NCBI GenBank assembly: GCA_964627095.1
Contig: CAZVKH010000001.1
Coordinates: 8,451-72,450 of the forward strand
Direction: 5' to 3'
Length of the DNA: 64,000 nt
Source of the DNA: an uncultured Candidatus Saccharibacteria bacterium
GTDB lineage: Bacteria > Patescibacteriota > Saccharimonadia > Saccharimonadales > JAUPVS01
Shown here: positions 1 through 64,000 of the stretch, piece by piece
Layout: each line of letters begins with the position of its first letter
Position numbering within the stretch: position 1 is the stretch's first letter
The notes under the pieces: generated by a model
Told to the model about the DNA's origin: nothing
Seen by the model: only the letters and a program-made list of their open reading frames with translations
Databases searched by the model: none
Translations under genes and position numbers: made by a program

Positions 1-849
1 AGACCTGTCGTACTGTATGAATCAGGCGATACTACTACCGAAAACATCTTAATGGCCGCTGCTTGTACACCTGGTGAAACCGTAATCAAGATGGCCAGCG
101 CCAACTACATGGTGCAAGACTTGTGTTTTTACTTGCAAAAAATGGGCGTCAAAATTAGCGGCATCGGTAGTAGCACCTTGCGCGTTCAAGGCTTGAAAGA
201 AATAAAAAAGAATGTCACTTACGCCCCCAGCGAAGACCCGGTTGAAGCCATGACTTTTGTGGCCGCCGCCATTACAACCGACTCCGAAATCACCATCAAA
301 AGAGTGCCGATAGAATTTATGGAATTAGAGTTATTGAAGCTGGAAAAGATGGGCCTTAACTATGTCATGACCAAGACCTACAAAGCCGAGAACGGCCAGA
401 CCGACCTAGTTGACCTAACCATCAAGAAGCACAATGGCAGCCTGATTGCCCCGCACGACAAGATTCACCCCAACATCTTCCCAGGCCTGAATATTGATCA
501 CCTGCCCTACTTTGTGCCCATCGCCGCCGTAGCCAAAGGTCGCACCCTGATTCACGACTGGGTTTACGAAGACCGCGCCCTGATGTATACCGAAATGAAA
601 AAAATTGGCGTCAGCGTCGAGCTAGCCGATCCGCACCGAGTTTATATAGAAGGTCCGACCCGCTTTAAGGCAGCCGACTTAGTTTGCCCCAGCGGTATTC
701 GCCCGGCCGTTATGATTTTGATTGGCATGTTGGCGGCTCCCGGTAACTCGATGCTACGTAACGTCTACACCATCAACCGTGGTTACGAAGATTTGGCCGA
801 TCGTCTGAATTCTTTAGGCGCCAAAATCACCGTTCTACACGAGCTATAG
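1..849 (+). CDS. murA: UDP-N-acetylglucosamine 1-carboxyvinyltransferase, C-terminal part (5' end outside window)
   Basis: Frame 1 is open from base 1 (RPVVLYESGDTTTENILMAAA...), so the Met at 52 is internal. The tail ...INRGYEDLADRLNSLGAKI resembles the conserved MurA C-terminus. Confidence 0.85.
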   Translation, partial: RPVVLYESGDTTTENILMAAACTPGETVIKMASANYMVQDLCFYLQKMGVKISGIGSSTLRVQGLKEIKKNVTYAPSEDPVEAMTFVAAAITTDSEITIKRVPIEFMELELLKLEKMGLNYVMTKTYKAENGQTDLVDLTIKKHNGSLIAPHDKIHPNIFPGLNIDHLPYFVPIAAVAKGRTLIHDWVYEDRALMYTEMKKIGVSVELADPHRVYIEGPTRFKAADLVCPSGIRPAVMILIGMLAAPGNSMLRNVYTINRGYEDLADRLNSLGAKITVLHEL

Positions 850-852
850 AAA

Positions 853-874
853 AAGACACCTTTGAAGGTGTCTT
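853..874 (+). terminator. stem-loop after murA (AAGACACCTT/AAGGTGTCTT), weak T tract
   Basis: 10-nt inverted repeat read directly 4 nt after the murA stop. The downstream T-run is poor. Confidence 0.4.
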
Positions 875-883
875 GATAATTCT

Positions 884-961
884 TGGGGCGAATGATGGGG
901 ATCGAACCCACTACCTCCGGAACCACAACCCGGCGCTCTAACCAGATGAGCTACATTCGCC
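884..961 (-). tRNA. tRNA-His (GTG)
   Basis: The reverse complement folds as a cloverleaf with anticodon loop TTGTGGT. An extra 5' G(-1) opposes C73, the tRNA-His hallmark. CCA is encoded. Confidence 0.85.
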
Positions 962-1011
962 TTAAACAGGGGTGATTATAGCGCATTAGCGGCATAACAA
1001 CAAGCTGTACA

Positions 1012-1088
1012 TGGTGCCCCGGGTAGGACTCGAACCTACGGCCTTGAGCTTAGAAGTCTCCTGCTCTATCCAACTGAGCTACCAGGGC
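1012..1088 (-). tRNA. tRNA-Arg (TCT)
   Basis: Acceptor GCCCTGG/CCGGGGC, T arm GTAGG-TTCGAGT-CCTAC, anticodon loop CTTCTAA. Very similar to E. coli argU outside the anticodon stem, which here has G27.A43 and A31.G39 mismatches. Confidence 0.75.
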
Positions 1089-1096
1089 ACATATGA

Positions 1097-1171
1097 TGGT
1101 GCGGGATACCGGAGTCGAACCGGTGTCCAAAGTTTGGAAAACTTTTATATTAACCGCTATACGAATCCCGC
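1097..1171 (-). tRNA. tRNA-Gly (TCC)
   Basis: Acceptor GCGGGAT/ATCCCGC, anticodon arm AAAGT-TTTCCAA-ACTTT, T arm ACCGG-TTCGACT-CCGGT, CCA encoded. Confidence 0.85.
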
Positions 1172-1200
1172 CTAATCAGGGCTATTATACCAGAGATGAA

Positions 1201-3627
1201 CTAACCTCGCTCGTCGAGCGTAGCTAACAATTCGGGGGCATCCAGCAACAGTACCTGCCCTGGGCTGGCCGTACCGGCTAGCAGCCGTTGCGCCACGACG
1301 TTTTCTACCGACCGCTGCACAACTCGGCGCAAGGGTCGGGCACCCAAACGGGGGTCATAACCTTTGTCTACAAGTAGCGCCTTGGCGGCATCGGTCAGGC
1401 TAACCGAAATTTTACGGCTTGCCAGAGTCTTATTAATACTGCCCATTAACAGGTCGACCACTTGCATCAGTTCTGGCTTAGTAAGTGGACGGAATAATAT
1501 AATCTCATCAAAACGGTTAATGAACTCAGGACGGAAGACGTTAGCATTGATAAGCTCGTTGACCAGCTCGTCTTCGAACTGCTCGAGCTGCTGGCCCTGG
1601 TCTATGCGCGCCCGAATATTCTCGGCGCCGGCGTTACTGGTGGCAATAATAATTGAGTCTCTAAAACTGATCGGTTTATTCTGTGAATCACGCAACATAC
1701 CTTCGTCGAGTAATTGCAGAAGCAGGTTCAGTACGTTGGGGTGGGCCTTTTCAATTTCATCAAATAAGACCACACTAAAGGGTTGTTTGGCAATTTGGGC
1801 ACATAGACTATAGGGGTCGGTGGCGCCGGTCGCCAGCAATCGGTTGGTGTCGTCGGGGTGCGAAAACTCATTAAGGTCAATTCGCACAATGCGGTCTTGA
1901 CCACCAAAATAGACATCGGCTAACGCCTTAGAAAGCTCGGTTTTTCCAACCCCGGTTGGGCCCAAGAACAAGAAAGTACCAATCGGCTTCTTTTCGTTAC
2001 CAACGCCAGTGCGGGCGCGTCTTAAAGCATCGCTCACCAGCTTAACGGCGCGCGTTTGGTTGATCATTCGTTGGTGAATCTTGGCCTCTAAGTTCAAAAG
2101 GGTATCTTTTTCTTCAAAGGTATCGGCTGTCTGGACCTTAATATCGAAGGATTTTTCGACACCCTGCTGAACTGAGCGGGCCGTAACAAAATGCTGCTGC
2201 TCCGGAAAGCCACAGGCTACATCAAGCAGCTTGAGTGCCTTACCAGGGAAGGCCTGCTCATGGATGTAGCGTTCGGCTAACTTGTAGGCCTCTTTAATGG
2301 CTTGATTCATTAGCACGACGCCATGTTTACCTTCGATAATTAATGTTTGATCTTCGATTACCTGAATAGTCTCTTCTTCGTTCAGCGGATTGACCACCAC
2401 TCGGTTTAGCGACTGGGTAAAGCCTGGGCTGGTTTGGGCAATCCTTAGCCATTCCTGATTGTCTAATGCCAATATAATCTTAAGGGCACCGCCTTCTAGA
2501 ACTGGCATCAGTACGCTGGACAAGTCCACAGAACCAGTACCTTCCCTTAGGAATAGCTGGGCTTCATCCAAGAACAAGACAACGTTCTTGGCGTGAATCG
2601 CTTCGTTAAAAATATGGATTAATAGTTCTTCAAGCTCACCCTTACCCTTGGCATTAGCGATCAGGTGTGATGCATTCAGCTCAATTACCTGCTGGTAACG
2701 CAAGTTCTGGGGAACATTTTTGGAATCTTGCAGAAGCCGCTGGGCCATGGTGTAGACCAGGGTTGTTTTTCCAACCCCAACATCACCCACCAAGACAGCG
2801 TTACGGCGACCAGGTTGAGCTAGTAAATGGATAATCTGATCAATTGTTTGGGCACGGCTATCGACTGGACGACGCAAGATGCCACCAGATTGCAAACCGT
2901 TGGTTATATTAAAGCCAACGTGGTTCAAAACTGGTGCCCAACCAAAACTAAGATCGCGGCCGACACCCCCGTAATGCCGCTTTTCGCGTTGGCGGTCGCG
3001 CATCATCCGCATATGATGACGCCAACTTACACCTCCCAGCACATCGTCACTATCAAGCTGTAGCTGAGCCAGGTGATGCTCATAGTGCGGTATCGACATT
3101 ACCAACCCAGCCACCAGAACAGCCGAATCGATCCGATCACTCGAAGTTGCCCGCGCAACATTAAGAGCAGTCTGCCAAACAACCGATTCTTGGGAACTCT
3201 CGGTCGATGACAGATTCTGCAAAAACTCCGGACCAATCGCAAAACGGGACCCGTAGAAATAGGCGCCCTGTTCATTGGCGACAAGTTTAGCCAGTGCCTG
3301 CGGTGACATATTGGGCTGCATCTTGGCCAATAGGCGCCGGCTAAGGACATCACTGACATCGCTGACAGTTTCGATTGACGATATCGGCGGCAAGTCCTTA
3401 AGCTCGCCGTAGTACCAAAAAAGCGGCATGGCTAGAGTGCCACTTAGGGCAAATAGTATATGGGCAATCATCTGCTGCTCAAAAAACACCCCCCAGAACC
3501 AAAAGAATAATGACAATACCACCGCCAACCAAGTGATTAGCCGCACAGATTGGTTATCTAAAATCTTTCCAAAGCGGGCTTTGGTGGCACGTGGACTTTG
3601 CAAATTGCAGTGAATCGGTGGGTTCAT
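1201..3627 (-). CDS. Clp/Hsp100-family double-AAA+ ATPase with N-terminal membrane anchor
   Basis: Two Walker A sites (GDVGVGKTT, GPTGVGKTE) and two Walker B sites (VVLFLDEA, VVLFDEIEKAH). Clp-type C-terminus GARPLRRVVQ. Two hydrophobic helices near residues 30-75. Confidence 0.8.
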   Translation of the reverse strand: MNPPIHCNLQSPRATKARFGKILDNQSVRLITWLAVVLSLFFWFWGVFFEQQMIAHILFALSGTLAMPLFWYYGELKDLPPISSIETVSDVSDVLSRRLLAKMQPNMSPQALAKLVANEQGAYFYGSRFAIGPEFLQNLSSTESSQESVVWQTALNVARATSSDRIDSAVLVAGLVMSIPHYEHHLAQLQLDSDDVLGGVSWRHHMRMMRDRQREKRHYGGVGRDLSFGWAPVLNHVGFNITNGLQSGGILRRPVDSRAQTIDQIIHLLAQPGRRNAVLVGDVGVGKTTLVYTMAQRLLQDSKNVPQNLRYQQVIELNASHLIANAKGKGELEELLIHIFNEAIHAKNVVLFLDEAQLFLREGTGSVDLSSVLMPVLEGGALKIILALDNQEWLRIAQTSPGFTQSLNRVVVNPLNEEETIQVIEDQTLIIEGKHGVVLMNQAIKEAYKLAERYIHEQAFPGKALKLLDVACGFPEQQHFVTARSVQQGVEKSFDIKVQTADTFEEKDTLLNLEAKIHQRMINQTRAVKLVSDALRRARTGVGNEKKPIGTFLFLGPTGVGKTELSKALADVYFGGQDRIVRIDLNEFSHPDDTNRLLATGATDPYSLCAQIAKQPFSVVLFDEIEKAHPNVLNLLLQLLDEGMLRDSQNKPISFRDSIIIATSNAGAENIRARIDQGQQLEQFEDELVNELINANVFRPEFINRFDEIILFRPLTKPELMQVVDLLMGSINKTLASRKISVSLTDAAKALLVDKGYDPRLGARPLRRVVQRSVENVVAQRLLAGTASPGQVLLLDAPELLATLDERG

Positions 3628-4094
3628 TTACCTACCCCTACTACCATCATTACCAAGCTAATCGGGAAGGCGAATGGTGCCAACGGCCACAAAGCAATAA
3701 AGATAACCCCGCTCAAAAATGCCAATAAGGCTACAAATAAACCTGTGAAGATGATGAAGCTGCGCGCAAAAAACCCGACAAAGCGTGAGATAACGTTATC
3801 CAAAAGAGCGTGCATCTGTACATCAATCGACCCACCGGCTTGGCTATAAGTTTGCTTAAAGGGCGAGAACCAAGTTTGTGCCAACGCTAAAATCGAAAAG
3901 GTTTCGTTGCACCACTTGAGCCTATCAACAATCGCTTTTTGCATCGCCCATTGCCAACCAGCACCGTACCACCAGCGGAGTCCAAGAAGAATGACCATAA
4001 CCAGTATTGTATCAGATAGCGCCAGAGAGCACACTTCTTGATATACTATAGGAACATGAAAAAACTTATCCACTATTTCAAGACTTACAAACAC
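3624..4094 (-). CDS. small polytopic membrane protein, co-translated with the Clp-like ATPase
   Basis: Hydrophobic ORF whose stop overlaps the Clp ATG (ATGA at 3624-3627). The start is uncertain; the Met at 3998 would avoid overlap with the divergent ATPase gene. Confidence 0.5.
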   Translation of the reverse strand: MFVSLEIVDKFFHVPIVYQEVCSLALSDTILVMVILLGLRWWYGAGWQWAMQKAIVDRLKWCNETFSILALAQTWFSPFKQTYSQAGGSIDVQMHALLDNVISRFVGFFARSFIIFTGLFVALLAFLSGVIFIALWPLAPFAFPISLVMMVVGVGK

Positions 4095-5894
4095 TTGGGC
4101 ATCGTCATCCTAGCCATAATTATGGCCGGAGCACTCGACCTAGGTGGCTACGAACGCTATGCCAACATTGTTTTAGGCGTAACCGCTTCGTTATCGGTTA
4201 TTCCATTACTCCTAGGCATGGTTCAAGACTTACGGGACGGCCAGTACGGTGTTGATATCCTTGCCGCCACCGCCATCATTTCTTCGGTGGCTCTGGGTGA
4301 ATACTGGGCCGGTATTGTTGTCGTATTAATGTTAACTGGTGGTGAATCGCTCGAAGATTACGCCGAACACCGGGCTAAGACCGAACTCGATGCCTTGCTC
4401 AGCCGAGCACCAAAGAAAGCTCACATTCTAAAAGGCAATAAGGTTACTGATGTGCTGGCCAGCAAGGTTCAGACCAACGACAAGCTTATTATTAAGCCCG
4501 GTGAGTTGGTGCCAGTCGATGCCGTTGTCATCGAAGGTCATGCCAGTCTTGACGAATCTAGCCTAACCGGTGAAAGCTTGCCGGTCGAAAAACACGCTGG
4601 CGATGAGCTACTCAGTGGTTCGGTTAACCTGGATGGCGTTCTGACCGTTAAAGCACTGCGACCGGCCGCCGACAGTCAGTACGAACAAATCATTAAGCTG
4701 GTGCGCGGTGCAGCCAGTAACCAATCACCATTTGTACGCCTGGCCGATAAATATAGTATTCCCTTCACGATTGTTGCCTACACCATCGCTATTAGCGTCT
4801 GGGTGGCTTCAGGTGACCCAATTAGATTTTTGCAAGTAATTATTGTCGCCACCCCTTGCCCACTATTACTAGCGGCGCCAATCGCATTAATATCCGGAAT
4901 GAGCCGAGCAGCGCGTCACGGTATTATAATTAAAACTGGCTCGGCCTTAGAAAAACTGGCTCAAGTAAAAACTATTGCCCTCGACAAAACCGGTACGTTA
5001 ACGGTAGGTAAGCCAGTTGTTGGTTCGATCAAGACTTTCAATAAACATAGTCAAAATAGTGTCCTGTCAGCAGCGGCCAGCCTTGAACAGGATTCAAACC
5101 ACATTTTAGCCAAGGCCGTTGTTGCCAAAGCCAACCAGGCAAACATTAAGACCTCTAAGGTAAAGAGCCTGCGTGAAGAAGCTGGTTACGGGTTAAGCGG
5201 CCTGGTTAACCGACAGCCTGTTTTAGTTGGCAATGCCTCACTCTTGCTTAAGCACGACGTTGACCTACCCAAGAAACTCCAAGACATGGCGGCCACAACC
5301 GCCTTTGTCGCCATAGACGGCGTCCTGGCTGGTACAATTGAATTTACCGATGAAGTCCGCCCGGAGTCTAAGTCAACGCTTCAGAGGCTCCGTGATGCCG
5401 GTGTACAGCACATTCTTATGATCACCGGCGATAACGTTGCAAGCGCCAAAGCAATTGCCAAAAAAGTTGGCATAAAAGATGTTCGAGCCAACTGCTTACC
5501 AGCCGACAAATTAACTGCTGTCGAAAATATTACCAACCGACCAGTTGCTTTTGTGGGTGATGGCGTTAACGACGCACCAGTTCTGACAGCCTCGGATGTT
5601 GGCATTGCTCTGGGTGCACGTGGCTCAGCGGCGGCCAGTGAATCAGCTGATGTAGTAATTATGCTCGACGACTTTGGTCGAGTCGCCACATCTGTAGAAA
5701 TCGCCAAGCGCACCTTCTTTATTGCTAAGCAAAGTATCCTGATTGGCATTTTTATTAGCGTCGGCTTAATGTTAATTTTTGCCACCGGTAAATTTAAGCC
5801 TATTTATGGTGCTGCTCTGCAAGAAGTCGTTGACGTGGCGGTTATCTTTAATGCCTTACGTGCCCACGGTTCTTGGCGCAAAAAAACTAGCTAG
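4056..5894 (+). CDS. P1B-type heavy-metal P-type ATPase (TPCP transmembrane motif, no N-terminal metal-binding domain)
   Basis: Motifs TGES, DKTGTLT, GDGVNDAP and VATPCPLLLAAP. I take the ATG at 4056 rather than the TTG at 4038. Confidence 0.85.
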   Translation: MKKLIHYFKTYKHLGIVILAIIMAGALDLGGYERYANIVLGVTASLSVIPLLLGMVQDLRDGQYGVDILAATAIISSVALGEYWAGIVVVLMLTGGESLEDYAEHRAKTELDALLSRAPKKAHILKGNKVTDVLASKVQTNDKLIIKPGELVPVDAVVIEGHASLDESSLTGESLPVEKHAGDELLSGSVNLDGVLTVKALRPAADSQYEQIIKLVRGAASNQSPFVRLADKYSIPFTIVAYTIAISVWVASGDPIRFLQVIIVATPCPLLLAAPIALISGMSRAARHGIIIKTGSALEKLAQVKTIALDKTGTLTVGKPVVGSIKTFNKHSQNSVLSAAASLEQDSNHILAKAVVAKANQANIKTSKVKSLREEAGYGLSGLVNRQPVLVGNASLLLKHDVDLPKKLQDMAATTAFVAIDGVLAGTIEFTDEVRPESKSTLQRLRDAGVQHILMITGDNVASAKAIAKKVGIKDVRANCLPADKLTAVENITNRPVAFVGDGVNDAPVLTASDVGIALGARGSAAASESADVVIMLDDFGRVATSVEIAKRTFFIAKQSILIGIFISVGLMLIFATGKFKPIYGAALQEVVDVAVIFNALRAHGSWRKKTS

Positions 5895-6541
5895 AATAAG
5901 GCTGTCTGTAAAACTACAGTAATAAGCAGGGGTACAAACAAGTTGTCGGTTCCAGCTACGGCTAGATTCTCTATAGCGGTGGCGGCCAAGGGTAGCCAGA
6001 TAAGTAAAGGCACAAGTGGCCAGGTCAAAACAGTCCCGCTAAGTATCACTGTGCCGGTTACTATAGTTAACGATAACGTAAAGAACATCAAGGTCCCGAC
6101 CAATGTCTTGGTGTAGTTACGAATACTGTATTTATGGATAATCCCGTACTTGGTGCCTACTATCGCTGCCAGACCATCAGCCAGAGACAGATGTAAAATG
6201 GCGGCTGTAAAGACTATTGGTTCTGGTGTTAACAGAGCCGTGACGCCTATTCCAATTGGAAAAAACAACTCTCCCCAGGTGCGACGATTAACGCTGTGAA
6301 CAGCATGAAAAATATGCTGTTGCATCGATATTATAATGACAGCCAAAAAGGCCAGGCTCATAAACTCTATTTCGCGCCAGGTTAAAAAATATGGCCAAAA
6401 GGCCACAAAGGTACCAACACCAATATGCACAAACTTGCGCGCCGACTCACCGCGCATAACTTTTAGGCGCCACAGTAGCTCAGAAACTGCCAGTATCGTA
6501 AACACCCCAGTTAAAGCTAACAGGAGTGGCACGTACTGCAT
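5891..6541 (-). CDS. CTP-dependent polyprenol/dolichol/phytol-kinase-like membrane protein (CdsA superfamily)
   Basis: Polytopic protein with motifs RKFVHIGVG, ADGLAAIVGTKYG and ENLAVAGTDNLFVP, typical of the phytol/dolichol kinase family. Confidence 0.6.
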   Translation of the reverse strand: MQYVPLLLALTGVFTILAVSELLWRLKVMRGESARKFVHIGVGTFVAFWPYFLTWREIEFMSLAFLAVIIISMQQHIFHAVHSVNRRTWGELFFPIGIGVTALLTPEPIVFTAAILHLSLADGLAAIVGTKYGIIHKYSIRNYTKTLVGTLMFFTLSLTIVTGTVILSGTVLTWPLVPLLIWLPLAATAIENLAVAGTDNLFVPLLITVVLQTALF

Positions 6542-7516
6542 CTACTTATTGGGCCTAAGATCTAGGAAGTTAGCGCTTTGTAAGTTCTGTAACTGGCGTG
6601 GTGCAATGTCGAAGGTTGGTCGCTTAACATGAGTTGCAACCGAACGTCTCTGCAAGACTGGCTCAATAAAGGCCGGGCGGGGTGCTGGCTGCGGTGACAC
6701 CTTGGGGGCCGGTGGCAACTGTGATGGGTGTTTTCGGCGCTGTTCTTTGGCAGCAGCCTGTGCAGCGGCATACTTTTTGGCCGCCTTGGCCCGGCGATTT
6801 GCTTTTCGGTTAGCTAGATACACAAAGAATACCGACAAGTTATACAGCAGTATTATCGGTAGAGCGATTAGGAATTGCGTTAGTGGGTCGTAGGTAAATG
6901 GCAAAACCAGGGCCAGGGCCAAACTGCCGACAATAACGTGGCGCTCGTACTTAAGCAGCTTGCGCGGTGACATCGGCTTGATGTGGTTGATGAACAAAAT
7001 AAGCAAAGGCAACTGGAACAGTAATATAAACGTCAGTATGCAAGCCAGTGCGAAGTTAAGGTAGTCGTCGGCTGATATAAGCGGATTAACACCTGTGATT
7101 TCGACACCCTGAAAGAAATGCAAGGACATTGGTAAGGCGCCAAAATATGCAAAGGCGGCGCCGGCTACTCCTAGGGTCAAGGAAAGAAGCGTCACCATGG
7201 TAATAAGGCGGCGGGTGATTTTTTTACCAACAGCTGGTTCAATAAACGATATTATATTGTAGATTAGAGCCGGTATAGCCAGGGTTATGCCCAGGATAAA
7301 GCAGATCTTCATAATAAAGTTGAACCCACCAGCCGGCGTGGTGTAGTAAAGCTGCTGGTTGAGCGGGGCCGTCATAAAGACGATTAGCTGATCATGAAAC
7401 ATATAGGCCACACCGGCACCCACTAGCAATAGCAATGCTGGCCAGGTCAGCCGGCGACGCAGTTCCTGGACATGTCCAGAAAAAGTTAGCTTTGGTTCCA
7501 TGATCTGCCCATCCAT
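6542..7516 (-). CDS. tatC: Sec-independent translocase TatC with a ~90-aa basic Ala/Lys/Pro-rich C-terminal tail
   Basis: N-terminus ...HVQELRRRL plus a six-helix TatC-like core. The tail is KANRRAKAAKKYAAAQAAAKEQRRKHPSQLPPAPKVSPQPAPRP... Confidence 0.85.
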   Translation of the reverse strand: MDGQIMEPKLTFSGHVQELRRRLTWPALLLLVGAGVAYMFHDQLIVFMTAPLNQQLYYTTPAGGFNFIMKICFILGITLAIPALIYNIISFIEPAVGKKITRRLITMVTLLSLTLGVAGAAFAYFGALPMSLHFFQGVEITGVNPLISADDYLNFALACILTFILLFQLPLLILFINHIKPMSPRKLLKYERHVIVGSLALALVLPFTYDPLTQFLIALPIILLYNLSVFFVYLANRKANRRAKAAKKYAAAQAAAKEQRRKHPSQLPPAPKVSPQPAPRPAFIEPVLQRRSVATHVKRPTFDIAPRQLQNLQSANFLDLRPNK

Positions 7517-7543
7517 CTCGAAGACCTCTCGTTTAGTTATGGA

Positions 7544-7726
7544 CTAGGCTTTTTTGGTGGCTTTTGACTTAGTAGCAGGCTCTGGTTCGTCGGCATCTGC
7601 AAAACCTTTGCGGATTTCTTTAGCCGACTGACCGACACTGCGTGCTAGTTCTGGTAGCTTTTTAGCACCAAACAGCAACAAAACAATCAATAAAACGATA
7701 ATTAATTCGTCTGTTTTTCCAAACAT
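7544..7726 (-). CDS. tatA: Sec-independent translocase TatA/E
   Basis: 60 aa: a transmembrane helix, then FGAKKLPELARSVGQSAKEIRKGF. GGAGG lies 10 nt upstream of the ATG. Confidence 0.85.
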   Translation of the reverse strand: MFGKTDELIIVLLIVLLLFGAKKLPELARSVGQSAKEIRKGFADADEPEPATKSKATKKA

Positions 7727-7799
7727 TCTTGTTGACCCTCCAAGAGTTATTATTTACAAGCATAATCATAGCAGGATTATGCTACTAAATAAAGCGTGA

Positions 7800-8027
7800 C
7801 TAAGAGCCTAAGATACTGCTTTTGACAGGGTTGCCGCCATAAGCCGACGAACCATAACCACTGGCCGCGCCCCGGCTCTGTTGACTGCTAGAGGTTGCGC
7901 CATGGTGCAATAAAGCCTTGATCATACCACTCACCCCGATTGCTGCTAAAAAGCCAGCACCAATATAACCAAGGAACTCTTTGCGGTCCATTTCCTTTTC
8001 AAAAATTGCTTGTATGTGTTTATGCAT
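7800..8027 (-). CDS. mini-protein with a Tat-signal-like N-terminus and a Gly/Ser-rich tail
   Basis: MDRKEFLGYIGAGFLAAIGVSG resembles the S/T-R-R-x-F-L-K motif plus an h-region (RK instead of RR). First gene of the tatA-tatC transcription unit. An alternative start lies at 7991. Confidence 0.5.
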   Translation of the reverse strand: MHKHIQAIFEKEMDRKEFLGYIGAGFLAAIGVSGMIKALLHHGATSSSQQSRGAASGYGSSAYGGNPVKSSILGS

Positions 8028-8234
8028 ATTTATTGTTTATTTAGTATTACTTAGGTTCATATTAGTGGTAATGGTTAGCCGATGTCAAGTAGTTTATGGT
8101 TATTTTGACAACTTCTTGCGGCGACGGTTTTTGAGCCATATATATAGAACTGTTAGGTTGTACAAAACTAAGGCGACAATTATTACTGTAAGCATGGTTC
8201 TATCATGATATAATTCCCCTTAAGTATACAGCTT

Positions 8235-8723
8235 ATGATTTATATACAACACACATTCAAGATGTTTATGGGCAAAGTTTCGGCCTCTATTGTGGTGTTT
8301 TTGTTTGTTGCTGGGATGGTTCTTACGCCGGCTTCTGCTTTGGCAGCCACTCCCGACTATAGTTGCGGGGCTTACGGTGGCAACGACTATAACAGTAACT
8401 GTCCAACCGACCCTAGTACCCCTAGCTCAAGTAGCAGTTCCTCTAGCAGCTCGACTGGCAGTAGTTCTAGCGACGGAGCGGCGGCCGACACGCCGACAAC
8501 TTCGGATACTACAACTACAACCGACGACAGCACCGCTATCGATACAAACGACAAAAGTTCTTCTACCACCAAGACAGCTGCCGAAGAAGAAGCTGGTACG
8601 TCTAATAGCAGCCGCTGGCTTTTGTTCGGCTTCTCGCTCTTTCTGCTCCTGCTAGCTCTATGGCTGATCTTCTTCTTGCTCAAGCGCCGCAAGCGCCAGC
8701 AAGAAGACAAACCAATGTTCTAG
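8235..8723 (+). CDS. secreted Ser/Thr-rich protein with C-terminal membrane anchor
   Basis: Signal-peptide-like N-terminus (...TPASALAA), a run of nine Ser, a Thr/Asp-rich middle, and a C-terminal helix followed by KRRKRQ. Confidence 0.6.
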   Translation: MIYIQHTFKMFMGKVSASIVVFLFVAGMVLTPASALAATPDYSCGAYGGNDYNSNCPTDPSTPSSSSSSSSSSTGSSSSDGAAADTPTTSDTTTTTDDSTAIDTNDKSSSTTKTAAEEEAGTSNSSRWLLFGFSLFLLLLALWLIFFLLKRRKRQQEDKPMF

Positions 8724-8992
8724 ACGGTCGGCTGGCCGGACGTGAGCTGAGGCTGTTCAACGATTCTATCTATGCCTAGGTCCGGCATCATGTACGATAG
8801 TTCGTCTCGTGCAGTCGGTGGTAGATCTGGGCTAACTTGGGCCACAACCGCTAGGCCATCGTCGCTACGGTCGACGACAACTCTTACAGCACTAGATATA
8901 GCAGGCATTAGATCCCAAAGATCACACTCAGCTGTAACACGGGCTTGCTGGAAGGCCTCATACTCTTGATTAGTGATTCTTCGTTTTGACAT
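8720..8992 (-). CDS. hypothetical protein (90 aa)
   Basis: The ORF has its own promoter with leaderless geometry. No recognisable motif. Confidence 0.5.
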   Translation of the reverse strand: MSKRRITNQEYEAFQQARVTAECDLWDLMPAISSAVRVVVDRSDDGLAVVAQVSPDLPPTARDELSYMMPDLGIDRIVEQPQLTSGQPTV

Positions 8993-8999
8993 ACCAAAA

Positions 9000-9035
9000 A
9001 TCTTACAGCTACTCTGTTAGATATGCAAGCATGAG
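9000..9035 (-). promoter_or_regulatory. promoter: CTCATGCTTGCAT (-35 TTGCAT) N17 TAAGAT, then 7 nt to the ATG at 8992
   Basis: Hexamers and spacing read directly on the minus strand. Shares the 12-mer CTCATGCTTGCA with sites at 9541 and 51888. Confidence 0.45.
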
Positions 9036-9061
9036 CGAAATATGTTTTAAGATGTCTGGGC

Positions 9062-9508
9062 TTAGTCGAGTGCTCGGGCTTGCTGGATCTGTTGCATGAG
9101 GTGACATTTGTCGCCTCCCTCCTCAAAAATTTCACACGCCACCGGGCGCTCTTCGTAAATTCCGCAGTGCTCCCAGCCGTCTTGATCGGTTTCAAGATAC
9201 TTGCAGTCATTCAGCAATACGTACCGACCAAGATTTGCCGCCAATGGTTCGGTTGGTCGCTCAGGGTCAACATAGTAAGTTTTCATACCTGTTTCGGGGT
9301 CCCATTCAAGACCACGCGGATAGGGTGCATCCGGGCGAGCCTTTGGCGATGGCAAGGGAACCGTCAGAAACTTGTTACCCGGTCGAGTCATAAGGGCGAC
9401 TTCTTGAAATGTCAGATCGAATATTTCGTTAGCCCGGCAGCAAGCCGCTTGACACTCATTGCAGTCGTCAACTGGTTCAGATGAAATTTGGATTGGAATT
9501 CTGGACAT
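9062..9508 (-). CDS. YkgJ-family (UPF0153) cysteine-cluster protein
   Basis: N-terminal CNECQAACC (CxxCxxxCC) plus a C-terminal C...C..Y..RP..C cluster typical of the family. Confidence 0.7.
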   Translation of the reverse strand: MSRIPIQISSEPVDDCNECQAACCRANEIFDLTFQEVALMTRPGNKFLTVPLPSPKARPDAPYPRGLEWDPETGMKTYYVDPERPTEPLAANLGRYVLLNDCKYLETDQDGWEHCGIYEERPVACEIFEEGGDKCHLMQQIQQARALD

Positions 9509-9516
9509 ATTCTACG

Positions 9517-9552
9517 ATTATTGAGCCATCTACGGTCGTTTGCAAGCATGAG
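9517..9552 (-). promoter_or_regulatory. promoter: CTCATGCTTGCAA (-35 TTGCAA) N17 AATAAT, then 8 nt to the ATG at 9508
   Basis: Read directly. Contains the same 12-mer as 9024..9035 and 51888..51899. Confidence 0.5.
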
Positions 9553-9576
9553 AGAATTGGAAGCGACTGCCTGGCG

Positions 9577-9667
9577 GCACATTTCGTCGCGGGCTCGGTG
9601 CCAGCACCTGCGCGCGCTCCTCATGAGCGCACCTTCGACTACTGTCTGCTGCGCAGCCAAGTCGAAG
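9577..9667. repeat. diverged copy C of the tRNA-adjacent structured intergenic element
   Basis: Shares the blocks GCACAT, GCTCGG-hairpin-CCTGCGC and T.ATGA.CG.ACC with copies A and B. Hairpins are GGTGC/GCACC (9597..9608) and CTTCGACT/AGTCGAAG (9633..9667). Confidence 0.4.
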
Positions 9668-9690
9668 AACCGGCGTCTTGCTCACTGGCA

Positions 9691-9720
9691 AAGAAAAAGA
9701 GCCATCCTTATGGATGACTC
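9691..9720 (-). terminator. rho-independent terminator of tRNA-Pro
   Basis: On the minus strand, GAGTCATCC-ATAA-GGATGGCTC followed by TTTTTCTTT. The single imperfect pair is G.U on minus but C-A on plus. Confidence 0.6.
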
Positions 9721-9728
9721 ATTTTCTT

Positions 9729-9805
9729 TGGTCGGGGTGAAAGGACTCGAACCTTCGACCTCACGGTCCCAAACCGCGCGCGCTAGCCAACTGCGCCACA
9801 CCCCG
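9729..9805 (-). tRNA. tRNA-Pro (TGG)
   Basis: Acceptor CGGGGTG/CACCCCG, anticodon arm CGCGG-TTTGGGA-CCGTG, T arm GAAGG-TTCGAGT-CCTTT, CCA encoded. Confidence 0.85.
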
Positions 9806-9900
9806 AGGTGTTTAACGGAGAAGATTATAACTGACTCCAGAGGAAATTGCTAGGGTTACTATAGCCTGGGACGAATAAATATGGCATAATTAACGGTAGT

Positions 9901-10059
9901 ATGAAGTATGTGTCGATTTTCTTTACAATCCTGTTGATCTGGGTGGCGGTCATCTTAATGGCAATTACCCGTAACAACTCCACGGAAATCTTCCAGCTTT
10001 TCTTGGCCGCCATTGGCTCAACGGTGGTGTTGTTCTTGATCGGTTTCTCCAGAAAGTAG
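9901..10059 (+). CDS. 52-aa two-helix membrane mini-protein (below the ORF-track cutoff)
   Basis: Hand translation gives MKYVSIFFTILLIWVAVILMAITRNNSTEIFQLFLAAIGSTVVLFLIGFSRK. The stop at 10057-10059 lies 4 nt before the ubiB-like ATG. Confidence 0.45.
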   Translation: MKYVSIFFTILLIWVAVILMAITRNNSTEIFQLFLAAIGSTVVLFLIGFSRK

Positions 10060-10063
10060 TTCA

Positions 10064-11614
10064 ATGAAGCAACAATCAATTGCAGCCATTAAACGGTATC
10101 GCACCAGACGACTGGCTAGCCTGGCAACCCGCTGTTACTATCTGCATAAACGTGGTAAAGACGAACAAATGGCCACCCTGCTCTGCGACGAACTGGTTGA
10201 TTTGGGCGGTGTTTATATTAAGTTCCTTCAGGGTGTATTGTTGCGTAGTAAGTTTTTACGCAAGTGGCAGAACCCGGACCGCTTAAAAATCTTCGAAAAT
10301 CTAGAAAGTGAGCCACTCGACATCGTCGCAGTACTGCGCCACGAGCTAAAGCCGGCTCAGTTAGAACAAATAACCATGGTTCAGCCGCAACCATTTGCGG
10401 CCGGTAGTTTTGGCCAGGTCTACTATGCCCAACTACACAATGGGCAACCGGTCATTATTAAGGTGTTACGCCCAATGGTCCGTGAACTCTTACGCTATGA
10501 CCTACGCCTACTATCGACCTTTAGCAAAAGCTTCTTTACCAAACTGTACAAGAACATGAATCTACAGGTTGATGAGGCTCTGAAAGAATTCCGTGAAGCC
10601 ACCCTGCGTGAAACCGACTACAAACACGAGGCCGGTTTTGCCGATGAGATGTACCGGGCCTACAAAGACAACCCCAAGATGGTGATTCCGCAAACCTATC
10701 TTGATCTGTGTACCGACAATATCATCGTCCAAGATTTTGTACCCGGGATATCGGTTGCTCAAGTCATTAAGCTCAAGGAACAGGGAGTGGACCCAGTCGA
10801 TTACGTTAAAGAGACGCTTGGCTCTGACTTAGACCTGCAATTGAGTACCTTGGGCTACGAATCAATTATGGGCATTTTCCACTTAGAACGCATCCAAGGA
10901 GACCCCCACCCTGGCAATATCCGTTTAATGGATGATGACCGTGTTGGCTTAATTGACTTCGGCATTAGTGCCAAGGCACCACCCGAAAAGGCCGCCTTCT
11001 TTGGTATGCTGCAGGCTTATGACCGCCTATTCAAAGGCTCACAGACGGCTGTTAATTTATTCGAGCAAGGTTTGCGCTTTTTTGTTAGTGACCTATACCG
11101 GGCCCTAAAGAAACTGGCTTCTATCTACGGCAAGGGTGATGACAAAGACTACTTAAGTGAAGTCAGCGGTATTGCCGCAAAGGCCTTTGCCGAGGTTACC
11201 GGGTCGGACATTATCGAGGCTAACTTTACCCAAGACAACTCGGCAATGGCAGTAATTAACCGGCTGGTAAATAAGGGAAATCGCTTTGGGCTGGTGATGC
11301 GCTTAGATGCCAGCGATATCTTACGGGCCGTTCAGACCTATACATCATTAGTTGGTAGCTTGGGACGCTATCAGCAAGTTGTGCCGCCCATTATGGACCG
11401 CGTGGTAACTGATGTACAAAAGCTCTACCCAGAAACAATTTCTGACAGCGATGACCAAATTTCGGTTGATGACGCGATTGATATAATTATGAAGTGGCTA
11501 GAGCGCGTCGCCGAACGCGACCCAGCCCTATTCCGTCAGTTAATGAGCAAAATTAAGACGGGCGGCCAAAAGGTTGTGCCCAAAGTAAAGAAAGAAGGAC
11601 CAGCCCATGCTTAA
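10064..11614 (+). CDS. ABC1/UbiB-family atypical protein kinase
   Basis: Motifs YIKFLQ, AAGSFGQVY, VIIKVLRP, GDPHPGNI and IDFGI follow the ABC1/ADCK pattern. Confidence 0.8.
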   Translation: MKQQSIAAIKRYRTRRLASLATRCYYLHKRGKDEQMATLLCDELVDLGGVYIKFLQGVLLRSKFLRKWQNPDRLKIFENLESEPLDIVAVLRHELKPAQLEQITMVQPQPFAAGSFGQVYYAQLHNGQPVIIKVLRPMVRELLRYDLRLLSTFSKSFFTKLYKNMNLQVDEALKEFREATLRETDYKHEAGFADEMYRAYKDNPKMVIPQTYLDLCTDNIIVQDFVPGISVAQVIKLKEQGVDPVDYVKETLGSDLDLQLSTLGYESIMGIFHLERIQGDPHPGNIRLMDDDRVGLIDFGISAKAPPEKAAFFGMLQAYDRLFKGSQTAVNLFEQGLRFFVSDLYRALKKLASIYGKGDDKDYLSEVSGIAAKAFAEVTGSDIIEANFTQDNSAMAVINRLVNKGNRFGLVMRLDASDILRAVQTYTSLVGSLGRYQQVVPPIMDRVVTDVQKLYPETISDSDDQISVDDAIDIIMKWLERVAERDPALFRQLMSKIKTGGQKVVPKVKKEGPAHA

Positions 11615-11795
11615 GGAATTCATCCTATTCATCAAATATCCCTACACAGCCGGCGTTATTGCCACCGTCTGGCTTGGTAGCGCCGTTTTAATGGCAATTA
11701 ACCATGACTTGCCAATTGTAGCCATGGTTATCATTAATATGGCTGTCAGCGTCGTTATCGCAGCCGTTGGCTTTACCGGCAGTAAAGAAGTTTAG
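11607..11795 (+). CDS. 62-aa two-helix membrane protein
   Basis: Hydrophobic ORF overlapping the ubiB-like stop by 8 nt. Confidence 0.5.
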   Translation: MLKEFILFIKYPYTAGVIATVWLGSAVLMAINHDLPIVAMVIINMAVSVVIAAVGFTGSKEV

Positions 11796-12595
11796 TCCTC
11801 TATAATCTTTTGAACCGGTGCAACGCTCAATGCTAAGCCGGTACTGGCATCAACCTCGACCACTAAGCCGTTCAACTGGAACGGCCCTTTGGTTTCGAGC
11901 TCATTGCGAGTCCGCAAACCATCACGCCAGCGCGGTATGACTGATTCTAGTGCTATGCCCAGGCTGCCGTGTAAAACTCCACACATACCAACATCACTCT
12001 GGTGGGCCGTTCCCTTGGGCAGAATCATGGCATCGGCCGTTGGAACATGCCAGTGGTCACCAACTACCAAGCTGACTCGGCCGTCTAAGTAATAGCCAAT
12101 TATGACTTTTTCACTACTAAAGTCACCGTGAAAATTAATAATCGTGGCTACTTTTTTATGGTCGGCTGTTTCTTCTAATATTTGGTCGATAACTTTTAAT
12201 GGGTTGTCGCTGGGCTTGTCGGCATCTTTGCCAACAATTGTACCCAGCAAACTAACCAGTAATATGTCACCGTGAGCTGTTTTTAAAAACTTGTAGCGTT
12301 GCCCCGGTGTGCCTTCGGGGTAGTTGGCCGGACGCACGACTGGTTGCTGTGGATCACTAAGATGATCAAATATGTCGTCGTTGTATAGCGTCCAGTTGCC
12401 CCCGGTAAAGCCATCGACACCAGCATGGCGCAAGCGCTCGTAATCGGTTTTATTCAAGCCCTTACCTTCAGTAACATTTTCGGCCTGCGCTATAACTACA
12501 TCAATTGAGTGTTCATGTTTAAGGTCGGTTAGTAGTTTTTCAACGGTCTTTATACCTGGCTCACCCATAATATCGCCGAGATAGAGTATCTTCAT
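11792..12595 (-). CDS. ymdB: YmdB-family metallophosphoesterase (2',3'-cyclic-nucleotide phosphodiesterase-like)
   Basis: MKILYLGDIMGEPG..., GNW and NFHG motifs. Located downstream of rny, as in Firmicutes. Confidence 0.8.
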   Translation of the reverse strand: MKILYLGDIMGEPGIKTVEKLLTDLKHEHSIDVVIAQAENVTEGKGLNKTDYERLRHAGVDGFTGGNWTLYNDDIFDHLSDPQQPVVRPANYPEGTPGQRYKFLKTAHGDILLVSLLGTIVGKDADKPSDNPLKVIDQILEETADHKKVATIINFHGDFSSEKVIIGYYLDGRVSLVVGDHWHVPTADAMILPKGTAHQSDVGMCGVLHGSLGIALESVIPRWRDGLRTRNELETKGPFQLNGLVVEVDASTGLALSVAPVQKIIED

Positions 12596-12603
12596 AACTT
12601 GTA

Positions 12604-13203
12604 TTATAGCTCTAAGCCGTTTTGCTGCTTAAGAATTTTCTTAACGTCAGAAATAACTTGCTCGGGCGAAACCGCCTGAATAACATGAATTCCCCTACGG
12701 CGGGCGGGCTTAAGAAAGCGTTCTTGGTCGTCGATAAACACCACTTCGTCGGCCTGGCAGCCAAGCCGTTTTAAAGCTAGTTCGTAGATAGCGTCATCGG
12801 GCTTGGATAGGCCTTCTTCAAAAGAAAGTATTACCGGGTCAAAGTTATCATAGTGACCACCCGCCCGTAATAAGTCGGCACTGGTTTTGTACATATTAGA
12901 CAGGATGGCAGTTTTAAGTCCGGCTTTACGGATTTTGTCGGCCAAGCTATAGACCTCGGGGTGAGCTTCTAAGATACCGGAAGCTTTTAAAAAGTCAGTC
13001 GACAATATTGTGCGGCCCTGGCGGCGACTCAACTCAGCAAAGAATTCGTCGGTACTTAATTCGCCACTCCACAAGCCTTCGCGTAAATCTTCGATACCCA
13101 AGTTATCAGGGCTAACACCCAGCATTCGGGCTAGGCTCCCCTTAAAGTTTTTACCACCCGGCGAAAGGACGCCCCCGTAGTCAAACAATACCGCCTTTAT
13201 CAT
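12604..13203 (-). CDS. HAD-superfamily hydrolase
   Basis: Motif I (LFDYGGVL), motif II (ILSN) and motif IV (FIDD). Confidence 0.7.
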   Translation of the reverse strand: MIKAVLFDYGGVLSPGGKNFKGSLARMLGVSPDNLGIEDLREGLWSGELSTDEFFAELSRRQGRTILSTDFLKASGILEAHPEVYSLADKIRKAGLKTAILSNMYKTSADLLRAGGHYDNFDPVILSFEEGLSKPDDAIYELALKRLGCQADEVVFIDDQERFLKPARRRGIHVIQAVSPEQVISDVKKILKQQNGLEL

Positions 13204-13205
13204 GG

Positions 13206-14720
13206 CTACTTAGCGAACTCGACGGCGCGGGTCTCGCGGATTACGTTAACTTTAATGGTACCAGGGTACTGCATACTAGCTTCGATCTTGGTTGCAATGT
13301 CACGGGCTAACTTAATGGCGCTTAGGTCATCGATGTCTTTAGGTCGCACAAACACACGGACTTCACGGCCGGCGCTAATGGCGTAAGATTTCTCGATACC
13401 CTTAAAGCTGTTGGCAACATTCTCGAGATCTTTCATGCGCTCCACAAAGTTCTCGGCGCTAATATTGCGGGCACCGGGTCGTGAGGCGCTGACAGCGTCA
13501 ACCACGCGCACAATCAAAGCTTCGGTAGTGGTGGCTTCAACGTCATCGTGATGCTGTTCGGCAGCCAAGGCGACTGCTTCGGGCGCACCATATTTGCGTA
13601 GCATCTCACCGCTAATGTGATGGTGCTTGCCTTCCATCTTGTGCGTCATGGCCTTGCCTAGGTCATGCACCAATGCAGCGTACTTAGTGGTCTTAACGTC
13701 AGCGTTAAGTTCTTCGGCAATAATACCGGCCATATGCGCCATCTCGGTGCTGTGCTTAAGAACATTCTGGCCGTAACTGGTACGGAATTTAAGTTCACCA
13801 AGGAGCTCCAGAATCTCGCGCGGGATACCTATTACACCAACTTCGCGAGCGGCATCTTCGCCAGCGCGCACCACGTCTTTATGAACATTCTTCTGAGCCT
13901 TCTCGACAACTTCTTCGATACGGCCAGGGTGCACCCGACCATCTTTTAGGAGCATTTCTAAGGCTTGGCGGGCAACTTCGCGACGAACCGGGTCAAAGCT
14001 ACTAAGCACAACGTAACCAGGTGTATCATCAACCATAATGTCGACGCCAGTGGCGCGCTGCAAGGCTTGGATGTTGCGACCTTCCTTACCTATAATGCGG
14101 CCTTTCATTTCTTCATCTTCTAGTTTTAAGCTAGTAATGGTTCGCTCGGCAGTTACTTCGCTGGCCATGCGTTCCATGGCTTGAGCGATAATGCTACCGG
14201 CCTGCTCTTCGGCATCAACCTGGGCTTCCTTCTGCATTTTAGAAATCAAACCGATCAGGTCACCCTTAATATCACGCTCGGTCATTTGCATCAGCTTCTC
14301 GGCCGCTTCGGTCTTGGTCAGCTTGGCAATCTTTTCGAGTTTTTCTTGTTGCTTAACGCGCACCGCTCGAATTTCGTTTTTCAGCTCTTCGGCTTCGTCC
14401 TCGGCCTTACGCAAGTTTTCGTTGCGCTTGTCGAGGGCGTCGAGTTTTTTGTCTAAGGCTTCTTCGCGGTCGAGTAGGCGTTGTTCAATTTGCTTGATTT
14501 CGCGACGGCGTGTCTGTTCATCTTTGCGCGCCTCTTCGGCCACAGCGGCAGCTTCTTCGCGTGCCTTAGCCAGTTCTTTGTTGGCCTCTTTTTTAGCTTG
14601 CGCCAGCTCTTTAGAAGCGGCTTCTTTACTTGCACCAACTCTTTTTTGCGTCACAGCAGTGCTGGCACCAAAGCCTGCGGCTAATCCAGCCACAGCCAAT
14701 ACGATGGTAATTGGATCCAT
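13206..14720 (-). CDS. rny: ribonuclease Y
   Basis: N-terminal anchor, a Lys/Glu-rich coiled coil, a KH region (GRIIGKEGRNI) and an HD domain (HDLGK). Confidence 0.9.
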   Translation of the reverse strand: MDPITIVLAVAGLAAGFGASTAVTQKRVGASKEAASKELAQAKKEANKELAKAREEAAAVAEEARKDEQTRRREIKQIEQRLLDREEALDKKLDALDKRNENLRKAEDEAEELKNEIRAVRVKQQEKLEKIAKLTKTEAAEKLMQMTERDIKGDLIGLISKMQKEAQVDAEEQAGSIIAQAMERMASEVTAERTITSLKLEDEEMKGRIIGKEGRNIQALQRATGVDIMVDDTPGYVVLSSFDPVRREVARQALEMLLKDGRVHPGRIEEVVEKAQKNVHKDVVRAGEDAAREVGVIGIPREILELLGELKFRTSYGQNVLKHSTEMAHMAGIIAEELNADVKTTKYAALVHDLGKAMTHKMEGKHHHISGEMLRKYGAPEAVALAAEQHHDDVEATTTEALIVRVVDAVSASRPGARNISAENFVERMKDLENVANSFKGIEKSYAISAGREVRVFVRPKDIDDLSAIKLARDIATKIEASMQYPGTIKVNVIRETRAVEFAK

Positions 14721-14912
14721 GGTTATTCCTTTCTGATATGTGTTTGCAGATCAACGCTGATAATCGTTGGCCGGCAATCACTATCACTTCTTTAGCACGG
14801 CTTCTCGAACGCGGAAATCTGAAAATTCAATTAAAAATTACTTGAGGTGCGGATTTTGTTCCCAAAACTCTTAAAATCCTAAGCCTACTATACCCCCCAG
14901 TGACGGCTTTGT

Positions 14913-15305
14913 CTATTTGCGCGGCTTGGTTATATGGATTTCGCCACCATACTCTGGTAGCGCACTTTTTTCATTCTCACCAGCGACGAGTCTAGCGACG
15001 CCGTCTTCTTGCCAGCCAGTACCACCGGCTCCCACTACGGGGATTTCTAAGCCATAGGCCAGGGCATTGCCGACACTCATGCCAATTCGTAAGCCAGTAA
15101 AGCTACCCGGTCCCTTGTAGCAAACAATGCCACCGAGGTCTTTTTGGCTCTTATTATTGGACTTAAGCAGTTCGTCGATTTTACTATGCAGCGTCTCGGC
15201 TAGTTGACGATGAGCTTCCCAGGTCAGTTCGACTTTTGTCTCACCCTCAATTAGCAGAGCAACTTCGGCCTTAGGCTGGTCGGTCTTAATGGCTAGAACA
15301 ATCAT
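14913..15305 (-). CDS. tsaB: tRNA t6A37 protein TsaB, short form (130 aa, N-terminal domain only)
   Basis: GPGSFTGLRIGMSVGNALAY motif. About 100 aa shorter than typical TsaB. Confidence 0.7.
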   Translation of the reverse strand: MIVLAIKTDQPKAEVALLIEGETKVELTWEAHRQLAETLHSKIDELLKSNNKSQKDLGGIVCYKGPGSFTGLRIGMSVGNALAYGLEIPVVGAGGTGWQEDGVARLVAGENEKSALPEYGGEIHITKPRK

Positions 15306-15307
15306 AG

Positions 15308-15766
15308 CTAGCTTAACCCTTCTGTCAAATAAGATAATTCATCAGCACATTTAATCTTTAGCTCACGACCATCGTCGTCGGTTTGGGTAATAGCAACTGT
15401 CAGACGTTTTTCTGGCAGTACATGCTGAACAACATCACCCCATTCAATCACAACTACACAATTCTTGTCAGTCAACACATCGGCTAGCTCATGCTCGATC
15501 AGGCCGGCTTGGGGCAGGCGGTAAAAGTCAAAGTGGTGCATCTCCTTGGAACCACTCTTGTAAACCTTGCTAATCGTAAAGGTTGGACTAGCCACCCGGT
15601 CGGGACTACCAAATCCTCTTGCTAAACCGCGCGTAAAGGTTGTCTTGCCTCCACCCAAGTCGCTAACTAGCTCAATTACCTCACCACCACGTAGATTGCC
15701 GCCGATTATCTCGGCAATATTTTCGGTTTGGTTAGCGTCAGCCGTCTTAATAACTTTCATGCTCAT
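15308..15766 (-). CDS. tsaE: tRNA t6A37 ATPase TsaE
   Basis: P-loop GDLGGGKTTFTRG-like sequence (SDLGGGKTTFTRGLARG), SPTF and HFDFYRL motifs. Confidence 0.8.
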   Translation of the reverse strand: MSMKVIKTADANQTENIAEIIGGNLRGGEVIELVSDLGGGKTTFTRGLARGFGSPDRVASPTFTISKVYKSGSKEMHHFDFYRLPQAGLIEHELADVLTDKNCVVVIEWGDVVQHVLPEKRLTVAITQTDDDGRELKIKCADELSYLTEGLS

Positions 15767-15823
15767 TCATGGTAGCGTGATTTACCAACCGTCGGCAAGC
15801 TTATGCGCTATAATAGGGTAACT

Positions 15824-16348
15824 ATGTTGCAGTTGAGTAAAACATTGATGGATCGTCCTGTTATGAGTCTTCGTACCGGCGGCAGGGTAGCAACGGCAAC
15901 GGCGCCTATTATTAACCCTAATAACTTGAAAATAGAAGGTTGGTACTGCCAGGATCACTTTAGCAAGAATACCCTGGTGCTTTTAAGCCAGGATGTCCGT
16001 GACATAATTGGCCAAGGTTTGGTCATTAATGACCACGAAAACTTAAGCGAAGTAGAGGATTTGGTCAGGCTAAAAGACGTGCTGGACCTAAACTTTGAAC
16101 TCCTAGGCAAGCCAGTAGTAACTGTTAATAAGAAGCGCTACGGTAAGGTCAGTGACTTTGCGGTTGAAACAGAAACCTTTTACATCCAAAAAATTTACGT
16201 TAGCCAGTCGATTATGCGTAGCCTTAACGGCGGCAACTTAGGTGTAGATAGAAGTCAGATCGTTGAAATAACGCACCACAAAATTGTTATTCAAGATCCT
16301 CTTAAGCCCGTCAAAGCTTCGACTTCAACTGCTCCGGCCGTTGGCTAA
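15824..16348 (+). CDS. PRC-barrel-like domain protein
   Basis: MLQLSKTLMDRPVMSLRTGGRVA... and a second similar half. Start taken at the Met at 15824. Confidence 0.45.
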   Translation: MLQLSKTLMDRPVMSLRTGGRVATATAPIINPNNLKIEGWYCQDHFSKNTLVLLSQDVRDIIGQGLVINDHENLSEVEDLVRLKDVLDLNFELLGKPVVTVNKKRYGKVSDFAVETETFYIQKIYVSQSIMRSLNGGNLGVDRSQIVEITHHKIVIQDPLKPVKASTSTAPAVG

Positions 16349-16953
16349 TCTTCTACCGAATCATGTAGAGCGACTTTGATATCACCATAGTTGTAGCCCT
16401 GCCTTAATAGATAAGCGATAAGTTTTTGCGGATCTTGATAACGGCTCTGACTGCGTTTCTTTTCTATTACCTCTTTTAGAGCCGATGTTTCATCTCCCTC
16501 GTCTTCGGCCAAAGCGGCTTCGATGACCTCCTTATTAACATGCTTCTGCATAAGTTCCTGGCGTAGTCGACGCAGGGAAGTGGGCTTTAACAAGCGCCGA
16601 TTAGTAATCCAAGACTGGGCAAACTTAGCATCATCAATATAATCATATTCACTTAACTTGTTAAGTATATTATCGACCGTGGGGGAGTCATATTCTTTAC
16701 GCTTTAAATAATCTCTGACCTCCCACTCACTGCGTGGTCGCCTCGCAAGGTAATCCAGCGATCTCATAAATGCCTTGTCGAGCACGGCCGTCTGTTGCAG
16801 CTCTTCTAGCTCTTGCGTGTTGTAGTCTCGCCCAATCCTAATACCGGACTTCATTAACTCGGTTTCACTTAAACTGAATGAGTATTTGTCATCAACATAT
16901 ATTGAGTACCGACTTTTACGCTTTACCTGTTGCTTGATGTCAGTAATACGCAT
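16345..16953 (-). CDS. recX: recombination regulator RecX
   Basis: Three-repeat helical protein (RSEWEVRDYLKRK...) immediately downstream of recA. Confidence 0.8.
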   Translation of the reverse strand: MRITDIKQQVKRKSRYSIYVDDKYSFSLSETELMKSGIRIGRDYNTQELEELQQTAVLDKAFMRSLDYLARRPRSEWEVRDYLKRKEYDSPTVDNILNKLSEYDYIDDAKFAQSWITNRRLLKPTSLRRLRQELMQKHVNKEVIEAALAEDEGDETSALKEVIEKKRSQSRYQDPQKLIAYLLRQGYNYGDIKVALHDSVED

Positions 16954-16971
16954 TACTGCGGGTGCCTTAGT

Positions 16972-18003
16972 CTAGGCAGCCTTCTTGGCAGAGGCTTCAC
17001 GAACCTGGGCAGCTATCTTGTCTAATACTTTAGGGTTGGCTTCTAGATACTTCTTAGCAGCTTCGCGGCCTTGAGCTATTTTCTCGCCGTTATAGGCAAA
17101 CCACGCACCACTCTTTTCGACTATATTGTCTTCGACAGCCAGGTCAAGAGTATCGCCACTCACGCTGATACCTTGGTTGTACATAATGTCGAACTCAGCT
17201 TGACGGAAAGGTGGGGCAATTTTGTTTTTAACAACCTTGACGCGCACGCGCCCACCAACAATCTCTTCGCCCTGCTTAATCTGGCTGATGCGACGAATAT
17301 CCATACGAACGCTGGCGTAAAACTTGAGAGCGTTACCGCCCGTTGTTGTCTCTGGGTTGCCAAACATCACACCGATCTTCATGCGGATCTGGTTAATAAA
17401 TATGACCGTTACATTCGACTTGTTGATAACACTGGTTAGCTTACGCAGGGCCTGGCTCATTAATCGAGCCTGCAAGCCCATGTGTGAGTCACCCATGTCG
17501 CCCTCAATTTCAGCACGCGGCACAAGTGCGGCCACTGAGTCGATTACAATTAGGTCAACGGCATTACTACGCACGAGGGTTTCAACAATTTCGAGGGCTT
17601 GTTCACCACTATCTGGCTGTGAAAGCAAAAGATTAGCTGTATCGACACCGATGCGCTTGGCGTAGGCCGGATCAAGGGCATGCTCGGCATCGATGAATGC
17701 AGCCGTGCCACCAAGTTTTTGGACTTCGGCGATGGCATGCAAGGTCATGGTTGTCTTACCGCTTGACTCTGGACCATAAATTTCGACAACACGGCCTTTG
17801 GGAATACCACCACCAAGTGCTAAGTCTAACGACAGGCTACCAGAAGGGGTGCACTCCACGTGAGTAGCGTGGGCTTCACCCAACTTCATGATTGCACCTT
17901 TACCAAATTGTTTTTCGATTGTTTCGACAGCGAGGCCTAAGGCTTTGGATTTGCCTTGACTGGCTGTATTGTCGGGTTTTTCTGAATTAGCTTTAACGGC
18001 CAT
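16972..18003 (-). CDS. recA: recombinase RecA
   Basis: GPESSGKTT, the IDSVAAL loop region and FINQIR. I take the ATG at 18003, preceded by GGAGG, rather than the GTG at 18015. Confidence 0.95.
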
Positions 18004-18181
18004 GACTACCTCCACTTATGTTAGTGGGTAGTATTATAGCTTCCGCCCATGTTACTGACAATGAGTCGTATTTGCCACCTCTGTTATAAATACTAACTTT
18101 TAATTAAGAGTTAATATTACTCGTCATGCCCAACAAGCATAACGAATATGCTACAATAACGCCTAGGAATACATGTGTTGA

Positions 18182-18685
18182 ATGACTAAGAAGAATCTTC
18201 GTACCGTTAGCAGCAATCAGGATGGGTTCACCGTCCCTGAACTGCTTTTGATGGTTCTTATAATTATAATCCTGTCTGGACTTGTTCTGACCAACTATCA
18301 GGCCCAACGCGCCAAGCAAAGAGACAGCCAGCGGGTTCAAGACATTAACTTGATCGACAACAAGCTCGAAACCTACTACAACGACAAAAACGCCTACCCA
18401 GCCACCTTTTCTGCCCAAGACTTGTTTAATGTTGATGAAGCGGTCTTAAAAGATCCCGATGGCAAGATGATCGTTTTTCACCCAGCGGTGGGTGACTCGG
18501 TGGCGGCTCAGGCTGTTACCAACCCGAACGAAAAAAGTGCTTCGAGCTACCTCTACATACCTTATCCAACTGGCTGTACCAATGCTGCCAATAATTGCAC
18601 CGGTTTTGTACTTAAAACTTTCGTTGAAAAGCCCACCAGCACAACTCCCAACCCATACACCAAGGTTGGCATTAATAACAACTAA
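18182..18685 (+). CDS. type IV pilin / pseudopilin
   Basis: Prepilin leader ...NQDG|FTVPE with Glu5, a hydrophobic N-terminal helix and a C-terminal Cys pair (CTNAANNC). Confidence 0.75.
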   Translation: MTKKNLRTVSSNQDGFTVPELLLMVLIIIILSGLVLTNYQAQRAKQRDSQRVQDINLIDNKLETYYNDKNAYPATFSAQDLFNVDEAVLKDPDGKMIVFHPAVGDSVAAQAVTNPNEKSASSYLYIPYPTGCTNAANNCTGFVLKTFVEKPTSTTPNPYTKVGINNN

Positions 18686-19266
18686 CGGCGACGGTTTCTA
18701 GAAGGATCGCTGTCTAGATATTTTTGACGGGCGTCTAATACTACTTTGCCGTAAAAGTTTGGTCGCGGGCAGTACTTAAAGTTAAAGTTTGCCTGCTCAC
18801 CGGCGGTTTCTACAATCAGATTGCCAAAACCAAAAATAGAGGCAAATATGCCCCGCTGCTTGGCGGTCACATCTTCTACGTTTGCTAGTGATAGTTCCGA
18901 GACTTTGCGATTAAATAGACCGTGCTGTAATACCTGGGTCAGATTCTTATTGCTTATGATAAGTTTGCTCTGCCTATAAATGTATGTGTAAAGCATTAGT
19001 ACCATCCAAACAGCGATTGCAATCAAGCCAATCACCACCGACAAAAATAGACGTAATTGTGAAAGCTGTTCGTTAGGGAACATAATCGGCGCCAGGAGCA
19101 TTAGCATAAATGAGCCCGCCACAAAACCAACTCCAACTTGGCAGTAAACTACAATAAGCCCGAATGAATGACGCTTAACTTCATAAAGTAAGGTTTCGCC
19201 TTCACTAATACCTTCTATAGTATTTTCGACGGTGTCTGGTGGCAGTGGGGTATCTGGATTCATCAC
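18682..19266 (-). CDS. membrane-flanked bacterial PH-domain (DUF304/YdbS-like) protein
   Basis: Two transmembrane helices followed by ...VEDVTAKQRGIFASIFGFGNLIVETAG. Confidence 0.55.
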   Translation of the reverse strand: MMNPDTPLPPDTVENTIEGISEGETLLYEVKRHSFGLIVVYCQVGVGFVAGSFMLMLLAPIMFPNEQLSQLRLFLSVVIGLIAIAVWMVLMLYTYIYRQSKLIISNKNLTQVLQHGLFNRKVSELSLANVEDVTAKQRGIFASIFGFGNLIVETAGEQANFNFKYCPRPNFYGKVVLDARQKYLDSDPSRNRRR

Positions 19267-19271
19267 TGCTA

Positions 19272-20303
19272 TTATAGCAAGATTTCTTGTTCTTCAGGAG
19301 TGTCCGGAGTTTTACCTAGGTGCTTATAGGCCTTGCGTGTAACCTTGCGGCCGCGCGGAGTACGCTCCAGTAGCCCAATCTGCATAAGATAAGGTTCGTA
19401 AAAGTCTTCGATAGTAGAACGCTCCTCGGCTGTAAGGGCAGCTAATGTTTCGACACCAACTGGGCCACCTTGATAGTTGTCGATTATCGCCATTAAAAGC
19501 ATGCGGTCGGCTGGGTCAAGCCCCAGATCATCAACTTCTAACAGCCCCAGAGCTTGGGTACTAATTTCGGCGTCGATGATGCCGTCGCCATTAATGTCGG
19601 CGTAGTCACGTACTCGCTTTAGTAAACGATTGGCGATGCGCGGCGTAAGCCGAGCGCGTTTGGCTAGATCTTGGGCGGCGGCCTTATCAATCTTTATGCC
19701 AATGATCTTGGCGGCCCGTTCAATAATCTGCTGGACTTCGTCTGGAGTGTAGAACTCTAAGCGGTGTATCATGCCAAAACGATCACGTAGGGGAGCGGCC
19801 AAGGCACCAGTTCGGGTGGTGGCGCCAATAATTGTAAACTTGGGCAAATCTAAGCGCAGGCTGCGGGCGGTTGGGCCCTTACCAAGCATGATGTCGAGTT
19901 TGAAGTCTTCCATGGCACTGTAAAGAACCTCTTCGACCGAACGGTTCAAGCGGTGGATTTCGTCGATGAACAGAATATCGCCGTCCTGCAGGTTGGTTAG
20001 TAGGCTAGCCAAATCACCGGCCCGCTCCACAGCCGGGCCACTGGTGACGCGAATGTTGGCTCCCATTTCGTTGGCAATAACAGTTGCCATGGTCGTTTTG
20101 CCCAGGCCTGGTGGACCGTACAACAGAATATGGTCGAGCGGCTCTCCACGTTTGGTGGCGGCCGCAATCGCCAATTGCAAATTCTGTTTTAAACGCTTCT
20201 GCCCAATATAGTTGGTGAAGTCATGGGGGCGGAGTGTAATCTCTAACTCGGCCTCAATTGGGTCTTCTTCATCCTTGGTACTTACAATTCGTTCAATCGC
20301 CAT
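19272..20303 (-). CDS. ruvB: Holliday junction helicase RuvB
   Basis: [17 protein letters not shown] and a typical RuvB C-terminal winged helix. Confidence 0.95.
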
Positions 20304-20304
20304 A

Positions 20305-20886
20305 TTATTTTCCGGTTAAGGCTCGTTTAATGCGATCCTCAGTTGGGATGTCTTGCGGGATGCCAGCTAGGGCAGTGGCAGCATCGGGAGCAGTGTAACC
20401 CAAGGCCATCAAAGCCTCGACAGCTTCGTCCTGCACCAAACTTGCATCCGACTGTAATATACCCAAACTATCTAAATCAACGCCAGCCAAACCAACTTTA
20501 TCTTTTAGCTCAACGACAACTCGTTCGGCGACACGTTTTCCAACACCGTTAGCTTGCTGAATGAACTTGGTATCGCCACTTGCTAGTGCTCGCCTCACCT
20601 CACCCACTGTGCCAATACTTAACATGTTAAGTGCCATTCGTGGACCAATGCCATTGACTGAAAGGAGTAGTTCAAACAAATTTTTAGTTTCTAGGCTGCA
20701 GAAACCGTACAGGTCGTAACTGCTCTCTCTTATGTGTTCGTAGATGTAGAGCTTGGTCACCTGCTCTGGCGTCAGCTTTCCAAAGTCTTCAGCCGTTACT
20801 AGCAGCCCATAGCCAACCCCGGCGACGTTTAGAACAACGACGTCTTTCAGTTTTTCGGATACAGTCCCCTCTAACGTTGCAATCAT
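20305..20886 (-). CDS. ruvA: Holliday junction DNA-binding protein RuvA
   Basis: MIATLEGTV..., GVGY and HhH motifs ([19 protein letters not shown]). The start at 20886 avoids overlap with ruvC. Confidence 0.9.
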
Positions 20887-20908
20887 ATGATACTTATTAT
20901 CGCATATA

Positions 20909-21382
20909 TTACCGTAAAGCGGTGCTACAACAGATGGCCGCTGCCAATGCATCGGCAGCATCGTCCGGTTTTGGTATTTCTTTTAGATTGAGTAGCATAC
21001 GCACCATCTCTTGAACCTGCTTTTTGTCGGCTTTGCCATAGCCAGTCAACGACTGTTTTATTTGCTGAGGCGTGAACTCGTGCAGTTCCAGGCTATGCTG
21101 CTTACCGCAGAGCAGAACTACGCCACGGGCCTGTGAAACACTCATTGCCGTTGTAACATTCTGGGCGAAGAAGAGCTTTTCTACCGACATAACTGTTGGT
21201 TGGGTGCTTTTGATGATCTCGTGCAGCTCGTCATAAATTGTACTTAGACGCTCGCTATCGGCCTGCTTAACTGGCGTTCGGATGACACCGGCGTCAACCA
21301 GCGAAAGCTTCCCTTGCTTACTGACTTCAACGACGCCGAAACCAAGAATACCGGTACCTGGGTCAATCCCTAAAATTCTCAT
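20909..21382 (-). CDS. ruvC: crossover junction endodeoxyribonuclease RuvC
   Basis: MRILGIDPG..., EKLFF and a C-terminal DAADALA. Confidence 0.9.
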   Translation of the reverse strand: MRILGIDPGTGILGFGVVEVSKQGKLSLVDAGVIRTPVKQADSERLSTIYDELHEIIKSTQPTVMSVEKLFFAQNVTTAMSVSQARGVVLLCGKQHSLELHEFTPQQIKQSLTGYGKADKKQVQEMVRMLLNLKEIPKPDDAADALAAAICCSTALR

Positions 21383-21401
21383 AGTAGTAGCATAGCAGAG
21401 G

Positions 21402-22928
21402 CTAGTTGGTTATTAGGCTTTTAATACGTTGCACCAGTCGGCTTATTTCTTGGCGGTATTCATACGCGCCGTAGCTAACGATGATTATCATGACAGCCCC
21501 GATGATTACTATGTGACCCTTGCGTGGAGCAACAGTTTTATCGCCCAGAACCTTACCTGTTGTCTTGGCCACAATTTTGCGGCAGCGGCCAGTAGTGGGG
21601 TTGCGCTCTTGGCCGGCCTCGCAGGCTTTTTGAGTGCTGGCAGTTTCGATTTTGCGACAACGATTGGTCGCTGGATTCTTTTCTTGCCCAACCGGGCAGG
21701 TAATGGCTGCTAAGACTGCTAGCTTGCGGCAACGGCCAGTTTCGGGATTACGTTCTTGATCAGCATTGCAAGCCACCAAAACAGCAGATTCTTCGTTAGA
21801 CTTGCAGCGTCCGGTGGCAGGGTTGCGGAACTTACCAGCTGGGCATGGTTCTGCCTCGCCTTGCTCGGTTTGCTGTGCTGATTCACTTACGAGTAAGTTT
21901 TCCAAAGCTGGCGTTGGCTGTTTGGTTAGCGCCCAGAATCCGTTTACCAAAGCCCAGGCTTCGTCATCGGATAGGGCTGGGTAATTAACTGATGTTGTTT
22001 CAGTTATAGTCTCGAGGGTTACCACACCGCCACTGTTACCCAACTGAAGAGCCGAGACTGAGTAGTAGACAGCCTTGTATTCGTGGGCCTGTATTGTGGT
22101 TTGTTCAGGAAAAATATACTCCTTGGTGGCCGTGCGAAGCTTGCAGCCATGTAGTGATTGAGTTTGGTCGGTTGGATTATATATTTCTATAAATTCGCCA
22201 AGTGTATCGTCGCCGGCTGGGTTGGGCAAAATTTCGTTAATCTGAATGCCCTGGCAAGTTGGCTGTGAACTCGTGGGTGGCGGCACCGAAGGTGGCAGAC
22301 TTGGTGGGGTTACGCTAACGCTATATATATTGCCACCTTGCGGTGTGGCCGGCTTATAATTGGCAACACCATCTGACTTGTTGTACAGACCATTGGTTGT
22401 TGGTCTTTGTAGCGTATAGCTAGGTCCCGCTACGGCCGACACCTTATCGCAGCCAGTAATAGTAGTCGCCGAGCCCCAAGCCACGCAGTCGACCATGGTC
22501 GTGCCGTTCATCAACCTAACATGTCCGCCAGACTTAGCTAGAAATCCAGAAGTTGATACATCACCAGCACCAAAGATACTATCTGGTGCAACCGGGTAAT
22601 ACCCGTCGTGCTCCCAGATTCCATGGCCATTACCGCTTATTTGTCCGGAAATTGTGTCGATAATTTGGGTGGCGGCAGCTGTGCCATTATGCGAAGCTGA
22701 CAGATATTCTAGTCGCCAACCGGTCATATTAACCGCTGCGCCCGTAGTATTTGTTAGCTCAACGAATTCCTGTCGTGGGTATTCTACCCCAGCGCTGTCG
22801 ATAAAGCCGGTCTGAACTTCGGTAATAAGAACTGATGGCTGGACGGCGCCAACTGGCGAAGCCATACACAGCTGTAAGACAACTAATGTAGTGGCGCCAA
22901 GGCTTAGTGCGGTTAGATATTTCTTCAT
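21402..22928 (-). CDS. secreted, membrane-anchored protein with two lamin-tail-like domains and four Cys-bracketed repeats
   Basis: Signal peptide MKKYLTALSLG... LTD-like segments (VLITEV...VELTN and IQINEILPNP...EFIEIYNP). Four repeats of C-x3-Q-E-[RK]-N-P-x-T-[GN]-R-C-[RK]-K, then a C-terminal transmembrane helix. Confidence 0.65.
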   Translation of the reverse strand: MKKYLTALSLGATTLVVLQLCMASPVGAVQPSVLITEVQTGFIDSAGVEYPRQEFVELTNTTGAAVNMTGWRLEYLSASHNGTAAATQIIDTISGQISGNGHGIWEHDGYYPVAPDSIFGAGDVSTSGFLAKSGGHVRLMNGTTMVDCVAWGSATTITGCDKVSAVAGPSYTLQRPTTNGLYNKSDGVANYKPATPQGGNIYSVSVTPPSLPPSVPPPTSSQPTCQGIQINEILPNPAGDDTLGEFIEIYNPTDQTQSLHGCKLRTATKEYIFPEQTTIQAHEYKAVYYSVSALQLGNSGGVVTLETITETTSVNYPALSDDEAWALVNGFWALTKQPTPALENLLVSESAQQTEQGEAEPCPAGKFRNPATGRCKSNEESAVLVACNADQERNPETGRCRKLAVLAAITCPVGQEKNPATNRCRKIETASTQKACEAGQERNPTTGRCRKIVAKTTGKVLGDKTVAPRKGHIVIIGAVMIIIVSYGAYEYRQEISRLVQRIKSLITN

Positions 22929-23045
22929 AGTGCAGCCATAGTAAAACGACCACAACAACAGCGTCAAAACTATCCAATTAACAGTTAATTAATAGTTAAT
23001 ATTACCCTATTGGACCTTAATTAAATCTAGGCGAATTATTAACTT

Positions 23046-23777
23046 TTAATTAGCTAGAAATTCTTCTGGAATATCAAAATTGACGTGCGTATTGCTAACG
23101 TCATCAATGCTATCAATGGCATCCATCAGTCGTAAAATTTTACCGGCGGTGGCTTCGTCTTCCACGGTAACGGTATTATTGGGAACATAGGTTAGTTCAG
23201 CTTCAGTAATTTCTAGGTCAGCCGCCTTAAGGGCATCACGAACCTTACCCAGTTCTTTGGCATCGGTGTAGATGACTGACTCGTTTTCTTCTTCCTGGAC
23301 ATCCTCAGCGCCAGCGTCGAGCGCAGTTAGCATTAACTCGTCTCCAACGCCATTAACCCGAATCATGCCTTTGTGATCAAACTGGAAGGCGACAGCGCCC
23401 TTTTCGGCAATACTGCCACCATGTTTACTAAAAGCCAGTTTTACTTCTGGATAAGTGCGGTTGATGTTATCGGTAGCAACCTCAACTAAAATGGCGACGC
23501 CACCTGGCCCGTAACCTTCGTAAAGTAATTCCTGAATCTGTTCGCCACCTAGTTTGCCGGAACCACGGTCAATCGAACGCTGAATATTGGCCACCGGCAT
23601 GTTTGATGCTTTGGCACGGTCAATTGCCAAGCGTAAGCTGAAGTTCATATCGGGGTCGGCACCAGCGCGGGCGGCCACTGCAATGGCATTACCAAGTTTA
23701 GTAAACAAAGCACCACGAGCGGTATCTTTGGCGCCCTTTTGACGTTTGATTGTTGACCACTTAGAATGACCTGACAT
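23046..23777 (-). CDS. yebC: YebC/PmpR-family DNA-binding regulator
   Basis: MSGHSKWSTIKRQKGAKD... is the canonical YebC N-terminus. Confidence 0.9.
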   Translation of the reverse strand: MSGHSKWSTIKRQKGAKDTARGALFTKLGNAIAVAARAGADPDMNFSLRLAIDRAKASNMPVANIQRSIDRGSGKLGGEQIQELLYEGYGPGGVAILVEVATDNINRTYPEVKLAFSKHGGSIAEKGAVAFQFDHKGMIRVNGVGDELMLTALDAGAEDVQEEENESVIYTDAKELGKVRDALKAADLEITEAELTYVPNNTVTVEDEATAGKILRLMDAIDSIDDVSNTHVNFDIPEEFLAN

Positions 23778-23782
23778 ATCTG

Positions 23783-25207
23783 TTATTCTAGCACATTTTG
23801 GACGTTTCGGCGAACGGCAATTCGTTTGAGCAACATTACCACAATAACAATCGCACCATAAGCTATGGTCATACTATAGACATCTATGGAAAGTTCAGCG
23901 GCGGCATGCGGGAGCCGGCTAAATTGGGCCGAGATGTCGATCATGTAGGTGAGCAGGGTCTTGGCGGGCCAGGCCAAAAGCCCAGAAACCGGCAGCCACG
24001 ACAGAGGACCTAAACCGGCGATCAAGGTTAACAACATGGCTAGCGGCACCAATGGAACAACCAAGACGTTGGCAACAAGACCGATAATCGATACCCGGCC
24101 AAATATATACATGATTATAGGCACGGTCATAACTTGAGCTGACACGGTTTCGGTAACTAGGCTACCAAGCAGCTTGGGTGACTTACGCCGCAGCCCACTT
24201 ATAGCCGGGGCAATTACCAACACTCCAAAGAATGCCAGGAATGACAAGTACCAGCCAATGTCCGACCAAATATAGTATGGGTTCCAAGCAGCTGTAATGG
24301 CGGCAGCCAGAGCCAGTAGTAACACCGGCTTAAACTGACGACCATAATACCAAGCTAACAAACTTAGGCTGCTAACTAGTGCGGCTCGTATTATTGAAGC
24401 ACTTAGGCCAGTGAGCATTACAAACACCAGCATTAATGCGCTGGCTGCTACCACAATCTGAAACTTTGAGCCCTTCTGCAAAAGCTTGCGGACGGCCATG
24501 ATAATGATCGTTAGGTTATAGCCCGAAACAGCCACCAGGTGCGTTAAGCCGGTGACCGAAAGCTGGTCATTGACTTCTTTTGGGATGGTACTTCTCTGAC
24601 CCAATAATAAACCGGCTCCAAAAGATGCTTCGGGTTCGGGTATTGAAGACTGCAGGCCGGCAATAAACCGCCGCCGCACCACATCGAGCCGTGACTGATG
24701 GCGCTGCGTAACTTTAATGTTGGCAAAACTCATTCGAGCCTGGGCAGCACCGCGCGTGGGGCTGAGCTTACCAGAGACTTGTAGTTGATCACCGCGGTAG
24801 ACCATTGATTCACCGCGGCCCTCGACCTTGATCTTTCCAAGCAAAGCAACAGTTTCAGGCTGCCTAACAACAAGCTGGTTGGCATCAAAACTTAACATAC
24901 CTTTGTCGCTATATACGGCATCGGTTTCGGCCTGTGCCGTAACTACGACTGGCCTAGCAAACAATGACTTATAACGAGACAGCTGGTACATATAGGCAGT
25001 ACCCCTAAATAGCCCTAACTGGAATCCACAACACAATAGCAGCAAACAACTAAGCACATTCTGCCAACGATAAACTGCCGCCATGAAAACAAAACTTGCA
25101 GCCAGCAGCAAAGTTTGCCGATATTCAATTCGGCGGGCCGCCACCAAGCCAAGTAAGACAGCCAAGAAAAAGCCCACCAGTTGGGTGTTTTGTTTAAAGT
25201 AGTTCAC
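23783..25207 (-). CDS. comEC: ComEC/Rec2 competence channel (membrane domain only)
   Basis: OB-like N-terminal part plus a polytopic core with TGLTHLVAVSGYNL and LTGLSASIIRAA. No metallo-beta-lactamase domain. Confidence 0.75.
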   Translation of the reverse strand: MNYFKQNTQLVGFFLAVLLGLVAARRIEYRQTLLLAASFVFMAAVYRWQNVLSCLLLLCCGFQLGLFRGTAYMYQLSRYKSLFARPVVVTAQAETDAVYSDKGMLSFDANQLVVRQPETVALLGKIKVEGRGESMVYRGDQLQVSGKLSPTRGAAQARMSFANIKVTQRHQSRLDVVRRRFIAGLQSSIPEPEASFGAGLLLGQRSTIPKEVNDQLSVTGLTHLVAVSGYNLTIIIMAVRKLLQKGSKFQIVVAASALMLVFVMLTGLSASIIRAALVSSLSLLAWYYGRQFKPVLLLALAAAITAAWNPYYIWSDIGWYLSFLAFFGVLVIAPAISGLRRKSPKLLGSLVTETVSAQVMTVPIIMYIFGRVSIIGLVANVLVVPLVPLAMLLTLIAGLGPLSWLPVSGLLAWPAKTLLTYMIDISAQFSRLPHAAAELSIDVYSMTIAYGAIVIVVMLLKRIAVRRNVQNVLE

Positions 25208-25241
25208 CTAGCCACATTACATGGCCAGTATTAAGAAGTTC

Positions 25242-26750
25242 TTAACTTTCGCTGAAGACTTTTTGGACTAATTCAAGTTGCCTTTGGTTAGTCGGATCAA
25301 ACTTAGCCTTAAATACTAGGTCAAGCATCGCCGGGTCGTTTTTATACTTTTCCCAAAATGTGACAACTCGCTGCTTACCCTCTAAGTATGCCAAGTCTTT
25401 GTTAAATGTAAGTAGGTGATGCTCCCCGTCAGAAAGTCTATCATCAACGCTGGTTGGCGTGCCTCTAAATATTCGAACGCAGCCCGCGTAAGTGTTGTTT
25501 TGAGCGGTAGAAATTTGTTTTTCAGTTGGCTCTTCGCCGCTTTGAGCTTTTATCAACACTCGTGCCCGCCAAAGTGTTTCGAATACCTTGCGAAAGTCAT
25601 TTCCTTCGTAAGCTAAACCGTAGGCTGCATATCGCTCCAGATTCGGTGCATCCCAACTCGTATCCTCACCTGTTGTTGCTTTCTCGCAAGTCGAAGCAAA
25701 ACCTTCTTCGAAAGTCAGGTAGTCACTTACTTCGCCAGGTTCGGCAGCCGTGTATAGCCCCGTCCCAACCACCGGAATATCTGTCTCGATGCCACTCATG
25801 GCCCGGCCAGCATGAACTATGTATTCGTGCACTACTTTACTTAACATCTCTTTTGCAGAAGAAATAGGACCACGCTTGCCACCAATTACTACAGCCATCT
25901 GTTCTGTTTCCCAAGAAAGTGCAGTCGCCGATGGGTCGATAAGCACTTGGATTCCAGAACTATTATCAGGGTCACGCTGTTGATGAATAAGACTAAAGAT
26001 AGCGTACATATCATCGACGGTAAAATGCTGTTCTTCCGTCGGTCTTGGCTTAACATTTTCGTCCCAATACCGTAATATAGTCGGCTCAAGATCTGGGTTA
26101 TCGCTCAAGACTTTCTCATCCAGATAATCGAGTAGTTCTTGAGGTAGTGGCTTAAGTGGCTCGGCATCATTACGCTTAAGTGGAGATACGACGATAGATT
26201 TGCCTGCAACTTCTACCACAAAGCCATGTTCTAGCTCTTGCTTGAGTTGTTGCCCAACTCCAACCAACTCCTTGCCATCAATCTGACGCCAAATTTCACT
26301 TACTACGCCAGCGTACAAGTCTTGATCGGGTTTGCCGTACAGCTGTTCGTTCAGGTTTTGAACATAGCTAGCCCGGCGATCAAGTTCGTCTTCTGACATC
26401 GTAAAGTGGCCATCAATAAGTTCTTTGGCGCTTAGCAACCAATACATCTCGGCCATTCGATAAGCTGCGCTGTCCCAAATTGCCTCTTTGGCAGTCTGGT
26501 CGGGCTGCGCCTCGGCTAGTTTTAGAACCTCACCCAGAACAGATATGCCATTTCTTAGTTCGTTTTCATCTAAAACTGGGTAATCAAGGGTGGGGTTAAC
26601 AACATCGCCTGCGAGAAAATCATCTCTTTGTTGAGCCCGCTCATCTTTGTCGCCCGCCAAACGTTTATACGACTGAAATGCGATTTCAGGAGTATTGAGA
26701 GGATGGAGTTGTTCGCGTAGCGAGACTCCTTCAAGAAGTATCTCTGACAT
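25242..26750 (-). CDS. DUF1704 / MATCAP-like putative metallo-carboxypeptidase
   Basis: HEYIVH (HExxxH) and a downstream FEEGFA (QEGLA-like) motif. I take the ATG at 26750, 6 nt after a TATAAT. The longer track ORF would run through a repeat and a tRNA terminator. Confidence 0.55.
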   Translation of the reverse strand: MSEILLEGVSLREQLHPLNTPEIAFQSYKRLAGDKDERAQQRDDFLAGDVVNPTLDYPVLDENELRNGISVLGEVLKLAEAQPDQTAKEAIWDSAAYRMAEMYWLLSAKELIDGHFTMSEDELDRRASYVQNLNEQLYGKPDQDLYAGVVSEIWRQIDGKELVGVGQQLKQELEHGFVVEVAGKSIVVSPLKRNDAEPLKPLPQELLDYLDEKVLSDNPDLEPTILRYWDENVKPRPTEEQHFTVDDMYAIFSLIHQQRDPDNSSGIQVLIDPSATALSWETEQMAVVIGGKRGPISSAKEMLSKVVHEYIVHAGRAMSGIETDIPVVGTGLYTAAEPGEVSDYLTFEEGFASTCEKATTGEDTSWDAPNLERYAAYGLAYEGNDFRKVFETLWRARVLIKAQSGEEPTEKQISTAQNNTYAGCVRIFRGTPTSVDDRLSDGEHHLLTFNKDLAYLEGKQRVVTFWEKYKNDPAMLDLVFKAKFDPTNQRQLELVQKVFSES

Positions 26751-26792
26751 ATACATATTATAACATAATAGAATGAGTTTTACGATGCCACT

Positions 26793-26868
26793 GGGGCAAC
26801 GCACATCTACGGCCTTGCTCGGAATGCATTCCTGCGCATGGCCTTGATGACCGAACCCCGGCTGCGCC
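26793..26868. repeat. copy A of the tRNA-adjacent structured intergenic element
   Basis: 65/76 ungapped identity (hand count) to 53731..53806. Internal palindrome GGAATGCATTCC (26821..26832) and hairpin GAACCC/GGGTTC (26853..26878). Confidence 0.55.
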
Positions 26869-26895
26869 GTTTGGGTTCTCGGCGCGTGCTCCATG

Positions 26896-26920
26896 AAAAA
26901 AGCCGAACACAAGGTTCGAC
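26896..26920 (-). terminator. rho-independent terminator of tRNA-Lys
   Basis: On the minus strand, GTCGAAC-CTTGT-GTTCGGC followed by TTTTTT. The imperfect pair is G.U on minus only. Confidence 0.6.
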
Positions 26921-26928
26921 TGTTTTCA

Positions 26929-27005
26929 TGGAGGGCCCACTGGGACTCGAACCCAGGACACCCTGCTTAAAAGGCAGGTGCTCTAACCGGCTGAGCTATG
27001 GGCCC
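26929..27005 (-). tRNA. tRNA-Lys (TTT)
   Basis: Acceptor GGGCCCA/TGGGCCC, anticodon arm CCTGC-CTTTTAA-GCAGG, T arm CTGGG-TTCGAGT-CCCAG, CCA encoded. Confidence 0.9.
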
Positions 27006-27078
27006 ACATAGATCAAGAATTGCCGAATTAACTTCTTACATTATCCGTATTTTTGCCAAAAAGTCAATGTTCGGCGCT

Positions 27079-27573
27079 TTAGCGACGGCGGCGTTGACGG
27101 CGTCGGTGATGCCGTGGGTGAGCCATCCAAAAGCTGGCTAAGCTAACAAACACGCCGACTACCACCACAAATTCTTTGCTATTCATTAGCAGTGTCCAAC
27201 CACTTAGGCTGGTAATGGTGTCTTGTGGGCCGCTAGGCAGCAGCGGTACGGCTAAGATCACGCCAACAATACCCAGGGCAATGGCTGGCAGAACATTAAC
27301 GAAAGTTTTAGGACCAGACATCGACTTGGTGGTAAAAATAGTGCTCAGGACGGCTGGTAAGACCAGTAGAGCAAACTGAAAGTACTGATTAACAACGTCG
27401 GAGTTATTGCCAATTGCTGAGCCAACTAAGCCGGCTTCGTTACCAGCAAACTGCACTAATACAGCGCCGGCGCAAAGGCTTAAAAAGACCACGGCGGCGT
27501 TTGCTCGAAGCAATAAAACCACCAAGACTGGGGCAGCAATCGCTACCAACAGAGCAATATTTTGCATTATCAT
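27079..27573 (-). CDS. four-helix membrane protein ending in a poly-Arg tail
   Basis: Hydrophobic ORF 33 nt downstream of rimK on the same strand. The C-terminus is HPRHHRRRQRRRR. Confidence 0.55.
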   Translation of the reverse strand: MIMQNIALLVAIAAPVLVVLLLRANAAVVFLSLCAGAVLVQFAGNEAGLVGSAIGNNSDVVNQYFQFALLVLPAVLSTIFTTKSMSGPKTFVNVLPAIALGIVGVILAVPLLPSGPQDTITSLSGWTLLMNSKEFVVVVGVFVSLASFWMAHPRHHRRRQRRRR

Positions 27574-27606
27574 GCGCCCATCATAGCATGAGCGGGTTGG
27601 TTTTGC

Positions 27607-28512
27607 TTAGGCGCCGACGCGGTCGCGCTTGCCGCGCTTGCTCTTGGCATTTTGTTCGACGTAGTCGATAATCTTGCCGGCAATATTGCGGCCGGTCACT
27701 TTTTCAATAGCAAAGCCAGGGCTGGCGTTAACTTCTAGTACTAATGGCCCGCGCTCGGAACGCATCAAGTCGACACCAGATATTGGCAGACCCATGGCCT
27801 TGGCGGCCCGTACGGCTGTCTTCTTTTCTTCGTCGGTCAGCTTAACCACCGTACCTTCACCGCCCTGGTGTAGGTTTGAACGGAAGTCATCATCTAGGCT
27901 TTGGCGCTGCATACTAGCTACAACCTTGCCATTAACTACAAAGGCCCGGATGTCGGTACCGGCCGATTCGGCCACAAATTCCTGCACCAAAAAGTTCACG
28001 CCTTCTACATAGAAAGCTTGCATTACCGCCTCGGCAGCTTTGCGAGTTTCGGCTAGTACGACGCCCTTACCGTGAGTACCGCGGGCCACCTTAATAATTA
28101 GTGGTGCACCGCCGGCTTGTTCAATTAAGTCCTCTACCTGGGCAGTTTCGCGGGCAAATACAGTTTTAGGGATACCAACGCCAGAACGAGCTAGAATCTG
28201 AGCGGCGCGCAGTTTGTCGCGCGTGCGGTTGATCGCTAGCGAACTAGCGGTACTAAAAACGCCCTGCATCTCGAATTGGCGCACAATTGAAGTACCGTAC
28301 TTGGTTAAGTTAGAGGCAATGCGCGGGATAATAACGTCGATGTCGTTTATTTCTTCACCTTCGTAACGCACGACTGGGTTGCCTTGTTCTAGAGTTACAT
28401 AGCACTTGGCATAGTTAATAACGCGGACGTTGTGGCCACGTTCTTCGGCTTCGGCCTTGATTCGCTTGGTTGAAACGTTATCAGGGCCCTTCGACAAAAT
28501 AGCTATGTTCAT
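27607..28512 (-). CDS. rimK: RimK-type ATP-grasp alpha-L-glutamate ligase
   Basis: Collinear by eye with E. coli RimK along the whole length (IPRI, RQFE, RDKLR, GAPLIIK, GVVLAETR, DIR..VV, DFRSNLH.GG, GVDL, GPLVLEVNASPG). Confidence 0.9.
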   Translation of the reverse strand: MNIAILSKGPDNVSTKRIKAEAEERGHNVRVINYAKCYVTLEQGNPVVRYEGEEINDIDVIIPRIASNLTKYGTSIVRQFEMQGVFSTASSLAINRTRDKLRAAQILARSGVGIPKTVFARETAQVEDLIEQAGGAPLIIKVARGTHGKGVVLAETRKAAEAVMQAFYVEGVNFLVQEFVAESAGTDIRAFVVNGKVVASMQRQSLDDDFRSNLHQGGEGTVVKLTDEEKKTAVRAAKAMGLPISGVDLMRSERGPLVLEVNASPGFAIEKVTGRNIAGKIIDYVEQNAKSKRGKRDRVGA

Positions 28513-28521
28513 ATTCCGACC

Positions 28522-28935
28522 TTACTTATTTATTCTGTTTACGTCAACTAGCAAGTTATTCTTGCGGATAAAACGACGACCAATTAACACCGGCCACTTC
28601 ATCTCGCTGCGATCGGCCAAGGTTAATAGGATGTCGTATTCATTACCATCAAGAATGATTTTAGTATCTATGGCGTAACGACGCTCTTCGTGACCATTCG
28701 AGCTAGTGACGCGTTTTATGCGATATTCGTTTACGGCAATAACCTTTTCGGGATGGTCAAAGGGCGAAAAGTAGAGCGTTTTGACACCGTCCACCACTTC
28801 TTTACGAATGTTGGTAGCATGAAGCGCACCGGTGTAGGCACCGGTATCAATTTTGGCGACAACCTTAGTAATACCAAACTCTGGGAAGCTGGCTTTTTCG
28901 AAGGCACCAATAACTTTTTGCGGTTCTTTAGTCAT
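28522..28935 (-). CDS. DUF785 retropepsin-like protease ('ATP-dependent zinc protease' family, RimB-like)
   Basis: KIDTGA (D-T-G-A aspartic signature) and a LIGRRFI tail. Directly upstream of rimK. Confidence 0.75.
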   Translation of the reverse strand: MTKEPQKVIGAFEKASFPEFGITKVVAKIDTGAYTGALHATNIRKEVVDGVKTLYFSPFDHPEKVIAVNEYRIKRVTSSNGHEERRYAIDTKIILDGNEYDILLTLADRSEMKWPVLIGRRFIRKNNLLVDVNRINK

Positions 28936-29004
28936 AGTTATCCCACTTACGCTTAAACTATCTAAATTATAGCATATTTCTTTATATTTTTCAATACTTT
29001 GCGC

Positions 29005-29121
29005 CTATTTTGGGGCGCTGGCAACCCTGGCGTAAACCAAGACGATCGCTACAACCAGTATAACAAGCAGGAATATCATAAGTGGGATAAAGCCATCTTG
29101 ATTAAGCTTGAGCCGTTTCAT
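29005..29121 (-). CDS. 38-aa prepilin-leader-like micro-protein
   Basis: MKRLKLNQDGFIPLMIFLLVILVVAIVLVYARVASAPK shares NQDGF plus a hydrophobic helix with the pilin at 18182, but has no Glu5 and no globular domain. TATGAT lies 6 nt upstream of the ATG. Confidence 0.35.
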   Translation of the reverse strand: MKRLKLNQDGFIPLMIFLLVILVVAIVLVYARVASAPK

Positions 29122-29136
29122 GGTATAATCATACCA
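29121..29136. promoter_or_regulatory. near-palindromic bidirectional -10 region TGGTATAATCATACCA
   Basis: TATAAT (+, 29124..29129) faces the GGDEF gene. TATGAT (-, 29128..29133) faces the 38-aa ORF. Confidence 0.4.
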
Positions 29137-29166
29137 GAATCGACCAAATAAAAACGACAACAAACT

Positions 29167-30039
29167 ATGAGCCAAGATCAACCTCAACAACCTCAGGAAG
29201 CTCCAGCTGAGTATGCCGACGTCTGGCACCAGCTCGACCCAGGCACGAAACTGCTTTTGTCGGACCCCGAAGGCTTAATACCAGCCGAGCAGCCACCTTA
29301 TAATCCCGATCCACCAGAAAGTCTCGGTTTAATCGGCAGCGTTGAAAAAGATGCTTATAAATATGCCTATACAGCAGCTCGCGGACTAGTTGAAAAGGAT
29401 GTCTTGAAAAAAGAAAACCTAATAACCACCCAAGAAAGAGACCAAGCCCAACTGGCCGCCAAAGAGGCTCGTTACGAAGCCACACATGACAAGATGACTG
29501 GGTTTTATAATAGAGCTGGTTTTGATATAGCCTTACAGCGCATGATAGACACCAACCCTGATGCCGATATTGGCATACTATATATTGATATTGATAACTT
29601 CAAATCTATAAATGATTCCGAAGGGCATGATGGAGGTGACGCCTTCCTTAAGGAGACCGTTGCTTGGTTGCGAGAAGTCAATGATCACCCCGAGCAAACC
29701 ATGGACAGCCAAATCGATCCGGCCGAACAAGATATGATCATGGCTAGAGTCGGTGGCGATGAGTTAGTCATAGCTATAAACTACAGCCGGGTCAACCGGC
29801 CCATAGACGAAAGCGTCGAAAAACAACTGCTAACTGATCGCGACCGCTTATACAAAGGTTTTAACCAGTTCATGGAAAAACAACATTACTACCTACTTAC
29901 CGAATTCAATGTTGGTGTCTCAATTGGCGTAGCCCACTGGCGCCTGGGCATTGACCCAGATAAACTTGTTATTCGTGGGGATAAAGACATGTACCGTCAA
30001 AAGGCTATTAATAGACGTGGCGGTGATCGGCGTCGTTAG
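29167..30039 (+). CDS. GGDEF-domain protein (motif GGDEL)
   Basis: DKMTGFYNR, DIDNFKSINDSEGHDGGD and RVGGDELVIA. The N-terminal ~100 aa is unstructured and coiled. Confidence 0.75.
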   Translation: MSQDQPQQPQEAPAEYADVWHQLDPGTKLLLSDPEGLIPAEQPPYNPDPPESLGLIGSVEKDAYKYAYTAARGLVEKDVLKKENLITTQERDQAQLAAKEARYEATHDKMTGFYNRAGFDIALQRMIDTNPDADIGILYIDIDNFKSINDSEGHDGGDAFLKETVAWLREVNDHPEQTMDSQIDPAEQDMIMARVGGDELVIAINYSRVNRPIDESVEKQLLTDRDRLYKGFNQFMEKQHYYLLTEFNVGVSIGVAHWRLGIDPDKLVIRGDKDMYRQKAINRRGGDRRR

Positions 30040-31139
30040 CGCCAAAAACCTTTTTTGTGGCCCTGACTTTTACCAAACTGTTCGAGTAAGTCCTTCTGTT
30101 CTTTAGAAAGTTTGTGTGGTGTTTCGACCACCAAAGTAACAATATGAGCGCCGCGGCCACCACCACGCATGTGCGTGACACCGTGACCAGATAGTTTAAA
30201 GTCGGTGCCACTCTGCGTACCAGCCGGCACTTTCATGCGGACTGGTCCATCGACAGTTTCTACTTCTATTTCGGTACCGAGGGCGGCCGCTACCATGCCG
30301 ACGGTTTCTTGGCTCAAAATTAGATCGCCTTCGCGCGTGAACTTTTTGTGGGGTTTAACTCGTACATCAACGTACAAGTCACCGGTTTCACCACGCCCCA
30401 TGGCGTTGCCTTGTTCGCGTAAACGGATGGTTGTACCATCGTCAATGCCGGCCGGAACTTTAATTTGCAGCTCGCGTTGTTTGTGCTGAGTGCCCTTACC
30501 GTGACAAACACTACAAACCTTTTCTGGAACCTTACCGGCACCATGGCAGGTTGGGCAAACGGCGGCTTGCTCGATATTACCAAAGATCGTTCGGACGGCC
30601 TGGCGAACCTGTCCGTGCCCGTTACAGGTTTGGCAAGTCTTTAGTTCGTGACCAGGTTCAACAGTTGTACCCTTACAGTGTTCGCATTTAACCTGGCTGC
30701 TATAACGAACGGTCACCTCAGTGCCAAAGACAGCTTCTTCAAAACTAATTGTCGTGGCGACACTAACGTCTTCGCCGCGACGACGCTGCCGGCCACCTTG
30801 CTGGCCACCACCAAAGAAACTACTAAAGATGTCGCCCAGGCCAAGATCGCCAAAATCAAAGTTCACATTTTGGCCTTGGCCACCAAAACCAGCAAACGGA
30901 TCACCGCCGCCACTCGCACCACCGACGCCAGCATGGCCAAACTGATCATAGCGCTGGCGCTTACCACCATCTTTTAGAACCTCATAGGCTTCGTTGACTT
31001 CCTTGAACTTGGCCTCGTCGCCACCACGATCGGGATGAAACTCAATCGCCTTCTTGCGAAAGGCTTTCTTGATTTCGTCATCGCTGGCCGATTTACCAAT
31101 GCCCAGGACTTCGTAGTAATCACGCTTGCTCATTATCAC
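30036..31139 (-). CDS. dnaJ: chaperone DnaJ
   Basis: J domain (DYYEVLG, HPD), a G/F region and four CxxCxGxG zinc motifs. The start may be at 31133. Confidence 0.95.
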   Translation of the reverse strand: MIMSKRDYYEVLGIGKSASDDEIKKAFRKKAIEFHPDRGGDEAKFKEVNEAYEVLKDGGKRQRYDQFGHAGVGGASGGGDPFAGFGGQGQNVNFDFGDLGLGDIFSSFFGGGQQGGRQRRRGEDVSVATTISFEEAVFGTEVTVRYSSQVKCEHCKGTTVEPGHELKTCQTCNGHGQVRQAVRTIFGNIEQAAVCPTCHGAGKVPEKVCSVCHGKGTQHKQRELQIKVPAGIDDGTTIRLREQGNAMGRGETGDLYVDVRVKPHKKFTREGDLILSQETVGMVAAALGTEIEVETVDGPVRMKVPAGTQSGTDFKLSGHGVTHMRGGGRGAHIVTLVVETPHKLSKEQKDLLEQFGKSQGHKKGFWR

Positions 31140-31290
31140 CTCGTCTTAGTTGGGTAGCTTCTATTATATTCCGAAAATTCAATTCTGGGTCGGCTGTTTC
31201 ATCCGGCGGTATTGTCGTATCTTGTAGATCCTGGTAATACTGAGTTACTCGCCGACCCTTTTCTTGTAGAGCATCATCGAATTCACTCAT
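31120..31290 (-). CDS. 56-aa acidic hypothetical protein inside the dnaK operon
   Basis: Its ATG overlaps the cutA-like stop (ATGA) and its end overlaps the dnaJ start. No motif recognised. Confidence 0.4.
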   Translation of the reverse strand: MSEFDDALQEKGRRVTQYYQDLQDTTIPPDETADPELNFRNIIEATQLRRGDNEQA

Positions 31291-31601
31291 GCCAACTCCT
31301 GTTCTAGCCAAGTCTGAGCATCTTTTGATAACTTAGTGACAGGAATCGATTGAAGGACAAACGTGTCATAACTATGCAACTTGGCAACTTCTCTTTCGAC
31401 CTTTTCAAACAGATCCTCGCGCGAGTCCATCACCAATAGAGTTTCGTGGTTATTGGCTTTTTCGCCCTTCCAAAGAAAGTGAGAATCTACCGAAACCTGC
31501 TTGGCGCAAGCTACCAACTTTAGGTCAAGTAAGGATTGAGATATCAAGTCAGCCTCAGCTCGATCTTTACAGGTTAACCAAAGTTGGCAAAAGCCTGGCA
31601 T
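31287..31601 (-). CDS. cutA: CutA1-like divalent-cation tolerance protein
   Basis: ~104 aa with the ...LVACAK....S.F.WKGE......E..L..K pattern of CutA. Confidence 0.7.
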   Translation of the reverse strand: MPGFCQLWLTCKDRAEADLISQSLLDLKLVACAKQVSVDSHFLWKGEKANNHETLLVMDSREDLFEKVEREVAKLHSYDTFVLQSIPVTKLSKDAQTWLEQELA

Positions 31602-33520
31602 TATTTTTTCTTCTTGTCTTCTTTTTCGTCGTCGACGACTTCGCCTTCGACTGGTTCGTCTTTGTCGGACTTCTTGTCACCGTCTTCGGCTGGGGCTTCT
31701 TCTTTGGCAGCTTCTTCATAAAGCTTGGCGCCAATTGGCATAGTCTTGTCGGTTAGCTCCTTGGCAGCGGCTTCTAGGGCATCTTTGTCGGCCTTGTCGT
31801 CAGCTACAACTTTTTTAGCATCTTCAACGGCTTCTTCGATTACCTTCTTGTCGTCATCGCTAATCTTGTCTTTATTGTCGGCAATCATCTTCTCGGCCTG
31901 ATAGACAGAACTGTCTAGGGTATTGCGGGCATCAATTGCTTCGCGCTTTTTCTTGTCCTCTTCGGCATGAGCTTCGGCTTCTTTAGCCATTTTTTCGACT
32001 TCTTCTTTAGAAAGGCCCGAGCTGTTTTGGATAGTAATACTCTGTTCCTTACCCGAACCCTTGTCCTTGGCCGAGACATTCAAGATACCGTTGGCATCCA
32101 AGTTAAAAGTAACTTCAATCTGGGGAACACCGCGGGGGGCCGATGGAATACCATCGAGCACAAAACGTCCGAGTGACTTGTTGTCGGCGACCATTTCACG
32201 CTCACCTTGGACAACGTGGATTTCTACTTGTGGTTGGTTGTCGGCAGCAGTACTAAAGGTTTCGGACTTGCTGGTTGGAATTGTCGTGTTACGTTCAATC
32301 AGTTTAGTCGCGACGCCACCAAGCGTTTCGATACCAAGACTAAGTGGTGTTACGTCTAGCAAAAGCACGTCTTTAACGTCACCCTGCAAGACACCACCTT
32401 GAATGGCGGCACCAATGGCCACAACTTCGTCGGGGTTAACACCCTTCATTGGTTCTTTGCCAAAGATGTTCTTAACCTTTTCTTGAACGGCCGGCATACG
32501 GGTCATACCACCAACCAGAACAATGGCATCGATGTCACTGGCTTTTAGGCCAGCGTCTTTAAGGGCCTTTTCGCAAGGAATAGCTGTTTTGTCGATTAGC
32601 TCGCCAACCAAGCTTTCCAACTTAGAGCGAGTCAGCTTGTGCTCAAAGTGCTTAGGACCATCGGCGTCGGCTGTTAAGAATGGCAGGTTAATGTTGATTT
32701 CGTTAGTGGTACTAAGCTCGATCTTGGCCTTTTCGGCTTCGTCACGCAGACGCTGCATAGCAGCTTTGTCGTCGGTAATGTCTAGGCCGTGTTCTTTTTT
32801 GAACTCGTCGGCAAAGTAGTTTACTAAAACGCGGTCGAAGTCGGCACCACCTAGGTGAGTGTCACCATTGGTGGACTTAACTTCAAAGACACCGTCACCC
32901 AGTTCCAAAATGGAAACATCGAAGGTACCACCACCAAGGTCGTAAACGGCAATTTTTTCGTCTTTCTTACTGCCCTTGTCCAAACCGTAGGCTAAAGCCG
33001 CGGCAGTTGGTTCGTTGATAATACGCTTGACTTCTAAGCCGGCAATTTTACCAGCATCTTTAGTAGCTTGGCGCTGTGAGTCATCAAAGTAAGCCGGTAC
33101 GGTAATAACAGCCTCGGTAACGCTGTCGCCCAAAAAGCTTTCGGCGTCAGTTTTAAGCTTGCCCAAGATCATGGCACTAACTTCTTCGGGGCTGTATTCT
33201 TTGTCGCCCATCTTTACCTTAACGCCGTTACCAGACTTAACCATCTCGTAACCCATTAGCTTGATGTCGCGCTGAACTTCTTTGTCGTTCCAGTTGCGAC
33301 CAATTAGGCGCTTTACTTCGTAAATTGTATTGCCGGGGTTAGTAACTTGCTGGCGGCGAGCTACCTGGCCGACTAATCTTTCGCCATTTTTATTGACGGC
33401 GACGACTGACGGCGTGGTGCGCGCACCTTCTGAGTTAGCAATAATTTCTGGCTTACCAGCCTGCATAACAGCCATGGCTGAGTTAGTTGTTCCTAGGTCG
33501 ATTCCGATGATTTTTCCCAT
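31601..33520 (-). CDS. dnaK: chaperone DnaK (Hsp70)
   Basis: [17 protein letters not shown] and other canonical Hsp70 blocks. Lys/Glu/Asp-rich tail. Confidence 0.97.
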
Positions 33521-33536
33521 AATTGTGGTTCCTTTC

Positions 33537-33725
33537 TTAATCTGAGTACACTTGTTCGTTTAATTCTGCTGGCGTTGCTTCTGGCGGCTTTTGGGGGTGG
33601 GGTGGCCGGTGAGCATTTTTGTGTGCCTCCTGGGCGGCTGCGACATCTGGTCTTACGGGAGGACCGTCACCACCAAGCGCTTCGGCTTTAGCAATAAAGT
33701 CGGCCTGGCTTGCTATTTCGCTCAT
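33537..33725 (-). CDS. 62-aa Pro-rich hypothetical protein between grpE and dnaK
   Basis: 4-nt overlap with the grpE stop. No motif recognised. Confidence 0.4.
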
Positions 33726-34207
33726 GTCTGACTCCCCTTTTGCATTGTTACCTTTACCATGGCATGGCGAATAACCGAGTCATTCAAGCAATAACCCGAC
33801 TGTAGCTCTTCGCTAACCACCTCTACCGCACCCTCGCCCAAACCATCGCCTTCGTCCATACTGACGGCTTCGTGAACGGTTGGGTCAAAGACTTCACCAA
33901 CCGTTTTAATGCGCTGTACACCCATTTGCTGTAAGGTGGACTCGAACTGCTTAACAACACCTTGGACGCCTTGTACGTAGCTGTTGTCGGCCAATTCAGC
34001 GGGCACATGCTTAAGGGCTCGTTCAAAGTTATCAATTACCGGCAATAAATCTTCGATGACCTGCACCTTAATATGGTTTTGCAAGTTAGCGACTTGGTCA
34101 CCATGCTGGCGGCGAACATTAATTACGTCGGCGCGTTCGCGCTGCAGGGCTTCGGTTAGTTCGGCAATCTGCTGTTGTAACTCAGCAACGGTTGGTTTTT
34201 TAGGCAT
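33722..34207 (-). CDS. grpE: nucleotide exchange factor GrpE
   Basis: Coiled N-terminus, DNFERA and the GrpE-type C-terminus ...RHAMVKV. Confidence 0.9.
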   Translation of the reverse strand: MPKKPTVAELQQQIAELTEALQRERADVINVRRQHGDQVANLQNHIKVQVIEDLLPVIDNFERALKHVPAELADNSYVQGVQGVVKQFESTLQQMGVQRIKTVGEVFDPTVHEAVSMDEGDGLGEGAVEVVSEELQSGYCLNDSVIRHAMVKVTMQKGSQT

Positions 34208-34904
34208 ACAGCATCTCCTCTAAGGTGTTACCAGCGTGTTCCACCAAGCGCATAACGTCACGATATTGCTGGCGGGTAGGTCCCAGTACGCCAATATAGC
34301 TATGGTCGCTATACGGACTCCGGAACTTACTAATGATCAACGAGCAACGCGCACTGCGTCCAATTGGGTTTTCGCTACCAATATAGACGTTAAGCGGCTG
34401 GTTGGGGGCGGCTTCTTTCAGCCACGGCTCCAGGTTGTCCAGCAGCCTCGCAACTTGCTGGACCTGTTGACCATTAATAAACTCCGGCTGACCAAATAAG
34501 TTCGACAAACCACTCATGTATAACTGATCACCAATCGTGGCTATCCCCAAGTTATGAGTTAGCTCAACTAGGGTGTCAACAGTGTTACGAATCGCTCGTT
34601 CCGGTAGGCCGCTGCTAGTAGCTCGGGTTTCCAGGGCTTTAGAGGCTCGTTCGGGTGTTTTGTCGGGGTTGTCGTTGGCCAGAGCGTTTACGTAAACGCG
34701 GTAACCTTTGTCGGTCGGTACACGGCCGGCACTGGTGTGGGGCTGTGAAATGTAGCCCATGCGCTCTAGTTCGGCCATTTCGGCGCGGATAGTGGCCGAA
34801 GAAACACCAAAAACTTTGGCCATTAAACTAGAACCTACCGGACTGGCAACCTCGGCATACTGTTCCACAATAGCGGCTAGTATTTTCTGCTGTCGTTCTG
34901 TCAT
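34200..34904 (-). CDS. hrcA: heat-inducible repressor HrcA (short, 234 aa)
   Basis: N-terminal wHTH (RQQKILAAIVEQY...PVGS...SSATIR.EMAELE..GY). A CIRCE operator lies just upstream. Confidence 0.85.
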   Translation of the reverse strand: MTERQQKILAAIVEQYAEVASPVGSSLMAKVFGVSSATIRAEMAELERMGYISQPHTSAGRVPTDKGYRVYVNALANDNPDKTPERASKALETRATSSGLPERAIRNTVDTLVELTHNLGIATIGDQLYMSGLSNLFGQPEFINGQQVQQVARLLDNLEPWLKEAAPNQPLNVYIGSENPIGRSARCSLIISKFRSPYSDHSYIGVLGPTRQQYRDVMRLVEHAGNTLEEMLYA

Positions 34905-34925
34905 ACCTACAGATATGATAGAAAA

Positions 34926-34952
34926 TTAGCACTCACAAGTCAAGAGTGCTAA
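34926..34952. promoter_or_regulatory. CIRCE operator TTAGCACTC-N9-GAGTGCTAA (perfect)
   Basis: Exact consensus inverted repeat. On the minus strand the N9 spacer carries TTGACT (-35, 34938..34943), then 17 nt to TATCAT (-10, 34915..34920). Confidence 0.9.
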
Positions 34953-35524
34953 TTAGCTTTTTTAAGCCAGTCTTGGTAACCCTTTAAAACAAGCTCTCGG
35001 ACTTGTTCTAGACTGTTAACTGCCGTATCAATAACCAGATCATAGTTACTCATGACATATGGATCAATGCCATAAAGTGCTTTATAACGGCGTGATTCGC
35101 TATCCAGTCGTTTTTGCAATAATTTAGCGTATTCACTAGGGTCGCGCTCAATATTCTCGCTAGCCAAACGAGCATCATCCATACCTTTAAGAATACGCTC
35201 GGCGGCAGTTTTTAAGTCTAGGTCTAGAAAAACCTTAAATGAATCTGGCATCCAGTGCCAAGCGGTGCGCGAATCTAGCACCAACTTATCGCCAGTATTG
35301 TTAAGTTCCTGTAAACGACCGTCGACTTTCCTATCGATATCGGCGTTGTCTTCGGCTGACAGGTTGGCTTGCAACACATCAACCCCATTCTCGCGGGCAA
35401 TTGCCCGAAATAAATCACCAGAAGAGAAATGATCATAACCAAGTGCGGTCGCAACTGCTTTGGCAGTACTCGATTTACCGCTGCCCGGTCGACCGGCAAT
35501 AGTTATAATCATCTTCTTTGTCAT
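34949..35524 (-). CDS. cytidylate-kinase-like NMP kinase
   Basis: P-loop GRPGSGKSS near an MTKKMIITIAG start (35524). The stop codon lies inside the CIRCE repeat. Confidence 0.6.
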   Translation of the reverse strand: MTKKMIITIAGRPGSGKSSTAKAVATALGYDHFSSGDLFRAIARENGVDVLQANLSAEDNADIDRKVDGRLQELNNTGDKLVLDSRTAWHWMPDSFKVFLDLDLKTAAERILKGMDDARLASENIERDPSEYAKLLQKRLDSESRRYKALYGIDPYVMSNYDLVIDTAVNSLEQVRELVLKGYQDWLKKAN

Positions 35525-35570
35525 TGACCAAGTATATAATAGAGATGGAGAGCAAACAAAAGGGGAATAC

Positions 35571-36020
35571 ATGAAAGCACTGAACTTCAGTTTACAAGAT
35601 CAAGACGACCAGACACATTCTTTACAAGATTACCGCGGCCAGTGGGTGGTGATTTATTTCTACCCCAAGGATGACACGCCGGGTTGCACCACCGAAGCTT
35701 GCAGTTTTCGGGATGAATACGATTACATCAAAGAGCATGGCGCCGTGGTATTCGGCATCAGCAAAGACAGCGTCGCCAGCCACAAAAAGTTTGCCACAAA
35801 ATACAACCTACATTTTCCGCTACTTAGCGACGAGTCACTAGATACCATCAAGGCCTACGGTGCTTATGGCGAGCGGAGCATGTACGGCAAAAAGTACATG
35901 GGCATTATCCGCTCCACCTTCTTGATTAACCCAGATGGCGAGATCGTTAAAGAGTACCCTAAGGTAACTCCCAAGGATCATGCTGTTCAGATCGTAAAAG
36001 ACTTAGTCGCGCTTCAGTAA
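35571..36020 (+). CDS. bcp: peroxiredoxin Bcp
   Basis: FYPKDDTPGCTTEAC active site. ATG at 35571 preceded by AGGGGA. TATAAT at 35535..35540. Confidence 0.9.
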   Translation: MKALNFSLQDQDDQTHSLQDYRGQWVVIYFYPKDDTPGCTTEACSFRDEYDYIKEHGAVVFGISKDSVASHKKFATKYNLHFPLLSDESLDTIKAYGAYGERSMYGKKYMGIIRSTFLINPDGEIVKEYPKVTPKDHAVQIVKDLVALQ

Positions 36021-37784
36021 AACAGTGAAGGCTTCGGCCGGGATATCAACTTTACCAAAGCGTTTCATGCGCTTCTTTCCCTTAGCCTGTTTGGCCAGCA
36101 CCTTCTTTTTGCGCGATACGTCACCGCCATACAAACCAGTCGTGACGTCTTTACGGAAGGCGCTGATGTCTTCGCGGGCGATAAACTTACCGCCAATAGC
36201 AGCCTGCAAGGCCACCTGAAAGTTCTGGCGCGGGATAACTTCTTTAAGCTTTTCAACAACTTCCCGACCCAGTCGCTGGGCTTCGCTGCGGTGCACCATA
36301 ATACTTAGGGCGCTGACAATTTCGTTGGCAACATAAAAGTCCAGTCGTACCAGATCTTCGGCCCGGTAGTTGTCTAGCTCGTAGCTAAACGAACCGTAGC
36401 CACTGGTAACGCTCTTGAGCTGATCATAAAAGTCGGTTAGTAGGTTCGCCAAAGGTGCCTCGAATGACACCAATGCCAACTGGGCATCAACGAATGACAG
36501 ATTCTTTTGCTGACCGCGCTTACTAACAATCAGCTGGATAACGGCACCGACATAGTCTTTAGGCACGACAATCTCACCCTTAATCCAAGGTTCGCGAATT
36601 TCGGCTATCTTGGCGGGATCTGGTAAGTCGGCGGCGCTTTTTATACTTAATTCTTCGTCATTTAACAGGGTTATCTGGTAGTCGGTCGAGGGATTGGTTA
36701 CTACCAAGTCAAGATTGTACTCACGCTCCAGGCGTTCGCGCACAATATCCATGTGTAGCAGGCCCAAAAAGCCAACGCGCACGCCAAAACCCAACACCGG
36801 TGAGTTTTCGAGCTCGAACTGCAAGGCCGAGTCACTTAAACTTAGCTTTTCAATGGCATCTTTGAGCTCTTGGTAGTATTCGTTCGACTCGGGAAAGAAA
36901 CCAGCATACACAAACGGCTTAACGTCTTTATAGCCAGGCAACGATTGTTCGGCCGGACGTTTAGTTAGCGTAACGGTATCACCAACGCGGGCTTCACGCG
37001 TGCTCTTGAGGTTGGTAACGATGTAGCCAATCTCGCCGACTTCGAGCTGCTTATTGGGAGTCATCCCTGGAGTTAGAGCGCCGACTTCGAGGGCAATGCC
37101 TTCAGCGCCGGTGGCCATCATGGTAATTGGGGCGTTCTTAGCAACGTCGCCGTCGACTAGACGAACATACAAGATGACACCGCGGTAGTCATCGTAGTAG
37201 CTATCAAAAATTAAGGCCCGGGTGGAGTCGGTCATGCCGCCGACGGGTGCCGGTACTTCTTCGATAACCTTTTGTAAAACGGCTTCGACACCTTGGCCGG
37301 TTTTGGCCGAAATATGCAAAATCTCTTCGGCTGTGCAGCCCAATAGCGCAATAACTTCGGCGCTCACCCGATCCACGTCAGCCGCTGGTAGATCAATTTT
37401 GTTAAGTACCGGGATAATCTTGAGGTCGGCCGCCATAGCCAAATAGACGTTGGCCAGTGTTTGCGCCTGGATACCCTGGCTAGCATCAACCACCAGAATC
37501 GCCCCTTCGCAGGCTTCGAGGCTGCGCGAAACTTCGTAACTAAAGTCAACGTGCCCAGGAGTGTCGATGAGGTTAAGCTGGTAGCCCTGATAGTTCATCC
37601 GCACTGGGGCCAGCTTAATGGTAATACCCTTTTCTCTTTCTAGGTCCATCTTATCGAGTAACTGGGCTTTCATAGCCCGCTTCTCGACCGTTCCGGTCAA
37701 TTCCAATAGACGATCGGCCAAGGTCGATTTACCGTGGTCAATATGGGCAATTATGCAAAAGTTTCTAATCTGTTCTTGATCCAT
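36003..37784 (-). CDS. lepA: elongation factor 4 (LepA)
   Basis: IAHIDHGKST, DTPGH, NKID and the LepA-specific C-terminal domain. Confidence 0.95.
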   Translation of the reverse strand: MDQEQIRNFCIIAHIDHGKSTLADRLLELTGTVEKRAMKAQLLDKMDLEREKGITIKLAPVRMNYQGYQLNLIDTPGHVDFSYEVSRSLEACEGAILVVDASQGIQAQTLANVYLAMAADLKIIPVLNKIDLPAADVDRVSAEVIALLGCTAEEILHISAKTGQGVEAVLQKVIEEVPAPVGGMTDSTRALIFDSYYDDYRGVILYVRLVDGDVAKNAPITMMATGAEGIALEVGALTPGMTPNKQLEVGEIGYIVTNLKSTREARVGDTVTLTKRPAEQSLPGYKDVKPFVYAGFFPESNEYYQELKDAIEKLSLSDSALQFELENSPVLGFGVRVGFLGLLHMDIVRERLEREYNLDLVVTNPSTDYQITLLNDEELSIKSAADLPDPAKIAEIREPWIKGEIVVPKDYVGAVIQLIVSKRGQQKNLSFVDAQLALVSFEAPLANLLTDFYDQLKSVTSGYGSFSYELDNYRAEDLVRLDFYVANEIVSALSIMVHRSEAQRLGREVVEKLKEVIPRQNFQVALQAAIGGKFIAREDISAFRKDVTTGLYGGDVSRKKKVLAKQAKGKKRMKRFGKVDIPAEAFTVLLKRD

Positions 37785-37826
37785 TTGTCTTGCAGTATAA
37801 CAGAGGTCAACAGATATGGGTACTGT

Positions 37827-39416
37827 CTACTGGATTTTGACCGTACCTAGAACTATCTTTTTGGCCTTATCAACAATTGGCCGAACTTCTTCCAATCCGA
37901 ATATCCAAGAAACCGTGATGTGAACCATTAATGTAACTAATGAAATTGTTCCAAGCTTAACACCAAGCGTCACAAAACCTCGGTCTACTGTGGTTAACGG
38001 CAGTAGCGATATCATCATAAAGGCGGCTACCAGCGAGAATCCAGTGACGGCAATGATTTTGAAAATACCACCCCAGAAGTATTTATCAATAAGTTTTGGA
38101 TCACGCACCACCATCACCACAAATAGCAGCGCTACCTCGGCAGTTGCCACAATCGACTGAGCCAGAGCCAGGCCGGAAACCCCGTAAGAATCGTTGCGAG
38201 CCAGCGTAAAGGCTAGATATATGTTAAGTGCGATGGCGGCAATCGAACCAAGCAGCGGCGTTACCGTGTCCTTCTGAGCATAGAAGTATCGCGATACCAT
38301 GGCATAGATTGATCTAAAGAAGATGGCAACAACCAAGAAGCCAAAAATCAGGGCCACTTGTGGTGCCAGATTACCAAATATCAGACGCGCCAAGTAACCA
38401 CGCGCAAAGTAAGCTACAACGCAGACCGGCATCAGCAGCCAAATCATGGTACGCAAAATGCTGAGGAAGTCTTTACGGAATAGGTCAGGGCGGCCTTGAG
38501 CCAGGCGTTCGTTTAAACGCGGAAAGGCAGCGGTGGCGATTGAACTACCCAGCAGCATGATTGGCACGTTCATAAGGGTAACAGCATAGCTATAGTTACT
38601 AATTGAACCAATCCCTAGGTTATTGGCGCGGTTCAGCTCAACAACAGTATTAACCTGGTCGATACCTTGGTCCAGAGATCTGGGTGGCAGCTGCCGTAAA
38701 ACATGCCGAAAATCATTGTTCTTAAAGAATATTTTGGGAGTGTACTTAAATTTAAGTCCCGCCATACCCATCCAAGAAACGATCAGTTGTAATATACCAC
38801 CAATTACAGCGCCGACGGCCAGGCCAACGATACCCATACTATCTTTAAATATGTAGATACTCGCAATCACCGAAGCGTTATAGATAAGTGGGCCTATTGC
38901 GTAGAAGAAGAAACGACCAAAGGTCTGCTGCACGCTAGTGACGATTCCAGCCAGAGTAAAGAATAATGGGTTCAACGAAATTAGCCGCAGCATTAGTACG
39001 GCTTCGTTCAAGTTTTGCTCAGGTAATTTTGGATAGAGCGCGCTGATGAGTGGCTGGGCAAACACGAACAGAATCACCGCCACGATTACCATGGCGATGG
39101 TTAGTAAGTTTATGATGCTGCTTGTTATTGCCCACAAGTGCTTCTTGTCGCCAGCCTCGAGCCGTTCGGCCAAAACCGGCATAAAGGCCACACCCAAAGC
39201 ACCTGCGGCAATAGTGTAAAAGAAGAAATCTGGAATCTGGAAGGCCGCAAAGAAAGCATCGGTTGAGCCAATTTGTGACGGTGCATTCCAGTTGGCGCTA
39301 ACTAACCGGTTGCGCAAGAAACCAAGTAATTGACCAGCCAGAGTAACCACGAATAGCAATGTGGCGGCACTGCCAAAGCTAACGCGCGAGTTGGCACGGT
39401 TCTTGAGTTTATTCAT
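37827..39416 (-). CDS. murJ: lipid II flippase MurJ (MviN)
   Basis: 14-helix MOP-family protein with MurJ-like N-terminal motifs. TATAAT lies 8 nt upstream of the ATG. Confidence 0.85.
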   Translation of the reverse strand: MNKLKNRANSRVSFGSAATLLFVVTLAGQLLGFLRNRLVSANWNAPSQIGSTDAFFAAFQIPDFFFYTIAAGALGVAFMPVLAERLEAGDKKHLWAITSSIINLLTIAMVIVAVILFVFAQPLISALYPKLPEQNLNEAVLMLRLISLNPLFFTLAGIVTSVQQTFGRFFFYAIGPLIYNASVIASIYIFKDSMGIVGLAVGAVIGGILQLIVSWMGMAGLKFKYTPKIFFKNNDFRHVLRQLPPRSLDQGIDQVNTVVELNRANNLGIGSISNYSYAVTLMNVPIMLLGSSIATAAFPRLNERLAQGRPDLFRKDFLSILRTMIWLLMPVCVVAYFARGYLARLIFGNLAPQVALIFGFLVVAIFFRSIYAMVSRYFYAQKDTVTPLLGSIAAIALNIYLAFTLARNDSYGVSGLALAQSIVATAEVALLFVVMVVRDPKLIDKYFWGGIFKIIAVTGFSLVAAFMMISLLPLTTVDRGFVTLGVKLGTISLVTLMVHITVSWIFGLEEVRPIVDKAKKIVLGTVKIQ

Positions 39417-39472
39417 CGTTTCTAATTATAGGTACAAGCGCCCTAATTAGAAACCTTGTTTTTTAGTTGCGG

Positions 39473-41356
39473 CTAGTAAAGAGCGGCTTCGGTAGGCATC
39501 TTAGCGCCTTTTAAGATTTCGATGACTTCGGGGGCATCAACCGTCTCTTTTTCGAGCAAGGCTTTCTTGAGTGCTTCTAGCTTGTCTTTATTTGACTTAA
39601 TGACTAGCTTGGCGCGACGGGCGGCTTCGGATATCAATGACTCAATTTCATCGTCAATAATCTTGGCGGTGTCTTCGGAGTACTGACGTTCGTGCATTAG
39701 TTTGTCCATCATAATACCTTCATCGGTGTGGAAGACTTGGTTGCGCAGCTTACCGCTACCCATACCTTGGTTAACAATCATGTCGCGCGCTAGGTCGGCG
39801 GCGGCTGGGAGGTCTGAACCAGCTCCAGTGGTAACGTGATCAGGCCCGTACATAATTTCTTCGGCAATGCGGCCACCCAACATACGTGCCAGGACGTCTT
39901 TAAATTCAACAATGCTGTGATAACTTTTATCTTCGGGTGGGATAGACCAGGTGACACCGCCGGTACCGCCTCGGGGGATAATCGTGACCTTGTGAATAGG
40001 ATCGCTGTCCGGCAAGATGTGACCGACAATGGCGTGGCCGGCTTCGTGGTAGGCCGTCATTTCTTTTTCTTTTTCGCTCATAATCTTGCTCTTGCGCTCG
40101 GGGCCGATGGCAATCTTTTCAAAGGCACCAGTTACATCGGATTGAGTGATTTCTTTTTTGTTATGGCGGGCAGCCAAAATGGCGGCTTCGTTAGCAATAT
40201 TAGCCAAGTCAGCACCAGACGAACCGGCTGATTTTGCGGCTAGGGCATCGAGGTCAACCGACTTAGACAGTGGTTTCTTTTGGAAATGAACTTTTAGGAT
40301 AGCTTCACGGTCTTTGCGATCGGGCAAACCAATATTAACGCGCCGGTCAAACCGACCAGGTCGTAGAAGAGCTGGGTCAAGTACATCGGCGCGGTTGGTA
40401 GCGGCTAAGACAATGACGTTCTGGCCTTGTTCAAAGCCGTCCATTTCTACCAAGATCTGGTTAAGGGTTTGTTCACGTTCGTCGTGTCCACCACCCATAC
40501 CAGAACCACGCTTACGCCCCACGGCATCAATTTCATCAACAAAGATAATACATGGTGAGTTCTTTTTGGCTTTAGCAAATAAGTCACGGACGCGGCTGGC
40601 ACCGACACCAACAAACATTTCAACAAACTCAGAACCAGAAATACTAAAGAAGGGCACGTTGGCTTCGCCGGCGACAGCTCGGGCCAACATCGTCTTACCG
40701 GTACCAGGAGGCCCCACTAGTAATACGCCCTTAGGAATCTTGGCACCAACGCCTTCGAACTTTTTGGGGAACTTTAGGAATTCGACGACTTCTTCGAGGT
40801 CTTGTTTGGCTTCGTCGCTACCGGCAACTTTTTTAAAAGTTACCTTATCTTTTTCGTTGCCATACAAACGAGCCTTGCTCTTACCAAAGCTCATTGCTTG
40901 GTTACCCTGGCCTTGGGCGCTACGCAACATAAAGAACAGTACACCGCTAATTAATATGACTGGCAATATACCGCTTAATAGTGATACCCACAGGCTACCA
41001 GTATTAGGATCGGGTTGCGGGTTAACGGTTAGGCCTTCGACGTCCTTATTCAGCCCCTGGTCGTAAATGCTTGAGCCGGCTTCTTTATAGGACTGTTCGG
41101 TAGGCTTATCTTGATCTTTCTTAGTGACAAGCACTTCGTTGCCCTTGATAGTTAGCTCTTTAGTTTGGCCGGCATTGGCTTCTTCGACCACCTTAGACAA
41201 GGGAACTTTGGTGAGTTTGCTCGGTTGATTGTAGGCAGCAAAAACTACCATACCAAACAAAATAATTATGGCCACTAAAGCTAGGTTTTTGAGGCCACGC
41301 TTACCGGCGCTCGGCTTTTGGGGGCTACGAGAATTTCGAAAAGGTTTTTTATCCAT
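39473..41356 (-). CDS. ftsH: ATP-dependent zinc metalloprotease FtsH
   Basis: GPPGTGKT, the SRH region and the HEAGHA zinc site. Confidence 0.95.
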
Positions 41357-41393
41357 GTACGTATTCTAGTATATCTTCTTGAAAGGCAGAAAT

Positions 41394-42278
41394 CTAGCGG
41401 TCTGGTCGACCGAGTGCTAAGTGCTTAGCTTGAACGTCCAAGTAGTAGCCAGCACTGATATCGGCCCGCTTGTGGGACTGGTAGGTCTTAGCTGCCACCA
41501 CCAAGCGCTCCAGTGTTTTTTTATCAAATTCGACTTGATGTGAGCGCAACCAACTTGCCAAAACCTCTTTGGCAACATTGTGCGGTAAATGCACAAACCA
41601 TGCTCGGTCAATCTTGTCGGTGGCTGGCTGAATATGAAGTTGTACCGCCAGAAGTTGTTCCAACTCTTGGTTGGTGCGATGGGCCGACTGGATGTGGTCT
41701 AAAAGTTGCTGCCGCTGCGCCGCCGTAAACTTGTTGGTAATGTTTTGGCGAACATAGTTACGCAAGTAGGTATCATCCGAATTGGTACTATCTTCGCGCC
41801 ATCTGATATTGTGCGCCTGGGCGTAGTCTTTAATCTGTTGTTTATCGTAACTAAGTAAAGGGCGGACTACAACATCGGTGCTTTTGAGCGAACTTAAACC
41901 CCTGCGGCCAGTTCCGCGCAGCAAGTTAATAATGGCTGTTTCGAGCATATCGTCTTGATGATGAGCGGTAATAATTGACTGAGCGCCAGACGCTTGCCGC
42001 ACCTTATGCAAGAATTCATAACGCGCCCGTCGTGCCAATGCTTCGCTGGCGCCAGCGCCAAGTTCACCCTTGTGGTAGGCAAATGGTATCTGGTGAGAAC
42101 GTGTTACATCCTGGATTAGCAGACGATCCTGATGGGAATCATCACGAATGCCATGGTCAAAATGCGCCACTGTAATGCGTACATCCGGCTGCTGGCGCAG
42201 AATATCAAGTAGTACCATTGAGTCGACACCACCCGAAACAGCTAGCACGTAGTGGCCGCTAGGGACATGAATATTCAT
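41394..42278 (-). CDS. tilS: tRNA(Ile)-lysidine synthase TilS
   Basis: PP-loop SGGVDS near the N-terminus, AHH.DD and TilS-type architecture. Confidence 0.85.
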   Translation of the reverse strand: MNIHVPSGHYVLAVSGGVDSMVLLDILRQQPDVRITVAHFDHGIRDDSHQDRLLIQDVTRSHQIPFAYHKGELGAGASEALARRARYEFLHKVRQASGAQSIITAHHQDDMLETAIINLLRGTGRRGLSSLKSTDVVVRPLLSYDKQQIKDYAQAHNIRWREDSTNSDDTYLRNYVRQNITNKFTAAQRQQLLDHIQSAHRTNQELEQLLAVQLHIQPATDKIDRAWFVHLPHNVAKEVLASWLRSHQVEFDKKTLERLVVAAKTYQSHKRADISAGYYLDVQAKHLALGRPDR

Positions 42279-42313
42279 ACTCCTATCTTATCAGGTGTGC
42301 TATAATTTGCATT

Positions 42314-42874
42314 ATGTCAGAAATATTGGCTGGATTCGTTGGCAACCCCAGTTCGGGCAAGTCTCGCTTAACCTCGCATTTGTCTACCACACTGGAGATT
42401 CCTCGAGTTACCGGGTCGGACATTATCAAAGGCTGGGCCTTAGAACGTGGCGTGTCTTTAAACAAACGCCCCGACTTTACAGCTTTTCAGCTTAGAATGC
42501 GCCAGGAACTTGGGCCGAATTGTCTAATGCAAGCGATGCTTACTCATCGCAACGAGGCCGGCCTGATTATCGATGGTCTTAGAAACATACAGGACTACAA
42601 TATGTTTAAAGAAGAGGGCGGACTAACTATCGCCACCTGGTGTCCACTAACCGAAAGGTTTAGACGCGCCCAAGAGGATGGCGATCAAAAAAATGCTATT
42701 TGCTCAATCGAACAATTCCAGCAGGCCGAGGCAGTCGAATATGCCGACGCTAGCCTCGTCGGACAGCACACCGTAACAATAATGCAGATGGCCGATGTCT
42801 CAGTTGACGCCTCCAGCCCCCTTGACAGGGTTCGGGCTGAAGTTGAAGCACTCTTGCTAGCATCTGCCAGCTAG
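42314..42874 (+). CDS. P-loop kinase-like protein (unassigned)
   Basis: GNPSSGKS P-loop. TGcTATAAT (42298..42306) lies 7 nt upstream of the ATG. Confidence 0.45.
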   Translation: MSEILAGFVGNPSSGKSRLTSHLSTTLEIPRVTGSDIIKGWALERGVSLNKRPDFTAFQLRMRQELGPNCLMQAMLTHRNEAGLIIDGLRNIQDYNMFKEEGGLTIATWCPLTERFRRAQEDGDQKNAICSIEQFQQAEAVEYADASLVGQHTVTIMQMADVSVDASSPLDRVRAEVEALLLASAS

Positions 42875-44172
42875 TTACTTACTTGGCTGGGCGAACTGCC
42901 CCTTGGGTAGACAACCAGATCCTGGCTCGATTTTTCCCAAGCTGCTTGGATCGGCGCCAGTACGCGCCAGCTTTCTAGCACCTCATCACTAGTAGCAAAC
43001 AGGGTGTGGTCGGACTTCATGGCGTCAACAAAGACGCGTTCGTAGGCATCGGCCAGACGGTCTTCAAAATGATGCTTGTAGTGGAAAGATAGCGGGTGCT
43101 GTTCAATTTGCCAGGCATAGCCCGGTTTCTTAACCCACAACCCTACACAAACCGCTTCGTCGGGCTGAATTCGTAGGGTTAGTAAGTTGGCTTCGGTATT
43201 GCCTTCGCCTTTGTAGGCGACACGGATTTCGGTGTAGTCGTCATCCATCGACTTGCCGGTGGTAAGCTTGATTGGCATTCCCTCCCAACGAGGATCTTTG
43301 GACTCCAACTGAACCGAAACAAAAGTTTCGACATTGCTGTCAGGGTTTTTTACTTCATCTTTATAGCCATCGTACTGGGCGCGCACGGCTTTAGTAGCTG
43401 GCACCAATTTTTTAAGTGCCTCGCGGCGTAAGCGCGGAATGCTTTTCCAGTCATCAAGCTTTGGTAGCTCCATAAGAGTTAAGGCAAGGAGTTGCAAAAG
43501 ATGGCTTTGCACCAAGTCACGCAAAGCACCGGTTTGTTCATAAAAGTGAGCCCGGCCTTCTATACCAATCTTTTGGCAGGCCACTACCTCTATATTGGCA
43601 ATGAATTCACTGCTCCAGGTTTGGGCAAAGACCGGATTAGCCGACCGGAAAACTACCAAGTTTTGGGCCATTTCTTTGGCCAGATAATGATCGATTCTAT
43701 AGACCTGGTCTTCTTTAAAATGCTTGTCGAGATCTTTAACCAGCTTTTCTGCCGAAGCCAGGTCGGTTCCAAATGGTTTTTCTAATAACAGCTTGGTGTC
43801 GGTCTTTTCGGCTAGTCCGGTTTGGCCAAGATGCTCAATCACACCCAAGGCGGCACTGGGCGGTACCGACAAATAGAACAGTCGCTGAGCCGAACCACCT
43901 AATGATCGTTCGATACCTTCTAGCTGTGTGGCTAGATTGTGATAATCTTGCTTGCTATCTAGGTCCATCTGACGCAGTTCAAGGTGGTGCTCCCAAAATT
44001 CGTCGGCGTCTGGAGCGACATCAGCTAACTTAAGATGGCGCCGTGATATACCAATGATGCGAAAAGCCTCGGGCAGAGCCTTGGCCTGAGCAATCTCGCG
44101 AATCGCTGGCAGTAACTTGCGCTGAGCCAGATCGCCGCTAATACCAACAATAACTAAAATGGTTGGTTTCAT
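42871..44172 (-). CDS. zwf: glucose-6-phosphate dehydrogenase
   Basis: GISGDLA..KL.PA, RIDHYLAKE and the EKP motif. Confidence 0.9.
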   Translation of the reverse strand: MKPTILVIVGISGDLAQRKLLPAIREIAQAKALPEAFRIIGISRRHLKLADVAPDADEFWEHHLELRQMDLDSKQDYHNLATQLEGIERSLGGSAQRLFYLSVPPSAALGVIEHLGQTGLAEKTDTKLLLEKPFGTDLASAEKLVKDLDKHFKEDQVYRIDHYLAKEMAQNLVVFRSANPVFAQTWSSEFIANIEVVACQKIGIEGRAHFYEQTGALRDLVQSHLLQLLALTLMELPKLDDWKSIPRLRREALKKLVPATKAVRAQYDGYKDEVKNPDSNVETFVSVQLESKDPRWEGMPIKLTTGKSMDDDYTEIRVAYKGEGNTEANLLTLRIQPDEAVCVGLWVKKPGYAWQIEQHPLSFHYKHHFEDRLADAYERVFVDAMKSDHTLFATSDEVLESWRVLAPIQAAWEKSSQDLVVYPRGSSPSQVSN

Positions 44173-45071
44173 TTATTTAACTCGTGTCCGCCAAATTTAT
44201 TACGCATCGCCGCGAGTAATTTAGTAGCAAAGTTAGTTTCGCCTTTTTGCGAGGCTAGTCGCACATCAAACGAGGTCTGAATCGCTGGCAGTGGAATACC
44301 CAAATCTTTAGCCGTTTCGAGTGTCCAACGGGCTTCGCCCGACTCGGCCACAAAGCCGTCGATGCCGTCTAGGTTGGGGTTTTCGGCCAAGGCTGCCTGC
44401 GAAAGTTCATTAAGCCAAGACGTTACCACGCTATGGTGCTGCCAAACGTTGCCGGCTGCTGCCAGGTCAAGATCTTTGTAGGCACCTTCTTTAAGCATCC
44501 GGTAGCCTTCGGCCAAACTTTCCATCATGCCGTATTCAACGGCGTTATGGACCATCTTAACGTAGTGACCAGAGCCACTCGGACCAAAATGGAAGTAAGC
44601 GCCTTCTGGTTGCGCTAGGGTTTTAAGGACTGGTTCAATTACAGCCACGCCGGCTTTGTCACCACCGACCATCATCGAAAAGCCGTTTTGGTAACCCCAA
44701 ACGCCACCACTAGTACCAACATCAAGCAATAACGAACCTTGGCTAGCTACTAACTCGGCCCGTTTTTGCGTTAAGCGGAAGTCGGAATTACCACCGTCTA
44801 CCAAGACACTTCCCTTAGGTACCAACTTAAGCCAATCATTAATTGTTTCGTCCATAATCTCGGCCGGTAGCATAATCCACAGCACCACCGGCTCATCACC
44901 AAAGGCAGCCACCACATCTTGTGGGCTCGGGGCAGTAGTTGCACCGTAGCCAACGGCTTCATCAATTGGCCCTTGACTACGATTATGAGCAATTACCTCG
45001 TGACCATTTTCACTTAGCTTGCGAGAAATTTGCATACCCATGCGGCCTAGGCCAGCGATTGCGATTTTCAT
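44169..45071 (-). CDS. gnd: 6-phosphogluconate dehydrogenase, short (decarboxylating, GndA-like) form
   Basis: GLGRMG Rossmann N-terminus, VDGGNS and GSGHYVKMVHN. Confidence 0.85.
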   Translation of the reverse strand: MKIAIAGLGRMGMQISRKLSENGHEVIAHNRSQGPIDEAVGYGATTAPSPQDVVAAFGDEPVVLWIMLPAEIMDETINDWLKLVPKGSVLVDGGNSDFRLTQKRAELVASQGSLLLDVGTSGGVWGYQNGFSMMVGGDKAGVAVIEPVLKTLAQPEGAYFHFGPSGSGHYVKMVHNAVEYGMMESLAEGYRMLKEGAYKDLDLAAAGNVWQHHSVVTSWLNELSQAALAENPNLDGIDGFVAESGEARWTLETAKDLGIPLPAIQTSFDVRLASQKGETNFATKLLAAMRNKFGGHELNK

Positions 45072-45730
45072 ACGGTGTCTCCTGTTTGGTCATTAAAAAT
45101 TGTGAGCTTGGGAACTTGTTTAAGGGCTTGGGCCGGCTGGTCGGTAATTGGTAAATCTTGCTGAAGTCGCTCTAGTTGAGGAAGCTTGGCCTCGCCCATG
45201 GCATAGACTACGGCCTCACTAAGTGCCGCTATGGCCGGTGCCGTCATGGTAATTCTTTGGTAATCGCCGTTATCAAATGAAGCCGCCCATTCGGTGGCAG
45301 TAACGGCTGGGCTACCCGGAATAATACCGGCGGTGTGGCCATCCGGACCAATCCCAAATAGACCAACACAGTAAGCCGCACCTTGGCAGAATTCTTGAAG
45401 GTGCTGAGCATATTCAGTGGTTGTTTGGCTACGATCATGGCCGTGTAAAACTGGTACGGCGGTGGCGCCTGGCAAGTTAAAGCCAGCGTCTTTGAGCTGC
45501 TGCCAATTAGAATCACTATGCCCCACCGGGCCAAAACGTTCGTCAGTTAAGGTGACGGTAAGATTTTCTAGGTTGGCGTCTTGGAGTCTTTGAGATACCG
45601 CTACGGCTACGGCAATGGCTGATCCACCCGGAACCAACCAAAGCACCTTACCCTCGCCCAGCTTTTGACGAAACACCCCCGCCAGGTAAGTGACAACCGA
45701 TTCATCATTGGTGACTTTGTACAGCTGCAT
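45068..45730 (-). CDS. pgl: 6-phosphogluconolactonase
   Basis: VPGGS, DERF and GIGPDGHTA motifs of the Pgl/NagB family. Confidence 0.75.
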   Translation of the reverse strand: MQLYKVTNDESVVTYLAGVFRQKLGEGKVLWLVPGGSAIAVAVAVSQRLQDANLENLTVTLTDERFGPVGHSDSNWQQLKDAGFNLPGATAVPVLHGHDRSQTTTEYAQHLQEFCQGAAYCVGLFGIGPDGHTAGIIPGSPAVTATEWAASFDNGDYQRITMTAPAIAALSEAVVYAMGEAKLPQLERLQQDLPITDQPAQALKQVPKLTIFNDQTGDTV

Positions 45731-45758
45731 TGTGTACTCAGTATATTACAATGAGGCT

Positions 45759-46373
45759 ATGAAACTAGCGGTTATTGGGGCAAACGGTAAAACCGGTCGC
45801 GTGTTTGTACGGACCGCCCTAGAATCCGGCCATACTGTTACGGCCGCCGTCCACCGTCACAATTCCCTACCCAGCCATCCAAATCTTGTCATTAGGCAGG
45901 TTGACGCCACCAAGCCGGACGATATGAACGACCTGGTAAACGGTCAAGATGCCGTGATTAGCCTAATCGGTCACGGCTTAAAAACTCCACCCAATGTTCA
46001 GACTGACGCTATCAAGGCGATCGCCAAGGCCATGACTAAAAACCAAAAGCTAATCAGCCTCACCGGCACTGGTGTGCGCCAACCAGGTGACCACATTGCA
46101 ATCTTTGACCGTCTACTAAACGAACCCCTGGCATTAGTTATGAAAACTATGGTTCAGGACGGGCGTAATCACCTGGCCGCCCTGGAACAAAGCCAAGTAG
46201 ATTGGACAGTGCTGCGTGCTCTAAAACTAACCAACCGGCGCAAACATAGCTTTCAGCTGCTAGTAAACGGCCCGGCAAGATTATTTGTGTCACGAGCCAC
46301 CGTGGCTCAGGCCATTCTTGATGTTCTAAAACAAAAAAGTTTCTCGCGCCAAGCACCAATTATTGGCAAATAA
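45759..46373 (+). CDS. NAD(P)H-binding NmrA/BVR-B-like protein
   Basis: MKLAVIGANGKTG Rossmann start preceded by GAGG. Confidence 0.65.
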   Translation: MKLAVIGANGKTGRVFVRTALESGHTVTAAVHRHNSLPSHPNLVIRQVDATKPDDMNDLVNGQDAVISLIGHGLKTPPNVQTDAIKAIAKAMTKNQKLISLTGTGVRQPGDHIAIFDRLLNEPLALVMKTMVQDGRNHLAALEQSQVDWTVLRALKLTNRRKHSFQLLVNGPARLFVSRATVAQAILDVLKQKSFSRQAPIIGK

Positions 46374-46390
46374 TCAGGTACACTAAAGCC

Positions 46391-46834
46391 ATGAAAACAA
46401 TCACTATTTGTTCCAGCGCTGCTTTCTACCGTGACGTCATTAAGATTAAAGAAGAGCTGGAAAAGCTTGGTGTACACGTAATAGTGCCCAAGACTGCCCT
46501 GCGCATGCAAAAGAATAATGACTACGAAGTCAGCCACTACAAAACCTGGATGGCCGATGCCAACGACTACCACAAAAAAGCCGAACTAATGATGAGCCAC
46601 TTCGAGGAAATCGATAAAGGTGGTGCTATCTTGGTAGTTAACAACACTAAGCACGGAGTAGAAAACTACATTGGCGGCAACGTTCTAATGGAAATGGCCT
46701 TGGCCTTCTTTCAGAAAAAACCAATCTTTATTCTTCATGACATACCCCATGAATCACCTCTTATCGAAGAAGTCTTGGGGGTTTTACCAATCACACTAAA
46801 GGGCGATATCAAAAGCCTCGTTAAGCAGCTTTAA
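46391..46834 (+). CDS. hypothetical Rossmann-like protein (possibly nucleoside 2-deoxyribosyltransferase-like)
   Basis: MKTITICSSAAF... then GG.ILVVN pattern. Weak assignment. Confidence 0.35.
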   Translation: MKTITICSSAAFYRDVIKIKEELEKLGVHVIVPKTALRMQKNNDYEVSHYKTWMADANDYHKKAELMMSHFEEIDKGGAILVVNNTKHGVENYIGGNVLMEMALAFFQKKPIFILHDIPHESPLIEEVLGVLPITLKGDIKSLVKQL

Positions 46835-46896
46835 CTAAGACCACTGCCAGATTTCCGTCATGCCATCACTATAGCAAATAGGCTATACTGTTAGGA

Positions 46897-48018
46897 GTGA
46901 CTAAGAAACCGCGACCAAGTAAAAAACAAGGATTTGCCAGCCTCGGGCTGGTGGTTTTACTTTTGGTAGCCGGTGCAATTTTTTATCAGTTAGCCGTATC
47001 AGCTCCACGCACCCCTAAACTTCCCGAACCATCATTAAAGGCTTTGGCCAAGGAAAAGAACATTGAGCTTGGTAACTTTGCGATCGCCAACCATCTTGAT
47101 GTTAAGCCCTACACCGACATCCTAACGTCGCAGTTCGACTTTGCATTGGCCGATAACACCCCCAACTGGTACTTCACCGATGGCGGGTTACGACCAACCG
47201 AAAGTACCTATAACTTCGTCCAGATGGATCAAGTAGTTAACTTTGCGAAAAGCAATAACATGCCGGTTCAAGCCCACCACTACGTTTGGGGTGAAGAAAA
47301 GTGGCTGCCAGCTTGGCTAAAAGACGGTAACTACACTAAAGAGCAGCTGATGAAGCTCTTGCAGGATCACATTACAACTGTTGGTCAGCGTTACAGTGGT
47401 CAGGTTCGCGAATGGACGGTGGTCAACGAACCTTTCACCCGGCAACAACACCTGTTTGACCTTAACGACTGGTGGGCCGATAACATCGGTGATCAAAGCT
47501 ACATTGATCAATCGTTCATTTGGGCTCGCCAAGCTGACCCCAAATCTAAACTAATCATTAACGACTTCAATAACGAAAGCATTAACGATACTTCTAACTT
47601 GATGTACGACTACGTTAAAGGGGCGTTAGCCCGCGGCGTCCCAATTGATGGCGTTGGCATGCAGATGCACATTGATGGTGGCCATCCACCAACCAAGGAT
47701 GAGGTTATTTCCAATATGAAGCGTTTCGGTGCCCTTGGTGTGCGCGTCTATGTTACCGAATTCGACGTCAATATGAATGATGTCAAAACCAATGCCGCCG
47801 GCAAAGATGAAATTCAGGGCAATATTTATTACGAAATGATGCGGGCTTGTATTGAATCAAAAGTTTGCGACAGCTTTGCCTACTTAGGAATTACCGATAG
47901 CGAAACTTGGTACAACTACATCGGACTAGCCGACCCCCGACCACTGATGTTCGACAAGAATTACCGACCAAAACCAGCCTTTTGGAGCACACGAGTCGCT
48001 TTAGAACAGCAAGACTAG
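46897..48018 (+). CDS. GH10 endo-1,4-beta-xylanase with N-terminal membrane anchor
   Basis: WTVVNEP (acid/base Glu) and YVTEFDV (nucleophile Glu). The only in-frame start is the GTG at 46897. Confidence 0.85.
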   Translation: MTKKPRPSKKQGFASLGLVVLLLVAGAIFYQLAVSAPRTPKLPEPSLKALAKEKNIELGNFAIANHLDVKPYTDILTSQFDFALADNTPNWYFTDGGLRPTESTYNFVQMDQVVNFAKSNNMPVQAHHYVWGEEKWLPAWLKDGNYTKEQLMKLLQDHITTVGQRYSGQVREWTVVNEPFTRQQHLFDLNDWWADNIGDQSYIDQSFIWARQADPKSKLIINDFNNESINDTSNLMYDYVKGALARGVPIDGVGMQMHIDGGHPPTKDEVISNMKRFGALGVRVYVTEFDVNMNDVKTNAAGKDEIQGNIYYEMMRACIESKVCDSFAYLGITDSETWYNYIGLADPRPLMFDKNYRPKPAFWSTRVALEQQD

Positions 48019-48551
48019 AATAGCTCAGTGTTCTTGGTGCTATAACGTGACTCTAAAGTATAGGTGCCGTCTTCTTCTAAGTTTGTCTGTAGAGTGTATT
48101 CGTCACACTCGATACAGCCTTCCGGTCCAACTGTGTATTCGTAGGCAGCCCCTTTGGGATCGGTCTTAGGATAAACACCGCGCAGCTCACTCAGTTCATT
48201 TGGATAAAAGCCGTACTGGCGGTGGTAATTTTCTAGGCGAACTTGCAGGGTCTGCACATCGCGGCGACGCTCGTCGTTACGGGCCTCACGCATTAAGTAA
48301 GGCCAGAAAGCTATGATCATACCAACAATGACAATTACGATGATGCAAATAACTAGGTTCATTATCCAGCCAATCCTAGAGATTACTGGTGAATTACCAG
48401 CTTTTTTGGCCTGGCTAGCACCAACTAATCCGACAATAAAACCGGGCAAAGACAACCCAAATAATGCTAAACCAAGACTAACTAAACCAAGTACATCAAC
48501 CGGTTCATTTTTGGGTGCATGGGCAACTGGAGTGGTACTGTCTTTTGTCAT
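48015..48551 (-). CDS. membrane protein with DUF4190-like N-terminus and pilin-like C-terminal domain
   Basis: Two or three transmembrane helices, then RDVQTLQVRLENYHRQYGFYP, reminiscent of pilin/pseudopilin globular domains. Confidence 0.5.
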   Translation of the reverse strand: MTKDSTTPVAHAPKNEPVDVLGLVSLGLALFGLSLPGFIVGLVGASQAKKAGNSPVISRIGWIMNLVICIIVIVIVGMIIAFWPYLMREARNDERRRDVQTLQVRLENYHRQYGFYPNELSELRGVYPKTDPKGAAYEYTVGPEGCIECDEYTLQTNLEEDGTYTLESRYSTKNTELF

Positions 48552-48585
48552 AGTAGTTTCCTTATTTATGACAACAGTATATCAG

Positions 48586-49128
48586 CTACTTAAGCTTATT
48601 AAGATGGCGCAAGCCTAATAGCACCAACAGCCCCATAACACCGGCTCCAATAAAGGCGGCCACAGCGGCGTAGTAGGCGATCATACCAAAGGTCCAGTAA
48701 GCGTAGCCGTCACCCAACAAAATTCCACGCAGGGTTTCACCTTGGAACAAGCTCTGCTTTTGAGCTTGCAACTTAGCGTTAGTAGGGTCCTTCATAGCTT
48801 CGGCACTAACTTCGGCGTAGGTTTTACCACCAGCAATATCATCAAGATGCTTACCAATGTAGTCATTGGCGTATGCCTTAGCCTTAGGTCCGTCATCCAC
48901 CTGTTGTCCAGCGTACTTTTGCAAAGTTGGGTACTTGGCCGGATCCAGTGCTGGGCTACCCTTGGCCGGGAAGTAAATTTTTTGAGCCGAAAGTTCGTTG
49001 CGCACGTTGGTAGTAGCGAAGTTGTAGGCGTAGAAAGATAGACTACCGACGGCCAGTAGTACGGCTGTCATAGCAGCGCCCAGTAGTATAAATACTTTAT
49101 CAATTGTTTTACGATCTGATTTTGCCAT
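48586..49128 (-). CDS. hypothetical bitopic membrane protein
   Basis: N- and C-terminal transmembrane helices flank a soluble domain. Confidence 0.5.
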   Translation of the reverse strand: MAKSDRKTIDKVFILLGAAMTAVLLAVGSLSFYAYNFATTNVRNELSAQKIYFPAKGSPALDPAKYPTLQKYAGQQVDDGPKAKAYANDYIGKHLDDIAGGKTYAEVSAEAMKDPTNAKLQAQKQSLFQGETLRGILLGDGYAYWTFGMIAYYAAVAAFIGAGVMGLLVLLGLRHLNKLK

Positions 49129-49188
49129 GTTTATTCCTTTTTACTGCCCTACCTTAGCATTCTTAGCGCTTACGTTTTGTGATTTGAA

Positions 49189-49398
49189 TCACAGTTCGGG
49201 CTCGGGCGTATCCTTCCTATGCAGTATCAAGTAGAGTATTGGCAATAAGCCGGCGGTATTTAGAACTAGCATACACATGAACCAGCCAGTTTGATAACGC
49301 CGGGCTGACCGCCACAGACCGATTCCTTTCCATACGACATCCCAAAGTGCCACTGCAACTATTACCATTGCCCAGCCTAGCGATAATGAATTGTCCAT
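49189..49398 (-). CDS. small two-helix membrane protein (DUF5652-like)
   Basis: WDVVWKGIGLWRSAR...WF pattern. Confidence 0.5.
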   Translation of the reverse strand: MDNSLSLGWAMVIVAVALWDVVWKGIGLWRSARRYQTGWFMCMLVLNTAGLLPILYLILHRKDTPEPEL

Positions 49399-49422
49399 TT
49401 TTACCTCCTTGTTGGTAGTTTT

Positions 49423-49815
49423 TTATACAATCCGGGCTAACTTGCGCAGCTCTTTGCGGTGTGAAAAACGAGGATTGTCGGTAATAACTTCGCGGGTCGG
49501 GATTATCCGCCCGCGCAACTTGTGGTCGTTCGGCAAACCACTCAGTAACAAATAGCCCTGCCAGTAACGGCCGCCAACTTCTAGTTCCAGGTGGGTCAAA
49601 TCAGAGGCATAGGCTTCATCTTCGACTTCGTACAATCGATAGCGCCCCAAGCCAAGCACACAGTCTGACTTATGAGCGTTATGTGAAGTTACTAAAATTT
49701 CACCGATTCCCTTAGCGTCAACCCAGGCAAATACCTTTTTGTCTAAATATAAAACTTTGGTGTGATGCTGGGTTTCGATAAGCTTATAGATGCCGTTAGC
49801 GCGTAACCGTATCAT
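49423..49815 (-). CDS. hypothetical protein (130 aa)
   Basis: ORF overlapping the upstream gene by 20 nt. No motif recognised. Confidence 0.45.
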   Translation of the reverse strand: MIRLRANGIYKLIETQHHTKVLYLDKKVFAWVDAKGIGEILVTSHNAHKSDCVLGLGRYRLYEVEDEAYASDLTHLELEVGGRYWQGYLLLSGLPNDHKLRGRIIPTREVITDNPRFSHRKELRKLARIV

Positions 49816-50320
49816 GATGTCCCTCGTGGTTTAACTGCTCGAGGCAACGTAGTTCGATGTATTCCGAGAAGTTGTTGGCACAACGCTCATTAAAAGTTCG
49901 GATCTTAAAGTCTTTAACACGGGTATGTAAGACAACCGTACTACCCCAACCAGCATGCGAGTAATTAATACCGCTCACAACGTCATAGGTAACCTCATCT
50001 TCGTTGACGAACAGTGGTTTTTTATCAAGGTAGATGATTCGCCTATCGGTCGCTACCAGGATCACAAAACCATCTAAGTTCTGGCCATAAACAAGGCCGC
50101 CAATATGCTCGTCGGCATGAACAATACTGGGCAAGTAACGGCTGGCGCCGTGTAGCAAACCAACCCGCGTCATACCTAGATCTTTAAGCTCTTGTATAAT
50201 CCGCCGACGGTGGTTCGGCATTTCTTTATTGCTGACATGTAGGTTGCGGTTATCCTTGGTGGCTAAAGCTGTGTACATAATGGCCGTCCTCCTGCTTACA
50301 GTAAAGCAGTTGCCAAGCAC
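49796..50320 (-). CDS. YokE-like bacterial PH-domain protein
   Basis: ...LPSIVHADEHIGGLVYG....LVATDRRIIYLD... pattern. Start uncertain. Confidence 0.45.
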   Translation of the reverse strand: MLGNCFTVSRRTAIMYTALATKDNRNLHVSNKEMPNHRRRIIQELKDLGMTRVGLLHGASRYLPSIVHADEHIGGLVYGQNLDGFVILVATDRRIIYLDKKPLFVNEDEVTYDVVSGINYSHAGWGSTVVLHTRVKDFKIRTFNERCANNFSEYIELRCLEQLNHEGHHDTVTR

Positions 50321-50360
50321 CGTTACAGTGACACTAGTCAGTTGTTGCGTGTGATACCAA

Positions 50361-51005
50361 TCACAGCTTGAGTTTTTGCTCGATGGCCGGCAAATCTGTC
50401 ACGATAATTGCCTGGCTATTCACCTCTACCAAGTTAAGGTCTTTGGCTTTGTGCAATTCTCGGCTGACGGTTTCGCGTGATAAACCAGTGCGCGCCGCCA
50501 GGTCACCTTCTTTAAGTGGTAATTGGTAGGTGCTAGTTTTGACTTTTAGGCCAAGCCGATGGCACTCAATAACCAGCTCGTACAGCAAGCGCGTTTGGGC
50601 GCTGCCCGACATCAACTGAACTAGACGCCCCAGTAGACCATCGGTGCCTTGATATAAACGCGCCAGTAGGTCGTACATAACATCCGGGTTGTCCTTTACA
50701 AACTTAACTGCAGCCGTGGCCGGGACAATATGTAGTTCGGTGTCTATTTCGGTTTTAAAGAAATACTTGTTGGGTGTTTTGTTTATAGCCCAAGACATTG
50801 GGAAAAAAGCTGGAGGTTTAAAAACATTAACAATTACTTCTTCGCCGCGGTAAGAAACATCGTACTGGCGAACCCGGCCTTTGGTGACATAAAAAATATG
50901 CTCCGGCTCTTCACCGGCAAACACCAAAATCTGGCCTTTTGGGTAGGTGCGTTGCGGGTAGGTTCTAAAAAACTGGTCAATTTTACTGGAAACTGCGGAA
51001 GTCAT
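50361..51005 (-). CDS. Crp/Fnr-family transcription regulator
   Basis: cNMP-binding beta-roll followed by an HTH (LAARTGLSRETVSRELHK). Confidence 0.8.
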   Translation of the reverse strand: MTSAVSSKIDQFFRTYPQRTYPKGQILVFAGEEPEHIFYVTKGRVRQYDVSYRGEEVIVNVFKPPAFFPMSWAINKTPNKYFFKTEIDTELHIVPATAAVKFVKDNPDVMYDLLARLYQGTDGLLGRLVQLMSGSAQTRLLYELVIECHRLGLKVKTSTYQLPLKEGDLAARTGLSRETVSRELHKAKDLNLVEVNSQAIIVTDLPAIEQKLKL

Positions 51006-51038
51006 ACTGTCTTCCTCCTACTCTGACTATAGAACTGT

Positions 51039-51854
51039 TTAGGCTGTCTGGCAATCAGGAGTGGCTGTTGCCAACCAGGCAGCTAATGACGTATTAAACG
51101 CTTCTTGCTTGATAGCCTTAGTATCTTCGCTGTAATTATCGAAGTCTGTTGGCTGTACTATGGCAAAAGCACGATTAATATACGCCGACCGGTCTGCAAG
51201 ATAACGCTTAACCGGAACATACTCGTCAGACCTCTCCATGAGAGCCACCACGTGGCCGCCGACTACGTCAGCAACAAGCCAGCGAAGCCCCAGCTCACAG
51301 TCGGTTGCCGTGTCGTTAACAACATGCTCGGAAGCCCGTATCGCTGTTCTTAGGTAGCCGACCCGCTCAACTGTGTTGAAGATTCTCCCCAATTTAGTGT
51401 GGTCATCAAAGACCACTTCTTCGGCGGCCTCAAAGATTAAGTCGGCCAAATGAGGCTGTTGTTGGGCGACATCTTCTATAATCTTGCGCAAATGGCCACG
51501 CTCTTGCGCCTCGTCTTGGATTGTTTTGTTGCTGTAAGTAATATCCCCAACAATCACTTCGGCCCAGTCATGGATAATGGCAGCAGCTTCTAGTACCTGC
51601 TCTTCGTGTGGCGTCATTAGCCCAGGCTGATCGCGACGCAAATTACGGTTCATAGCCCGGGCAATTCCTCGCGTCAGCGGCATGTGCAAAAGGTTGTTAA
51701 CGTCTGCGCCAAGTAGCTCTTGCCAACGTTCGTTAGTTACCCCTTCGGGCATGTAACGTTCGTAACGAACACGGGTCGCCAGCTCCTGTCCAAGATCAGT
51801 GGCGGCAAAGGCGTTGTGGATGTCCATGATGTTGGGTTGAATTTCGGTGCTCAT
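51039..51854 (-). CDS. HD-superfamily phosphohydrolase
   Basis: H...HD...D pattern (PHEE, IIHDWAE, VGDI). Start taken at MSTEIQ (51854). Confidence 0.6.
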   Translation of the reverse strand: MSTEIQPNIMDIHNAFAATDLGQELATRVRYERYMPEGVTNERWQELLGADVNNLLHMPLTRGIARAMNRNLRRDQPGLMTPHEEQVLEAAAIIHDWAEVIVGDITYSNKTIQDEAQERGHLRKIIEDVAQQQPHLADLIFEAAEEVVFDDHTKLGRIFNTVERVGYLRTAIRASEHVVNDTATDCELGLRWLVADVVGGHVVALMERSDEYVPVKRYLADRSAYINRAFAIVQPTDFDNYSEDTKAIKQEAFNTSLAAWLATATPDCQTA

Positions 51855-51863
51855 ACTACTTTC

Positions 51864-51899
51864 ATAGTCCTGCTTGGCTATTAATATTGCAAGCATGAG
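51864..51899 (-). promoter_or_regulatory. promoter: CTCATGCTTGCAA (-35 TTGCAA) N17 GACTAT, then 9 nt to the ATG at 51854
   Basis: Read directly. Third copy of the 12-mer. Confidence 0.4.
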
Positions 51900-52407
51900 C
51901 ATAATAGTTTTAGGCTATACTTATAGGGTGAATAAAAAACTTTTGTTGGCCATTGCCGTAATAATCGTCGTCATAGGTGCTGGTGTTATTTACTTGCTAA
52001 CCAGTAGTGAGCCAGAAAAAGCCATGGAAACAGTTACTGATCAGTCGACAACCACGTCTACTAGCCCGACCACGCCCCCTCCAGTTACTGACAATTCAAA
52101 ACCCGGCGCCTACATTGACTACACCAGCTCGGCAATTTCTCAGACTTCGGGCACAAAACTACTGTTCTTTCATGCGCCGTGGTGCCCCCAATGTCGCGAT
52201 CTCGAAGACAGCATTAAGCAGGATGGCGTGCCAGACAGTGTGACAATTATTAAGGTCGACTACGACAGCAACCAGGCCCTCCGCCAAAAGTATGGCGTAA
52301 CCCTACAGACGACCGTGGTTAAAATTGATGATAACGGTAACTTGATAGATAAGTTTGTCGCCTATCAAGAGCCTAGCCTGGCGGCTGTAAAGCAACGACT
52401 GTTGTAA
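51895..52407 (+). CDS. membrane-anchored thioredoxin-fold protein
   Basis: WCPQC active site after a transmembrane helix and a Thr/Pro linker. Start uncertain (ATG 51895 or GTG 51928). Confidence 0.7.
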   Translation: MSIIVLGYTYRVNKKLLLAIAVIIVVIGAGVIYLLTSSEPEKAMETVTDQSTTTSTSPTTPPPVTDNSKPGAYIDYTSSAISQTSGTKLLFFHAPWCPQCRDLEDSIKQDGVPDSVTIIKVDYDSNQALRQKYGVTLQTTVVKIDDNGNLIDKFVAYQEPSLAAVKQRLL

Positions 52408-53147
52408 TGGCGCTATTGATTCTTTCATTTATCGCCGGTGTACTCACCATTGCGGCACCCTGCGTACTACCGTTGTTGCCGGTTATTGTCGGCGGTTCAT
52501 TGGTAGAGAATGACGAAGAAAAATCTACCCGTCAATGGTTGCGACCGTTAGTTATCGCTCTAAGTTTAGCCCTGTCGGTGGTTAGCTTTACGCTGCTTAT
52601 TAAAGCCACGACCGTTTTACTGGGAGTGCCACAAATTGTCTGGCAAGTTGTTTCGGGACTGATTGTGATTGCCCTAGGTATTAATTACGTCTGGCCTAAA
52701 GCTTGGGAAGTTCTGTCGGCCCGGTCTGGGTTATTTACCACTTCTAACGCCGCTTTGGGTAAGGCCTATAAACACAAAGGCCTGTGGGGAACCGTCTTAA
52801 TTGGCGTGGCGCTGGGTCCAGTCTTTAGTAGTTGTAGCCCAACTTACGCTCTGATTGTGGCGACGATTCTACCGGTTTCATTTGCGCAGGGTCTGATTTA
52901 CCTAATTGCTTATGCCTTGGGTATGAGCATCACCCTTTTACTAATTGCCTACCTGGGTCAGGTTTTCTTGAGCAAATTGCGTTGGTTGAGCAACCCCAAC
53001 GGCTGGTTTAAGAAATTTATTGGGATTCTTTTTATTACAGTTGGCATCTGTGTACTGTTTGGCGTCGACAAAAAAATCCAGGCCTACGTGCTTGAAAAAG
53101 GCTGGTACGACCCAATTAGCAATATCGAGAGGCGCCTCAGTAACTAG
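52407..53147 (+). CDS. ccdA: CcdA/DsbD-family thiol-disulfide electron transporter
   Basis: Polytopic protein with APCVLPLLP and ...SSCSPTY half-sites. Its start abuts the thioredoxin stop. Confidence 0.8.
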   Translation: MALLILSFIAGVLTIAAPCVLPLLPVIVGGSLVENDEEKSTRQWLRPLVIALSLALSVVSFTLLIKATTVLLGVPQIVWQVVSGLIVIALGINYVWPKAWEVLSARSGLFTTSNAALGKAYKHKGLWGTVLIGVALGPVFSSCSPTYALIVATILPVSFAQGLIYLIAYALGMSITLLLIAYLGQVFLSKLRWLSNPNGWFKKFIGILFITVGICVLFGVDKKIQAYVLEKGWYDPISNIERRLSN

Positions 53148-53181
53148 ACGCTCTAAATTATAAGTATATAATAGGCTTATT

Positions 53182-53715
53182 ATGTCAACTTTTGAACAAG
53201 AACGTCGTTCCCAGATGATCGATATTGCTACCTACCGGCAGATTAAGGAAATCGGCAAAGGCTTGGTGACTTTGTCGGGCGTGGCGTTTTCGGAAAAGCC
53301 CGACTATGACCTTGACCTTACTATAAGCCGCATCACCGACGAAACTTTTGGCGTATTCCCACAAATGGGTTACAAAGTTCGCGTGGCAAGCAAACAAACA
53401 CCGGAGGCAAACCACGAAAACCTATTAATTACCGTCAAAGGTTTTGGAGTAGTCGATAGCGAAGGTGAGCTACTCTACAGACGCAAAGTCGGGATAACAG
53501 TTATCGACCAAGAAGTTAAATATTCGTGGGTAGACCTTTTACTACCGCGTGATGGCAAAACACCAGAGAGAGCTCAGCCACAGAGTCAACTAGAGGCTGG
53601 CATCCGCGAACACTTTGAAGCATGGGAGCATGAAATCAGTGGACGACAATTTTACCTCGACCCGGAAAGCGCCCAAATGCTGATGGCCGAAATTCAGGAA
53701 ATCGCCGAGCTCTAA
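53182..53715 (+). CDS. hypothetical protein (177 aa)
   Basis: ORF with TATAAT 9 nt upstream of the ATG. No motif recognised. Confidence 0.5.
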   Translation: MSTFEQERRSQMIDIATYRQIKEIGKGLVTLSGVAFSEKPDYDLDLTISRITDETFGVFPQMGYKVRVASKQTPEANHENLLITVKGFGVVDSEGELLYRRKVGITVIDQEVKYSWVDLLLPRDGKTPERAQPQSQLEAGIREHFEAWEHEISGRQFYLDPESAQMLMAEIQEIAEL

Positions 53716-53730
53716 GGCTTTTGGCGGGGC

Positions 53731-53806
53731 AGGGCAACGCACATCTGCAGCCATGCTCGGAATATATTCCTGCGCGTGGCTTTGATGACCGAACCTGGGC
53801 TACGCC
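53731..53806. repeat. copy B of the tRNA-adjacent structured intergenic element
   Basis: 65/76 identical to 26793..26868. Palindrome GGAATATATTCC (53759..53770) and hairpin GAACC/GGTTC (53791..53815). Confidence 0.55.
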
Positions 53807-53835
53807 CGACGGTTCAAGTCTTCTCTGTGACCAAG

Positions 53836-53862
53836 AAAAAAGACCCTTCTTGTGAAGAGTCT
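53836..53862 (-). terminator. rho-independent terminator of initiator tRNA
   Basis: On the minus strand, AGACTCTTC-ACAA-GAAGGGTCT followed by TTTTTT. The imperfect pair is G.U on minus only. Confidence 0.6.
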
Positions 53863-53869
53863 CTTTTCT

Positions 53870-53944
53870 TGGTAGCGGGGGCAGGACTCGAACCTGCGAC
53901 CTCGTGGTTATGAGCCACGCGAGCTGCCACTGCTCCACCCCGCG
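53870..53944 (-). tRNA. initiator tRNA-fMet (CAT)
   Basis: Very close to E. coli tRNA-fMet (CGCGGGGTGGAGCAG...GGCTCATAACC...AGGTCG.AGGTTC). The 1:72 position is an unpaired C.U. The anticodon stem ends in GG/CC. Confidence 0.8.
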
Positions 53945-54024
53945 TCGAGTTGAGCAAGCTATAGCATACCAGATGAAAGCTACTTATACAACATCGGTGG
54001 GAAATGTGGTAGAGTATCTTCACT

Positions 54025-54726
54025 ATGACCGATATGCTCGCTCCTTCAGCCGAAGCCGAAAAATTGCCAACAGATGACCCGACAACCATACTAGCACTTG
54101 AAGCACGCGACTTATTACTCGCCGCCAGCCAAGCCGAACCGGGCAGCCCGGATGAGGTAGCCGCCCTAGAGGAAGCCAATAGTCGCTTTAGCGAGCTGGT
54201 TAGCGAAACCCAGGAATTCCTTACCAAATTTGCTCTGAGCCGCCCCCACCCCAGGCATTTTGATGTGCAAGAAGTAGTCCAGGAAACCTACGCCCGAGCC
54301 TATAAGGGTTTACATAATTTTAGGGGTGACGCCAAGTTTTCTACGTGGCTATTTTACGTTTTGCGCAGCTGTACTGATAACTACTGGAGACGCGAGGCAC
54401 GTCACAACAATCAGCCCCTACCCGAAGAAGACGGTTCAGATCCATCCTTGGTTGGTAGTATTGCCGTGGTGTCATCATTAGATACTGGCGAGGTCGACAG
54501 CTTTTTGGACTACAGTAGCCTTTCGCCGGAACTAGAAGCAATGCTGGCCACTTTAAGTCCCAAGCAACAACAAGCTATTCGTATGCATGACGTAATGGGA
54601 CAAACCACTAAAGAATGTGCCGCGCAACTAGGTGTTAGTGAAATTAGTTTTAAGATGAACGTACACCGGGCTCGCCATAACCTACGCCGCGAATTCCCCG
54701 ATGCCAGAAACTGGTTAGAAGAATAA
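54025..54726 (+). CDS. sigma-70-family (group 4/ECF-like) sigma factor with an acidic ~70-aa N-terminal extension
   Basis: Region 2 (ETYARAYKGLHNFRGDAKFSTWLFYV) and region 4 (QQQAIRMHDVMGQTTKECAAQLGVSEISFKMNVHRARHNLR). Confidence 0.8.
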   Translation: MTDMLAPSAEAEKLPTDDPTTILALEARDLLLAASQAEPGSPDEVAALEEANSRFSELVSETQEFLTKFALSRPHPRHFDVQEVVQETYARAYKGLHNFRGDAKFSTWLFYVLRSCTDNYWRREARHNNQPLPEEDGSDPSLVGSIAVVSSLDTGEVDSFLDYSSLSPELEAMLATLSPKQQQAIRMHDVMGQTTKECAAQLGVSEISFKMNVHRARHNLRREFPDARNWLEE

Positions 54727-54728
54727 TC

Positions 54729-54756
54729 TTGACAAATTAGCAACTTCATGTATAAT
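54729..54756 (+). promoter_or_regulatory. consensus sigma-70 promoter TTGACA-N16-TATAAT
   Basis: Exact hexamers read 3 nt after the sigma-factor stop codon. Confidence 0.6.
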
Positions 54757-54764
54757 ACTTAGTG

Positions 54765-54776
54765 TTGTCATGACAA
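54765..54776. promoter_or_regulatory. perfect 12-bp palindrome TTGTCATGACAA at the predicted transcription start
   Basis: Self-complementary 12-mer 9 nt downstream of the TATAAT. Candidate operator. Confidence 0.35.
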
Positions 54777-54814
54777 AACAAACAACAAAATAAAACAACA
54801 GGAAACTACACACA

Positions 54815-54898
54815 ATGAAATCACAACTCGCCTACGAGTTCGCCCAAACCCAAGATCAGGCAGTTTCACAATTTGACGATCTAATCTCATCTTTGTAA
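54815..54898 (+). CDS. 27-codon acidic ORF (MKSQLAYEFAQTQDQAVSQFDDLISSL)
   Basis: Hand-translated. AGGAA lies ~10 nt upstream in a CA-rich leader. Bracketed by the consensus promoter and a terminator. Confidence 0.35.
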   Translation: MKSQLAYEFAQTQDQAVSQFDDLISSL

Positions 54899-54923
54899 AC
54901 CTACTCGATCAAACTCCCATAAA

Positions 54924-54956
54924 AGAGCCCTTTAAGCGCAAAGGGTTCTTTTTATT
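54924..54956 (+). terminator. rho-independent terminator
   Basis: AGAGCCCTTT-AAGCGC-AAAGGGTTCT followed by TTTTATT. The one imperfect pair is G.U on the plus strand. Confidence 0.6.
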
Positions 54957-55034
54957 GCCGTTCGCCTTTCAGCTAGCTGGTCAACAGAGGCAAAACATGG
55001 TATATTCACTGCTGTCCATGTAACAAGTTTATAG

Positions 55035-55111
55035 GGCGGCGTAGCTCAGTTGGTTAGAGCACAGGACTCATAAGCCTGGGGTCACAAGTTCAAATCTTGT
55101 CGCCGCTACCA
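55035..55111 (+). tRNA. elongator tRNA-Met (CAT)
   Basis: Closely resembles E. coli metT (GTAGCTCAGTTGGTTAGAGCACA..ACTCATAA....GGGGTCACA.GTTC.AATC). Acceptor GGCGGCG/CGCCGCT. A31.G39 mismatch. Confidence 0.8.
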
Positions 55112-55167
55112 AACTTATTTGATATCGCTTGTGTTTAACCCCGTTTGGGGTAATAATAAACGGTATT

Positions 55168-55842
55168 ATGGATATGGATCTTAAACCCCCGACGCAGCCC
55201 AAATATCAGCTTAAGGAAACTCCGCCACCCGGCGCAACGCCACCTGAACCGCAGATGGACGACCCCTTTAAAGTTGATCCGCCACCACCCGAACTAACCG
55301 TACCTAAACCAAAGAAAAAACGCAGCGGCAAAGCTAAAAAGGCTTTGCTGGTTATTTTAGTATTGGCTCTGCTTGGTGCGGCCGGCTATGGTATTTACTA
55401 CTGGCAACACCAGCAAGTCGACAAACTAGCTAAAGAAAACCAGGCTCTAACCGCCCAACTAGCTGCCGCCAATAAAAAAGCTAGTGATGCCGAAGCCGAG
55501 AACGCCAAGCTTAGCGAAGCAGCCACCCCGCCAACGGCCGATACTTTGGTAATTACGGCTGCTACCGCCGATTGCCAGGCCGAGGTTGACCCAGCCACTA
55601 AGAAGGCTTTGGTATACACCCAAGGCACGCAAGGCACTGACAAAAAGAAAGTGCTGTATTCGACTGATAAGACCTTTGCCAAGGTTAGCGCTACCTGTGC
55701 TGCCACCGCTAACGCCACCGAGCCAGCCACGCTGTACTATGCTAAATTAGCCGGTACTACCTGGACGGTCATCTATGCTGACACCGCCGAGCCCGACGCC
55801 GACGTAACTGCTTTGTACGCCATCCCAACTGAATTCAAATAA
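55168..55842 (+). CDS. hypothetical bitopic protein (Pro-rich N-terminus, transmembrane helix, coiled coil, C-terminal domain)
   Basis: ORF from the ATG at 55168. KKKRSGKAKK then a transmembrane helix. No motif recognised. Confidence 0.5.
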   Translation: MDMDLKPPTQPKYQLKETPPPGATPPEPQMDDPFKVDPPPPELTVPKPKKKRSGKAKKALLVILVLALLGAAGYGIYYWQHQQVDKLAKENQALTAQLAAANKKASDAEAENAKLSEAATPPTADTLVITAATADCQAEVDPATKKALVYTQGTQGTDKKKVLYSTDKTFAKVSATCAATANATEPATLYYAKLAGTTWTVIYADTAEPDADVTALYAIPTEFK

Positions 55843-55843
55843 A

Positions 55844-55869
55844 AGAACCGGCCTCTGGAAGCCGGTTCT
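55844..55869. terminator. bidirectional terminator hairpin AGAACCGGC/GCCGGTTCT
   Basis: Perfect 9-bp stem between convergent genes, flanked by A-rich and T-rich runs. Confidence 0.5.
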
Positions 55870-55891
55870 TAATTTTACGTTAACTCTTTAA

Positions 55892-56296
55892 TTAAGAGTC
55901 TTCGCGTAGCTCGCCACCATGAACGATCAATGCGTAAAGCACCAATACGTCGATCAGGATGGCAGCGAGTGACCAGACTGGGTAGGCTGGAATAAACGCC
56001 ATGCTAGTCAGCAATGATACAGTTGTCACGATAACGGCAACGATGCGACCAAACAAGTGGCCCGAAAGTACCGAGAAACCAGCGAACAATAGAATCATCG
56101 CCAAAACTAGTTGACCCCAGCCCCAAGCTGTAAAGTTAAAGACTGCTAGGTGCTGTTCGGTAACAACGTAGAATGAACTACGAGTTAATGAAACGATGCC
56201 CAGGAATGCCTCGAAAAAGGCGCGCACGATCAGAAGTATACCGGCAAAGTATACCCAGCCGACCCATCCAGATGGTTGTGTTGTTGGTTTAGCCAT
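55892..56296 (-). CDS. four-helix membrane protein (DUF7144-like)
   Basis: GWVGWVYFAGILLI... plus three further helices. Confidence 0.5.
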   Translation of the reverse strand: MAKPTTQPSGWVGWVYFAGILLIVRAFFEAFLGIVSLTRSSFYVVTEQHLAVFNFTAWGWGQLVLAMILLFAGFSVLSGHLFGRIVAVIVTTVSLLTSMAFIPAYPVWSLAAILIDVLVLYALIVHGGELREDS

Positions 56297-56361
56297 AAAA
56301 GCCCTCCTTAGTTGATGATTAAATCATCTCGCTTACTGGAATTTTTGTCAAGGAAGTTGCC

Positions 56362-56676
56362 TTAACGCTTATGCTTTTCAGTATGAGATTCGGCACGGGC
56401 TTGCATTTTTTGACCACGCTTCTTTACAAAGGCGTTTATAAAGGCACCAAAAATAGCAATTCCTAGCAGAATGTAGATGGTCGTAAATAACTTACCGGCA
56501 TCGGTTTTGGGCGTAATGTCGCCATACCCAACAGTGGTTAGGGTGACGATGCAAAAATAGTAGGCATCGACCCAGCCCCACTTTTCGACAAAGTGATAGA
56601 AAGCCATGCCAACCCCCAACACTGCGAAAGTAATGGTTAGTAGTAGCCTGTACATATAGCGGTCAAGTGGGTTCAT
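56362..56676 (-). CDS. minimal two-TM potassium channel (104 aa)
   Basis: TM1, pore helix, selectivity filter TTVGYGD, then TM2. No cytoplasmic regulatory domain. Confidence 0.8.
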   Translation of the reverse strand: MNPLDRYMYRLLLTITFAVLGVGMAFYHFVEKWGWVDAYYFCIVTLTTVGYGDITPKTDAGKLFTTIYILLGIAIFGAFINAFVKKRGQKMQARAESHTEKHKR

Positions 56677-56691
56677 TGGTTTCTCCTGTAA

Positions 56692-57150
56692 TTATTTATC
56701 TGTCTGGCGATGTTGGAAAAAGTCCATCCAGGCTTGAAAGTTGCGCTGGAAAGTCGATACTACCACAGCTGGCTGAGCGGCCTTATTTTGCTCTTTGGAC
56801 ATATCAACAGTGTTGGCCAGCGCCACCCGCTTGGGCACCAAAACCAGTTTTTCATTAGGGGCGGCCTTGCCGAACTGGCGCCGGGCGGCTAGTTCCAGGA
56901 ATTGGTTGGTATTGTAGTACTGATTGGCTAGCTTTTGGTTATTATTCTGGAGATCCAGCACCTGGTTTTCTTGCTGTATAGCCGAGATTTGCTTTTGCAG
57001 GCCGTAGTTAGTCTGAATAGCCGAGATTGTACTCCAGCTTACTAACAGGGCAATGCCGGCAAAGATTAAAAGCCCCACCACGCGCACGTCTTGGAGTTGC
57101 TTAAAATAGGGATGGTTTTGGATATTTTTGATTTTACTGTTCATGAACAT
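56692..57150 (-). CDS. FtsB/DivIC-type septum formation initiator
   Basis: Single transmembrane helix, a coiled coil and the ...ELAARRQFG......E tail typical of the family. Confidence 0.65.
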   Translation of the reverse strand: MFMNSKIKNIQNHPYFKQLQDVRVVGLLIFAGIALLVSWSTISAIQTNYGLQKQISAIQQENQVLDLQNNNQKLANQYYNTNQFLELAARRQFGKAAPNEKLVLVPKRVALANTVDMSKEQNKAAQPAVVVSTFQRNFQAWMDFFQHRQTDK

Positions 57151-57211
57151 TTTTATTATACAATCCTTTGCCCAAAATCTGCTATACTCACTCTGTTAAT
57201 ACCACGACCAC

Positions 57212-57287
57212 GGGGGTGTAGCTCATCGGTCAGAGCAGGCGGCTCATAACCGCTTGGTAGATGGTTCAACTCCATCCACCCCCACCA
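57212..57287 (+). tRNA. tRNA with CAT anticodon, probably tRNA-Ile2 (lysidine substrate)
   Basis: Anticodon arm and variable region (GAGCAGGCGGCTCATAACCGCTTGGT) nearly match E. coli ileX (GAGCAGGCGACTCATAATCGCTTGGT). The cloverleaf is sound; the identity is inferred. Confidence 0.75.
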
Positions 57288-57291
57288 AATA

Positions 57292-57326
57292 TCATGCTTG
57301 AGCTTACACCGTTTAACCTCTATACT
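57292..57326 (+). promoter_or_regulatory. promoter TCATGCTTGAGC (-35 TTGAGC) N17 TATACT
   Basis: Read directly. Shares TCATGCTTG with the 12-mer promoters. Followed by a ~30-nt leader with GAGAGGG before the ATG at 57359. Confidence 0.5.
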
Positions 57327-57358
57327 AACTAGCAATAGGTAAAAGAGAGGGTTAACGC

Positions 57359-58408
57359 ATGGCTAGACTACCAGTTCCGGGCGGCGATACGGGTACATGG
57401 GGCACTGTACTCAATGACTTCTTAGGGGTAGCACATAATAGCGACGGCACGCTGAAGTCAATCACTTCGGCTACCGTGTCAGATTTTTCCGAAGCAGCCA
57501 TCGACGCTGCCGGTAGCGCCATGACAGCAGGTCCGGGCGTTTCTGTAACTGTCGACGATAACGCCAACACCATCACTGTTGGTAACGTCCGAACTACTAA
57601 TGTGCAAACTGCCAGCTACACACTGGCCTTAACCGATGCATTTAAGACCGTCCAGTTTGATGCTGCCGGTAATGTTTTCCCTACTCTTACCATCCCGACC
57701 AACGACGTTATACCATTTGCAATTGGAACGGTAGTTTATGTCACTCACTTAGCTACCGCCCGCTATACCACTGTAGCCGCTTCTGGAGGTGTTACACTGC
57801 AAGCTCCTAGCGGTCTTTCGGTTGGGCCAAAGCAAACCCTAACTCTGCAAAAAACCGCCAGCGATACCTGGATTGTTACCAGCGCCATCAGTGCCAGTGA
57901 CCCAGGCGTACTTCACGAAGTTGGCGCCTTGCCACCGGGTTACTCGCATCTTGGTACAGTTTCAACACTTAGCCTAAATGGTCAGATTTGGGTTCCTTTC
58001 GAAATCCAGTCGCCAATGGCGATGCCGGCAATAGTCATAAGGGTCACCACTGCCGTACCCGGATCACAGTTTAACCTGAGTATCTATCAGTGTGATACTT
58101 CTTGGACGGCTGCCTCATTTATTGGCACCATAATCAACCAGACGGCTGTTACCGGACTAAATACTATTACCCCACCGGCCACTACACTGCCACCAGGGCG
58201 TTATAGTATAAAGCTACGTTATTCTGACCTTTCGGCTATCGATATCCGAGCCATTAACTGTGCTCCGCCTTTCGTGGATCCCAGCATTGGTGCCACCGCT
58301 GGTGTCCAAAAACTAACCGGCTCATCTGGTAGTAACGACTGGACCGCTGCCACCTTAGCGACCGGAGGCTTTCAGCTCCCTTTCTTCTTCAGCCAACGGG
58401 CTCTGTAG
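57359..58408 (+). CDS. hypothetical protein with phage tail-fibre-like N-terminus
   Basis: MARLPVPGGDTGTWGTVLNDFLGVAHNSDGTLK resembles the N-terminal motif I recall from actinophage minor-tail/fibre proteins. The rest is beta-rich and Thr/Ala/Gly-rich. Confidence 0.45.
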   Translation: MARLPVPGGDTGTWGTVLNDFLGVAHNSDGTLKSITSATVSDFSEAAIDAAGSAMTAGPGVSVTVDDNANTITVGNVRTTNVQTASYTLALTDAFKTVQFDAAGNVFPTLTIPTNDVIPFAIGTVVYVTHLATARYTTVAASGGVTLQAPSGLSVGPKQTLTLQKTASDTWIVTSAISASDPGVLHEVGALPPGYSHLGTVSTLSLNGQIWVPFEIQSPMAMPAIVIRVTTAVPGSQFNLSIYQCDTSWTAASFIGTIINQTAVTGLNTITPPATTLPPGRYSIKLRYSDLSAIDIRAINCAPPFVDPSIGATAGVQKLTGSSGSNDWTAATLATGGFQLPFFFSQRAL

Positions 58409-58443
58409 CACCTCCGGCGGACACACCGCCAGATGTTCCATCA

Positions 58444-59388
58444 ATGCAGCTCGTTGGCTCGAATCCATTCGCGCTTACGCAACCTTCGGGTGCGCGTGGT
58501 CTTCATACGCTTATGCCGTTTGGCAGTAAGCTTTACGCCGGTTTTGGTGACTGGATTTCGAATACCGGTCCGGTTGAAATCACTTCTTGGAATGGCTCAT
58601 CTTGGACTAGCGAATTTACTGCCAAAACGGAAAGTATAGTTCGCTACCGAGTTTTGAACGGTAAGCTGTTTGTACCTTATATCGACCCACGCACCAGTTA
58701 TCACAACGACTTTGCCGTTCTGGAATCTGGTGGCTGGACCGAATATCGAACTGGATCAGGGCCAAACGAAGCCACCTTACACACCTTTGATATGACATAC
58801 TTTGGCGGTCAATACTGGGGGGCCGGTGCCGCCACCGATGACAATAAGGCGTCGGTTTACCGCAGCGCCGACTATACATCCGGTGGATCCTGGACTCGTT
58901 CCAACTTTGGCACACCGAACGGCGAAGATCGTATCTATACTATCTGGCAAGCCGATGGCAATTTGTACTGCCGCTTCTCGACCGGGCCTGGTGTCGTTTT
59001 CTTATGGAATGGCTCGGCGTGGGTAGACTCCGGCCTATCCAACACCAACGCACCCGGCTGGAACACCGAAACTTTTGGTACCAAAACTGCCTACACCAAT
59101 GCCTTTAACGGCGGTAGTGCCGACAAAGTCCGCACCTTCGACAGCACTAATGGCGTCCAAACCTGGGATAACGCCGGCAACACCTATGCGCTGTGTGTCA
59201 GTGGTAGTTACGTATACGCCCTGGCCGACGCCGGTACGGCCTTTAAGCAAGTTCTCCGCTCCACCGACCTCGTAACTTGGACACCAATCGCCCTGCCACC
59301 GTCTGACTGCGAAAGCATAGCTATTTGGAATAATACCGTCTACGTTGGTACCACTAGCGGCGCGCTATACAACTATGCGCTTAGTTAG
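58444..59388 (+). CDS. beta-propeller-like protein with degenerate Asp-box (BNR) repeats
   Basis: Recurrent Trp-containing blades: STDLVTW, STNGVQTW, SGGSWTRS, NGSAWVDSG. Confidence 0.45.
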   Translation: MQLVGSNPFALTQPSGARGLHTLMPFGSKLYAGFGDWISNTGPVEITSWNGSSWTSEFTAKTESIVRYRVLNGKLFVPYIDPRTSYHNDFAVLESGGWTEYRTGSGPNEATLHTFDMTYFGGQYWGAGAATDDNKASVYRSADYTSGGSWTRSNFGTPNGEDRIYTIWQADGNLYCRFSTGPGVVFLWNGSAWVDSGLSNTNAPGWNTETFGTKTAYTNAFNGGSADKVRTFDSTNGVQTWDNAGNTYALCVSGSYVYALADAGTAFKQVLRSTDLVTWTPIALPPSDCESIAIWNNTVYVGTTSGALYNYALS

Positions 59389-59950
59389 CTCGGGCTTTTT
59401 GCAAGACCTTGGCCCACCACACCAAGTTGTCCATCAGCTTCTCAGGGCTAGAGCCTCGCAAATTTCCTTCGCTAAAGTTGCCTTCTTCGTCAAAAGCACC
59501 CCAAACGTCAATCACCTTGACTGAAGTACCTAGTAGCGGCACCATCCCAATTTGGGCAACCACCGGCACAAGATGCTCTAGTGTAGCCGAGCCACCTAGG
59601 GCACCGTAGCCAACAAAGGCCACCGGCTTACGGGCCCACTCGTTATACAAGTAATCTATAGCGTTCTTTAGGCTGGCTGGATAGCCATGGTTATACTCGG
59701 GTGTAACAAAAACATAGCCATCGAATGAATCAATAAGTTTTGACCACTTCTTGGTATGCTCTCTTTGATATTGTTGCATCGAAGCCAAATTTGATTCATC
59801 TAGAAATGGCAGATTAACATCAGCCAGGTCGATTAGCGTAAACTTAACATCCGGCGTGTCAGAAACTTGATCAACAAACCAGTCGGCAATTTTACGACCG
59901 ACACGGGAAGGGCGGGTAGAGCCAACGATAACGGCAATTTTTAAAGTCAT
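59381..59950 (-). CDS. NADPH-dependent FMN reductase family protein
   Basis: IAVIVGSTRPSRVGRKIADW and TPEYNHGYP motifs. Confidence 0.8.
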   Translation of the reverse strand: MTLKIAVIVGSTRPSRVGRKIADWFVDQVSDTPDVKFTLIDLADVNLPFLDESNLASMQQYQREHTKKWSKLIDSFDGYVFVTPEYNHGYPASLKNAIDYLYNEWARKPVAFVGYGALGGSATLEHLVPVVAQIGMVPLLGTSVKVIDVWGAFDEEGNFSEGNLRGSSPEKLMDNLVWWAKVLQKARAN

Positions 59951-60046
59951 GGGTGTGTAACCTTTCGTTAATTTTCTATATCGCTATAAATTGTATAGTA
60001 ACTTACTATACTTTGTAAAGCCTGAAGTGTGCGTTATACTGCTAGC

Positions 60047-60379
60047 ATGAATCCTGCCATCGAAAAACATCCTGGCTGTATCGAAAATACTTTAACCATC
60101 CTCGGCGACAAATGGACTGCCTTAATTGTGCGTGACCTCTCTTCTGCCAAAGCCCGCTTTGGTGACCTCGAGACCTCTTTGGCTGGTATCAGCCCGCGTA
60201 CCCTGAGCCAACGCCTCGACAAACTAGAAAAAGAAGGCATTGTAATTAGACGCCTCTACTGCGAGCGACCACCACGTTACACCTACGAACTAACTAGTAA
60301 GGGGCTGGAACTTCAAGAAATTCTAGTCAAGATGTCCGAGTGGGGTGACCGCCATAACTGCCAAAAGGGTATCGCGTAG
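60047..60379 (+). CDS. HxlR-family transcription regulator
   Basis: C.IE..L.ILGDKWT.LI.RDL and RF.DL......IS.R.LSQRL..LE..G.V.R. TATACT lies 6 nt upstream of the ATG at 60047. Confidence 0.8.
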   Translation: MNPAIEKHPGCIENTLTILGDKWTALIVRDLSSAKARFGDLETSLAGISPRTLSQRLDKLEKEGIVIRRLYCERPPRYTYELTSKGLELQEILVKMSEWGDRHNCQKGIA

Positions 60380-61291
60380 CTCGTCAACATTGTTAGCGGC
60401 CATAAAACGCTCGCGGAGTTCTTTGGCGCCATCAAAGCCGTTAATATAAACCTTACAGAATTTGTTAAGGGTATGAACTTTTCTTTCATTATTTTGCCAG
60501 GTTTGGGCGAACAGCTCGATATGGCGCTGGAACAACTCCATCTTTTGCTGCTTGGTCATGTCTACCCACGGACTTTGCTGAGCAAACACATAGGGGTCTT
60601 CAAAAATACCACGGCCGATCATAATTCCATCCAGCTTATACTCCTCTGCCTTTGCCAAGGCCTCTTGGCGCGTTAGCACATCGCCATTACCAACTAGTAA
60701 GGTGGCGGGGGAGAGCTGGTCACGCAACTCGCGGATCTGGTTGATAACATCCCAGTGAACCGGCACCTTAGACATTTCTTTAGTGGTCCGACCATGTATA
60801 GTTAACATGTTAAGTTTTAAGCTTAGCAGAAATTCTGGCCAGGTAATGTCGACTTCATTAAAGCCAATCCGGGTTTTTACCGAAACGGGGAAGTCTTCCC
60901 CGGCGGCTTTTTGGACAGCCCGGATGATCTCCCCTGCCGCTTCCCTGTTATTAATTAAGGCGCTGCAGCAGCCATTCTTAACGACAGTCTTGTCGGGACA
61001 CCCCATATTTATGTCCACCCCAGCAAAGCCCATTTCTTTAAGTTCCAGAGTAGTTTTGTAATAATTATCGGGGTTTTTACCCCATAACTGGGCAATAATT
61101 GGCGTTTCTTGGGCAGTAAACTGCAACTTGGGGAGTAGCTTTTCCCGACCCGGACTTTGCAAGCCATCGACGTTAACAAACTCGGTAAAATAGAGGTCGG
61201 GTGGAGCGGTACTAGCCACTACCTGACGGAACACGCTGTCGGTGACATCGTCCATGGGGGCTAAAACTAGGAAGGGCTGCGGTAACTGCAT
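60323..61291 (-). CDS. dus: tRNA-dihydrouridine synthase
   Basis: LAPMDDVTD, DINMGCP and HGRT motifs. Confidence 0.85.
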   Translation of the reverse strand: MQLPQPFLVLAPMDDVTDSVFRQVVASTAPPDLYFTEFVNVDGLQSPGREKLLPKLQFTAQETPIIAQLWGKNPDNYYKTTLELKEMGFAGVDINMGCPDKTVVKNGCCSALINNREAAGEIIRAVQKAAGEDFPVSVKTRIGFNEVDITWPEFLLSLKLNMLTIHGRTTKEMSKVPVHWDVINQIRELRDQLSPATLLVGNGDVLTRQEALAKAEEYKLDGIMIGRGIFEDPYVFAQQSPWVDMTKQQKMELFQRHIELFAQTWQNNERKVHTLNKFCKVYINGFDGAKELRERFMAANNVDELRDTLLAVMAVTPLGHLD

Positions 61292-61300
61292 CGCTCTAGT

Positions 61301-62098
61301 TTATTGGTACTTACGTAGTTCTTGCAACACATTACTTTGCGATGTCCGCAACAGACTGTCGCGGCGCTGGGCATACTCTAAGGTATGCTCAGTGTATCTC
61401 AACCAGTGTCGTGTTCGCTGATTGCCGTCACCATGCAAACCAAATAAAACGACCGTTAAGGCTCTTTTGGCCATAACGTGTTCATCAACCGACCAGCCCA
61501 GCCGTTTACCAGCTACTCCAATCATATTGCCAATAGTGTCTTTGGTTTGCACTACTTTAGGGTATAGTTTATCGGCGCGATAATGGGCCCGACCGCCACT
61601 TCTAGCCTCTTTGGCGACAACTCGAACACAATCGACTTCGGCCTGTATGGCCGCTCGGCGATCTTCTAGTTTAACGACACGACCTTCAAGCCCTTCCCTA
61701 GCCTTACGCTTCTTAACGGCTTCAACAAGATGTGGGCGATTCTGATACTCACTTTCGGCGCGAGCCCTAATTCGCTTGGCCAGCATGACTGGACTACTAA
61801 CAATCGCCTTGTAGTCATCGGCCGGGAAAACCAATCCGCGCCAAGCGTTATCGACATCATCATCATGGGCATTGCCGGTATACAAAGCTAAGCGAATGTC
61901 TACCGGATCAATTATTGCCAAGTCCTCGACAGCCGTTGCCCCCATGGCTTGGCGACTAGTTTCGGTATCGCTTAAAACATTCAACAGATGACTGAACGTA
62001 ACTGGCTGTTCCCAGTCAATTCCTAACTCATGCCTTGGCTGGGTGCCTTCGAATGGAAGTGGTCCCTGCCCCACCCCGGGATGTGTTGCTTGTGCCAT
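61301..62098 (-). CDS. hypothetical protein (265 aa)
   Basis: ORF in an operon-like array. No motif recognised. Confidence 0.5.
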   Translation of the reverse strand: MAQATHPGVGQGPLPFEGTQPRHELGIDWEQPVTFSHLLNVLSDTETSRQAMGATAVEDLAIIDPVDIRLALYTGNAHDDDVDNAWRGLVFPADDYKAIVSSPVMLAKRIRARAESEYQNRPHLVEAVKKRKAREGLEGRVVKLEDRRAAIQAEVDCVRVVAKEARSGGRAHYRADKLYPKVVQTKDTIGNMIGVAGKRLGWSVDEHVMAKRALTVVLFGLHGDGNQRTRHWLRYTEHTLEYAQRRDSLLRTSQSNVLQELRKYQ

Positions 62099-62103
62099 CG
62101 CTA

Positions 62104-62472
62104 TTAACCAAGCAGCCTTCGGGCGGCTGCTACACCAGCTCTGCCAATATCAATTTCGTCTTTACCGGGACGCATATAAGCATCATGCCCGATTGGTTTA
62201 GGTGGTCCTTTTACCATGTCTTCAGGTCCAAGTTGATCGGATGTTTTTGCAGGTTTGGGTTCTGCCGTATCAACACGAGCAACTGGAGCCTGCTCAGCAG
62301 CCAAATCTTCGTCACGACTAGCGACTATACCAGCCGCTCGGGCAGCTTGTTCGCGATATGGGTCTTTAAACTCTGGCTGTTCGGTAGGTGGCGTTGTATC
62401 TGCAGACATTCCAGAGGGCGCTTCGGACGGAGCTTGAGGAGTGGGATCAAACAATGACGGCTGATCGTTCAT
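62104..62472 (-). CDS. hypothetical acidic, Pro-rich protein (122 aa)
   Basis: ORF 5 nt upstream of the 265-aa gene. Low complexity except for the C-terminal ...GKDEIDIGRAGVAAARRLLG. Confidence 0.45.
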   Translation of the reverse strand: MNDQPSLFDPTPQAPSEAPSGMSADTTPPTEQPEFKDPYREQAARAAGIVASRDEDLAAEQAPVARVDTAEPKPAKTSDQLGPEDMVKGPPKPIGHDAYMRPGKDEIDIGRAGVAAARRLLG

Positions 62473-62520
62473 ACGCCAAATATACCATGTGTGTGTAATT
62501 TTTACAATTATGCGGTGGGG

Positions 62521-63633
62521 TTATTCCCAGCGGAAAATGCGGAAGGCAATGAAGTATATAATTACCGTCCAAGCTGCCATCAAGCCAAGTTGTGGTCCTA
62601 GCTCTAACAAAGTCTTGCCTTCGGTGGCGATTAAACGAATGCCCTCGATAACCGGTGTTAGCGGCAAGAATGACGACACCGTTTGCAGCCACTCGGGCAT
62701 TAAGAAGCGCGGGAAAAACGTGCCCGACAAAAATAACATCGGAAACACCACAATGTTAGACAGTGGTGCGGCCTGCTGCTCGTTCTTGGCCCAACCACCC
62801 AGCGCCAGGCCAATGCCTAAAATCATGGCAATACTAAATACTAAAAACAGGGCCAAAGCCAAGTAGTTGCCAACCACATTAAGATCAAATACGACTATGG
62901 CGACAATAAACATCAGCGCCATGGTCATCATGCCAACCACGCTTTGCGAAACAACGTTAGCTAAAAAGTACTGCCAAACCCGTAGCGGCGTGGTGTGCAA
63001 GCGGCGCAGTACGCCCTGCTTTTTAAGCTCCGGAAAAACGTTAACTGGGCCAAATATGCCAATACCGATAATCGAAAAGCCTAGTAAGCCAGCAAAAGTG
63101 TAATCGAATTGGCTGAGCGCTTGTTCATTAATCTGCTCGGCCTTAACTGTGAAAGGTGTTGGGGCTTTGACAAACTGGCTATTCAAGCCCTGGAATTGGG
63201 ATTGCAGAATAGACGTTAGGGCTTGGCTGGCTTGTAGGTTGTTTTGGGTATAGTAGACCACGGCCTGGCCGCTTGGTAGCTCACCACTTTGCTGCCCAAA
63301 ACTAGAAGGCAAAATTATGGTGGCGTCTAACTGGCCGCGTGTCATCTTTTCTTTGGCGCCGTCCAGCGAAGTTACATCAGTGCTGACTTTGTAAATCTGG
63401 GCCTTGCCAATCTGTTCGGTGAGCTGCTTAGCGTAGGGCGAGTCGGACTGATTTATAACCGCCACTTTAAACGAAGTGTCGTTGTTTTTGCCAAAGATTC
63501 CGCCAAAAACAAACAAGAATATCAACGGGAATGCAAAGATGAAAAACAGCGAGGTTTTATCACGAAAAGCCCGCCGAATCGCCACCTTAGCAAAGACTTT
63601 AACAGGCAGCAACGACTGTTTCAGGTTGCTCAT
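62521..63633 (-). CDS. ABC-2-type transporter permease
   Basis: One N-terminal transmembrane helix, a large loop, then five C-terminal helices. Adjacent to the ABC ATPase. Confidence 0.8.
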   Translation of the reverse strand: MSNLKQSLLPVKVFAKVAIRRAFRDKTSLFFIFAFPLIFLFVFGGIFGKNNDTSFKVAVINQSDSPYAKQLTEQIGKAQIYKVSTDVTSLDGAKEKMTRGQLDATIILPSSFGQQSGELPSGQAVVYYTQNNLQASQALTSILQSQFQGLNSQFVKAPTPFTVKAEQINEQALSQFDYTFAGLLGFSIIGIGIFGPVNVFPELKKQGVLRRLHTTPLRVWQYFLANVVSQSVVGMMTMALMFIVAIVVFDLNVVGNYLALALFLVFSIAMILGIGLALGGWAKNEQQAAPLSNIVVFPMLFLSGTFFPRFLMPEWLQTVSSFLPLTPVIEGIRLIATEGKTLLELGPQLGLMAAWTVIIYFIAFRIFRWE

Positions 63634-63635
63634 GG

Positions 63636-64000
63636 CTAGTCCTTCAGGTCCTTGCCGGTAAGATCAATAAATACGTCCTCGAGGTCGGCTTGCTCAACAT
63701 GCTTTGCCTTTTTAAAGCCACGTTTTAGAAGTTGCTGGACAAGGTTTTTGGGCGTGTCTAAGGCGATGATTTTGCCATTATCCATAATGGCAACGCGATC
63801 ACACAATATCTCGGCCTCTTCCATATAGTGCGTAGTTAAAATGACTGTGACGCCACTATCACGAGTCTTTTTGACCAAGTCCCACAAATGACGGCGAGCT
63901 TGGGGGTCCAACCCAGTGGTGGGTTCGTCCATAAAAAAGACTTTAGGCTTATGTACCAATGAGGCCACAATGCTAAAGCGTTGGCGCTGGCCCCCCGACA
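63636..64000 (-). CDS. ABC transporter ATP-binding protein, C-terminal part (5' end outside window)
   Basis: The frame stays open to the window edge and encodes SGGQRQR (signature) then FMDEPTTGLD (Walker B). Confidence 0.85.
   Translation of the reverse strand, partial: SGGQRQRFSIVASLVHKPKVFFMDEPTTGLDPQARRHLWDLVKKTRDSGVTVILTTHYMEEAEILCDRVAIMDNGKIIALDTPKNLVQQLLKRGFKKAKHVEQADLEDVFIDLTGKDLKD

Follow-up and report, generated by a model that had tools for sequence, protein, structure and literature searches.

A hairpin family beside tRNA genes of Saccharibacteria with features of a possible tRNA-3'-end insertion module

The element analysed here lies in a 64,000-nucleotide stretch of DNA from an uncultured Saccharibacteria bacterium (the window), where it occupies the region between a minus-strand tRNA-Pro gene and two accessory reading frames. 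It is referred to as copy C, since two other copies (A and B) are present in the window. Its features are the following, with those that are not assigned to a strand marked as unstranded:

8724-9508, minus strand: accessory reading frames next to copy C, one of 90 aa and one CxxCxxCC/YkgJ-like
9549-9562, unstranded: expected place of a', the displaced tRNA-Pro 3'-end copy, degenerate in copy C, with weak similarity left
9563-9580, unstranded: H0, a GC-rich mini-hairpin (TGCC-TGGC-GGCA) of subfamily 2 only
9574-9632, unstranded, written on the plus strand: H1, a conserved irregular hairpin of 59 nt, identified by the covariance models R2 and R1 and by covariation; in its stem P1, CAT (9580-9582) pairs with ATG (9623-9625), and in its tip stem 9597-9601 pairs with 9604-9608
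9628-9639, unstranded: b' CGCACCTTCGAC, 5' strand of hairpin 2, reverse complement of tRNA-Pro nucleotides ~57-46
9646-9656, unstranded: tip mini-hairpin CTGC-TGC-GCAG with the GCTGCGC motif, seen in the sequence
9660-9667, unstranded: b'c AGTCGAAG, which complements b' as the 3' strand of hairpin 2, conserved in L035
9668-9690, unstranded: 'div' AACCGGCGTCTTGCTCACTGGCA, a diverged continuation homologous to AACCGGAGTCTTACGCC of L035
9691-9728, minus strand: tRNA-Pro terminator (A-tract, hairpin at 9699-9720, T-tract), palindromic with the CCA end of the tRNA
9729-9805, minus strand: tRNA-Pro (TGG), the source of the copied sequence

A preliminary description of this DNA had reported that the same blocks recur in copy C in the order and spacing of copies A and B, and each block was indeed found in its place: GCACAT at 9577-9582, GCTCGG at 9593-9598, CCTGCGC at 9607-9613 and TCATGAGCGCACC at 9621-9633, with the spacing CACAT-N10-GCTCGG-N8-CCTGCGC-N7-TNATGANCGNACC being the same in copies A (26798-26856), B (53736-53794) and C. 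The two hairpins reported there were also located at the positions given, namely the H1 tip hairpin GGTGC-CA-GCACC (9597-9608) and hairpin 2, in which CTTCGACT (9633-9640) pairs with AGTCGAAG around a loop that holds GCTGCGC (9648-9654). The other two copies are laid out as follows:

26787-26895, unstranded: copy A, adjoining tRNA-Lys (26929-27005), with the a' remnant GCCACTGGG at 26787-26795, H1 at 26798-26856, hairpin 2 at 26853-26878 and div up to 26895
53722-53830, unstranded: copy B, adjoining an initiator-type tRNA-Met (53870-53944), with the a' remnant TGGCGGGGCAGG at 53722-53733 and H1 at 53736-53794, followed by hairpin 2 and div

The covariance-model check that had been proposed has been carried out with a model (R2) built from 15 copies, from which copy C and every C-like copy were omitted in order to avoid circularity. 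This model recovered copy C at 9574-9632 with 36.9 bits and an E value of 9.4e-9 (64 kb, both strands), the next-best match in the window scoring 8.3 bits, and a second model (R1) gave 64.2 bits for the same 59 nt. With filters off, the covariance-model search revealed exactly three copies in the window. When copy C was folded alone it was no better than shuffled sequence (z scores of -1.2 and -1.0), so that the support for its structure is comparative, from one copy to another, and not thermodynamic. Judged by sequence comparison, copy C is a true third copy, a diverged homologue of copies A and B with a similarity far beyond chance.

Both flanks of H1 are of tRNA origin. Directly to its left on the plus strand, a' is a stretch of 16-18 nt that is the reverse complement of the 3' end of the adjoining tRNA, covering the CCA, the discriminator, the acceptor 3' strand and the T-stem 3' strand, to which four fresh copies add T-loop nucleotides 60-59. 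This match is identical over 15-18 nt beside an intact tRNA in L001, L007, L008, L010, L014, L016, L025 and L035, as exemplified by tRNA-Asp (L001) and tRNA-Val (L008) with 18/18 nucleotides and by tRNA-Met (L007 and L014) with 16/16. To the right of H1, the sequence CGAA (T-loop nucleotides 57-54) precedes a reverse-complement copy of the T-stem 5' strand and variable loop from the same tRNA, the match of b' extending over 13 nt in the Val unit, 14 nt in the Met unit of L014, 12 nt in the Asn unit and 14/16 in the Asp unit; Arg units also copy their adjoining tRNA in this way. In copy C, b' matches CGAACCTTCGAC of tRNA-Pro (9748-9759; T-loop 5' part, T-stem and variable loop) at 11/12 positions, and the b' of L035 matches tRNA-Pro at 12/12. 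Although a' is degenerate in copy C itself, the orthologous unit of L035 shows GGTCGGGGTGAAAGG (15/16) in its place, immediately before GCGAC. Hairpins equivalent to H0 are located between a' and H1 in L010, L012, L014, L015 and L018.

The specificity of these matches was evident when cognate and non-cognate tRNAs were compared. At least 15/16 positions of a' matched the cognate tRNA in 7 of 18 units, against a non-cognate maximum of 13, and in 9 of 18 units b' agreed at 6-7 of 7 positions with the T-stem and variable loop of the cognate tRNA, the mean for non-cognate tRNAs being 3.1. Both flanks track the adjoining tRNA, including the lineage-specific T-stem variants of tRNA-Met. A repeat of the tRNA 3' end with at least 13/16 matches was found only at the H1-bearing tRNAs and in two H1-less units, about 30 other tRNAs giving 8-11/16. 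One of the H1-less units is that of L035, which holds a 21-nt filler, and the other is at the elongator tRNA-Met of L005 (3667-3760), where a pseudo T-arm holds a 17-nt filler. According to these alignments, in well-preserved units H1 replaces nucleotide 58 (sometimes 58-60) of an inverted partial copy of the last ~33 nt of the tRNA.

In hairpin 2, the 3' strand complements b' and leads into a sense-oriented, diverged copy that covers the T-loop, T-stem 3' strand, acceptor and CCA. In copy C, b'c can be read as a sense-oriented copy of the variable loop and T-stem 5' strand of tRNA-Pro, and div occupies, in sense orientation, the place of the T-loop, T-stem 3' strand, acceptor 3' strand and CCA; equivalent diverged sense copies are present in other units. 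The whole arrangement is a zigzag in which a reverse-complement copy is followed by a sense copy and then by the real tRNA, with the A and T tracts of the terminator, together with CCA/TGG, forming a palindrome with the real tRNA end. The terminator of tRNA-Pro gave 9 pairs on the minus strand versus 5 on the plus strand. The tip of hairpin 2 in copy C is of the CNGC-TRC-GCNG type, also found in A, B, L011, L017, L018 and L035; the tip hairpin GGCTNCGCC is common to A, B, L011, L016 and L017, and CAGCTGAAGCTG to the copies at tRNA-Val of L008, tRNA-Met of L010 and tRNA-Arg of L026. Tip-hairpin families are inherited across tRNA types, while the stems of hairpin 2 match the local tRNA, and the stem differs among copies A, B and C because the neighbouring tRNAs differ. 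The preliminary description had recognised the homology of the three copies but missed that they are embedded in duplicated tRNA sequence. Its statement that pairing is preserved while the stem sequence is replaced holds for the first hairpin; it does not hold for the second, in which the 5' strand copies the tRNA and the 3' strand complements that copy, so this is not independent compensatory evolution.

Pattern scans of 185,579 species genomes and of JGI metagenomes yielded 24 true loci, nearly all of them labelled Saccharibacteria, Saccharimonadales or Patescibacteria. Two further loci, L004 (Betaproteobacteria) and L023, were discarded as chance pattern matches in which the hairpin is absent. 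In Rfam 15 the only gathering-level matches were tRNAs, and at E<=10 the region 9500-9740 gave a single chance miRNA match (16 bits versus a threshold of 90). Phage and plasmid records gave no blastn match, and in IMG/VR the strict pattern had no matches, with the 19 loci retrieved by a looser pattern all being chance matches (covariance-model scores of at most 16.5 bits); the phage, plasmid and viral collections contained no copy, and no free or circular form was found. The element is located on the strand opposite to the tRNA gene, just past its terminator and in uniform orientation, except that the L009 copy has no tRNA, and ten types of adjoining tRNA have been found: Lys, Met, Pro, Asp, Asn, Arg(TCG), Arg(GCG), Val, Ser and Gln. 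The units themselves contain no ORF, and no gene was found consistently downstream of the element across the loci.

The H1 alignment (A4) contains 22 distinct copies from Saccharibacteria genomes and metagenomes. The fold consists of P1 (CAUC/GAUG), P2 with five variable pairs, a conserved bulged core formed by the invariant blocks GCUCGG and CCUGCGC, and a tip stem of 5 bp with a variable loop. Two subfamilies can be distinguished: subfamily 1 (CACATC...TGATGA), to which A and B belong, and subfamily 2 (CATTTCG...CTCATGA, with H0), which includes C, L009, L012, L014, L015 and L018. Both are found at tRNA-Met, and both occur in the window genome. On the tRNA-sense strand H1 always comes right after TTCG, and CGAA is near-invariant.

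H1 is a family with real covariation. Among the 22 copies 89.6% of the cells are paired, against 25-44% in slid controls, and the covariation score of 0.363 compares with 0.01-0.07 for slid and 0.153 for shuffled alignments, with none of 500 shuffles reaching as high. Three pairs of the tip alternate among AU, UA, GC and CG without a single unpaired cell. The preliminary description had taken the preserved structure as a sign of RNA, a conclusion that finds no support here. In the five cleanly covarying pairs no G-U was found in 110 cells, and change restricted to Watson-Crick pairs is expected of a DNA hairpin or of a constraint acting on both strands. In the rest of H1, read on the plus strand, there are 16 U-G versus 8 A-C, mostly from one doubtful pair; counts of G-U and A-C over H1 and hairpin 2 show no strand bias, the script used for hairpin 2 being ungapped and crude. 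No plus-strand promoter was found, H1 itself has no conserved -35/-10 and was rejected as a promoter on that account, and the element is present or absent at orthologous loci.

The presence/absence polymorphism was analysed at the tRNA-Pro locus, sampled without bias through the adjoining ABC1 kinase gene (84-86% identity). L029, L030 and L031 carry tRNA-Pro and its terminator and no H1, their left neighbours all being different, and the P0007 contig is empty at this locus judging by its tight gene spacing. The L035 unit is clearly orthologous to copy C, with the same b', GTCGAAG and AACCGG.GTCTT and with an intact a' (15/16); instead of the H0 and H1 of copy C it carries a mini-hairpin of 21 nt (CGGC-TAC-GCCG), and the window locus has H0 and H1 plus cargo. 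The 90-aa ORF and the YkgJ-like ORF beside copy C are missing from four syntenic relatives, and these genes, like the DUF1704/MATCAP-like gene beside copy A, are missing or far more distant in close relatives. The few YkgJ-like homologues matched have a different synteny and gave no route to empty sites. At the tRNA-Lys locus, L032 lacks exactly the 80 nt from 26796 to 26875, which comprise the linker, H1, b' and tip and have TGGG repeats at their boundaries, and its DUF1704 gene is 78% identical to that of the window. The polymorphism at tRNA-Pro and tRNA-Lys could correspond to deletions between short repeats and not to insertions. Copy B and L005 show mosaic identity, sharing 97.5% over H1 and hairpin 2 and 100% over tRNA-Met, with an unrelated left flank and an exchanged terminator. 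In L009 the H0, H1 and b' are ~97% identical to copy C, in another context with unrelated flanks and no tRNA.

Tandem or decayed units are found upstream of intact ones in L012/L019/L020 and in L025, and units also flank or border cargo islands. Two near-identical units, both with the same aberrant extra G in a', flank an island of ~6 kb in L016, units flank 1.9 kb in L025, and in L018 a 5-kb island lies between the unit and tRNA-Met. The cargo genes encode HigB-like and RelB/YafQ toxin-antitoxin proteins, a methyltransferase, a GDSL lipase and an HTH-M78 regulator. No recombinase or integrase was found in the cargo of L016 and L025, and no recombinase, transposase or reverse transcriptase adjoins any of the units scanned, the window neighbours included. 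The only recombinases seen are the large serine recombinases of L018 (truncated) and L033, which are in separate islands.

The family looks, from its sequence features, like a Saccharibacteria-specific, gene-less module of ~150-200 bp tied to the 3' ends of tRNA genes. On the strand opposite to the tRNA each unit starts with a' (16-18 nt), followed by H1 at T-loop position 58, CGAA and b', the small tip hairpin, the complement of b' running into the diverged sense tRNA 3' end, the terminator and the intact tRNA. The explanation that we favour, to which about an even chance of being correct is given, is that these units form a non-autonomous insertion or recombination module targeted to tRNA 3' ends, H1 being recognised as a folded hairpin; that the modules move actively, that they act as DNA and that an enzyme exists for them is what we infer. 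The modules would enter at or beside the tRNA T-loop and 3' end, keeping the tRNA intact with its terminator and displacing the older 3' end outward, and such an entry would explain why the 3' end is directly repeated, why units form tandem arrays and why they flank cargo islands. H1 would be the conserved hairpin recognised, as folded DNA, by a recombinase or transposase acting in trans, and hairpin 2 may imitate the target T-arm in double-stranded form, an analogy being provided by the folded attC and CTX-phi attP sites.

A 3'-end repeat that ends at the T-loop, an intact tRNA, polar arrays and cargo are the signature of repeated site-specific insertion at a tRNA gene. What is unusual here is the tiny gene-less unit, the covarying hairpin at one exact T-loop nucleotide and the inverted T-arm repeat. 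Against the module, no enzyme lies beside the units, there are no terminal inverted repeats, neither a free or circular form nor a copy in phage, plasmid or viral records was found, and the match of both arms of hairpin 2 to the new tRNA is left unexplained by this proposal. Since H1-less units exist (L035 and L005 3667-3760), the scaffold may have been made by another process, H1 having occupied it secondarily. The strong conservation of the unpaired nucleotides of H1 would fit an RNA-protein complex equally well.

The element is filed here among the tRNA-targeted mobile or recombination modules and the structured repeats. A T-loop sublocation class of integrase sites was reportedly defined by Williams in 2002. 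The units share with the islands and prophages at tRNA and tmRNA 3' ends a repeat of the last 16-18 nt that stops at the T-loop, a tRNA left intact, and tandem arrays with older copies outward and cargo between repeats; as in tRNA-targeting elements, both a direct 3'-end repeat and a reconstituted tRNA are found, a' having decayed in copy C itself. They differ from such islands in that they span only 150-200 bp and have no integrase or recombinase gene inside, and in that a structured hairpin splits the displaced copy exactly at nucleotide 58 while an inverted T-arm copy forms hairpin 2. Tandem island arrays are known at ssrA, a tRNA-like gene, in Dehalococcoides, where they are integrase-borne (PMC3146451).

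The units resemble MITEs, REP/BIME sequences and the PATEs of IS200/IS605 in being short, multi-copy, gene-less and intergenic, in their conserved bulged hairpin, in their location downstream of genes and in their presence/absence polymorphism. Unlike these, they have no terminal inverted repeats, the unit ends (AGCGCACATC... and ...T-tract) not being inverted repeats of each other; H1 is single and not one of a left-end and right-end pair; the context is strictly tRNA-derived, with both flanks copied from the target; and no cognate transposase was identified in the neighbourhoods scanned. The 16-18-nt repeat is defined by the tRNA and is not a typical target-site duplication. When compared with an IS200/IS605 PATE, there is a fixed TTCG before H1, but only one hairpin is present and nucleotides 58-60 are lost.

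The integron attC site and CTX-phi attP(+) also keep structure over sequence, with inverted target-like copies that fold into a duplex mimic (as hairpin 2 may do), polar additions beside a fixed site and toxin-antitoxin cargo without its own recombinase. However, the target here is a tRNA T-arm and not attI or dif, no link to IntI or Xer was shown, and no tyrosine recombinase was found in the neighbourhoods scanned. The CGAAC...GTTCG of hairpin 2 only partly fits the R'' RYYYAAC and R' GTTRRRY motifs, and the junction deduced from A versus L032 lacks the starting TT, unlike the attC crossover (G/TT). A double-stranded site of the dif/Xer type was rejected, since no inverted-repeat relation exists between the arms and covariation of the palindromic centre speaks for a hairpin.

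Among structured RNAs, the tRNA group I introns of Patescibacteria are self-splicing inserts of >200 nt at position 35/36 of functional tRNAs (PMC13011429). They are unrelated to the element, although they share with it a structured insert in tRNA sequence and the phylum; H1 has 59 nt, is placed at nucleotide 58 of a non-functional partial copy and has no RF00028 match. As in H/ACA and box C/D guides, two tRNA-complementary arms flank a hairpin and UGAUGA resembles a C box; unlike in these guides, there is no ACA box at 14-15 nt and no correctly spaced D/D' box, the arms greatly exceed those of real guides in length and one of them is dispensable. UGAUGA occurs in subfamily 1 and UCAUGA in copy C, and no CUGA or ACA was found at a constant distance. 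We know of no partner proteins for such guides in bacteria. Resemblances to C/D, H/ACA, hammerhead and group II domain V RNAs were discarded because the defining boxes or spacing are missing, and a tRNA-like cloverleaf or minihelix gene on either strand was rejected, the acceptor strands being unpaired in L014 and B and ARAGORN finding nothing. To our knowledge, a hairpin at one exact T-loop nucleotide beside a stem matched to the local tRNA has been described for no integrase, transposon or RNA family.

Other explanations have been weighed against the insertion module. It is unlikely, although deserving consideration, that H1 and its flanks are a functional small RNA tied to the adjoining tRNA. 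Transcribed from the plus strand this would be an antisense or guide-like RNA, in which a' and b' pair with tRNA nucleotides 59-76 and 44-57 and leave A58 at the base of H1; a minus-strand transcript would instead be a 3' trailer made by read-through, with a pseudo 3' half competing against an anti-3'-end segment as a processing or decoy switch. The covariation of H1 with invariant bulged nucleotides typical of protein-binding RNA is consistent with this, as are the tracking of the tRNA by both arms, including the tRNA-Met T-stem variants, the ability of the terminator to act on both strands, so that a plus-strand RNA would end there, and the slight excess of U-G over A-C noted above, due mostly to one doubtful pair. 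However, A, B, C, L005 and L006 have a lost or truncated a' alongside an H1 that is still ~97% conserved, which makes the supposed guide arm dispensable; there is no upstream promoter, and in copy B a gene ends 20 nt away; the well-defined stems are devoid of G-U, the D and ACA boxes are not at their required spacing, and close relatives with the same tRNA lack the unit. Far less tenable is a cis-regulatory role of the element as the 5' leader (riboswitch or attenuator) for whichever minus-strand gene comes next, which the presence of such a gene after copy A (DUF1704/MATCAP-like) and copy C (YkgJ-like) might suggest. The preliminary description had already argued that a simple leader role does not fit, and rightly so: copy B and many other loci have no following gene, the following genes are mutually unrelated, a promoter-like site lies between element and gene in copy C, and there is no Rfam match, so that copy B and the variety of neighbouring genes effectively refute this very improbable role.

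A passive origin would leave the zigzag as a by-product, either of integrase scars of successive islands or of template-switch or fold-back errors at palindromic terminators, and H1 as an unrelated selfish REP- or PATE-like hairpin for which a T-loop-like slot happens to be tolerable or preferred. This probably is not the case, despite the other fillers that the slot holds in H1-less units (21 nt in L035, 17 nt in L005), the swapping of terminator modules between otherwise identical loci, the islands with large serine recombinases that integrate at these same tRNA 3' ends (L018 and L033) and the precedent of tandem islands at Dehalococcoides ssrA (PMC3146451). H1 keeps the same nucleotide position and orientation in each of more than 25 copies, none of which was found outside tRNA-derived sequence, the tips of hairpin 2 are inherited along with it, and a fixed architecture over ten tRNA types is not expected of random scars. 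Somewhat more doubtful still is a programmable arrangement, in which H1 and hairpin 2 would constitute a target-matched recombination site or guide, or the product of a tRNA-templated mechanism: the hairpin at tRNA nucleotide 58 would serve as scaffold, and the next stem would be re-specified to the local T-stem and variable loop. If this were true, a route through folded single-stranded DNA, RNA or reverse transcription would read T-arms and leave copied target sequence on either side of the insert. The modified base m1A58 is a stop for reverse transcriptases, and the 18-nt a' ends exactly at this stop, so that an origin from tRNA-templated cDNA is possible.

Saccharibacteria have tiny genomes in which few mobile elements are recognised. 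The family marks tRNA 3' ends as sites of gain and loss of accessory genes, such as the YkgJ-like and DUF1704-like genes in the window and toxin-antitoxin and methyltransferase genes elsewhere, and models R1 and R2 provide a sequence handle for locating such sites. If an enzyme or an RNA intermediate were behind the insertion module, this would be a new kind of tRNA-directed insertion. For the search of RNA motifs, the hairpin 2 case advises caution, as stems that differ and yet remain paired can be inverted copies of different neighbouring genes.

Concerning the terminators, those of copy C and L001 are near-identical, which has suggested that the terminator travels with the unit; against this, the empty sites carry terminators of the same style as the occupied ones, and the terminator has been swapped between copy B and L005.

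GC-rich mini-hairpins of the form CNGC-TRC-GCNG, which corresponds to the GCTGCGC motif of the preliminary description, recur at the tip of hairpin 2 (the stem copied from the T-arm of the neighbouring tRNA), as the mini-hairpin H0 preceding H1 (the conserved 59-nt hairpin beside tRNA genes), and in the T-loop slot of the comparison locus L035. They are located as follows:

Window 9646-9656, mini-hairpin
Window 26859-26869, mini-hairpin
Window 53797-53807, mini-hairpin
L035 2048-2058, mini-hairpin

The sequence CTGCGC also forms part of the invariant block on the 3' side of H1 and may thus constitute a shared recognition motif.

Another type of occupant of the T-loop slot used by H1 is found in L005 (3667-3760) downstream of the elongator tRNA-Met. 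It lacks H1 and consists of a pseudo T-arm with an expanded loop of 17 nt and the acceptor 3' strand (14/16 match to the tRNA), and it is missing from the orthologous window region (57288-57360). Nested within hairpin 2 of the first unit of L018, at 4811-4844, is a second H1 core that is partial (GTGCTCGGTGCAAGCACCTGCGCG, 36 bits).

The tRNA terminators of these genomes share the symmetric layout CCA-AAG-AAAAA-hairpin-TTTTT-CTT-TGG, in which the CCA end of the tRNA forms part of the palindrome:

Window 9691-9728, tRNA terminator
Window 26896-26928, tRNA terminator
Window 53826-53869, tRNA terminator
L029-L031, tRNA terminators at tRNA-Pro loci devoid of H1 (empty sites)

The terminator hairpin module shows fast turnover and was exchanged between copy B and L005.

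The genes adjacent to copies A and C resemble accessory cargo located at the 3' ends of tRNAs. A close orthologue of the DUF1704/MATCAP-like gene beside copy A (window 25242-26750) is absent from the three nearest relatives, and a single 78% match (on a short contig) was found, the next best being 54%. Next to copy C (window 8724-9508), both the YkgJ-like gene and the ORF of 90 aa are missing in four syntenic relatives.

Islands with large serine recombinases adjoin the 3' ends of tRNA-Met in L018 (4750-9915) and tRNA-Lys in L033 (349-5400):

L018 8497-9360, large serine recombinase, truncated ORF of 287 aa
L033 368-1963, large serine recombinase, ORF of 531 aa overlapping the tRNA-Lys end

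Besides its recombinase, the island in L033 carries a gene for a REP_ORF2-G2P rolling-circle initiator and, for this reason, may be an ssDNA phage or plasmid integrated in a Saccharibacterium.

In the identical contigs L013 and L024, the body of the tRNA to the right of the unit is that of tRNA-Arg(TCT). The acceptor 5' strand of this tRNA (GCGAACG) does not pair with its 3' strand (CGGGGGT), and ARAGORN does not call it. It resembles a chimeric or pseudo tRNA that may have arisen by recombination at the 3' end.

At tRNA-Met, window 53590-55200 and L005 1-1600 show a striking mosaic of identity. It reaches 95-100% over the tRNA-Met genes with their promoters and over a small ORF region (54690-55200), whereas the ECF sigma-factor gene between these tracts (54025-54726) shows only about 45% identity and thus appears to have been replaced or to be hypervariable.

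The L006 contig (DATHJH010000025.1) was deposited as Candidatus Limnocylindria (Chloroflexota). It is probably mis-binned, because it is identical to the metagenome locus L022 across the unit and its tRNA-Met context is of the Saccharibacteria type.

Follow-up and report, generated by a model that had tools for sequence, protein, structure and literature searches.

A Lamin-Tail Surface Protein with Cys-Bracketed Hairpins, Encoded beside comEC in Saccharibacteria, as a Candidate Partner in DNA Uptake

Saccharibacteria encode a class-wide, unnamed surface protein whose gene remains linked to comEC through genome rearrangements, with, in many genomes, a nuclease gene adjoining the pair. This linkage and the adjacency of the nuclease make the protein (hereafter the LTD protein, for its lamin tail domains) a candidate for the missing extracellular part, that is the DNA receptor, of the uptake machine. 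CPR/Patescibacteria account for a large part of the diversity of bacteria and, to our knowledge, natural transformation is so far the sole genetic tool for Saccharibacteria, and most CPR/Patescibacteria have no annotated ComEA that we know of. The candidate is directly testable in Southlakia epibionticum, the genome of which has the identical ComEC-YebC-LTD-RuvC order. Should the LTD protein instead prove essential for epibiotic growth itself, it would be a conserved surface target, and either outcome would be informative.

Results

The window analyzed here is a stretch of 64,000 nucleotides from an uncultured Candidatus Saccharibacteria bacterium (GCA_964627095.1, CAZVKH010000001.1:8451-72450). 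ORF translations, Pfam and NCBIfam together give, on its minus strand, the order ComEC, YebC, the 508-aa LTD protein and RuvC-RuvA-RuvB. An earlier note, made from the same DNA, had proposed this single-strand order as well as a comEC devoid of a beta-lactamase domain, and both proposals are confirmed, Pfam returning PF03772 and no Lactamase_B. The interval that it gave for the neighborhood, 21402-25207, spans only the LTD gene to ComEC and leaves ruvCAB outside. The genes and the intergenic site are as follows.

23783..25207, minus strand: comEC, ComEC/Rec2 channel, 474 aa (PF03772, 161 bits; DUF4131, 20.6 bits, a weak DUF4131/OB match; NCBIfam ComEC_N-term)
23046..23777, minus strand: yebC, YebC/PmpR, TACO1 family (PF01709 and PF20772; NF001030, 300 bits)
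22938..22967, minus strand: candidate promoter-like site TTGACG-18-TACTAT (consensus scan and the sequence itself only; function not implied)
21402..22928, minus strand: LTD/Cys-hairpin surface protein CDS, 508 aa plus stop (translation; homologues; AF2 model)
20909..21382, minus strand: ruvC (PF02075, 175 bits; NF000711)
20305..20886, minus strand: ruvA (RuvA_N, HHH_5 and RuvA_C matches starting at ORF residue 26)
19272..20303, minus strand: ruvB (RuvB_N, AAA_lid_4 and RuvB_C; NF000868, 502 bits)

The comEC stop codon lies 5 nt from yebC and that of the LTD gene 19 nt from ruvC. Between yebC and the LTD gene there is an AT-rich gap of 117 nt containing the promoter-like site, the end of which is 10 nt before the ATG. 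The ORF of the LTD protein covers 21402-22967 with the likely ATG at 22928, giving 508 aa, and that of ruvA reaches 20961 (20305-20961) with a Met at 20886 as its likely start. The competence membrane domain assigns the comEC product to the ComEC/Rec2 family, and Lactamase_B is absent by Pfam from this protein and from 120/120 best homologues, which do not have the C-terminal metallo-beta-lactamase nuclease domain of a full-length ComEC. [quoted passage not shown] The genome tables of S. epibionticum list no ComEA, K02237, PF12836 or PF10531.

Relatives of the LTD protein occur in 490 species-level genomes, nearly all of them from Saccharibacteria. A same-strand upstream ComEC is found at 64 of the 75 evaluable species-level loci, YebC and RuvC at 43/75 each, and ComEC is the most persistent neighbor of the LTD gene, including where yebC/ruvCAB are missing or on the opposite strand. 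The note's suggestion that the LTD gene is tied to comEC is therefore borne out in relatives, since the linkage persists at these 64 loci. ComEC directly abuts the LTD gene in 19 loci without same-strand yebC/ruv alongside, these genes being either missing from the flank or located on the other strand a few kb upstream, and at locus L003 comEC and the LTD gene overlap by 4 nt (JGI gene calls). Just upstream of ComEC, 18 of the 19 abutting loci encode a DUF1524 His-Me nuclease that is either secreted or anchored in the membrane, which yields a nuclease-channel-LTD triad. Overall, a DUF1524 nuclease gene is present in the same cluster at 20/75 loci; no nuclease gene lies within this window. At 11/75 loci ComEC was not found within 10 kb, and the neighbors there include Mur ligase, PBP1 and UvrC.

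Established for the LTD protein are the architecture of its domains, its conservation, its predicted topology, the distribution of its charge and the linkage of its gene. The protein (100% identical to P0001, with >2229 homologues) begins with a signal peptide, continues with two LTD domains and the four Cys-bracketed repeats, and then carries a membrane helix at its C-terminal end; its whole AF2 model has a mean pLDDT of 85.9. All of the following features are on the minus strand.

22842..22928, minus strand: N-terminal signal peptide, about aa 1-29, MKKYLTALSLGATTLVVLQLCMASPVGAV (sequence reading; inferred cleavage site)
22356..22832, minus strand: LTD domain 1, aa 33-191, Ig-like, acidic (PF00932; AF2 beta-sandwich, pLDDT >90; Foldseek; charge)
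21924..22244, minus strand: LTD domain 2, aa 229-335, Ig-like, acidic (PF00932, best stretch aa 223-298; AF2; invariant columns)
21576..21845, minus strand: basic stalk, four hairpin repeats, aa 362-451 (coordinates; conservation; an AF2 hairpin each; net charge +8, pI 9.4)
21798-21845, minus strand: repeat 1, 16-aa core CPAGKFRNPATGRCKS, aa 362-377 (translation)
21723-21770, minus strand: repeat 2, 16-aa core CNADQERNPETGRCRK, aa 387-402 (translation)
21651-21698, minus strand: repeat 3, 16-aa core CPVGQEKNPATNRCRK, aa 411-426 (translation)
21576-21623, minus strand: repeat 4, 16-aa core CEAGQERNPTTGRCRK, aa 436-451 (translation)
21459..21518, minus strand: C-terminal transmembrane helix, aa 471-490 (AF2 helix)
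21405..21458, minus strand: short basic cytoplasmic tail, aa 491-508 (AF2 helix aa 492-507; net charge +3)

AF2 renders the signal-peptide region as a helix (aa 3-21) at low pLDDT. PF00932 matches the protein in two stretches at 83.6 bits against a cut-off of 34.3, placing it in the Lamin tail domain family, and is carried by 120/120 top homologues. Both domains are modeled at pLDDT >90 as Ig-like beta-sandwiches with a lamin A/C-tail-like fold, and a Foldseek search against the PDB matches them to the Ig folds of lamin A/C and lamin B1 (probability 1.00, target TM-score 0.6-0.68). The two lamin-tail-like domains read from the sequence beforehand are thus supported by PF00932, AF2 and Foldseek alike. 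Each has a conserved cysteine pair, Cys148-Cys160 in LTD domain 1 and Cys225-Cys262, which is assigned to LTD domain 2. Across the family the LTD ectodomain has a mean net charge of -25 and a pI of 4.3; being so strongly acidic, this part is by charge an unlikely DNA binder. The membrane helix terminates in a conserved G-Y-G-x-Y-E-Y-R motif, and Y486, E490 and R492 are invariant or nearly so in unbiased full-length alignments; their location where membrane and cytoplasm meet suggests a specific partner rather than a passive anchor.

The four repeat copies sit exactly where the earlier note had placed them (21576..21845) and, as it stated, just ahead of the membrane anchor, the helix at aa 471-490 following them. 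They are not strictly head-to-tail tandem copies: Ala/Thr/Ser-rich spacers of 8-10 residues separate them, with a period of 24-25 aa. The consensus is CxxGQERNPxT[N/G]RCRK. Unbiased full-length alignments show its Cys, Arg, Asn and Thr positions to be either invariant or conserved to 90% or more; across the family, R7, R13 and R15 are conserved at 97%, 99% and 79%. The residue after Thr is Asn in 72% of repeats, Pro is substituted in 17%, and every repeat retains two moderately conserved acidic residues; repeat 1 keeps a K-[Y/F]-R signature of its own family-wide. Copy number ranges from 2 to 6 with a mode of 4 in 120/120 top homologues, odd counts included, and the region is basic throughout the family (mean net charge +8.4, pI 9.5). 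AF2 models each copy as a short beta-hairpin with strands of only 3 residues and N-P-x-T at the two-stranded turn. Disulfides would form within repeats, and the proposal of one disulfide-closed basic loop per repeat fits the AF2 hairpins, the invariant Cys pairs, the odd copy numbers and the charge. TRF detects no DNA-level repeat over the four copies, which have diverged at synonymous sites, and the repeats are therefore old and not a recent expansion. The motif is absent from every other ORF in the window and in 85 related loci. The view that the repeat falls outside named families is essentially right, as no Pfam or NCBIfam model scores above threshold and the only matches, to TNFR_nem (the nearest), TNFR_c6 and 2C_adapt, fall short of the threshold or cover half a model. 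Two other proteins have similar hairpin repeats, one a phage-like structural protein and the other a surface protein that has no LTD and no ComEC nearby.

Discussion

Our tentative reading is that the LTD protein may serve as an extracellular accessory subunit of Saccharibacterial DNA uptake, a ComEC partner that holds DNA. We are led to it by the comEC linkage, which outlasts rearrangement and comes with the DUF1524 triad, by a ComEC without Lactamase_B in a lineage whose competent member S. epibionticum has no ComEA listed, by the family-wide basic stalk, by the fusion of LTDs elsewhere to nucleases and ComEC-type domains, and by the invariance of Y486, E490 and R492. The protein would be exported by Sec and kept in the cytoplasmic membrane, probably beside ComEC, by the helix at its C-terminal end, which bears the invariant YEYR junction. 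Its membrane-proximal stalk would comprise 2-6 disulfide-closed beta-hairpins, each presenting two nearly invariant arginines about the N-P-x-T turn followed by R/K-K, and the resulting polycationic strip might bind incoming DNA at the channel mouth, by analogy with ComEA. The two acidic Ig-like LTD domains would point outward, acting as a spacer or offering a docking site, for example to the DUF1524 nuclease or the pilus. The disulfides, the binding of DNA, a contact to ComEC and whatever part the LTD domains play are what we infer, and the reading as a whole we judge possible, at somewhat less than an even chance. Counted against it are the acidity of the LTDs, the 11 loci without ComEC, the acidic residues within the repeats, the dispensability of the ExeM LTD described below and the similar hairpins in phage-like and LTD-less proteins.

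S. epibionticum is naturally competent in a ComEC-dependent manner, and published Tn-seq data bear on the assignment. For the orthologue SEML1_0775 the call is NE/ES/ES, at normalised reads of 451, 104 and 13; the gene is class II essential in epibiotic co-culture, and its family bears the flags 'core' and 'Patescibacteria enriched', as do many envelope proteins in that screen. ComEC, YebC and the DUF1524 nuclease are each NE/NE/NE, and the main text of that paper likewise counts ComF and DprA among the non-essential genes. A protein that did nothing but feed ComEC ought to be dispensable, and the essential call for SEML1_0775 therefore counts against a ComEC partner; the paper also argues against nucleotide scavenging by way of ComEC, on which the earlier note had drawn. 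Because the transposon cassette includes a terminator, and ruvC, PBP and ruvA, which lie downstream, matter for growth, the essential call may be polar.

These data lend weight to a cell-envelope or host-interaction protein without a role in DNA uptake, its linkage to comEC reflecting inherited order or shared regulation only. The basic stalk would then span or bind the anionic wall (peptidoglycan-linked polymers, lipid head groups) and display the LTDs for adhesion or envelope organization. Besides an essential orthologue next to a dispensable comEC and the 'core' flag, this explanation accommodates the acidic LTDs, the peptidoglycan genes close by (PBP in S. epibionticum, where it adjoins ruvC, PBP1 in L015, Mur ligase in L063, L064 and L068), the recurrence of the hairpin module in a phage-like structural protein and an LTD-less surface protein, and the proposal by Mans et al. 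2004, quoted in PMC6085458, that an LTD guides its protein to membranes. We nevertheless consider it rather unlikely: apart from the possible polarity of the essential call, ComEC neighbors the gene at most loci in at least two arrangements, sometimes with stop/start overlap and often with a nuclease gene, and passive synteny fits this poorly because yebC and ruvC leave the neighborhood much more often.

An essential LTD protein and a dispensable ComEC could also be reconciled if the protein were a surface scaffold that catches DNA or RNA of host origin and presents it to surface nucleases, the products entering through non-ComEC transporters and the proximity of ComEC reflecting a shared substrate. 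CPR are without nucleotide biosynthesis (PMC10633639, PMC6744442), ExeM, Hvo_1477 and the Izemoplasma DNA-degradation loci offer examples of LTDs joined to extracellular nucleases, and the DUF1524 gene clusters with the LTD gene at 20 loci. Set against this, the LTD protein itself has no nuclease domain (NF033680 at 16 bits versus 1300), the DUF1524 nuclease is itself dispensable in S. epibionticum and the window contains no nuclease gene, so that we regard such a scaffold as quite unlikely. Very improbable in our estimate is that the hairpins bind no ligand themselves and form only a rigid, TNFR-like spacer whose length can be adjusted, the LTDs binding whatever is bound. Arginines at 97-99% flanking every turn and the R/K-K after the second Cys would be needless for a mere spacer, and the signature that repeat 1 keeps across the family also speaks against one, although the variation in copy number (2-6), the TNFR_nem half-model, the DPAM label and an N-P-x-T readable as a turn-forming motif would suit one.

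The likeness to TNFR modules lies in C-x2-G-x3-N-x2-T-x2-C, predicted here to be a disulfide-closed beta-hairpin; DPAM labels the repeat region of the S. epibionticum orthologue 'TNF receptor-like', and the half-model of TNFR_nem (PF25314) matches 27/27 family members tested. As a TNFR cysteine-rich domain (PF00020/PF25314) the window protein was rejected at 20.1-21.4 bits versus 27-29.4, with only model positions 17-33 of 34 aligned. TNFR cysteine-rich domains have about six Cys (three disulfides) per ~40 aa, packed as an elongated ladder, whereas the repeats have two Cys (one disulfide) per ~25 aa and, being set apart by flexible spacers, form no packed domain. With 2C_adapt (PF08793), the 2-cysteine adaptor of large DNA viruses, the repeats share a C...NP-x-TGR core; this family was also rejected (16.8-19.2 bits versus 22, 7/35 model positions, 4/27 members, second Cys placed differently).

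The repeat tip R-N-P-x-T-G equals the arm tip of HU (1HUE: ...AARKGRNPQTGEEM...), a 6-residue motif being all that is common, and the arm proline of HU/IHF reportedly intercalates into the DNA minor groove (Rice et al. 1996; Swinger et al. 2003). PF00216 (Bac_DNA_binding) gives no match at E up to 10, PDB sequence searches with the repeat profile or a single repeat do not retrieve HU, and the repeats differ in their short strands, in the Asn that mostly follows Thr and in the replacement of Pro. The resemblance may simply be a common turn motif. That the stalk is a new DNA receptor, whose disulfide-stapled, proline-tipped hairpins (R-N-P-x-T-[G/N]-R) would grip duplex in the manner of HU/IHF and replace ComEA throughout Saccharibacteria beside a nuclease-less ComEC, with the LTD pair recruiting the DUF1524 nuclease in place of the lost metallo-beta-lactamase domain, is an analogy that we think improbable.

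LTDs are fused elsewhere to extracellular nucleases and ComEC-type metallo-beta-lactamase domains (PMC6085458, PMC5118699), as in Shewanella ExeM, a nuclease fusion whose LTD is largely dispensable for in vivo DNA degradation (PMC6085458), and in Halorubrum Hlac_1867/ComA and Haloferax Hvo_1477 (PMC5118699). The LTD protein resembles these in its secreted, envelope-anchored LTDs and its DNA-handling context, genomic here or by domain there, and differs in having a Cys-hairpin stalk and no catalytic domain, any nuclease being the product of a separate DUF1524 gene in some relatives only. Assignment as an ExeM-type nuclease (NF033680), which combines an LTD with an OB and an EEP nuclease domain, fails at 16.1 bits against a cut-off of 1300, the match covering the N-terminal LTD only. 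Like ComEA, the LTD protein is single-pass, membrane-anchored and extracytoplasmic, is encoded with comEC and has a membrane-proximal basic module, and it comes from a lineage in which competent S. epibionticum has no annotated ComEA. Unlike ComEA, it is anchored at the C-terminus instead of the N-terminus and carries two Ig-like LTD domains, and Pfam and NCBIfam find neither helix-hairpin-helix (HHH_3) nor SLBB in it. ComEA is the membrane-anchored dsDNA receptor of competence systems, for which ComH of Helicobacter pylori is a lineage-specific periplasmic substitute, and the sequence-derived charge of the stalk, together with the gene linkage, points toward a possible ComEA-like role in dsDNA binding.

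Gene Neighborhood of the LTD Protein

The 508-aa LTD protein, which carries a signal peptide, two lamin-tail (LTD) domains, four Cys-bracketed repeats and a C-terminal anchor, is encoded on the minus strand of the window in the order ComEC-YebC-LTD protein-RuvC-RuvA-RuvB. This order was read from the sequence in an earlier note, and each assignment is confirmed by Pfam and NCBIfam.

Genes of the window around the LTD gene
23783-25207, minus, ComEC: Competence domain and weak DUF4131 match, without Lactamase_B (Pfam, NCBIfam)
23046-23777, minus, YebC: ORF list and translation, Pfam and NCBIfam
21402-22928, minus, LTD protein, 508 aa: two LTD (PF00932) stretches (Pfam)
20909-21382, minus, RuvC: Pfam and NCBIfam
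20305-20961 (probable start 20886), minus, RuvA: Pfam and NCBIfam
19272-20303, minus, RuvB: Pfam and NCBIfam
18682-19266, minus, bPH_2 membrane protein: downstream of RuvB
16972-18015, minus, RecA: part of the recombination-gene run
16345-16953, minus, RecX: part of the recombination-gene run

The four repeats lie exactly where that reading had placed them, and ComEC was correctly described as devoid of a beta-lactamase domain, there being no Lactamase_B match in the window ComEC. Meheust et al. 2019 (PMC6744442) report that CPR have essentially no ComEC fused to a metallo-beta-lactamase domain. As for the recombination genes, ruvCAB is present as described, and the run is longer than was noted, extending through bPH_2, RecA and RecX. 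It spans 16345-21382 on the minus strand, with a plus-strand ORF without assigned function lying within it (18182-18685), and the relative locus L001 shows the same order.

Upstream of the window ComEC sit a tRNA-Lys and a 556-aa ORF, the latter (25242-26912, minus) directly adjoining and having weak, subthreshold matches only, to MATCAP (PF08014) and the QEGLA-motif family (TIGR02421). This ORF seems not to be conserved as a neighbor of ComEC, L001 having different genes there. Genes for a RimK ATP-grasp protein, a RimB-like "Zn_protease" and a GGDEF diguanylate cyclase follow at 27607-30039, a few kb upstream of ComEC; in the rearranged relative locus L003 a RimK/RimB-like pair is near the LTD gene too (12605-14301). 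Between yebC and the LTD gene lies an AT-rich gap of 117 nt (22929-23045), which holds 2.3 copies of the 11-nt tandem repeat AATTAACAGTT (22976-23000). The gap also has a promoter-like site, which ends just 10 nt before the LTD ATG, and a Shine-Dalgarno sequence is not obvious; the LTD gene may have a leaderless or nearly leaderless transcript.

Linkage to comEC in Relatives

More than 2229 homologues of the LTD protein are present in the clustered protein database, those that are named being "lamin tail domain-containing protein" from Saccharimonadales and one coming from a Parcubacteria-labeled bin. When one genome per species was scanned, 490 genomes proved to have relatives; 80 loci were fetched, nearly all titled Saccharibacteria, Saccharimonadia or Saccharimonadales. 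Two of them, labeled "Candidatus Limnocylindria" (L020) and "Candidatus Parcubacteria" (L027), have a Saccharibacteria-type gene and synteny and are probably misbinned or mislabeled contigs rather than true occurrences outside the class.

Profiles made from proteins of the window served to annotate the flanks of the 80 loci, 75 of which had enough upstream sequence. The window order ComEC-YebC-LTD recurs in 39 of these 75, usually with RuvC next, and ComEC immediately precedes the LTD gene in a further 19, in which yebC and ruv are either missing from the flank or found on the opposite strand a few kb upstream; comEC and the LTD gene overlap by 4 nt in L003 (JGI gene calls). ComEC lies upstream with other genes intervening in 6 loci, and in the remaining 11 there is no ComEC within 10 kb, the neighbors including Mur ligase, PBP1 and UvrC; a search of these 11 for cryptic ComEC genes found none. 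Same-strand ComEC is thus present in 64 of 75 loci, as against 43 for YebC, 43 for RuvC, 38 for RuvA and 38 for RuvB, which bears out the proposed link with comEC and identifies ComEC, not the yebC-ruv operon that hosts the LTD gene in the window, as the persistent partner. YebC is described in recent work as a translation factor for polyproline stretches, and a connection through the Pro-rich linker between the LTDs was considered and rejected, PPP occurring in just 3 of the 39 yebC-linked homologues.

In 18 of the 19 directly adjacent loci the gene immediately upstream of ComEC encodes a nuclease of the DUF1524 type (GmrSD_C, His-Me finger) whose N-terminus bears a membrane or signal segment, and this separate enzyme could replace the nuclease domain that ComEC lacks. 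No DUF1524 nuclease is encoded in the window, and that of the cultured, naturally competent Saccharibacterium Southlakia epibionticum (SEML1_0519) lies elsewhere in the genome and is nonessential. The nuclease, ComEC and LTD genes form a same-strand cassette in many soil and freshwater Saccharibacteria (e.g., L003:5645-9686; also L005, L016, L018, L021, L023, L025, L033, L034, L039, L040, L042, L044, L053, L055, L056, L067, L071, L072 and L078).

Architecture of the LTD Protein and Its Hairpin Repeat

In an AlphaFold2 model made with 108 homologues as input (mean pLDDT 85.9), the LTD protein begins with a signal-peptide helix. Two beta-sandwiches of Ig type follow (aa 33-191 and 229-335, pLDDT >90), with a Pro-rich linker between them, then four hairpins of two strands each, apart from one another (pLDDT 73-85), and finally a transmembrane helix (aa 471-490) and a short basic cytoplasmic helix. 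Foldseek against the PDB matches the LTD domains to the Ig folds of lamin A/C and lamin B1. Charge is sharply divided along the ectodomain, the LTD part being acidic (family mean net charge -25, pI 4.3) and the hairpin stalk between LTDs and membrane basic (family mean net charge +8.4, pI 9.5). Because every Cys of the mature protein belongs to a conserved pair, as seen in sequence and alignments, and homologues often have 3 or 5 copies, the simplest reading of each repeat is a single, self-contained disulfide loop, the predicted pairs being C362-C375, C387-C400, C411-C424 and C436-C449. With only two Cys per repeat and these copy numbers, zinc binding is unlikely.

Across the family the 16-mer follows the consensus C-[P/K/A]-x-G(85%)-Q(71%)-E(61%)-R(97%)-N-P(83%)-x-T-[N 72% / G 24%]-R(99%)-C-R(79%)-K(46%). 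Its Cys, Arg, Asn and Thr show no variation, or conservation of 90% or more, when unbiased full-length alignments are used. Repeat 1 retains a K-[Y/F]-R signature of its own family-wide. The DNA copies have diverged at synonymous sites, and TRF detects no DNA-level repeat, from which it follows that the array is ancient and under purifying selection; in view of the synonymous differences, expansion of a DNA repeat in recent times was rejected, as was an artifact of assembly.

Searching 1.84 billion cluster representatives with a repeat profile returned 1830 clusters at E ≤0.001 (1158 at E ≤1e-10), nearly all of them sharing one architecture, 500-650 aa in length with the repeats close to the C-terminus. 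Fusions to ComEC, a nuclease or a known DNA-binding domain were not found among the 150 best of the 1830, nor was a second motif-bearing protein in the window or in 85 loci. Four architecture outliers were inspected: a protein with 3 LTDs and 6 repeats, the LTD-less surface protein P0247, the 1155-aa protein P0217 with some ten repeat copies, and a eukaryote-like Cys-rich protein of generic similarity only. P0217 (L086:6430-9897) has some ten copies of TCPEGQVRNATTGLCETP, a hairpin of the same type whose tail differs, in a locus that looks like phage (Phage_lysozyme, a BclA_C-like gene, a gene for >3000 aa with an LPD38 domain), so that the hairpin module also occurs in mobile or virion-type proteins. 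P0247 (L088:4712-7060, 782 aa) combines a signal peptide and regions rich in Ser/Thr with several C-x-x-G-K-F-L-N-P-x-T-N-R-C-K hairpins and a C-terminal anchor of the same type as the LTD protein (FQFRHEI); its gene adjoins one for a protein O-mannosyltransferase, and its 8.7-kb contig holds no ComEC. Since P0247 combines hairpins and anchor without an LTD, stalk and anchor may form a module reusable with other heads.

Possible Function

Natural transformation of S. epibionticum is ComEC-dependent, and comEC, comF and dprA are dispensable for its growth (Wang et al. 2023, PMC10633639). The tables of that study list neither ComEA nor K02237, PF12836 or PF10531. Our best-supported reading, a tentative one, is that the LTD protein is an extracellular accessory subunit of a ComEC system lacking both ComEA and a nuclease domain. 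Anchored through its C-terminal helix, the protein would hold DNA near the ComEC channel by means of its basic stalk, the acidic LTDs pointing outward as spacer or dock; the conserved YEYR junction of the C-terminal helix suggests a specific partner. Architecture, predicted topology, conservation, charge and linkage are what the data show, and from these the disulfides, the binding of DNA and the contact with ComEC are inferred.

The main rival, which we consider somewhat less likely, is an envelope or host-interaction protein whose stalk engages anionic wall material, the comEC linkage being mechanistically meaningless. It is favored by the acidic LTDs, by peptidoglycan genes close by in some loci, by the hairpin module in a phage-like protein and by the Tn-seq call of the LTD gene. 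At T0/T1/T2, the S. epibionticum orthologue (SEML1_0775) is scored NE/ES/ES with 451, 104 and 13 normalized reads, ComEC and YebC are NE/NE/NE, and RuvC, the PBP that follows and RuvA are NE/GD/ES (PMC10633639). The resistance cassette used carries both a promoter and a terminator (PMC10633639), so polarity toward ruvC and the PBP gene could account for the essential call; in the window, the promoter-like site just upstream of the LTD start would fit a transcript starting there. A ComEC-independent scaffold for nucleic-acid scavenging we regard as improbable, and a purely structural spacer as very improbable.

What is new is the joining of a known Ig-like module to an unnamed, ancient hairpin repeat, in a family restricted to one class whose gene stays with comEC. 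Wang et al. flag the family as "core" and "Patescibacteria enriched", and in their Table S2 the orthologue has two domains classed as Ig-like and one segment as "TNF receptor-like"; the gene is absent from the main text (PMC10633639). Our literature search found no paper discussing the LTD/Cys-hairpin family in CPR. The finding matters mainly because what binds DNA outside the ComEC of CPR can now be addressed by experiment, in an organism for which genetics already exist.

Comparison with Known Families

LTD is the sole above-threshold Pfam or NCBIfam match, for the whole protein as for the repeat region, and no curated family claims the repeat in these or in PDB sequence searches, in keeping with the earlier note, which did not recognize it as a named family. 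TNFR_nem, TNFR_c6, 2C_adapt, CBM_14 and NCD3G were rejected as its identity, these being subthreshold, generic Cys-hairpin matches: half of the PF25314 (TNFR_nem) model is matched in 27 of 27 members, with the window protein below threshold, and 2C_adapt, TNFR_c6 and CBM_14 match less well. A single repeat matched no PDB sequence, and the sole match of the four-repeat profile, a ricin-type RNxxTGRC stretch of actinohivin (E 0.8), was dismissed as chance.

In other organisms LTDs accompany extracellular nucleases and ComEC-type metallo-beta-lactamase hydrolases (PMC6085458, PMC5118699), and in the nuclease ExeM the LTD is largely dispensable in vivo (PMC6085458). The hairpin tip shares R-N-P-x-T-G with the beta-arm tip of HU/IHF (1HUE HU reads ...KGRNPQTGEE...), a motif found outside LTD proteins just once, in a spurious ORF, among ~600,000 ORF residues of related loci. 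The arm-tip proline of HU and IHF intercalates into DNA. There is, however, no statistical homology between HU/IHF and the repeat, and N-P-x-T may be a mere turn motif; we therefore treat the likeness as a mechanistic hypothesis, not as evidence. Since the helix-hairpin-helix and SLBB domains of ComEA and the defining features of TNFR, 2C_adapt, HU/IHF and ExeM-type nucleases were each sought in the LTD protein and are lacking, it belongs to none of these; it is a member of the LTD family that may work like ComEA.

Follow-up and report, generated by a model that had tools for sequence, protein, structure and literature searches.

Why does a block of non-coding DNA occur at two distant places in a genome of the Saccharibacteria, each time just beyond the terminator of a tRNA gene? 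The genomes of this group, like those of CPR bacteria in general, are very small and tightly packed, and few non-coding RNAs or repeats are known in them. We analyzed a stretch of 64,000 nucleotides (the window) in which a first-pass annotation had noticed the two blocks, here called copies A and B, and had proposed that they were a structured RNA or a protein-binding module. The best-supported answer is a new family of units of about 150 nt that are inserted at the 3′ ends of tRNA genes, with a hairpin of 61 nt as their constrained part.

Results

The block is repeated beside three tRNA genes of the window

A repeat search of the window returned the pair as a direct repeat of 75 nt (26794-26868 and 53732-53806) with 87% identity (65/75), bearing out the earlier claim of a gapless match at 65 of 76 positions between two distant non-coding blocks. 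It is the sole long repeat of the window that is not a tRNA. The 12-nt palindromes reported for the two copies (GGAATGCATTCC and GGAATATATTCC) were found, as was the flanking helix (GGCC/GGCC vs. AGCCA/TGGCT), and both copies follow the described order of tRNA, terminator and element on the minus strand. When A and B were aligned together with 100-nt flanks (MAFFT), the likeness ended at either edge and the flanks were unrelated. The question of homologous flanks raised in the annotation has two answers: the flanks are not homologous to each other, but each is homologous to its own tRNA. A third copy, to which the annotation had alluded, was located at 9572-9633 (+), adjoining tRNA-Pro. This copy is degenerate (32.6 bits, E = 1.4e-6). 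In all, 3/8 tRNA genes of the window have the 61-nt hairpin beside them. The features referred to below are as follows.

26784-26797, + strand: left arm of copy A, a decayed reverse complement of the tRNA-Lys 3′ end (GATGCCACTGGGGC vs. GGGCCCACTGGGAC at 26933-26946)
26797-26857, + strand: hairpin core of copy A (covariance model 78.8 bits, E = 5.7e-20; covariation)
26852-26893, + strand: T-loop/T-arm-like part of copy A, consisting of CGAACCCC, a small hairpin GGCTGCGCC, then GTTTGGGTTCTCGG...CTCCA; holds GAACCC/GGGTTC
26894-26928, no strand assigned: two-way intrinsic terminator common to copy A and tRNA-Lys (A-tract, stem, T-tract; predicted on both strands)
26929-27005, - strand: tRNA-Lys(TTT), source of the left arm of copy A
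53719-53735, + strand: left arm of copy B, a decayed initiator tRNA-Met 3′ end (TTTTGGCGGGGCAGGGC vs. TGGTAGCGGGGGCAGGAC at 53870-53887)
53735-53795, + strand: hairpin core of copy B (covariance model 86.7 bits, E = 2.9e-22)
53790-53833, + strand: T-loop/T-arm-like part of copy B, consisting of CGAACCTG, a hairpin GGGCTACGCCC, then GACGGTTCAAGTCTTCTCTGTGACCA
53834-53869, no strand assigned: putative symmetric A-tract/T-tract terminator hairpin common to copy B and its tRNA (sequence reading and fold)
53870-53944, - strand: initiator tRNA-Met(CAT), source of the left arm of copy B
9572-9633, + strand: degenerate core of copy C, H3 = GGTG/CACC (32.6 bits; same tRNA as L028:9029-9089, tRNA-Pro)
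9630-9728, + strand: right arm of copy C, CACCTTCGAC (tRNA-Pro T-stem), then a hairpin, a T-arm-like GTCGAAG...TGGCA and a terminator
9729-9805, - strand: tRNA-Pro(TGG), adjoining copy C
961-1011, no strand assigned: empty counterpart, a 51-nt spacer between tRNA-His and tRNA-Arg(TCT) (alignment of the His-Arg-Gly cluster with L028)

The blocks had been described as non-coding, and six-frame translations agree: the differences between A and B (n = 10) have no 3-nt periodicity and alter amino acids in every frame at nearly every position concerned. A small protein-coding gene was ruled out on these grounds.

A family of hairpins in other Saccharibacteria

The protein encoded next to the element assigns the window to the Saccharibacteria. 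A gapped pattern made of the two outer conserved blocks was scanned against GTDB representative genomes, where it found true copies at two loci (L005 and L007); the other two matches were chance occurrences in coding sequence. A second pattern, the central part of the core, was scanned against metagenomes and identified nine more distinct loci (L010, L013, L015, L017, L018, L023, L024, L025 and L028), the remaining matches again falling by chance in coding sequence, mostly GC-rich. Two pairs of contigs are duplicates (L017 = L026 and L018 = L027), so that the 13 loci fetched represent 11 distinct loci beyond the window. The metagenome loci all have ..GC(A/G)CACATC.. and ..TTGATGACCGAAC.. and, since they were chosen by their centre only, the outer blocks must be truly conserved.

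The expectation of further copies was confirmed with a covariance model of the 61-nt core. It recovered the 11 further Saccharibacteria loci at 71-87 bits (E 1e-17 to 1e-22), far beyond chance, and scored copies A and B at 79-87 bits. In total, there were 16 strong matches corresponding to 14 distinct copies (71-87 bits), plus 2 degenerate copies; the model also detected L028:9029-9089 (tRNA-Pro) and a weak third copy in L028. At least eight tRNA species are occupied, drawn from Lys, initiator Met, Pro, Asn, Val, Arg-TCT, Arg-CCT, Arg-TCG and Ile. The cores of L018 and L028a, both at Arg-TCT, are 76-78% identical, while the L018 core is 88-90% identical to those of L007 (Asn) and L010, and a subfamily with a long H2 helix is found at Asn, Arg-CCT and Arg-TCT. 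Core similarity is therefore independent of tRNA identity, which implies spread or conversion among sites. No core was seen in relatives that share the MATCAP neighbor gene (L002-L004 and L030-L041; L030 has a possible degenerate remnant only), nor in viral contigs, phage records or plasmid records (scans and BLAST).

The first-pass annotation could name no family for the element, and the comparison with Rfam 15 leads to the same result. At the gathering threshold, only the 8 tRNAs of the window pass, and relaxed scans of 26740-26940 and 53700-53880 gave weak terminator-hairpin matches and no family for the element. One chance match to a microRNA lies over copy A (MIR861, 14.8 bits vs. a gathering score of 70, E = 3.8). 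A search of the published literature returned no description of the hairpins. This family of conserved hairpins of about 60 nt, set in modules of about 150 nt in Saccharibacteria, is undescribed.

The core folds as a covarying hairpin

Using RNAalifold and explicit pair counting, the core was resolved as an irregular hairpin with a 2-bp closing helix, a 2x2 loop, helix H1 (CAUC/GAUG), helix H2 (7-9 bp), a conserved internal loop (GCUCGGAR / YUCCUGCGC) and helix H3. Near-invariant unpaired bases frame it, ..CGCACATC before the stem and TTGATGACCGAA.. after it. In copy A, H1 is CATC/GATG, H2 is GGCCTTGC/GCATGGCC and H3, beyond the internal loop, is GGAA/TTCC. Across the alignment, 96.4% of cells are paired and 5 pairs are altered on both sides, a result matched by 0/500 column shuffles; controls with a slid register gave 24-43% of cells paired. 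Individual helices illustrate the compensation. H1 reads CGTC/GACG instead of CATC/GATG in L028b, H3 changes from GGAGCT/AGCTCC to GGAGCC/GGCTCC between the close relatives L013 and L015 (a compensating T-A to C-G), and H2 differs but stays complementary among copies in one genome (A vs. B, and L028a vs. L028b). Stems that differ and yet remain complementary within a single genome speak for a single strand that folds, not for a symmetric binding site in a duplex.

The initial choice between a structured RNA and a protein-binding module can thus be narrowed: the hairpin covaries and folding as a single strand is favored, but the notion of a self-contained block has to be given up, the edges being tRNA-derived. 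The second hairpin with its GGCT.CGCC loop is likewise present (GAACCC/GGGTTC, 26853-58 with 26873-78 in A; GAACC/GGTTC, 53791-95 with 53811-15 in B), but it is T-arm-like and lineage-specific rather than part of the conserved core: among relatives, identity in these parts drops to 37-64%, against 86-90% in the core. A three-way junction closed by an outer helix between the left arm and the downstream T-arm-like strand was considered and rejected, the duplex energies being no better than those of shuffled arms. This outer helix shows up in several minimum-energy folds.

The left edge of the unit is a copy of the adjoining tRNA 3′ end

The units measure 139-178 nt from repeat to repeat (about 150 nt) and contain no ORF. 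Read on the + strand, antisense to the tRNA, a unit starts with a left arm, the final 15-18 nt of the adjoining tRNA in reverse complement; this arm spans the CCA end to the T-stem/T-loop border and is followed by AC and one variable base. Next come the 61-nt irregular hairpin, CGAAC with T-stem-like bases, a small hairpin that varies by lineage, and a T-arm-like stretch (GGTTCRAxx...) in the opposite orientation, which forms the second hairpin with CGAACC. The unit closes with a symmetric two-way A-tract/T-tract terminator, beyond which lies the tRNA gene on the other strand. The right edge of the element, ACCGAACC, resembles a T-loop and T-stem.

At tRNA-Val, the left arms of L013 and L015 match the tRNA at 18/18 positions. 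The match is 17/18 at initiator Met (L023) and Pro (L028b), and 16/18 at Arg-TCT (L018 and L028a), Asn (L024) and Arg-CCT (L026), with 15 nt matching exactly in L024 and L026. Left arms begin at TGG (the CCA end) without exception, and the neighboring tRNA is their best match among 29 tRNAs. Intact arms of 15-18 nt are seen in L013, L015, L023, L024, L026 and L028, and decayed ones in the window copies. For copy B the same unit is available from another genome: in L023 the arm reads TGGTAGCGGGGGCAGGCC, the 17/18 match to initiator tRNA-Met. The view that the element is an independent block merely lying near tRNAs does not survive, as its left edge copies the 3′ end of the adjoining tRNA, in decayed form here. 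On the other side of the hairpin, the right arm has 9-14 further nt identical to the other T-stem strand and variable loop of the tRNA (L013, L018 and L028b). The signal of the cognate tRNA in this arm and in the T-arm-like stretch is clear in some copies only, for which gene conversion by the adjacent tRNA gene is a plausible source.

tRNA 3′ ends serve as serial insertion sites

The T-loop-to-CCA segment of tRNA genes is a classic hot spot for integrating elements. In L028, a complete unit with 16/18 repeats lies between tRNA-Arg(TCT) and tRNA-His, where the window has 51 nt (961-1011); L018 likewise has a complete unit after tRNA-Arg(TCT). The distal repeat of L028 is the original 3′ end, because the sequence beyond it aligns with the tRNA trailer of the window. 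Such presence and absence could also come from precise deletion between 18-nt repeats.

Two loci have arrays of 3′ ends. In L002, tRNA-Lys is followed first by an element of 4.2 kb that has genes for a large serine recombinase and for Rep, then by a partial 3′ end and a terminator; beyond these lies a different insert ending in ..GCGCT and an 18-nt tRNA-Lys repeat. In L028:1-703, a small ORF follows tRNA-Arg(TCG), and after it a degenerate unit lies between two leftover 3′ ends. These arrays indicate that tRNA 3′ ends are serial insertion sites in the clade. The genes neighboring the units are housekeeping genes, and no recombinase, transposase or reverse transcriptase was linked to any copy.

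Two loci were examined as potential evidence for movement of the core and set aside. L001, a 78%-identical relative, keeps GGGTTCTCGG...ACCA at its tRNA-Lys and has no counterpart of 26797-26872. We did not accept it as an empty site proving mobility: the arm and the T-arm-like stretch are kept and the core was lost between TGGG repeats. The module of L005 is off the usual position, between two copies of TTAACTTATT; as a target duplication this 10-nt repeat is ambiguous, being a copy of the Ala-Ile spacer.

The core is constrained independently of the arms

For units at the same tRNA in different genomes, we compared the core with the next 70 nt. The core was the better conserved part in four pairs: 90% vs. 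37% (copy B and L025), 89% vs. 48% (L023 and L025), 86% vs. 64% (L007 and L024) and 78% vs. 49% (L018 and L028a). The closest pairs do not discriminate (93% vs. 94% for copy B and L023; 92% vs. 99% for L013 and L015). The core is also kept despite decayed arms in window copies A and B, L007 and L025. The hairpin is therefore constrained in place, with a function that is independent of complementarity to the tRNA.

Transcription and the folding strand

At three loci, a housekeeping-type gene on the + strand has its stop codon 3-7 nt ahead of the unit: the ORF at 53182-53715, from whose stop codon the left arm of copy B starts 3 nt away, ndk (L026) and thrC (L018). No terminator lies between gene and unit, and the three mRNAs are therefore predicted to run through the arm and the hairpin to the shared terminator. 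In the 11 unit terminators, read by eye, an A-tract lies 5′ and a T-tract 3′ of the stem, so that on sequence grounds the shared terminator is predicted to be built for both directions. A consensus terminator scan at copy B gave no terminator-like site on either strand; the stem there has internal mismatches. L015 and L023 have a terminator-like hairpin directly upstream of the unit, from which it follows that expression may depend on context. Copy A has a TAGAAT box about 10 nt upstream of its left arm. No promoter was consistent across copies on either strand.

A conserved U.G pair in 12/14 copies favors folding of the + strand; the other G.U vs. A.C counts are balanced. Folding energies of whole units favored the + strand in 6 copies, the - strand in 2 and neither in 4. 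The hairpin strand is probably RNA, antisense to the tRNA. It should be noted that the G.U counts were rejected as a strand call in their own right, having one informative column only, and that an unconstrained count of pairings was too noisy for this purpose.

Comparison with known elements

Elements that integrate at the T-loop and 3′ end of tRNA genes are reportedly divided into sublocation classes in work by K. P. Williams in Nucleic Acids Res in 2002. The units share with them the order of an intact tRNA, an insert and a displaced T-loop-to-CCA direct repeat, and also the arrays of 3′ ends left by stacked insertions (L002 and L028). Eight units (L013, L015, L018, L023, L024, L026, L028a and L028b) have the bounding 3′-segment direct repeats (16-18/18; 15-18 nt exact) beside intact tRNAs. 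In contrast to this class, the unit is only about 150 nt long and, being without an ORF, has no integrase or other gene of its own; one core occurs at eight or more tRNA species, seated within the would-be T-loop of the displaced copy, and it is still constrained once the arms have decayed.

REP/BIME hairpins of enterobacteria are thought to stabilize or terminate transcripts and to be mobilized in trans by RAYT transposases. Like the units, they are short, structured, multi-copy intergenic hairpins, often between convergent genes or in 3′ UTRs near terminators. However, the core consensus has no GTAG head or REP-like sequence and forms no tandem inverted pairs, and the units differ in their strict association with tRNA 3′ ends, their tRNA-derived repeat and a hairpin that is longer, at about 50 nt, and has conserved internal loops. 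The genome fragments examined contained no identified RAYT gene.

With the attC sites of integrons and the attP of phage CTX, the units share an imperfect hairpin, a covarying stem and conserved unpaired or bulged bases; in both cases the newest insertion adjoins a fixed site and older ones lie farther away. Unlike attC, the unit has no RYYYAAC/GTTRRRY core sites, cassette ORFs or integron integrase, and its 'fixed site' is the tRNA 3′ end. Integron attC was rejected as an assignment, its boxes not fitting the unit ends (GGGCAAC; GTTTGGG / GTTCAAG). The left arm also recalls the retroviral primer-binding site and the tRNA inserts of Neurospora mitochondrial retroplasmids: its complementarity to a tRNA 3′ end extends over as many as 18 nt, beginning with TGG and ending next to A58. 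Against this, the unit has neither long terminal repeats nor a reverse transcriptase, its arm always matches the adjacent gene and its junction is variable (15-18 nt). In the genome fragments examined, neither a reverse transcriptase nor terminal repeats were found.

Other candidates were compared as well. A MITE does not fit, because the ..ARCGCACATC end of the unit and its terminator side do not form inverted repeats and the flanking repeat is 15-18 nt of tRNA. For an IS200/IS605-derived palindrome-associated element the picture is mixed: the unit has two hairpins, with GTTC/GAAC abutting the core, and also a long tRNA repeat; the single Y1 transposase seen (L038) has no core nearby. The hammerhead ribozyme was suggested by a UGAUGA, but its GAUG is paired with CAUC in a covarying helix (GACG/CGUC in L028b), a stem II is missing and cmscan gave no match. 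An archaeal-type bulge-helix-bulge tRNA intron was also rejected: the loops are 2x2 and 2-3x2 beside a 4-bp helix, and the host is a tRNA 3′ fragment. Kink-turns (C/D box), dif sites and terminal inverted repeats were compared by eye and none fits. The nearest literature report concerns group I introns in Patescibacteria tRNA genes, which are in the anticodon loop and unrelated (PMC13011429).

Discussion

The best account of these data combines an insertion module at tRNA 3′ ends with a hairpin that works as a folded RNA antisense to the tRNA, in a 3′ UTR or small RNA; we give this combination an even chance of being correct. Insertion at the 3′ end of a tRNA gene would duplicate the T-loop-to-CCA segment, or recombine within it. 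The T-arm-like parts probably mark the recombination site, and some copies have probably been homogenized with the adjacent tRNA gene. The hairpin would be the functional part, acting as a folded single strand in a + strand RNA that covers it and ends at the shared terminator, either as the untranslated 3′ end of the convergent gene or as a small RNA. Its conserved internal loops may bind a conserved protein, or may serve to stabilize the 3′ end or in its processing, similar to the role of REP/BIME hairpins; by that analogy the hairpin would be a protein-binding or 3′-end-stabilizing module. The family points to an unrecognized RNA or RNA-protein module tied to tRNA loci, or to a mobile module without proteins for which tRNA 3′ ends are a safe place to land. 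Either, if true, would be a new class of element for CPR biology and a marker for genome annotation.

Several other explanations assign the hairpin or the arms a different role. The units might be active, non-autonomous miniature integrative elements whose hairpin and T-arm-like flanks form a folded single-stranded DNA recombination site, likened to integron attC or phage CTX attP. Looping out of the hairpin would leave a site that mimics the T-arm of a tRNA gene, and the recombinase would be encoded elsewhere. The repeat of 16-18 nt would then represent either the segment of crossover or identity or a long target-site duplication. The unit is indeed bounded by direct repeats of the tRNA 3′ end and brings its own terminator, many tRNAs are occupied by core subfamilies that are independent of tRNA identity, and the ..AC and CGAAC.. 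around the core recreate a T-loop once the hairpin is looped out. The same hot spot is used by other elements (L002), and related genomes have tyrosine recombinase and Y1 transposase genes. We nevertheless consider this explanation rather unlikely. Old copies have decayed arms and a core at about 90% with the rest randomized, which is unexpected for dead insertions; restoring the tRNA would require a specific 3′ segment for each of at least 8 targets; terminal inverted repeats are absent; and the searches revealed neither an autonomous partner nor a copy in viral or plasmid data. A process new to bacteria, in which the mature tRNA or the T-arm of its gene directs the insertion, is a doubtful further possibility. 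It could take the form of an element, reverse-transcribing or guided by RNA, that copies the tRNA between its CCA end and the A58 region and places the hairpin in the position of the T-loop, or of an integrase that duplicates the T-loop-to-CCA segment as a long 'repeat' at each insertion, as in CRISPR adaptation.

The complementarity of the arms could instead be the point of the structure, the unit encoding a trans-acting antisense or guide RNA that sequesters, marks or processes its own tRNA or the precursor. One arm would base-pair with positions 59-76 of the tRNA and the other with positions of about 44-57, so that position 58 faces the hairpin in the manner of an H/ACA pocket. Complementarity to the tRNA 3′ end is perfect over 15-18 nt in 8 copies, 9-14 nt complementary to the other T-stem strand are added in L013, L018 and L028b, and the arms are colinear with the tRNA except for the break at the T-loop. 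This complementarity is, however, the expected by-product of inserting beside a tRNA, and the arms far exceed those of known guide RNAs in length. They have also decayed in all three window copies, L007 and L025, while the core is intact in A, B, L007 and L025; the function of the core therefore does not need complementarity to the tRNA, and we judge a guide RNA improbable. We hold it still less probable that the arm is a cDNA of the mature tRNA, started at the CCA end and stopped at the modified A58, the units being products of a reverse-transcribing element that used the tRNA as primer or template. The arm begins exactly at the mature 3′ end in 10/10 intact copies, its length is precisely 18 nt in L013, L015 and L028a (and in L023 and L028b with one mismatch), the base opposite A58 varies (A, T or G) and is not the templated T, and the displaced module of L005 between its two repeats would also fit. 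But the CCA boundary is uninformative, because all the tRNA genes concerned encode CCA; the junction is variable, at 15 nt in L024 and L017/L026; the second arm past the hairpin (positions 57 down to 44) is unaccounted for; and the L005 repeats are copies of the Ala-Ile spacer, not a clean target duplication. No reverse transcriptase was found in the genome fragments examined, and group II introns are reported to be absent from Patescibacteria (PMC13011429).

Set beside the folded RNA of an insertion module, neutral debris and a protein-coding gene have hardly any probability left. Such debris would be left by local duplication or template switching at the palindromic tRNA 3′ end, and the region does consist of partial copies of that end, both direct and inverted, a pattern that template switching in replication can yield; but its 61-nt core is unrelated to tRNA sequence, occurs at 9 tRNAs in many genomes, covaries and is strongly constrained. 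The single frame that is open across copy A forms part of the public gene call P0001, but the substitutions have no codon periodicity and alter amino acids in every frame. The periodicity, family, covariation and constraint results effectively refute both ideas. As for P0001, which absorbed that frame, the call is 48 codons too long: it has 550 aa, vs. 502 aa from the in-frame ATG at 26750.

Cargo and a probable rearrangement at tRNA 3′ ends

Two stretches in related Saccharibacteria lie next to tRNA genes:
L002:4349-8812, a 4.2-kb element directly after tRNA-Lys
L028:120-703, the stretch between tRNA-Arg(TCG) and a degenerate hairpin unit

The L002 element, bounded by the repeats GGGTGCTAACAYTT and GGCCCTCCAAT, carries genes for a large serine recombinase and a rolling-circle Rep (PF23343), plus a 57-aa ORF. 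Beyond it lies a second, older leftover of the tRNA-Lys 3′ end (ATCTCACCGAACCCTCCA, 16/18). The L028 stretch contains a terminator, another decayed tRNA 3′ end (TGGTACAGCATTACCC...) and an ORF of about 100 aa, read from the sequence by eye rather than predicted by a tool, for a possible small membrane protein; tRNA 3′ ends thus also receive inserted cargo besides the hairpin.

One unit, in L005, is arranged differently:
L005:2140-2260 and 2427-2448, unit whose arm (the reverse complement of a tRNA 3′ end) matches tRNA-Ile(GAT)

Here the unit and the tRNA-Ile(GAT) gene share a strand, with the gene 200 nt downstream, whereas other units are convergent with their tRNA. The 20 nt TTTAACTTATTTTGATGGGG are present twice, once at the tRNA-Ala/tRNA-Ile spacer and once to the unit's left. 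This indicates a rearrangement via the acceptor-stem palindrome.

The tRNA-Lys/MATCAP site recurs at L030:9787-10000; the relative concerned shows 52% protein identity. A search of this region with the covariance model of the hairpin core gave no match. The region reads GCACAGTC...GATGTC, then GCGAGTTCAAGTC...CCA, followed by a symmetric terminator, and looks like a heavily degenerated unit.

A gene start and promoter-like boxes

The public gene call that runs through copy A, the hairpin core beyond the tRNA-Lys(TTT) terminator, is:
window 25242-26912, minus strand, P0001, MATCAP/DUF1704-like protein, 550 aa

This call places the start upstream, so that the reading frame crosses copy A toward the tRNA terminator. 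An alternative in-frame ATG is found at 26750, with a TATAAT box just upstream; the resulting 502-aa protein agrees with its homologues (495-508 aa). The start given in the public call is probably incorrect, and the transcript may lack a leader.

In the Gly-Arg-His tRNA cluster, tRNA-His has promoter-like boxes of its own on the minus strand (TTGTTG-17-TATAAT at window 961-1011; TTGACA-15-TATCAT at L028:5926-5978), and the cluster is therefore not one obligatory operon.

Transposase gene and direct repeat

L038:16288-16815, IS200/IS605-type Y1 transposase gene (PF01797), between ruvC and ruvA
window 18094-18120 and 22979-23005, 27-nt AT-rich direct repeat, 89% identity

The transposase gene belongs to a roughly 0.8-Mb Saccharibacteria genome and has no hairpin core nearby. 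The repeat copies (TAACTTTTAATTAAGAGTTAATATTAC and TAACAGTTAATTAATAGTTAATATTAC) contain TTAATTAA palindromes and, because both are intergenic, may represent an operator or promoter motif common to the two sites.
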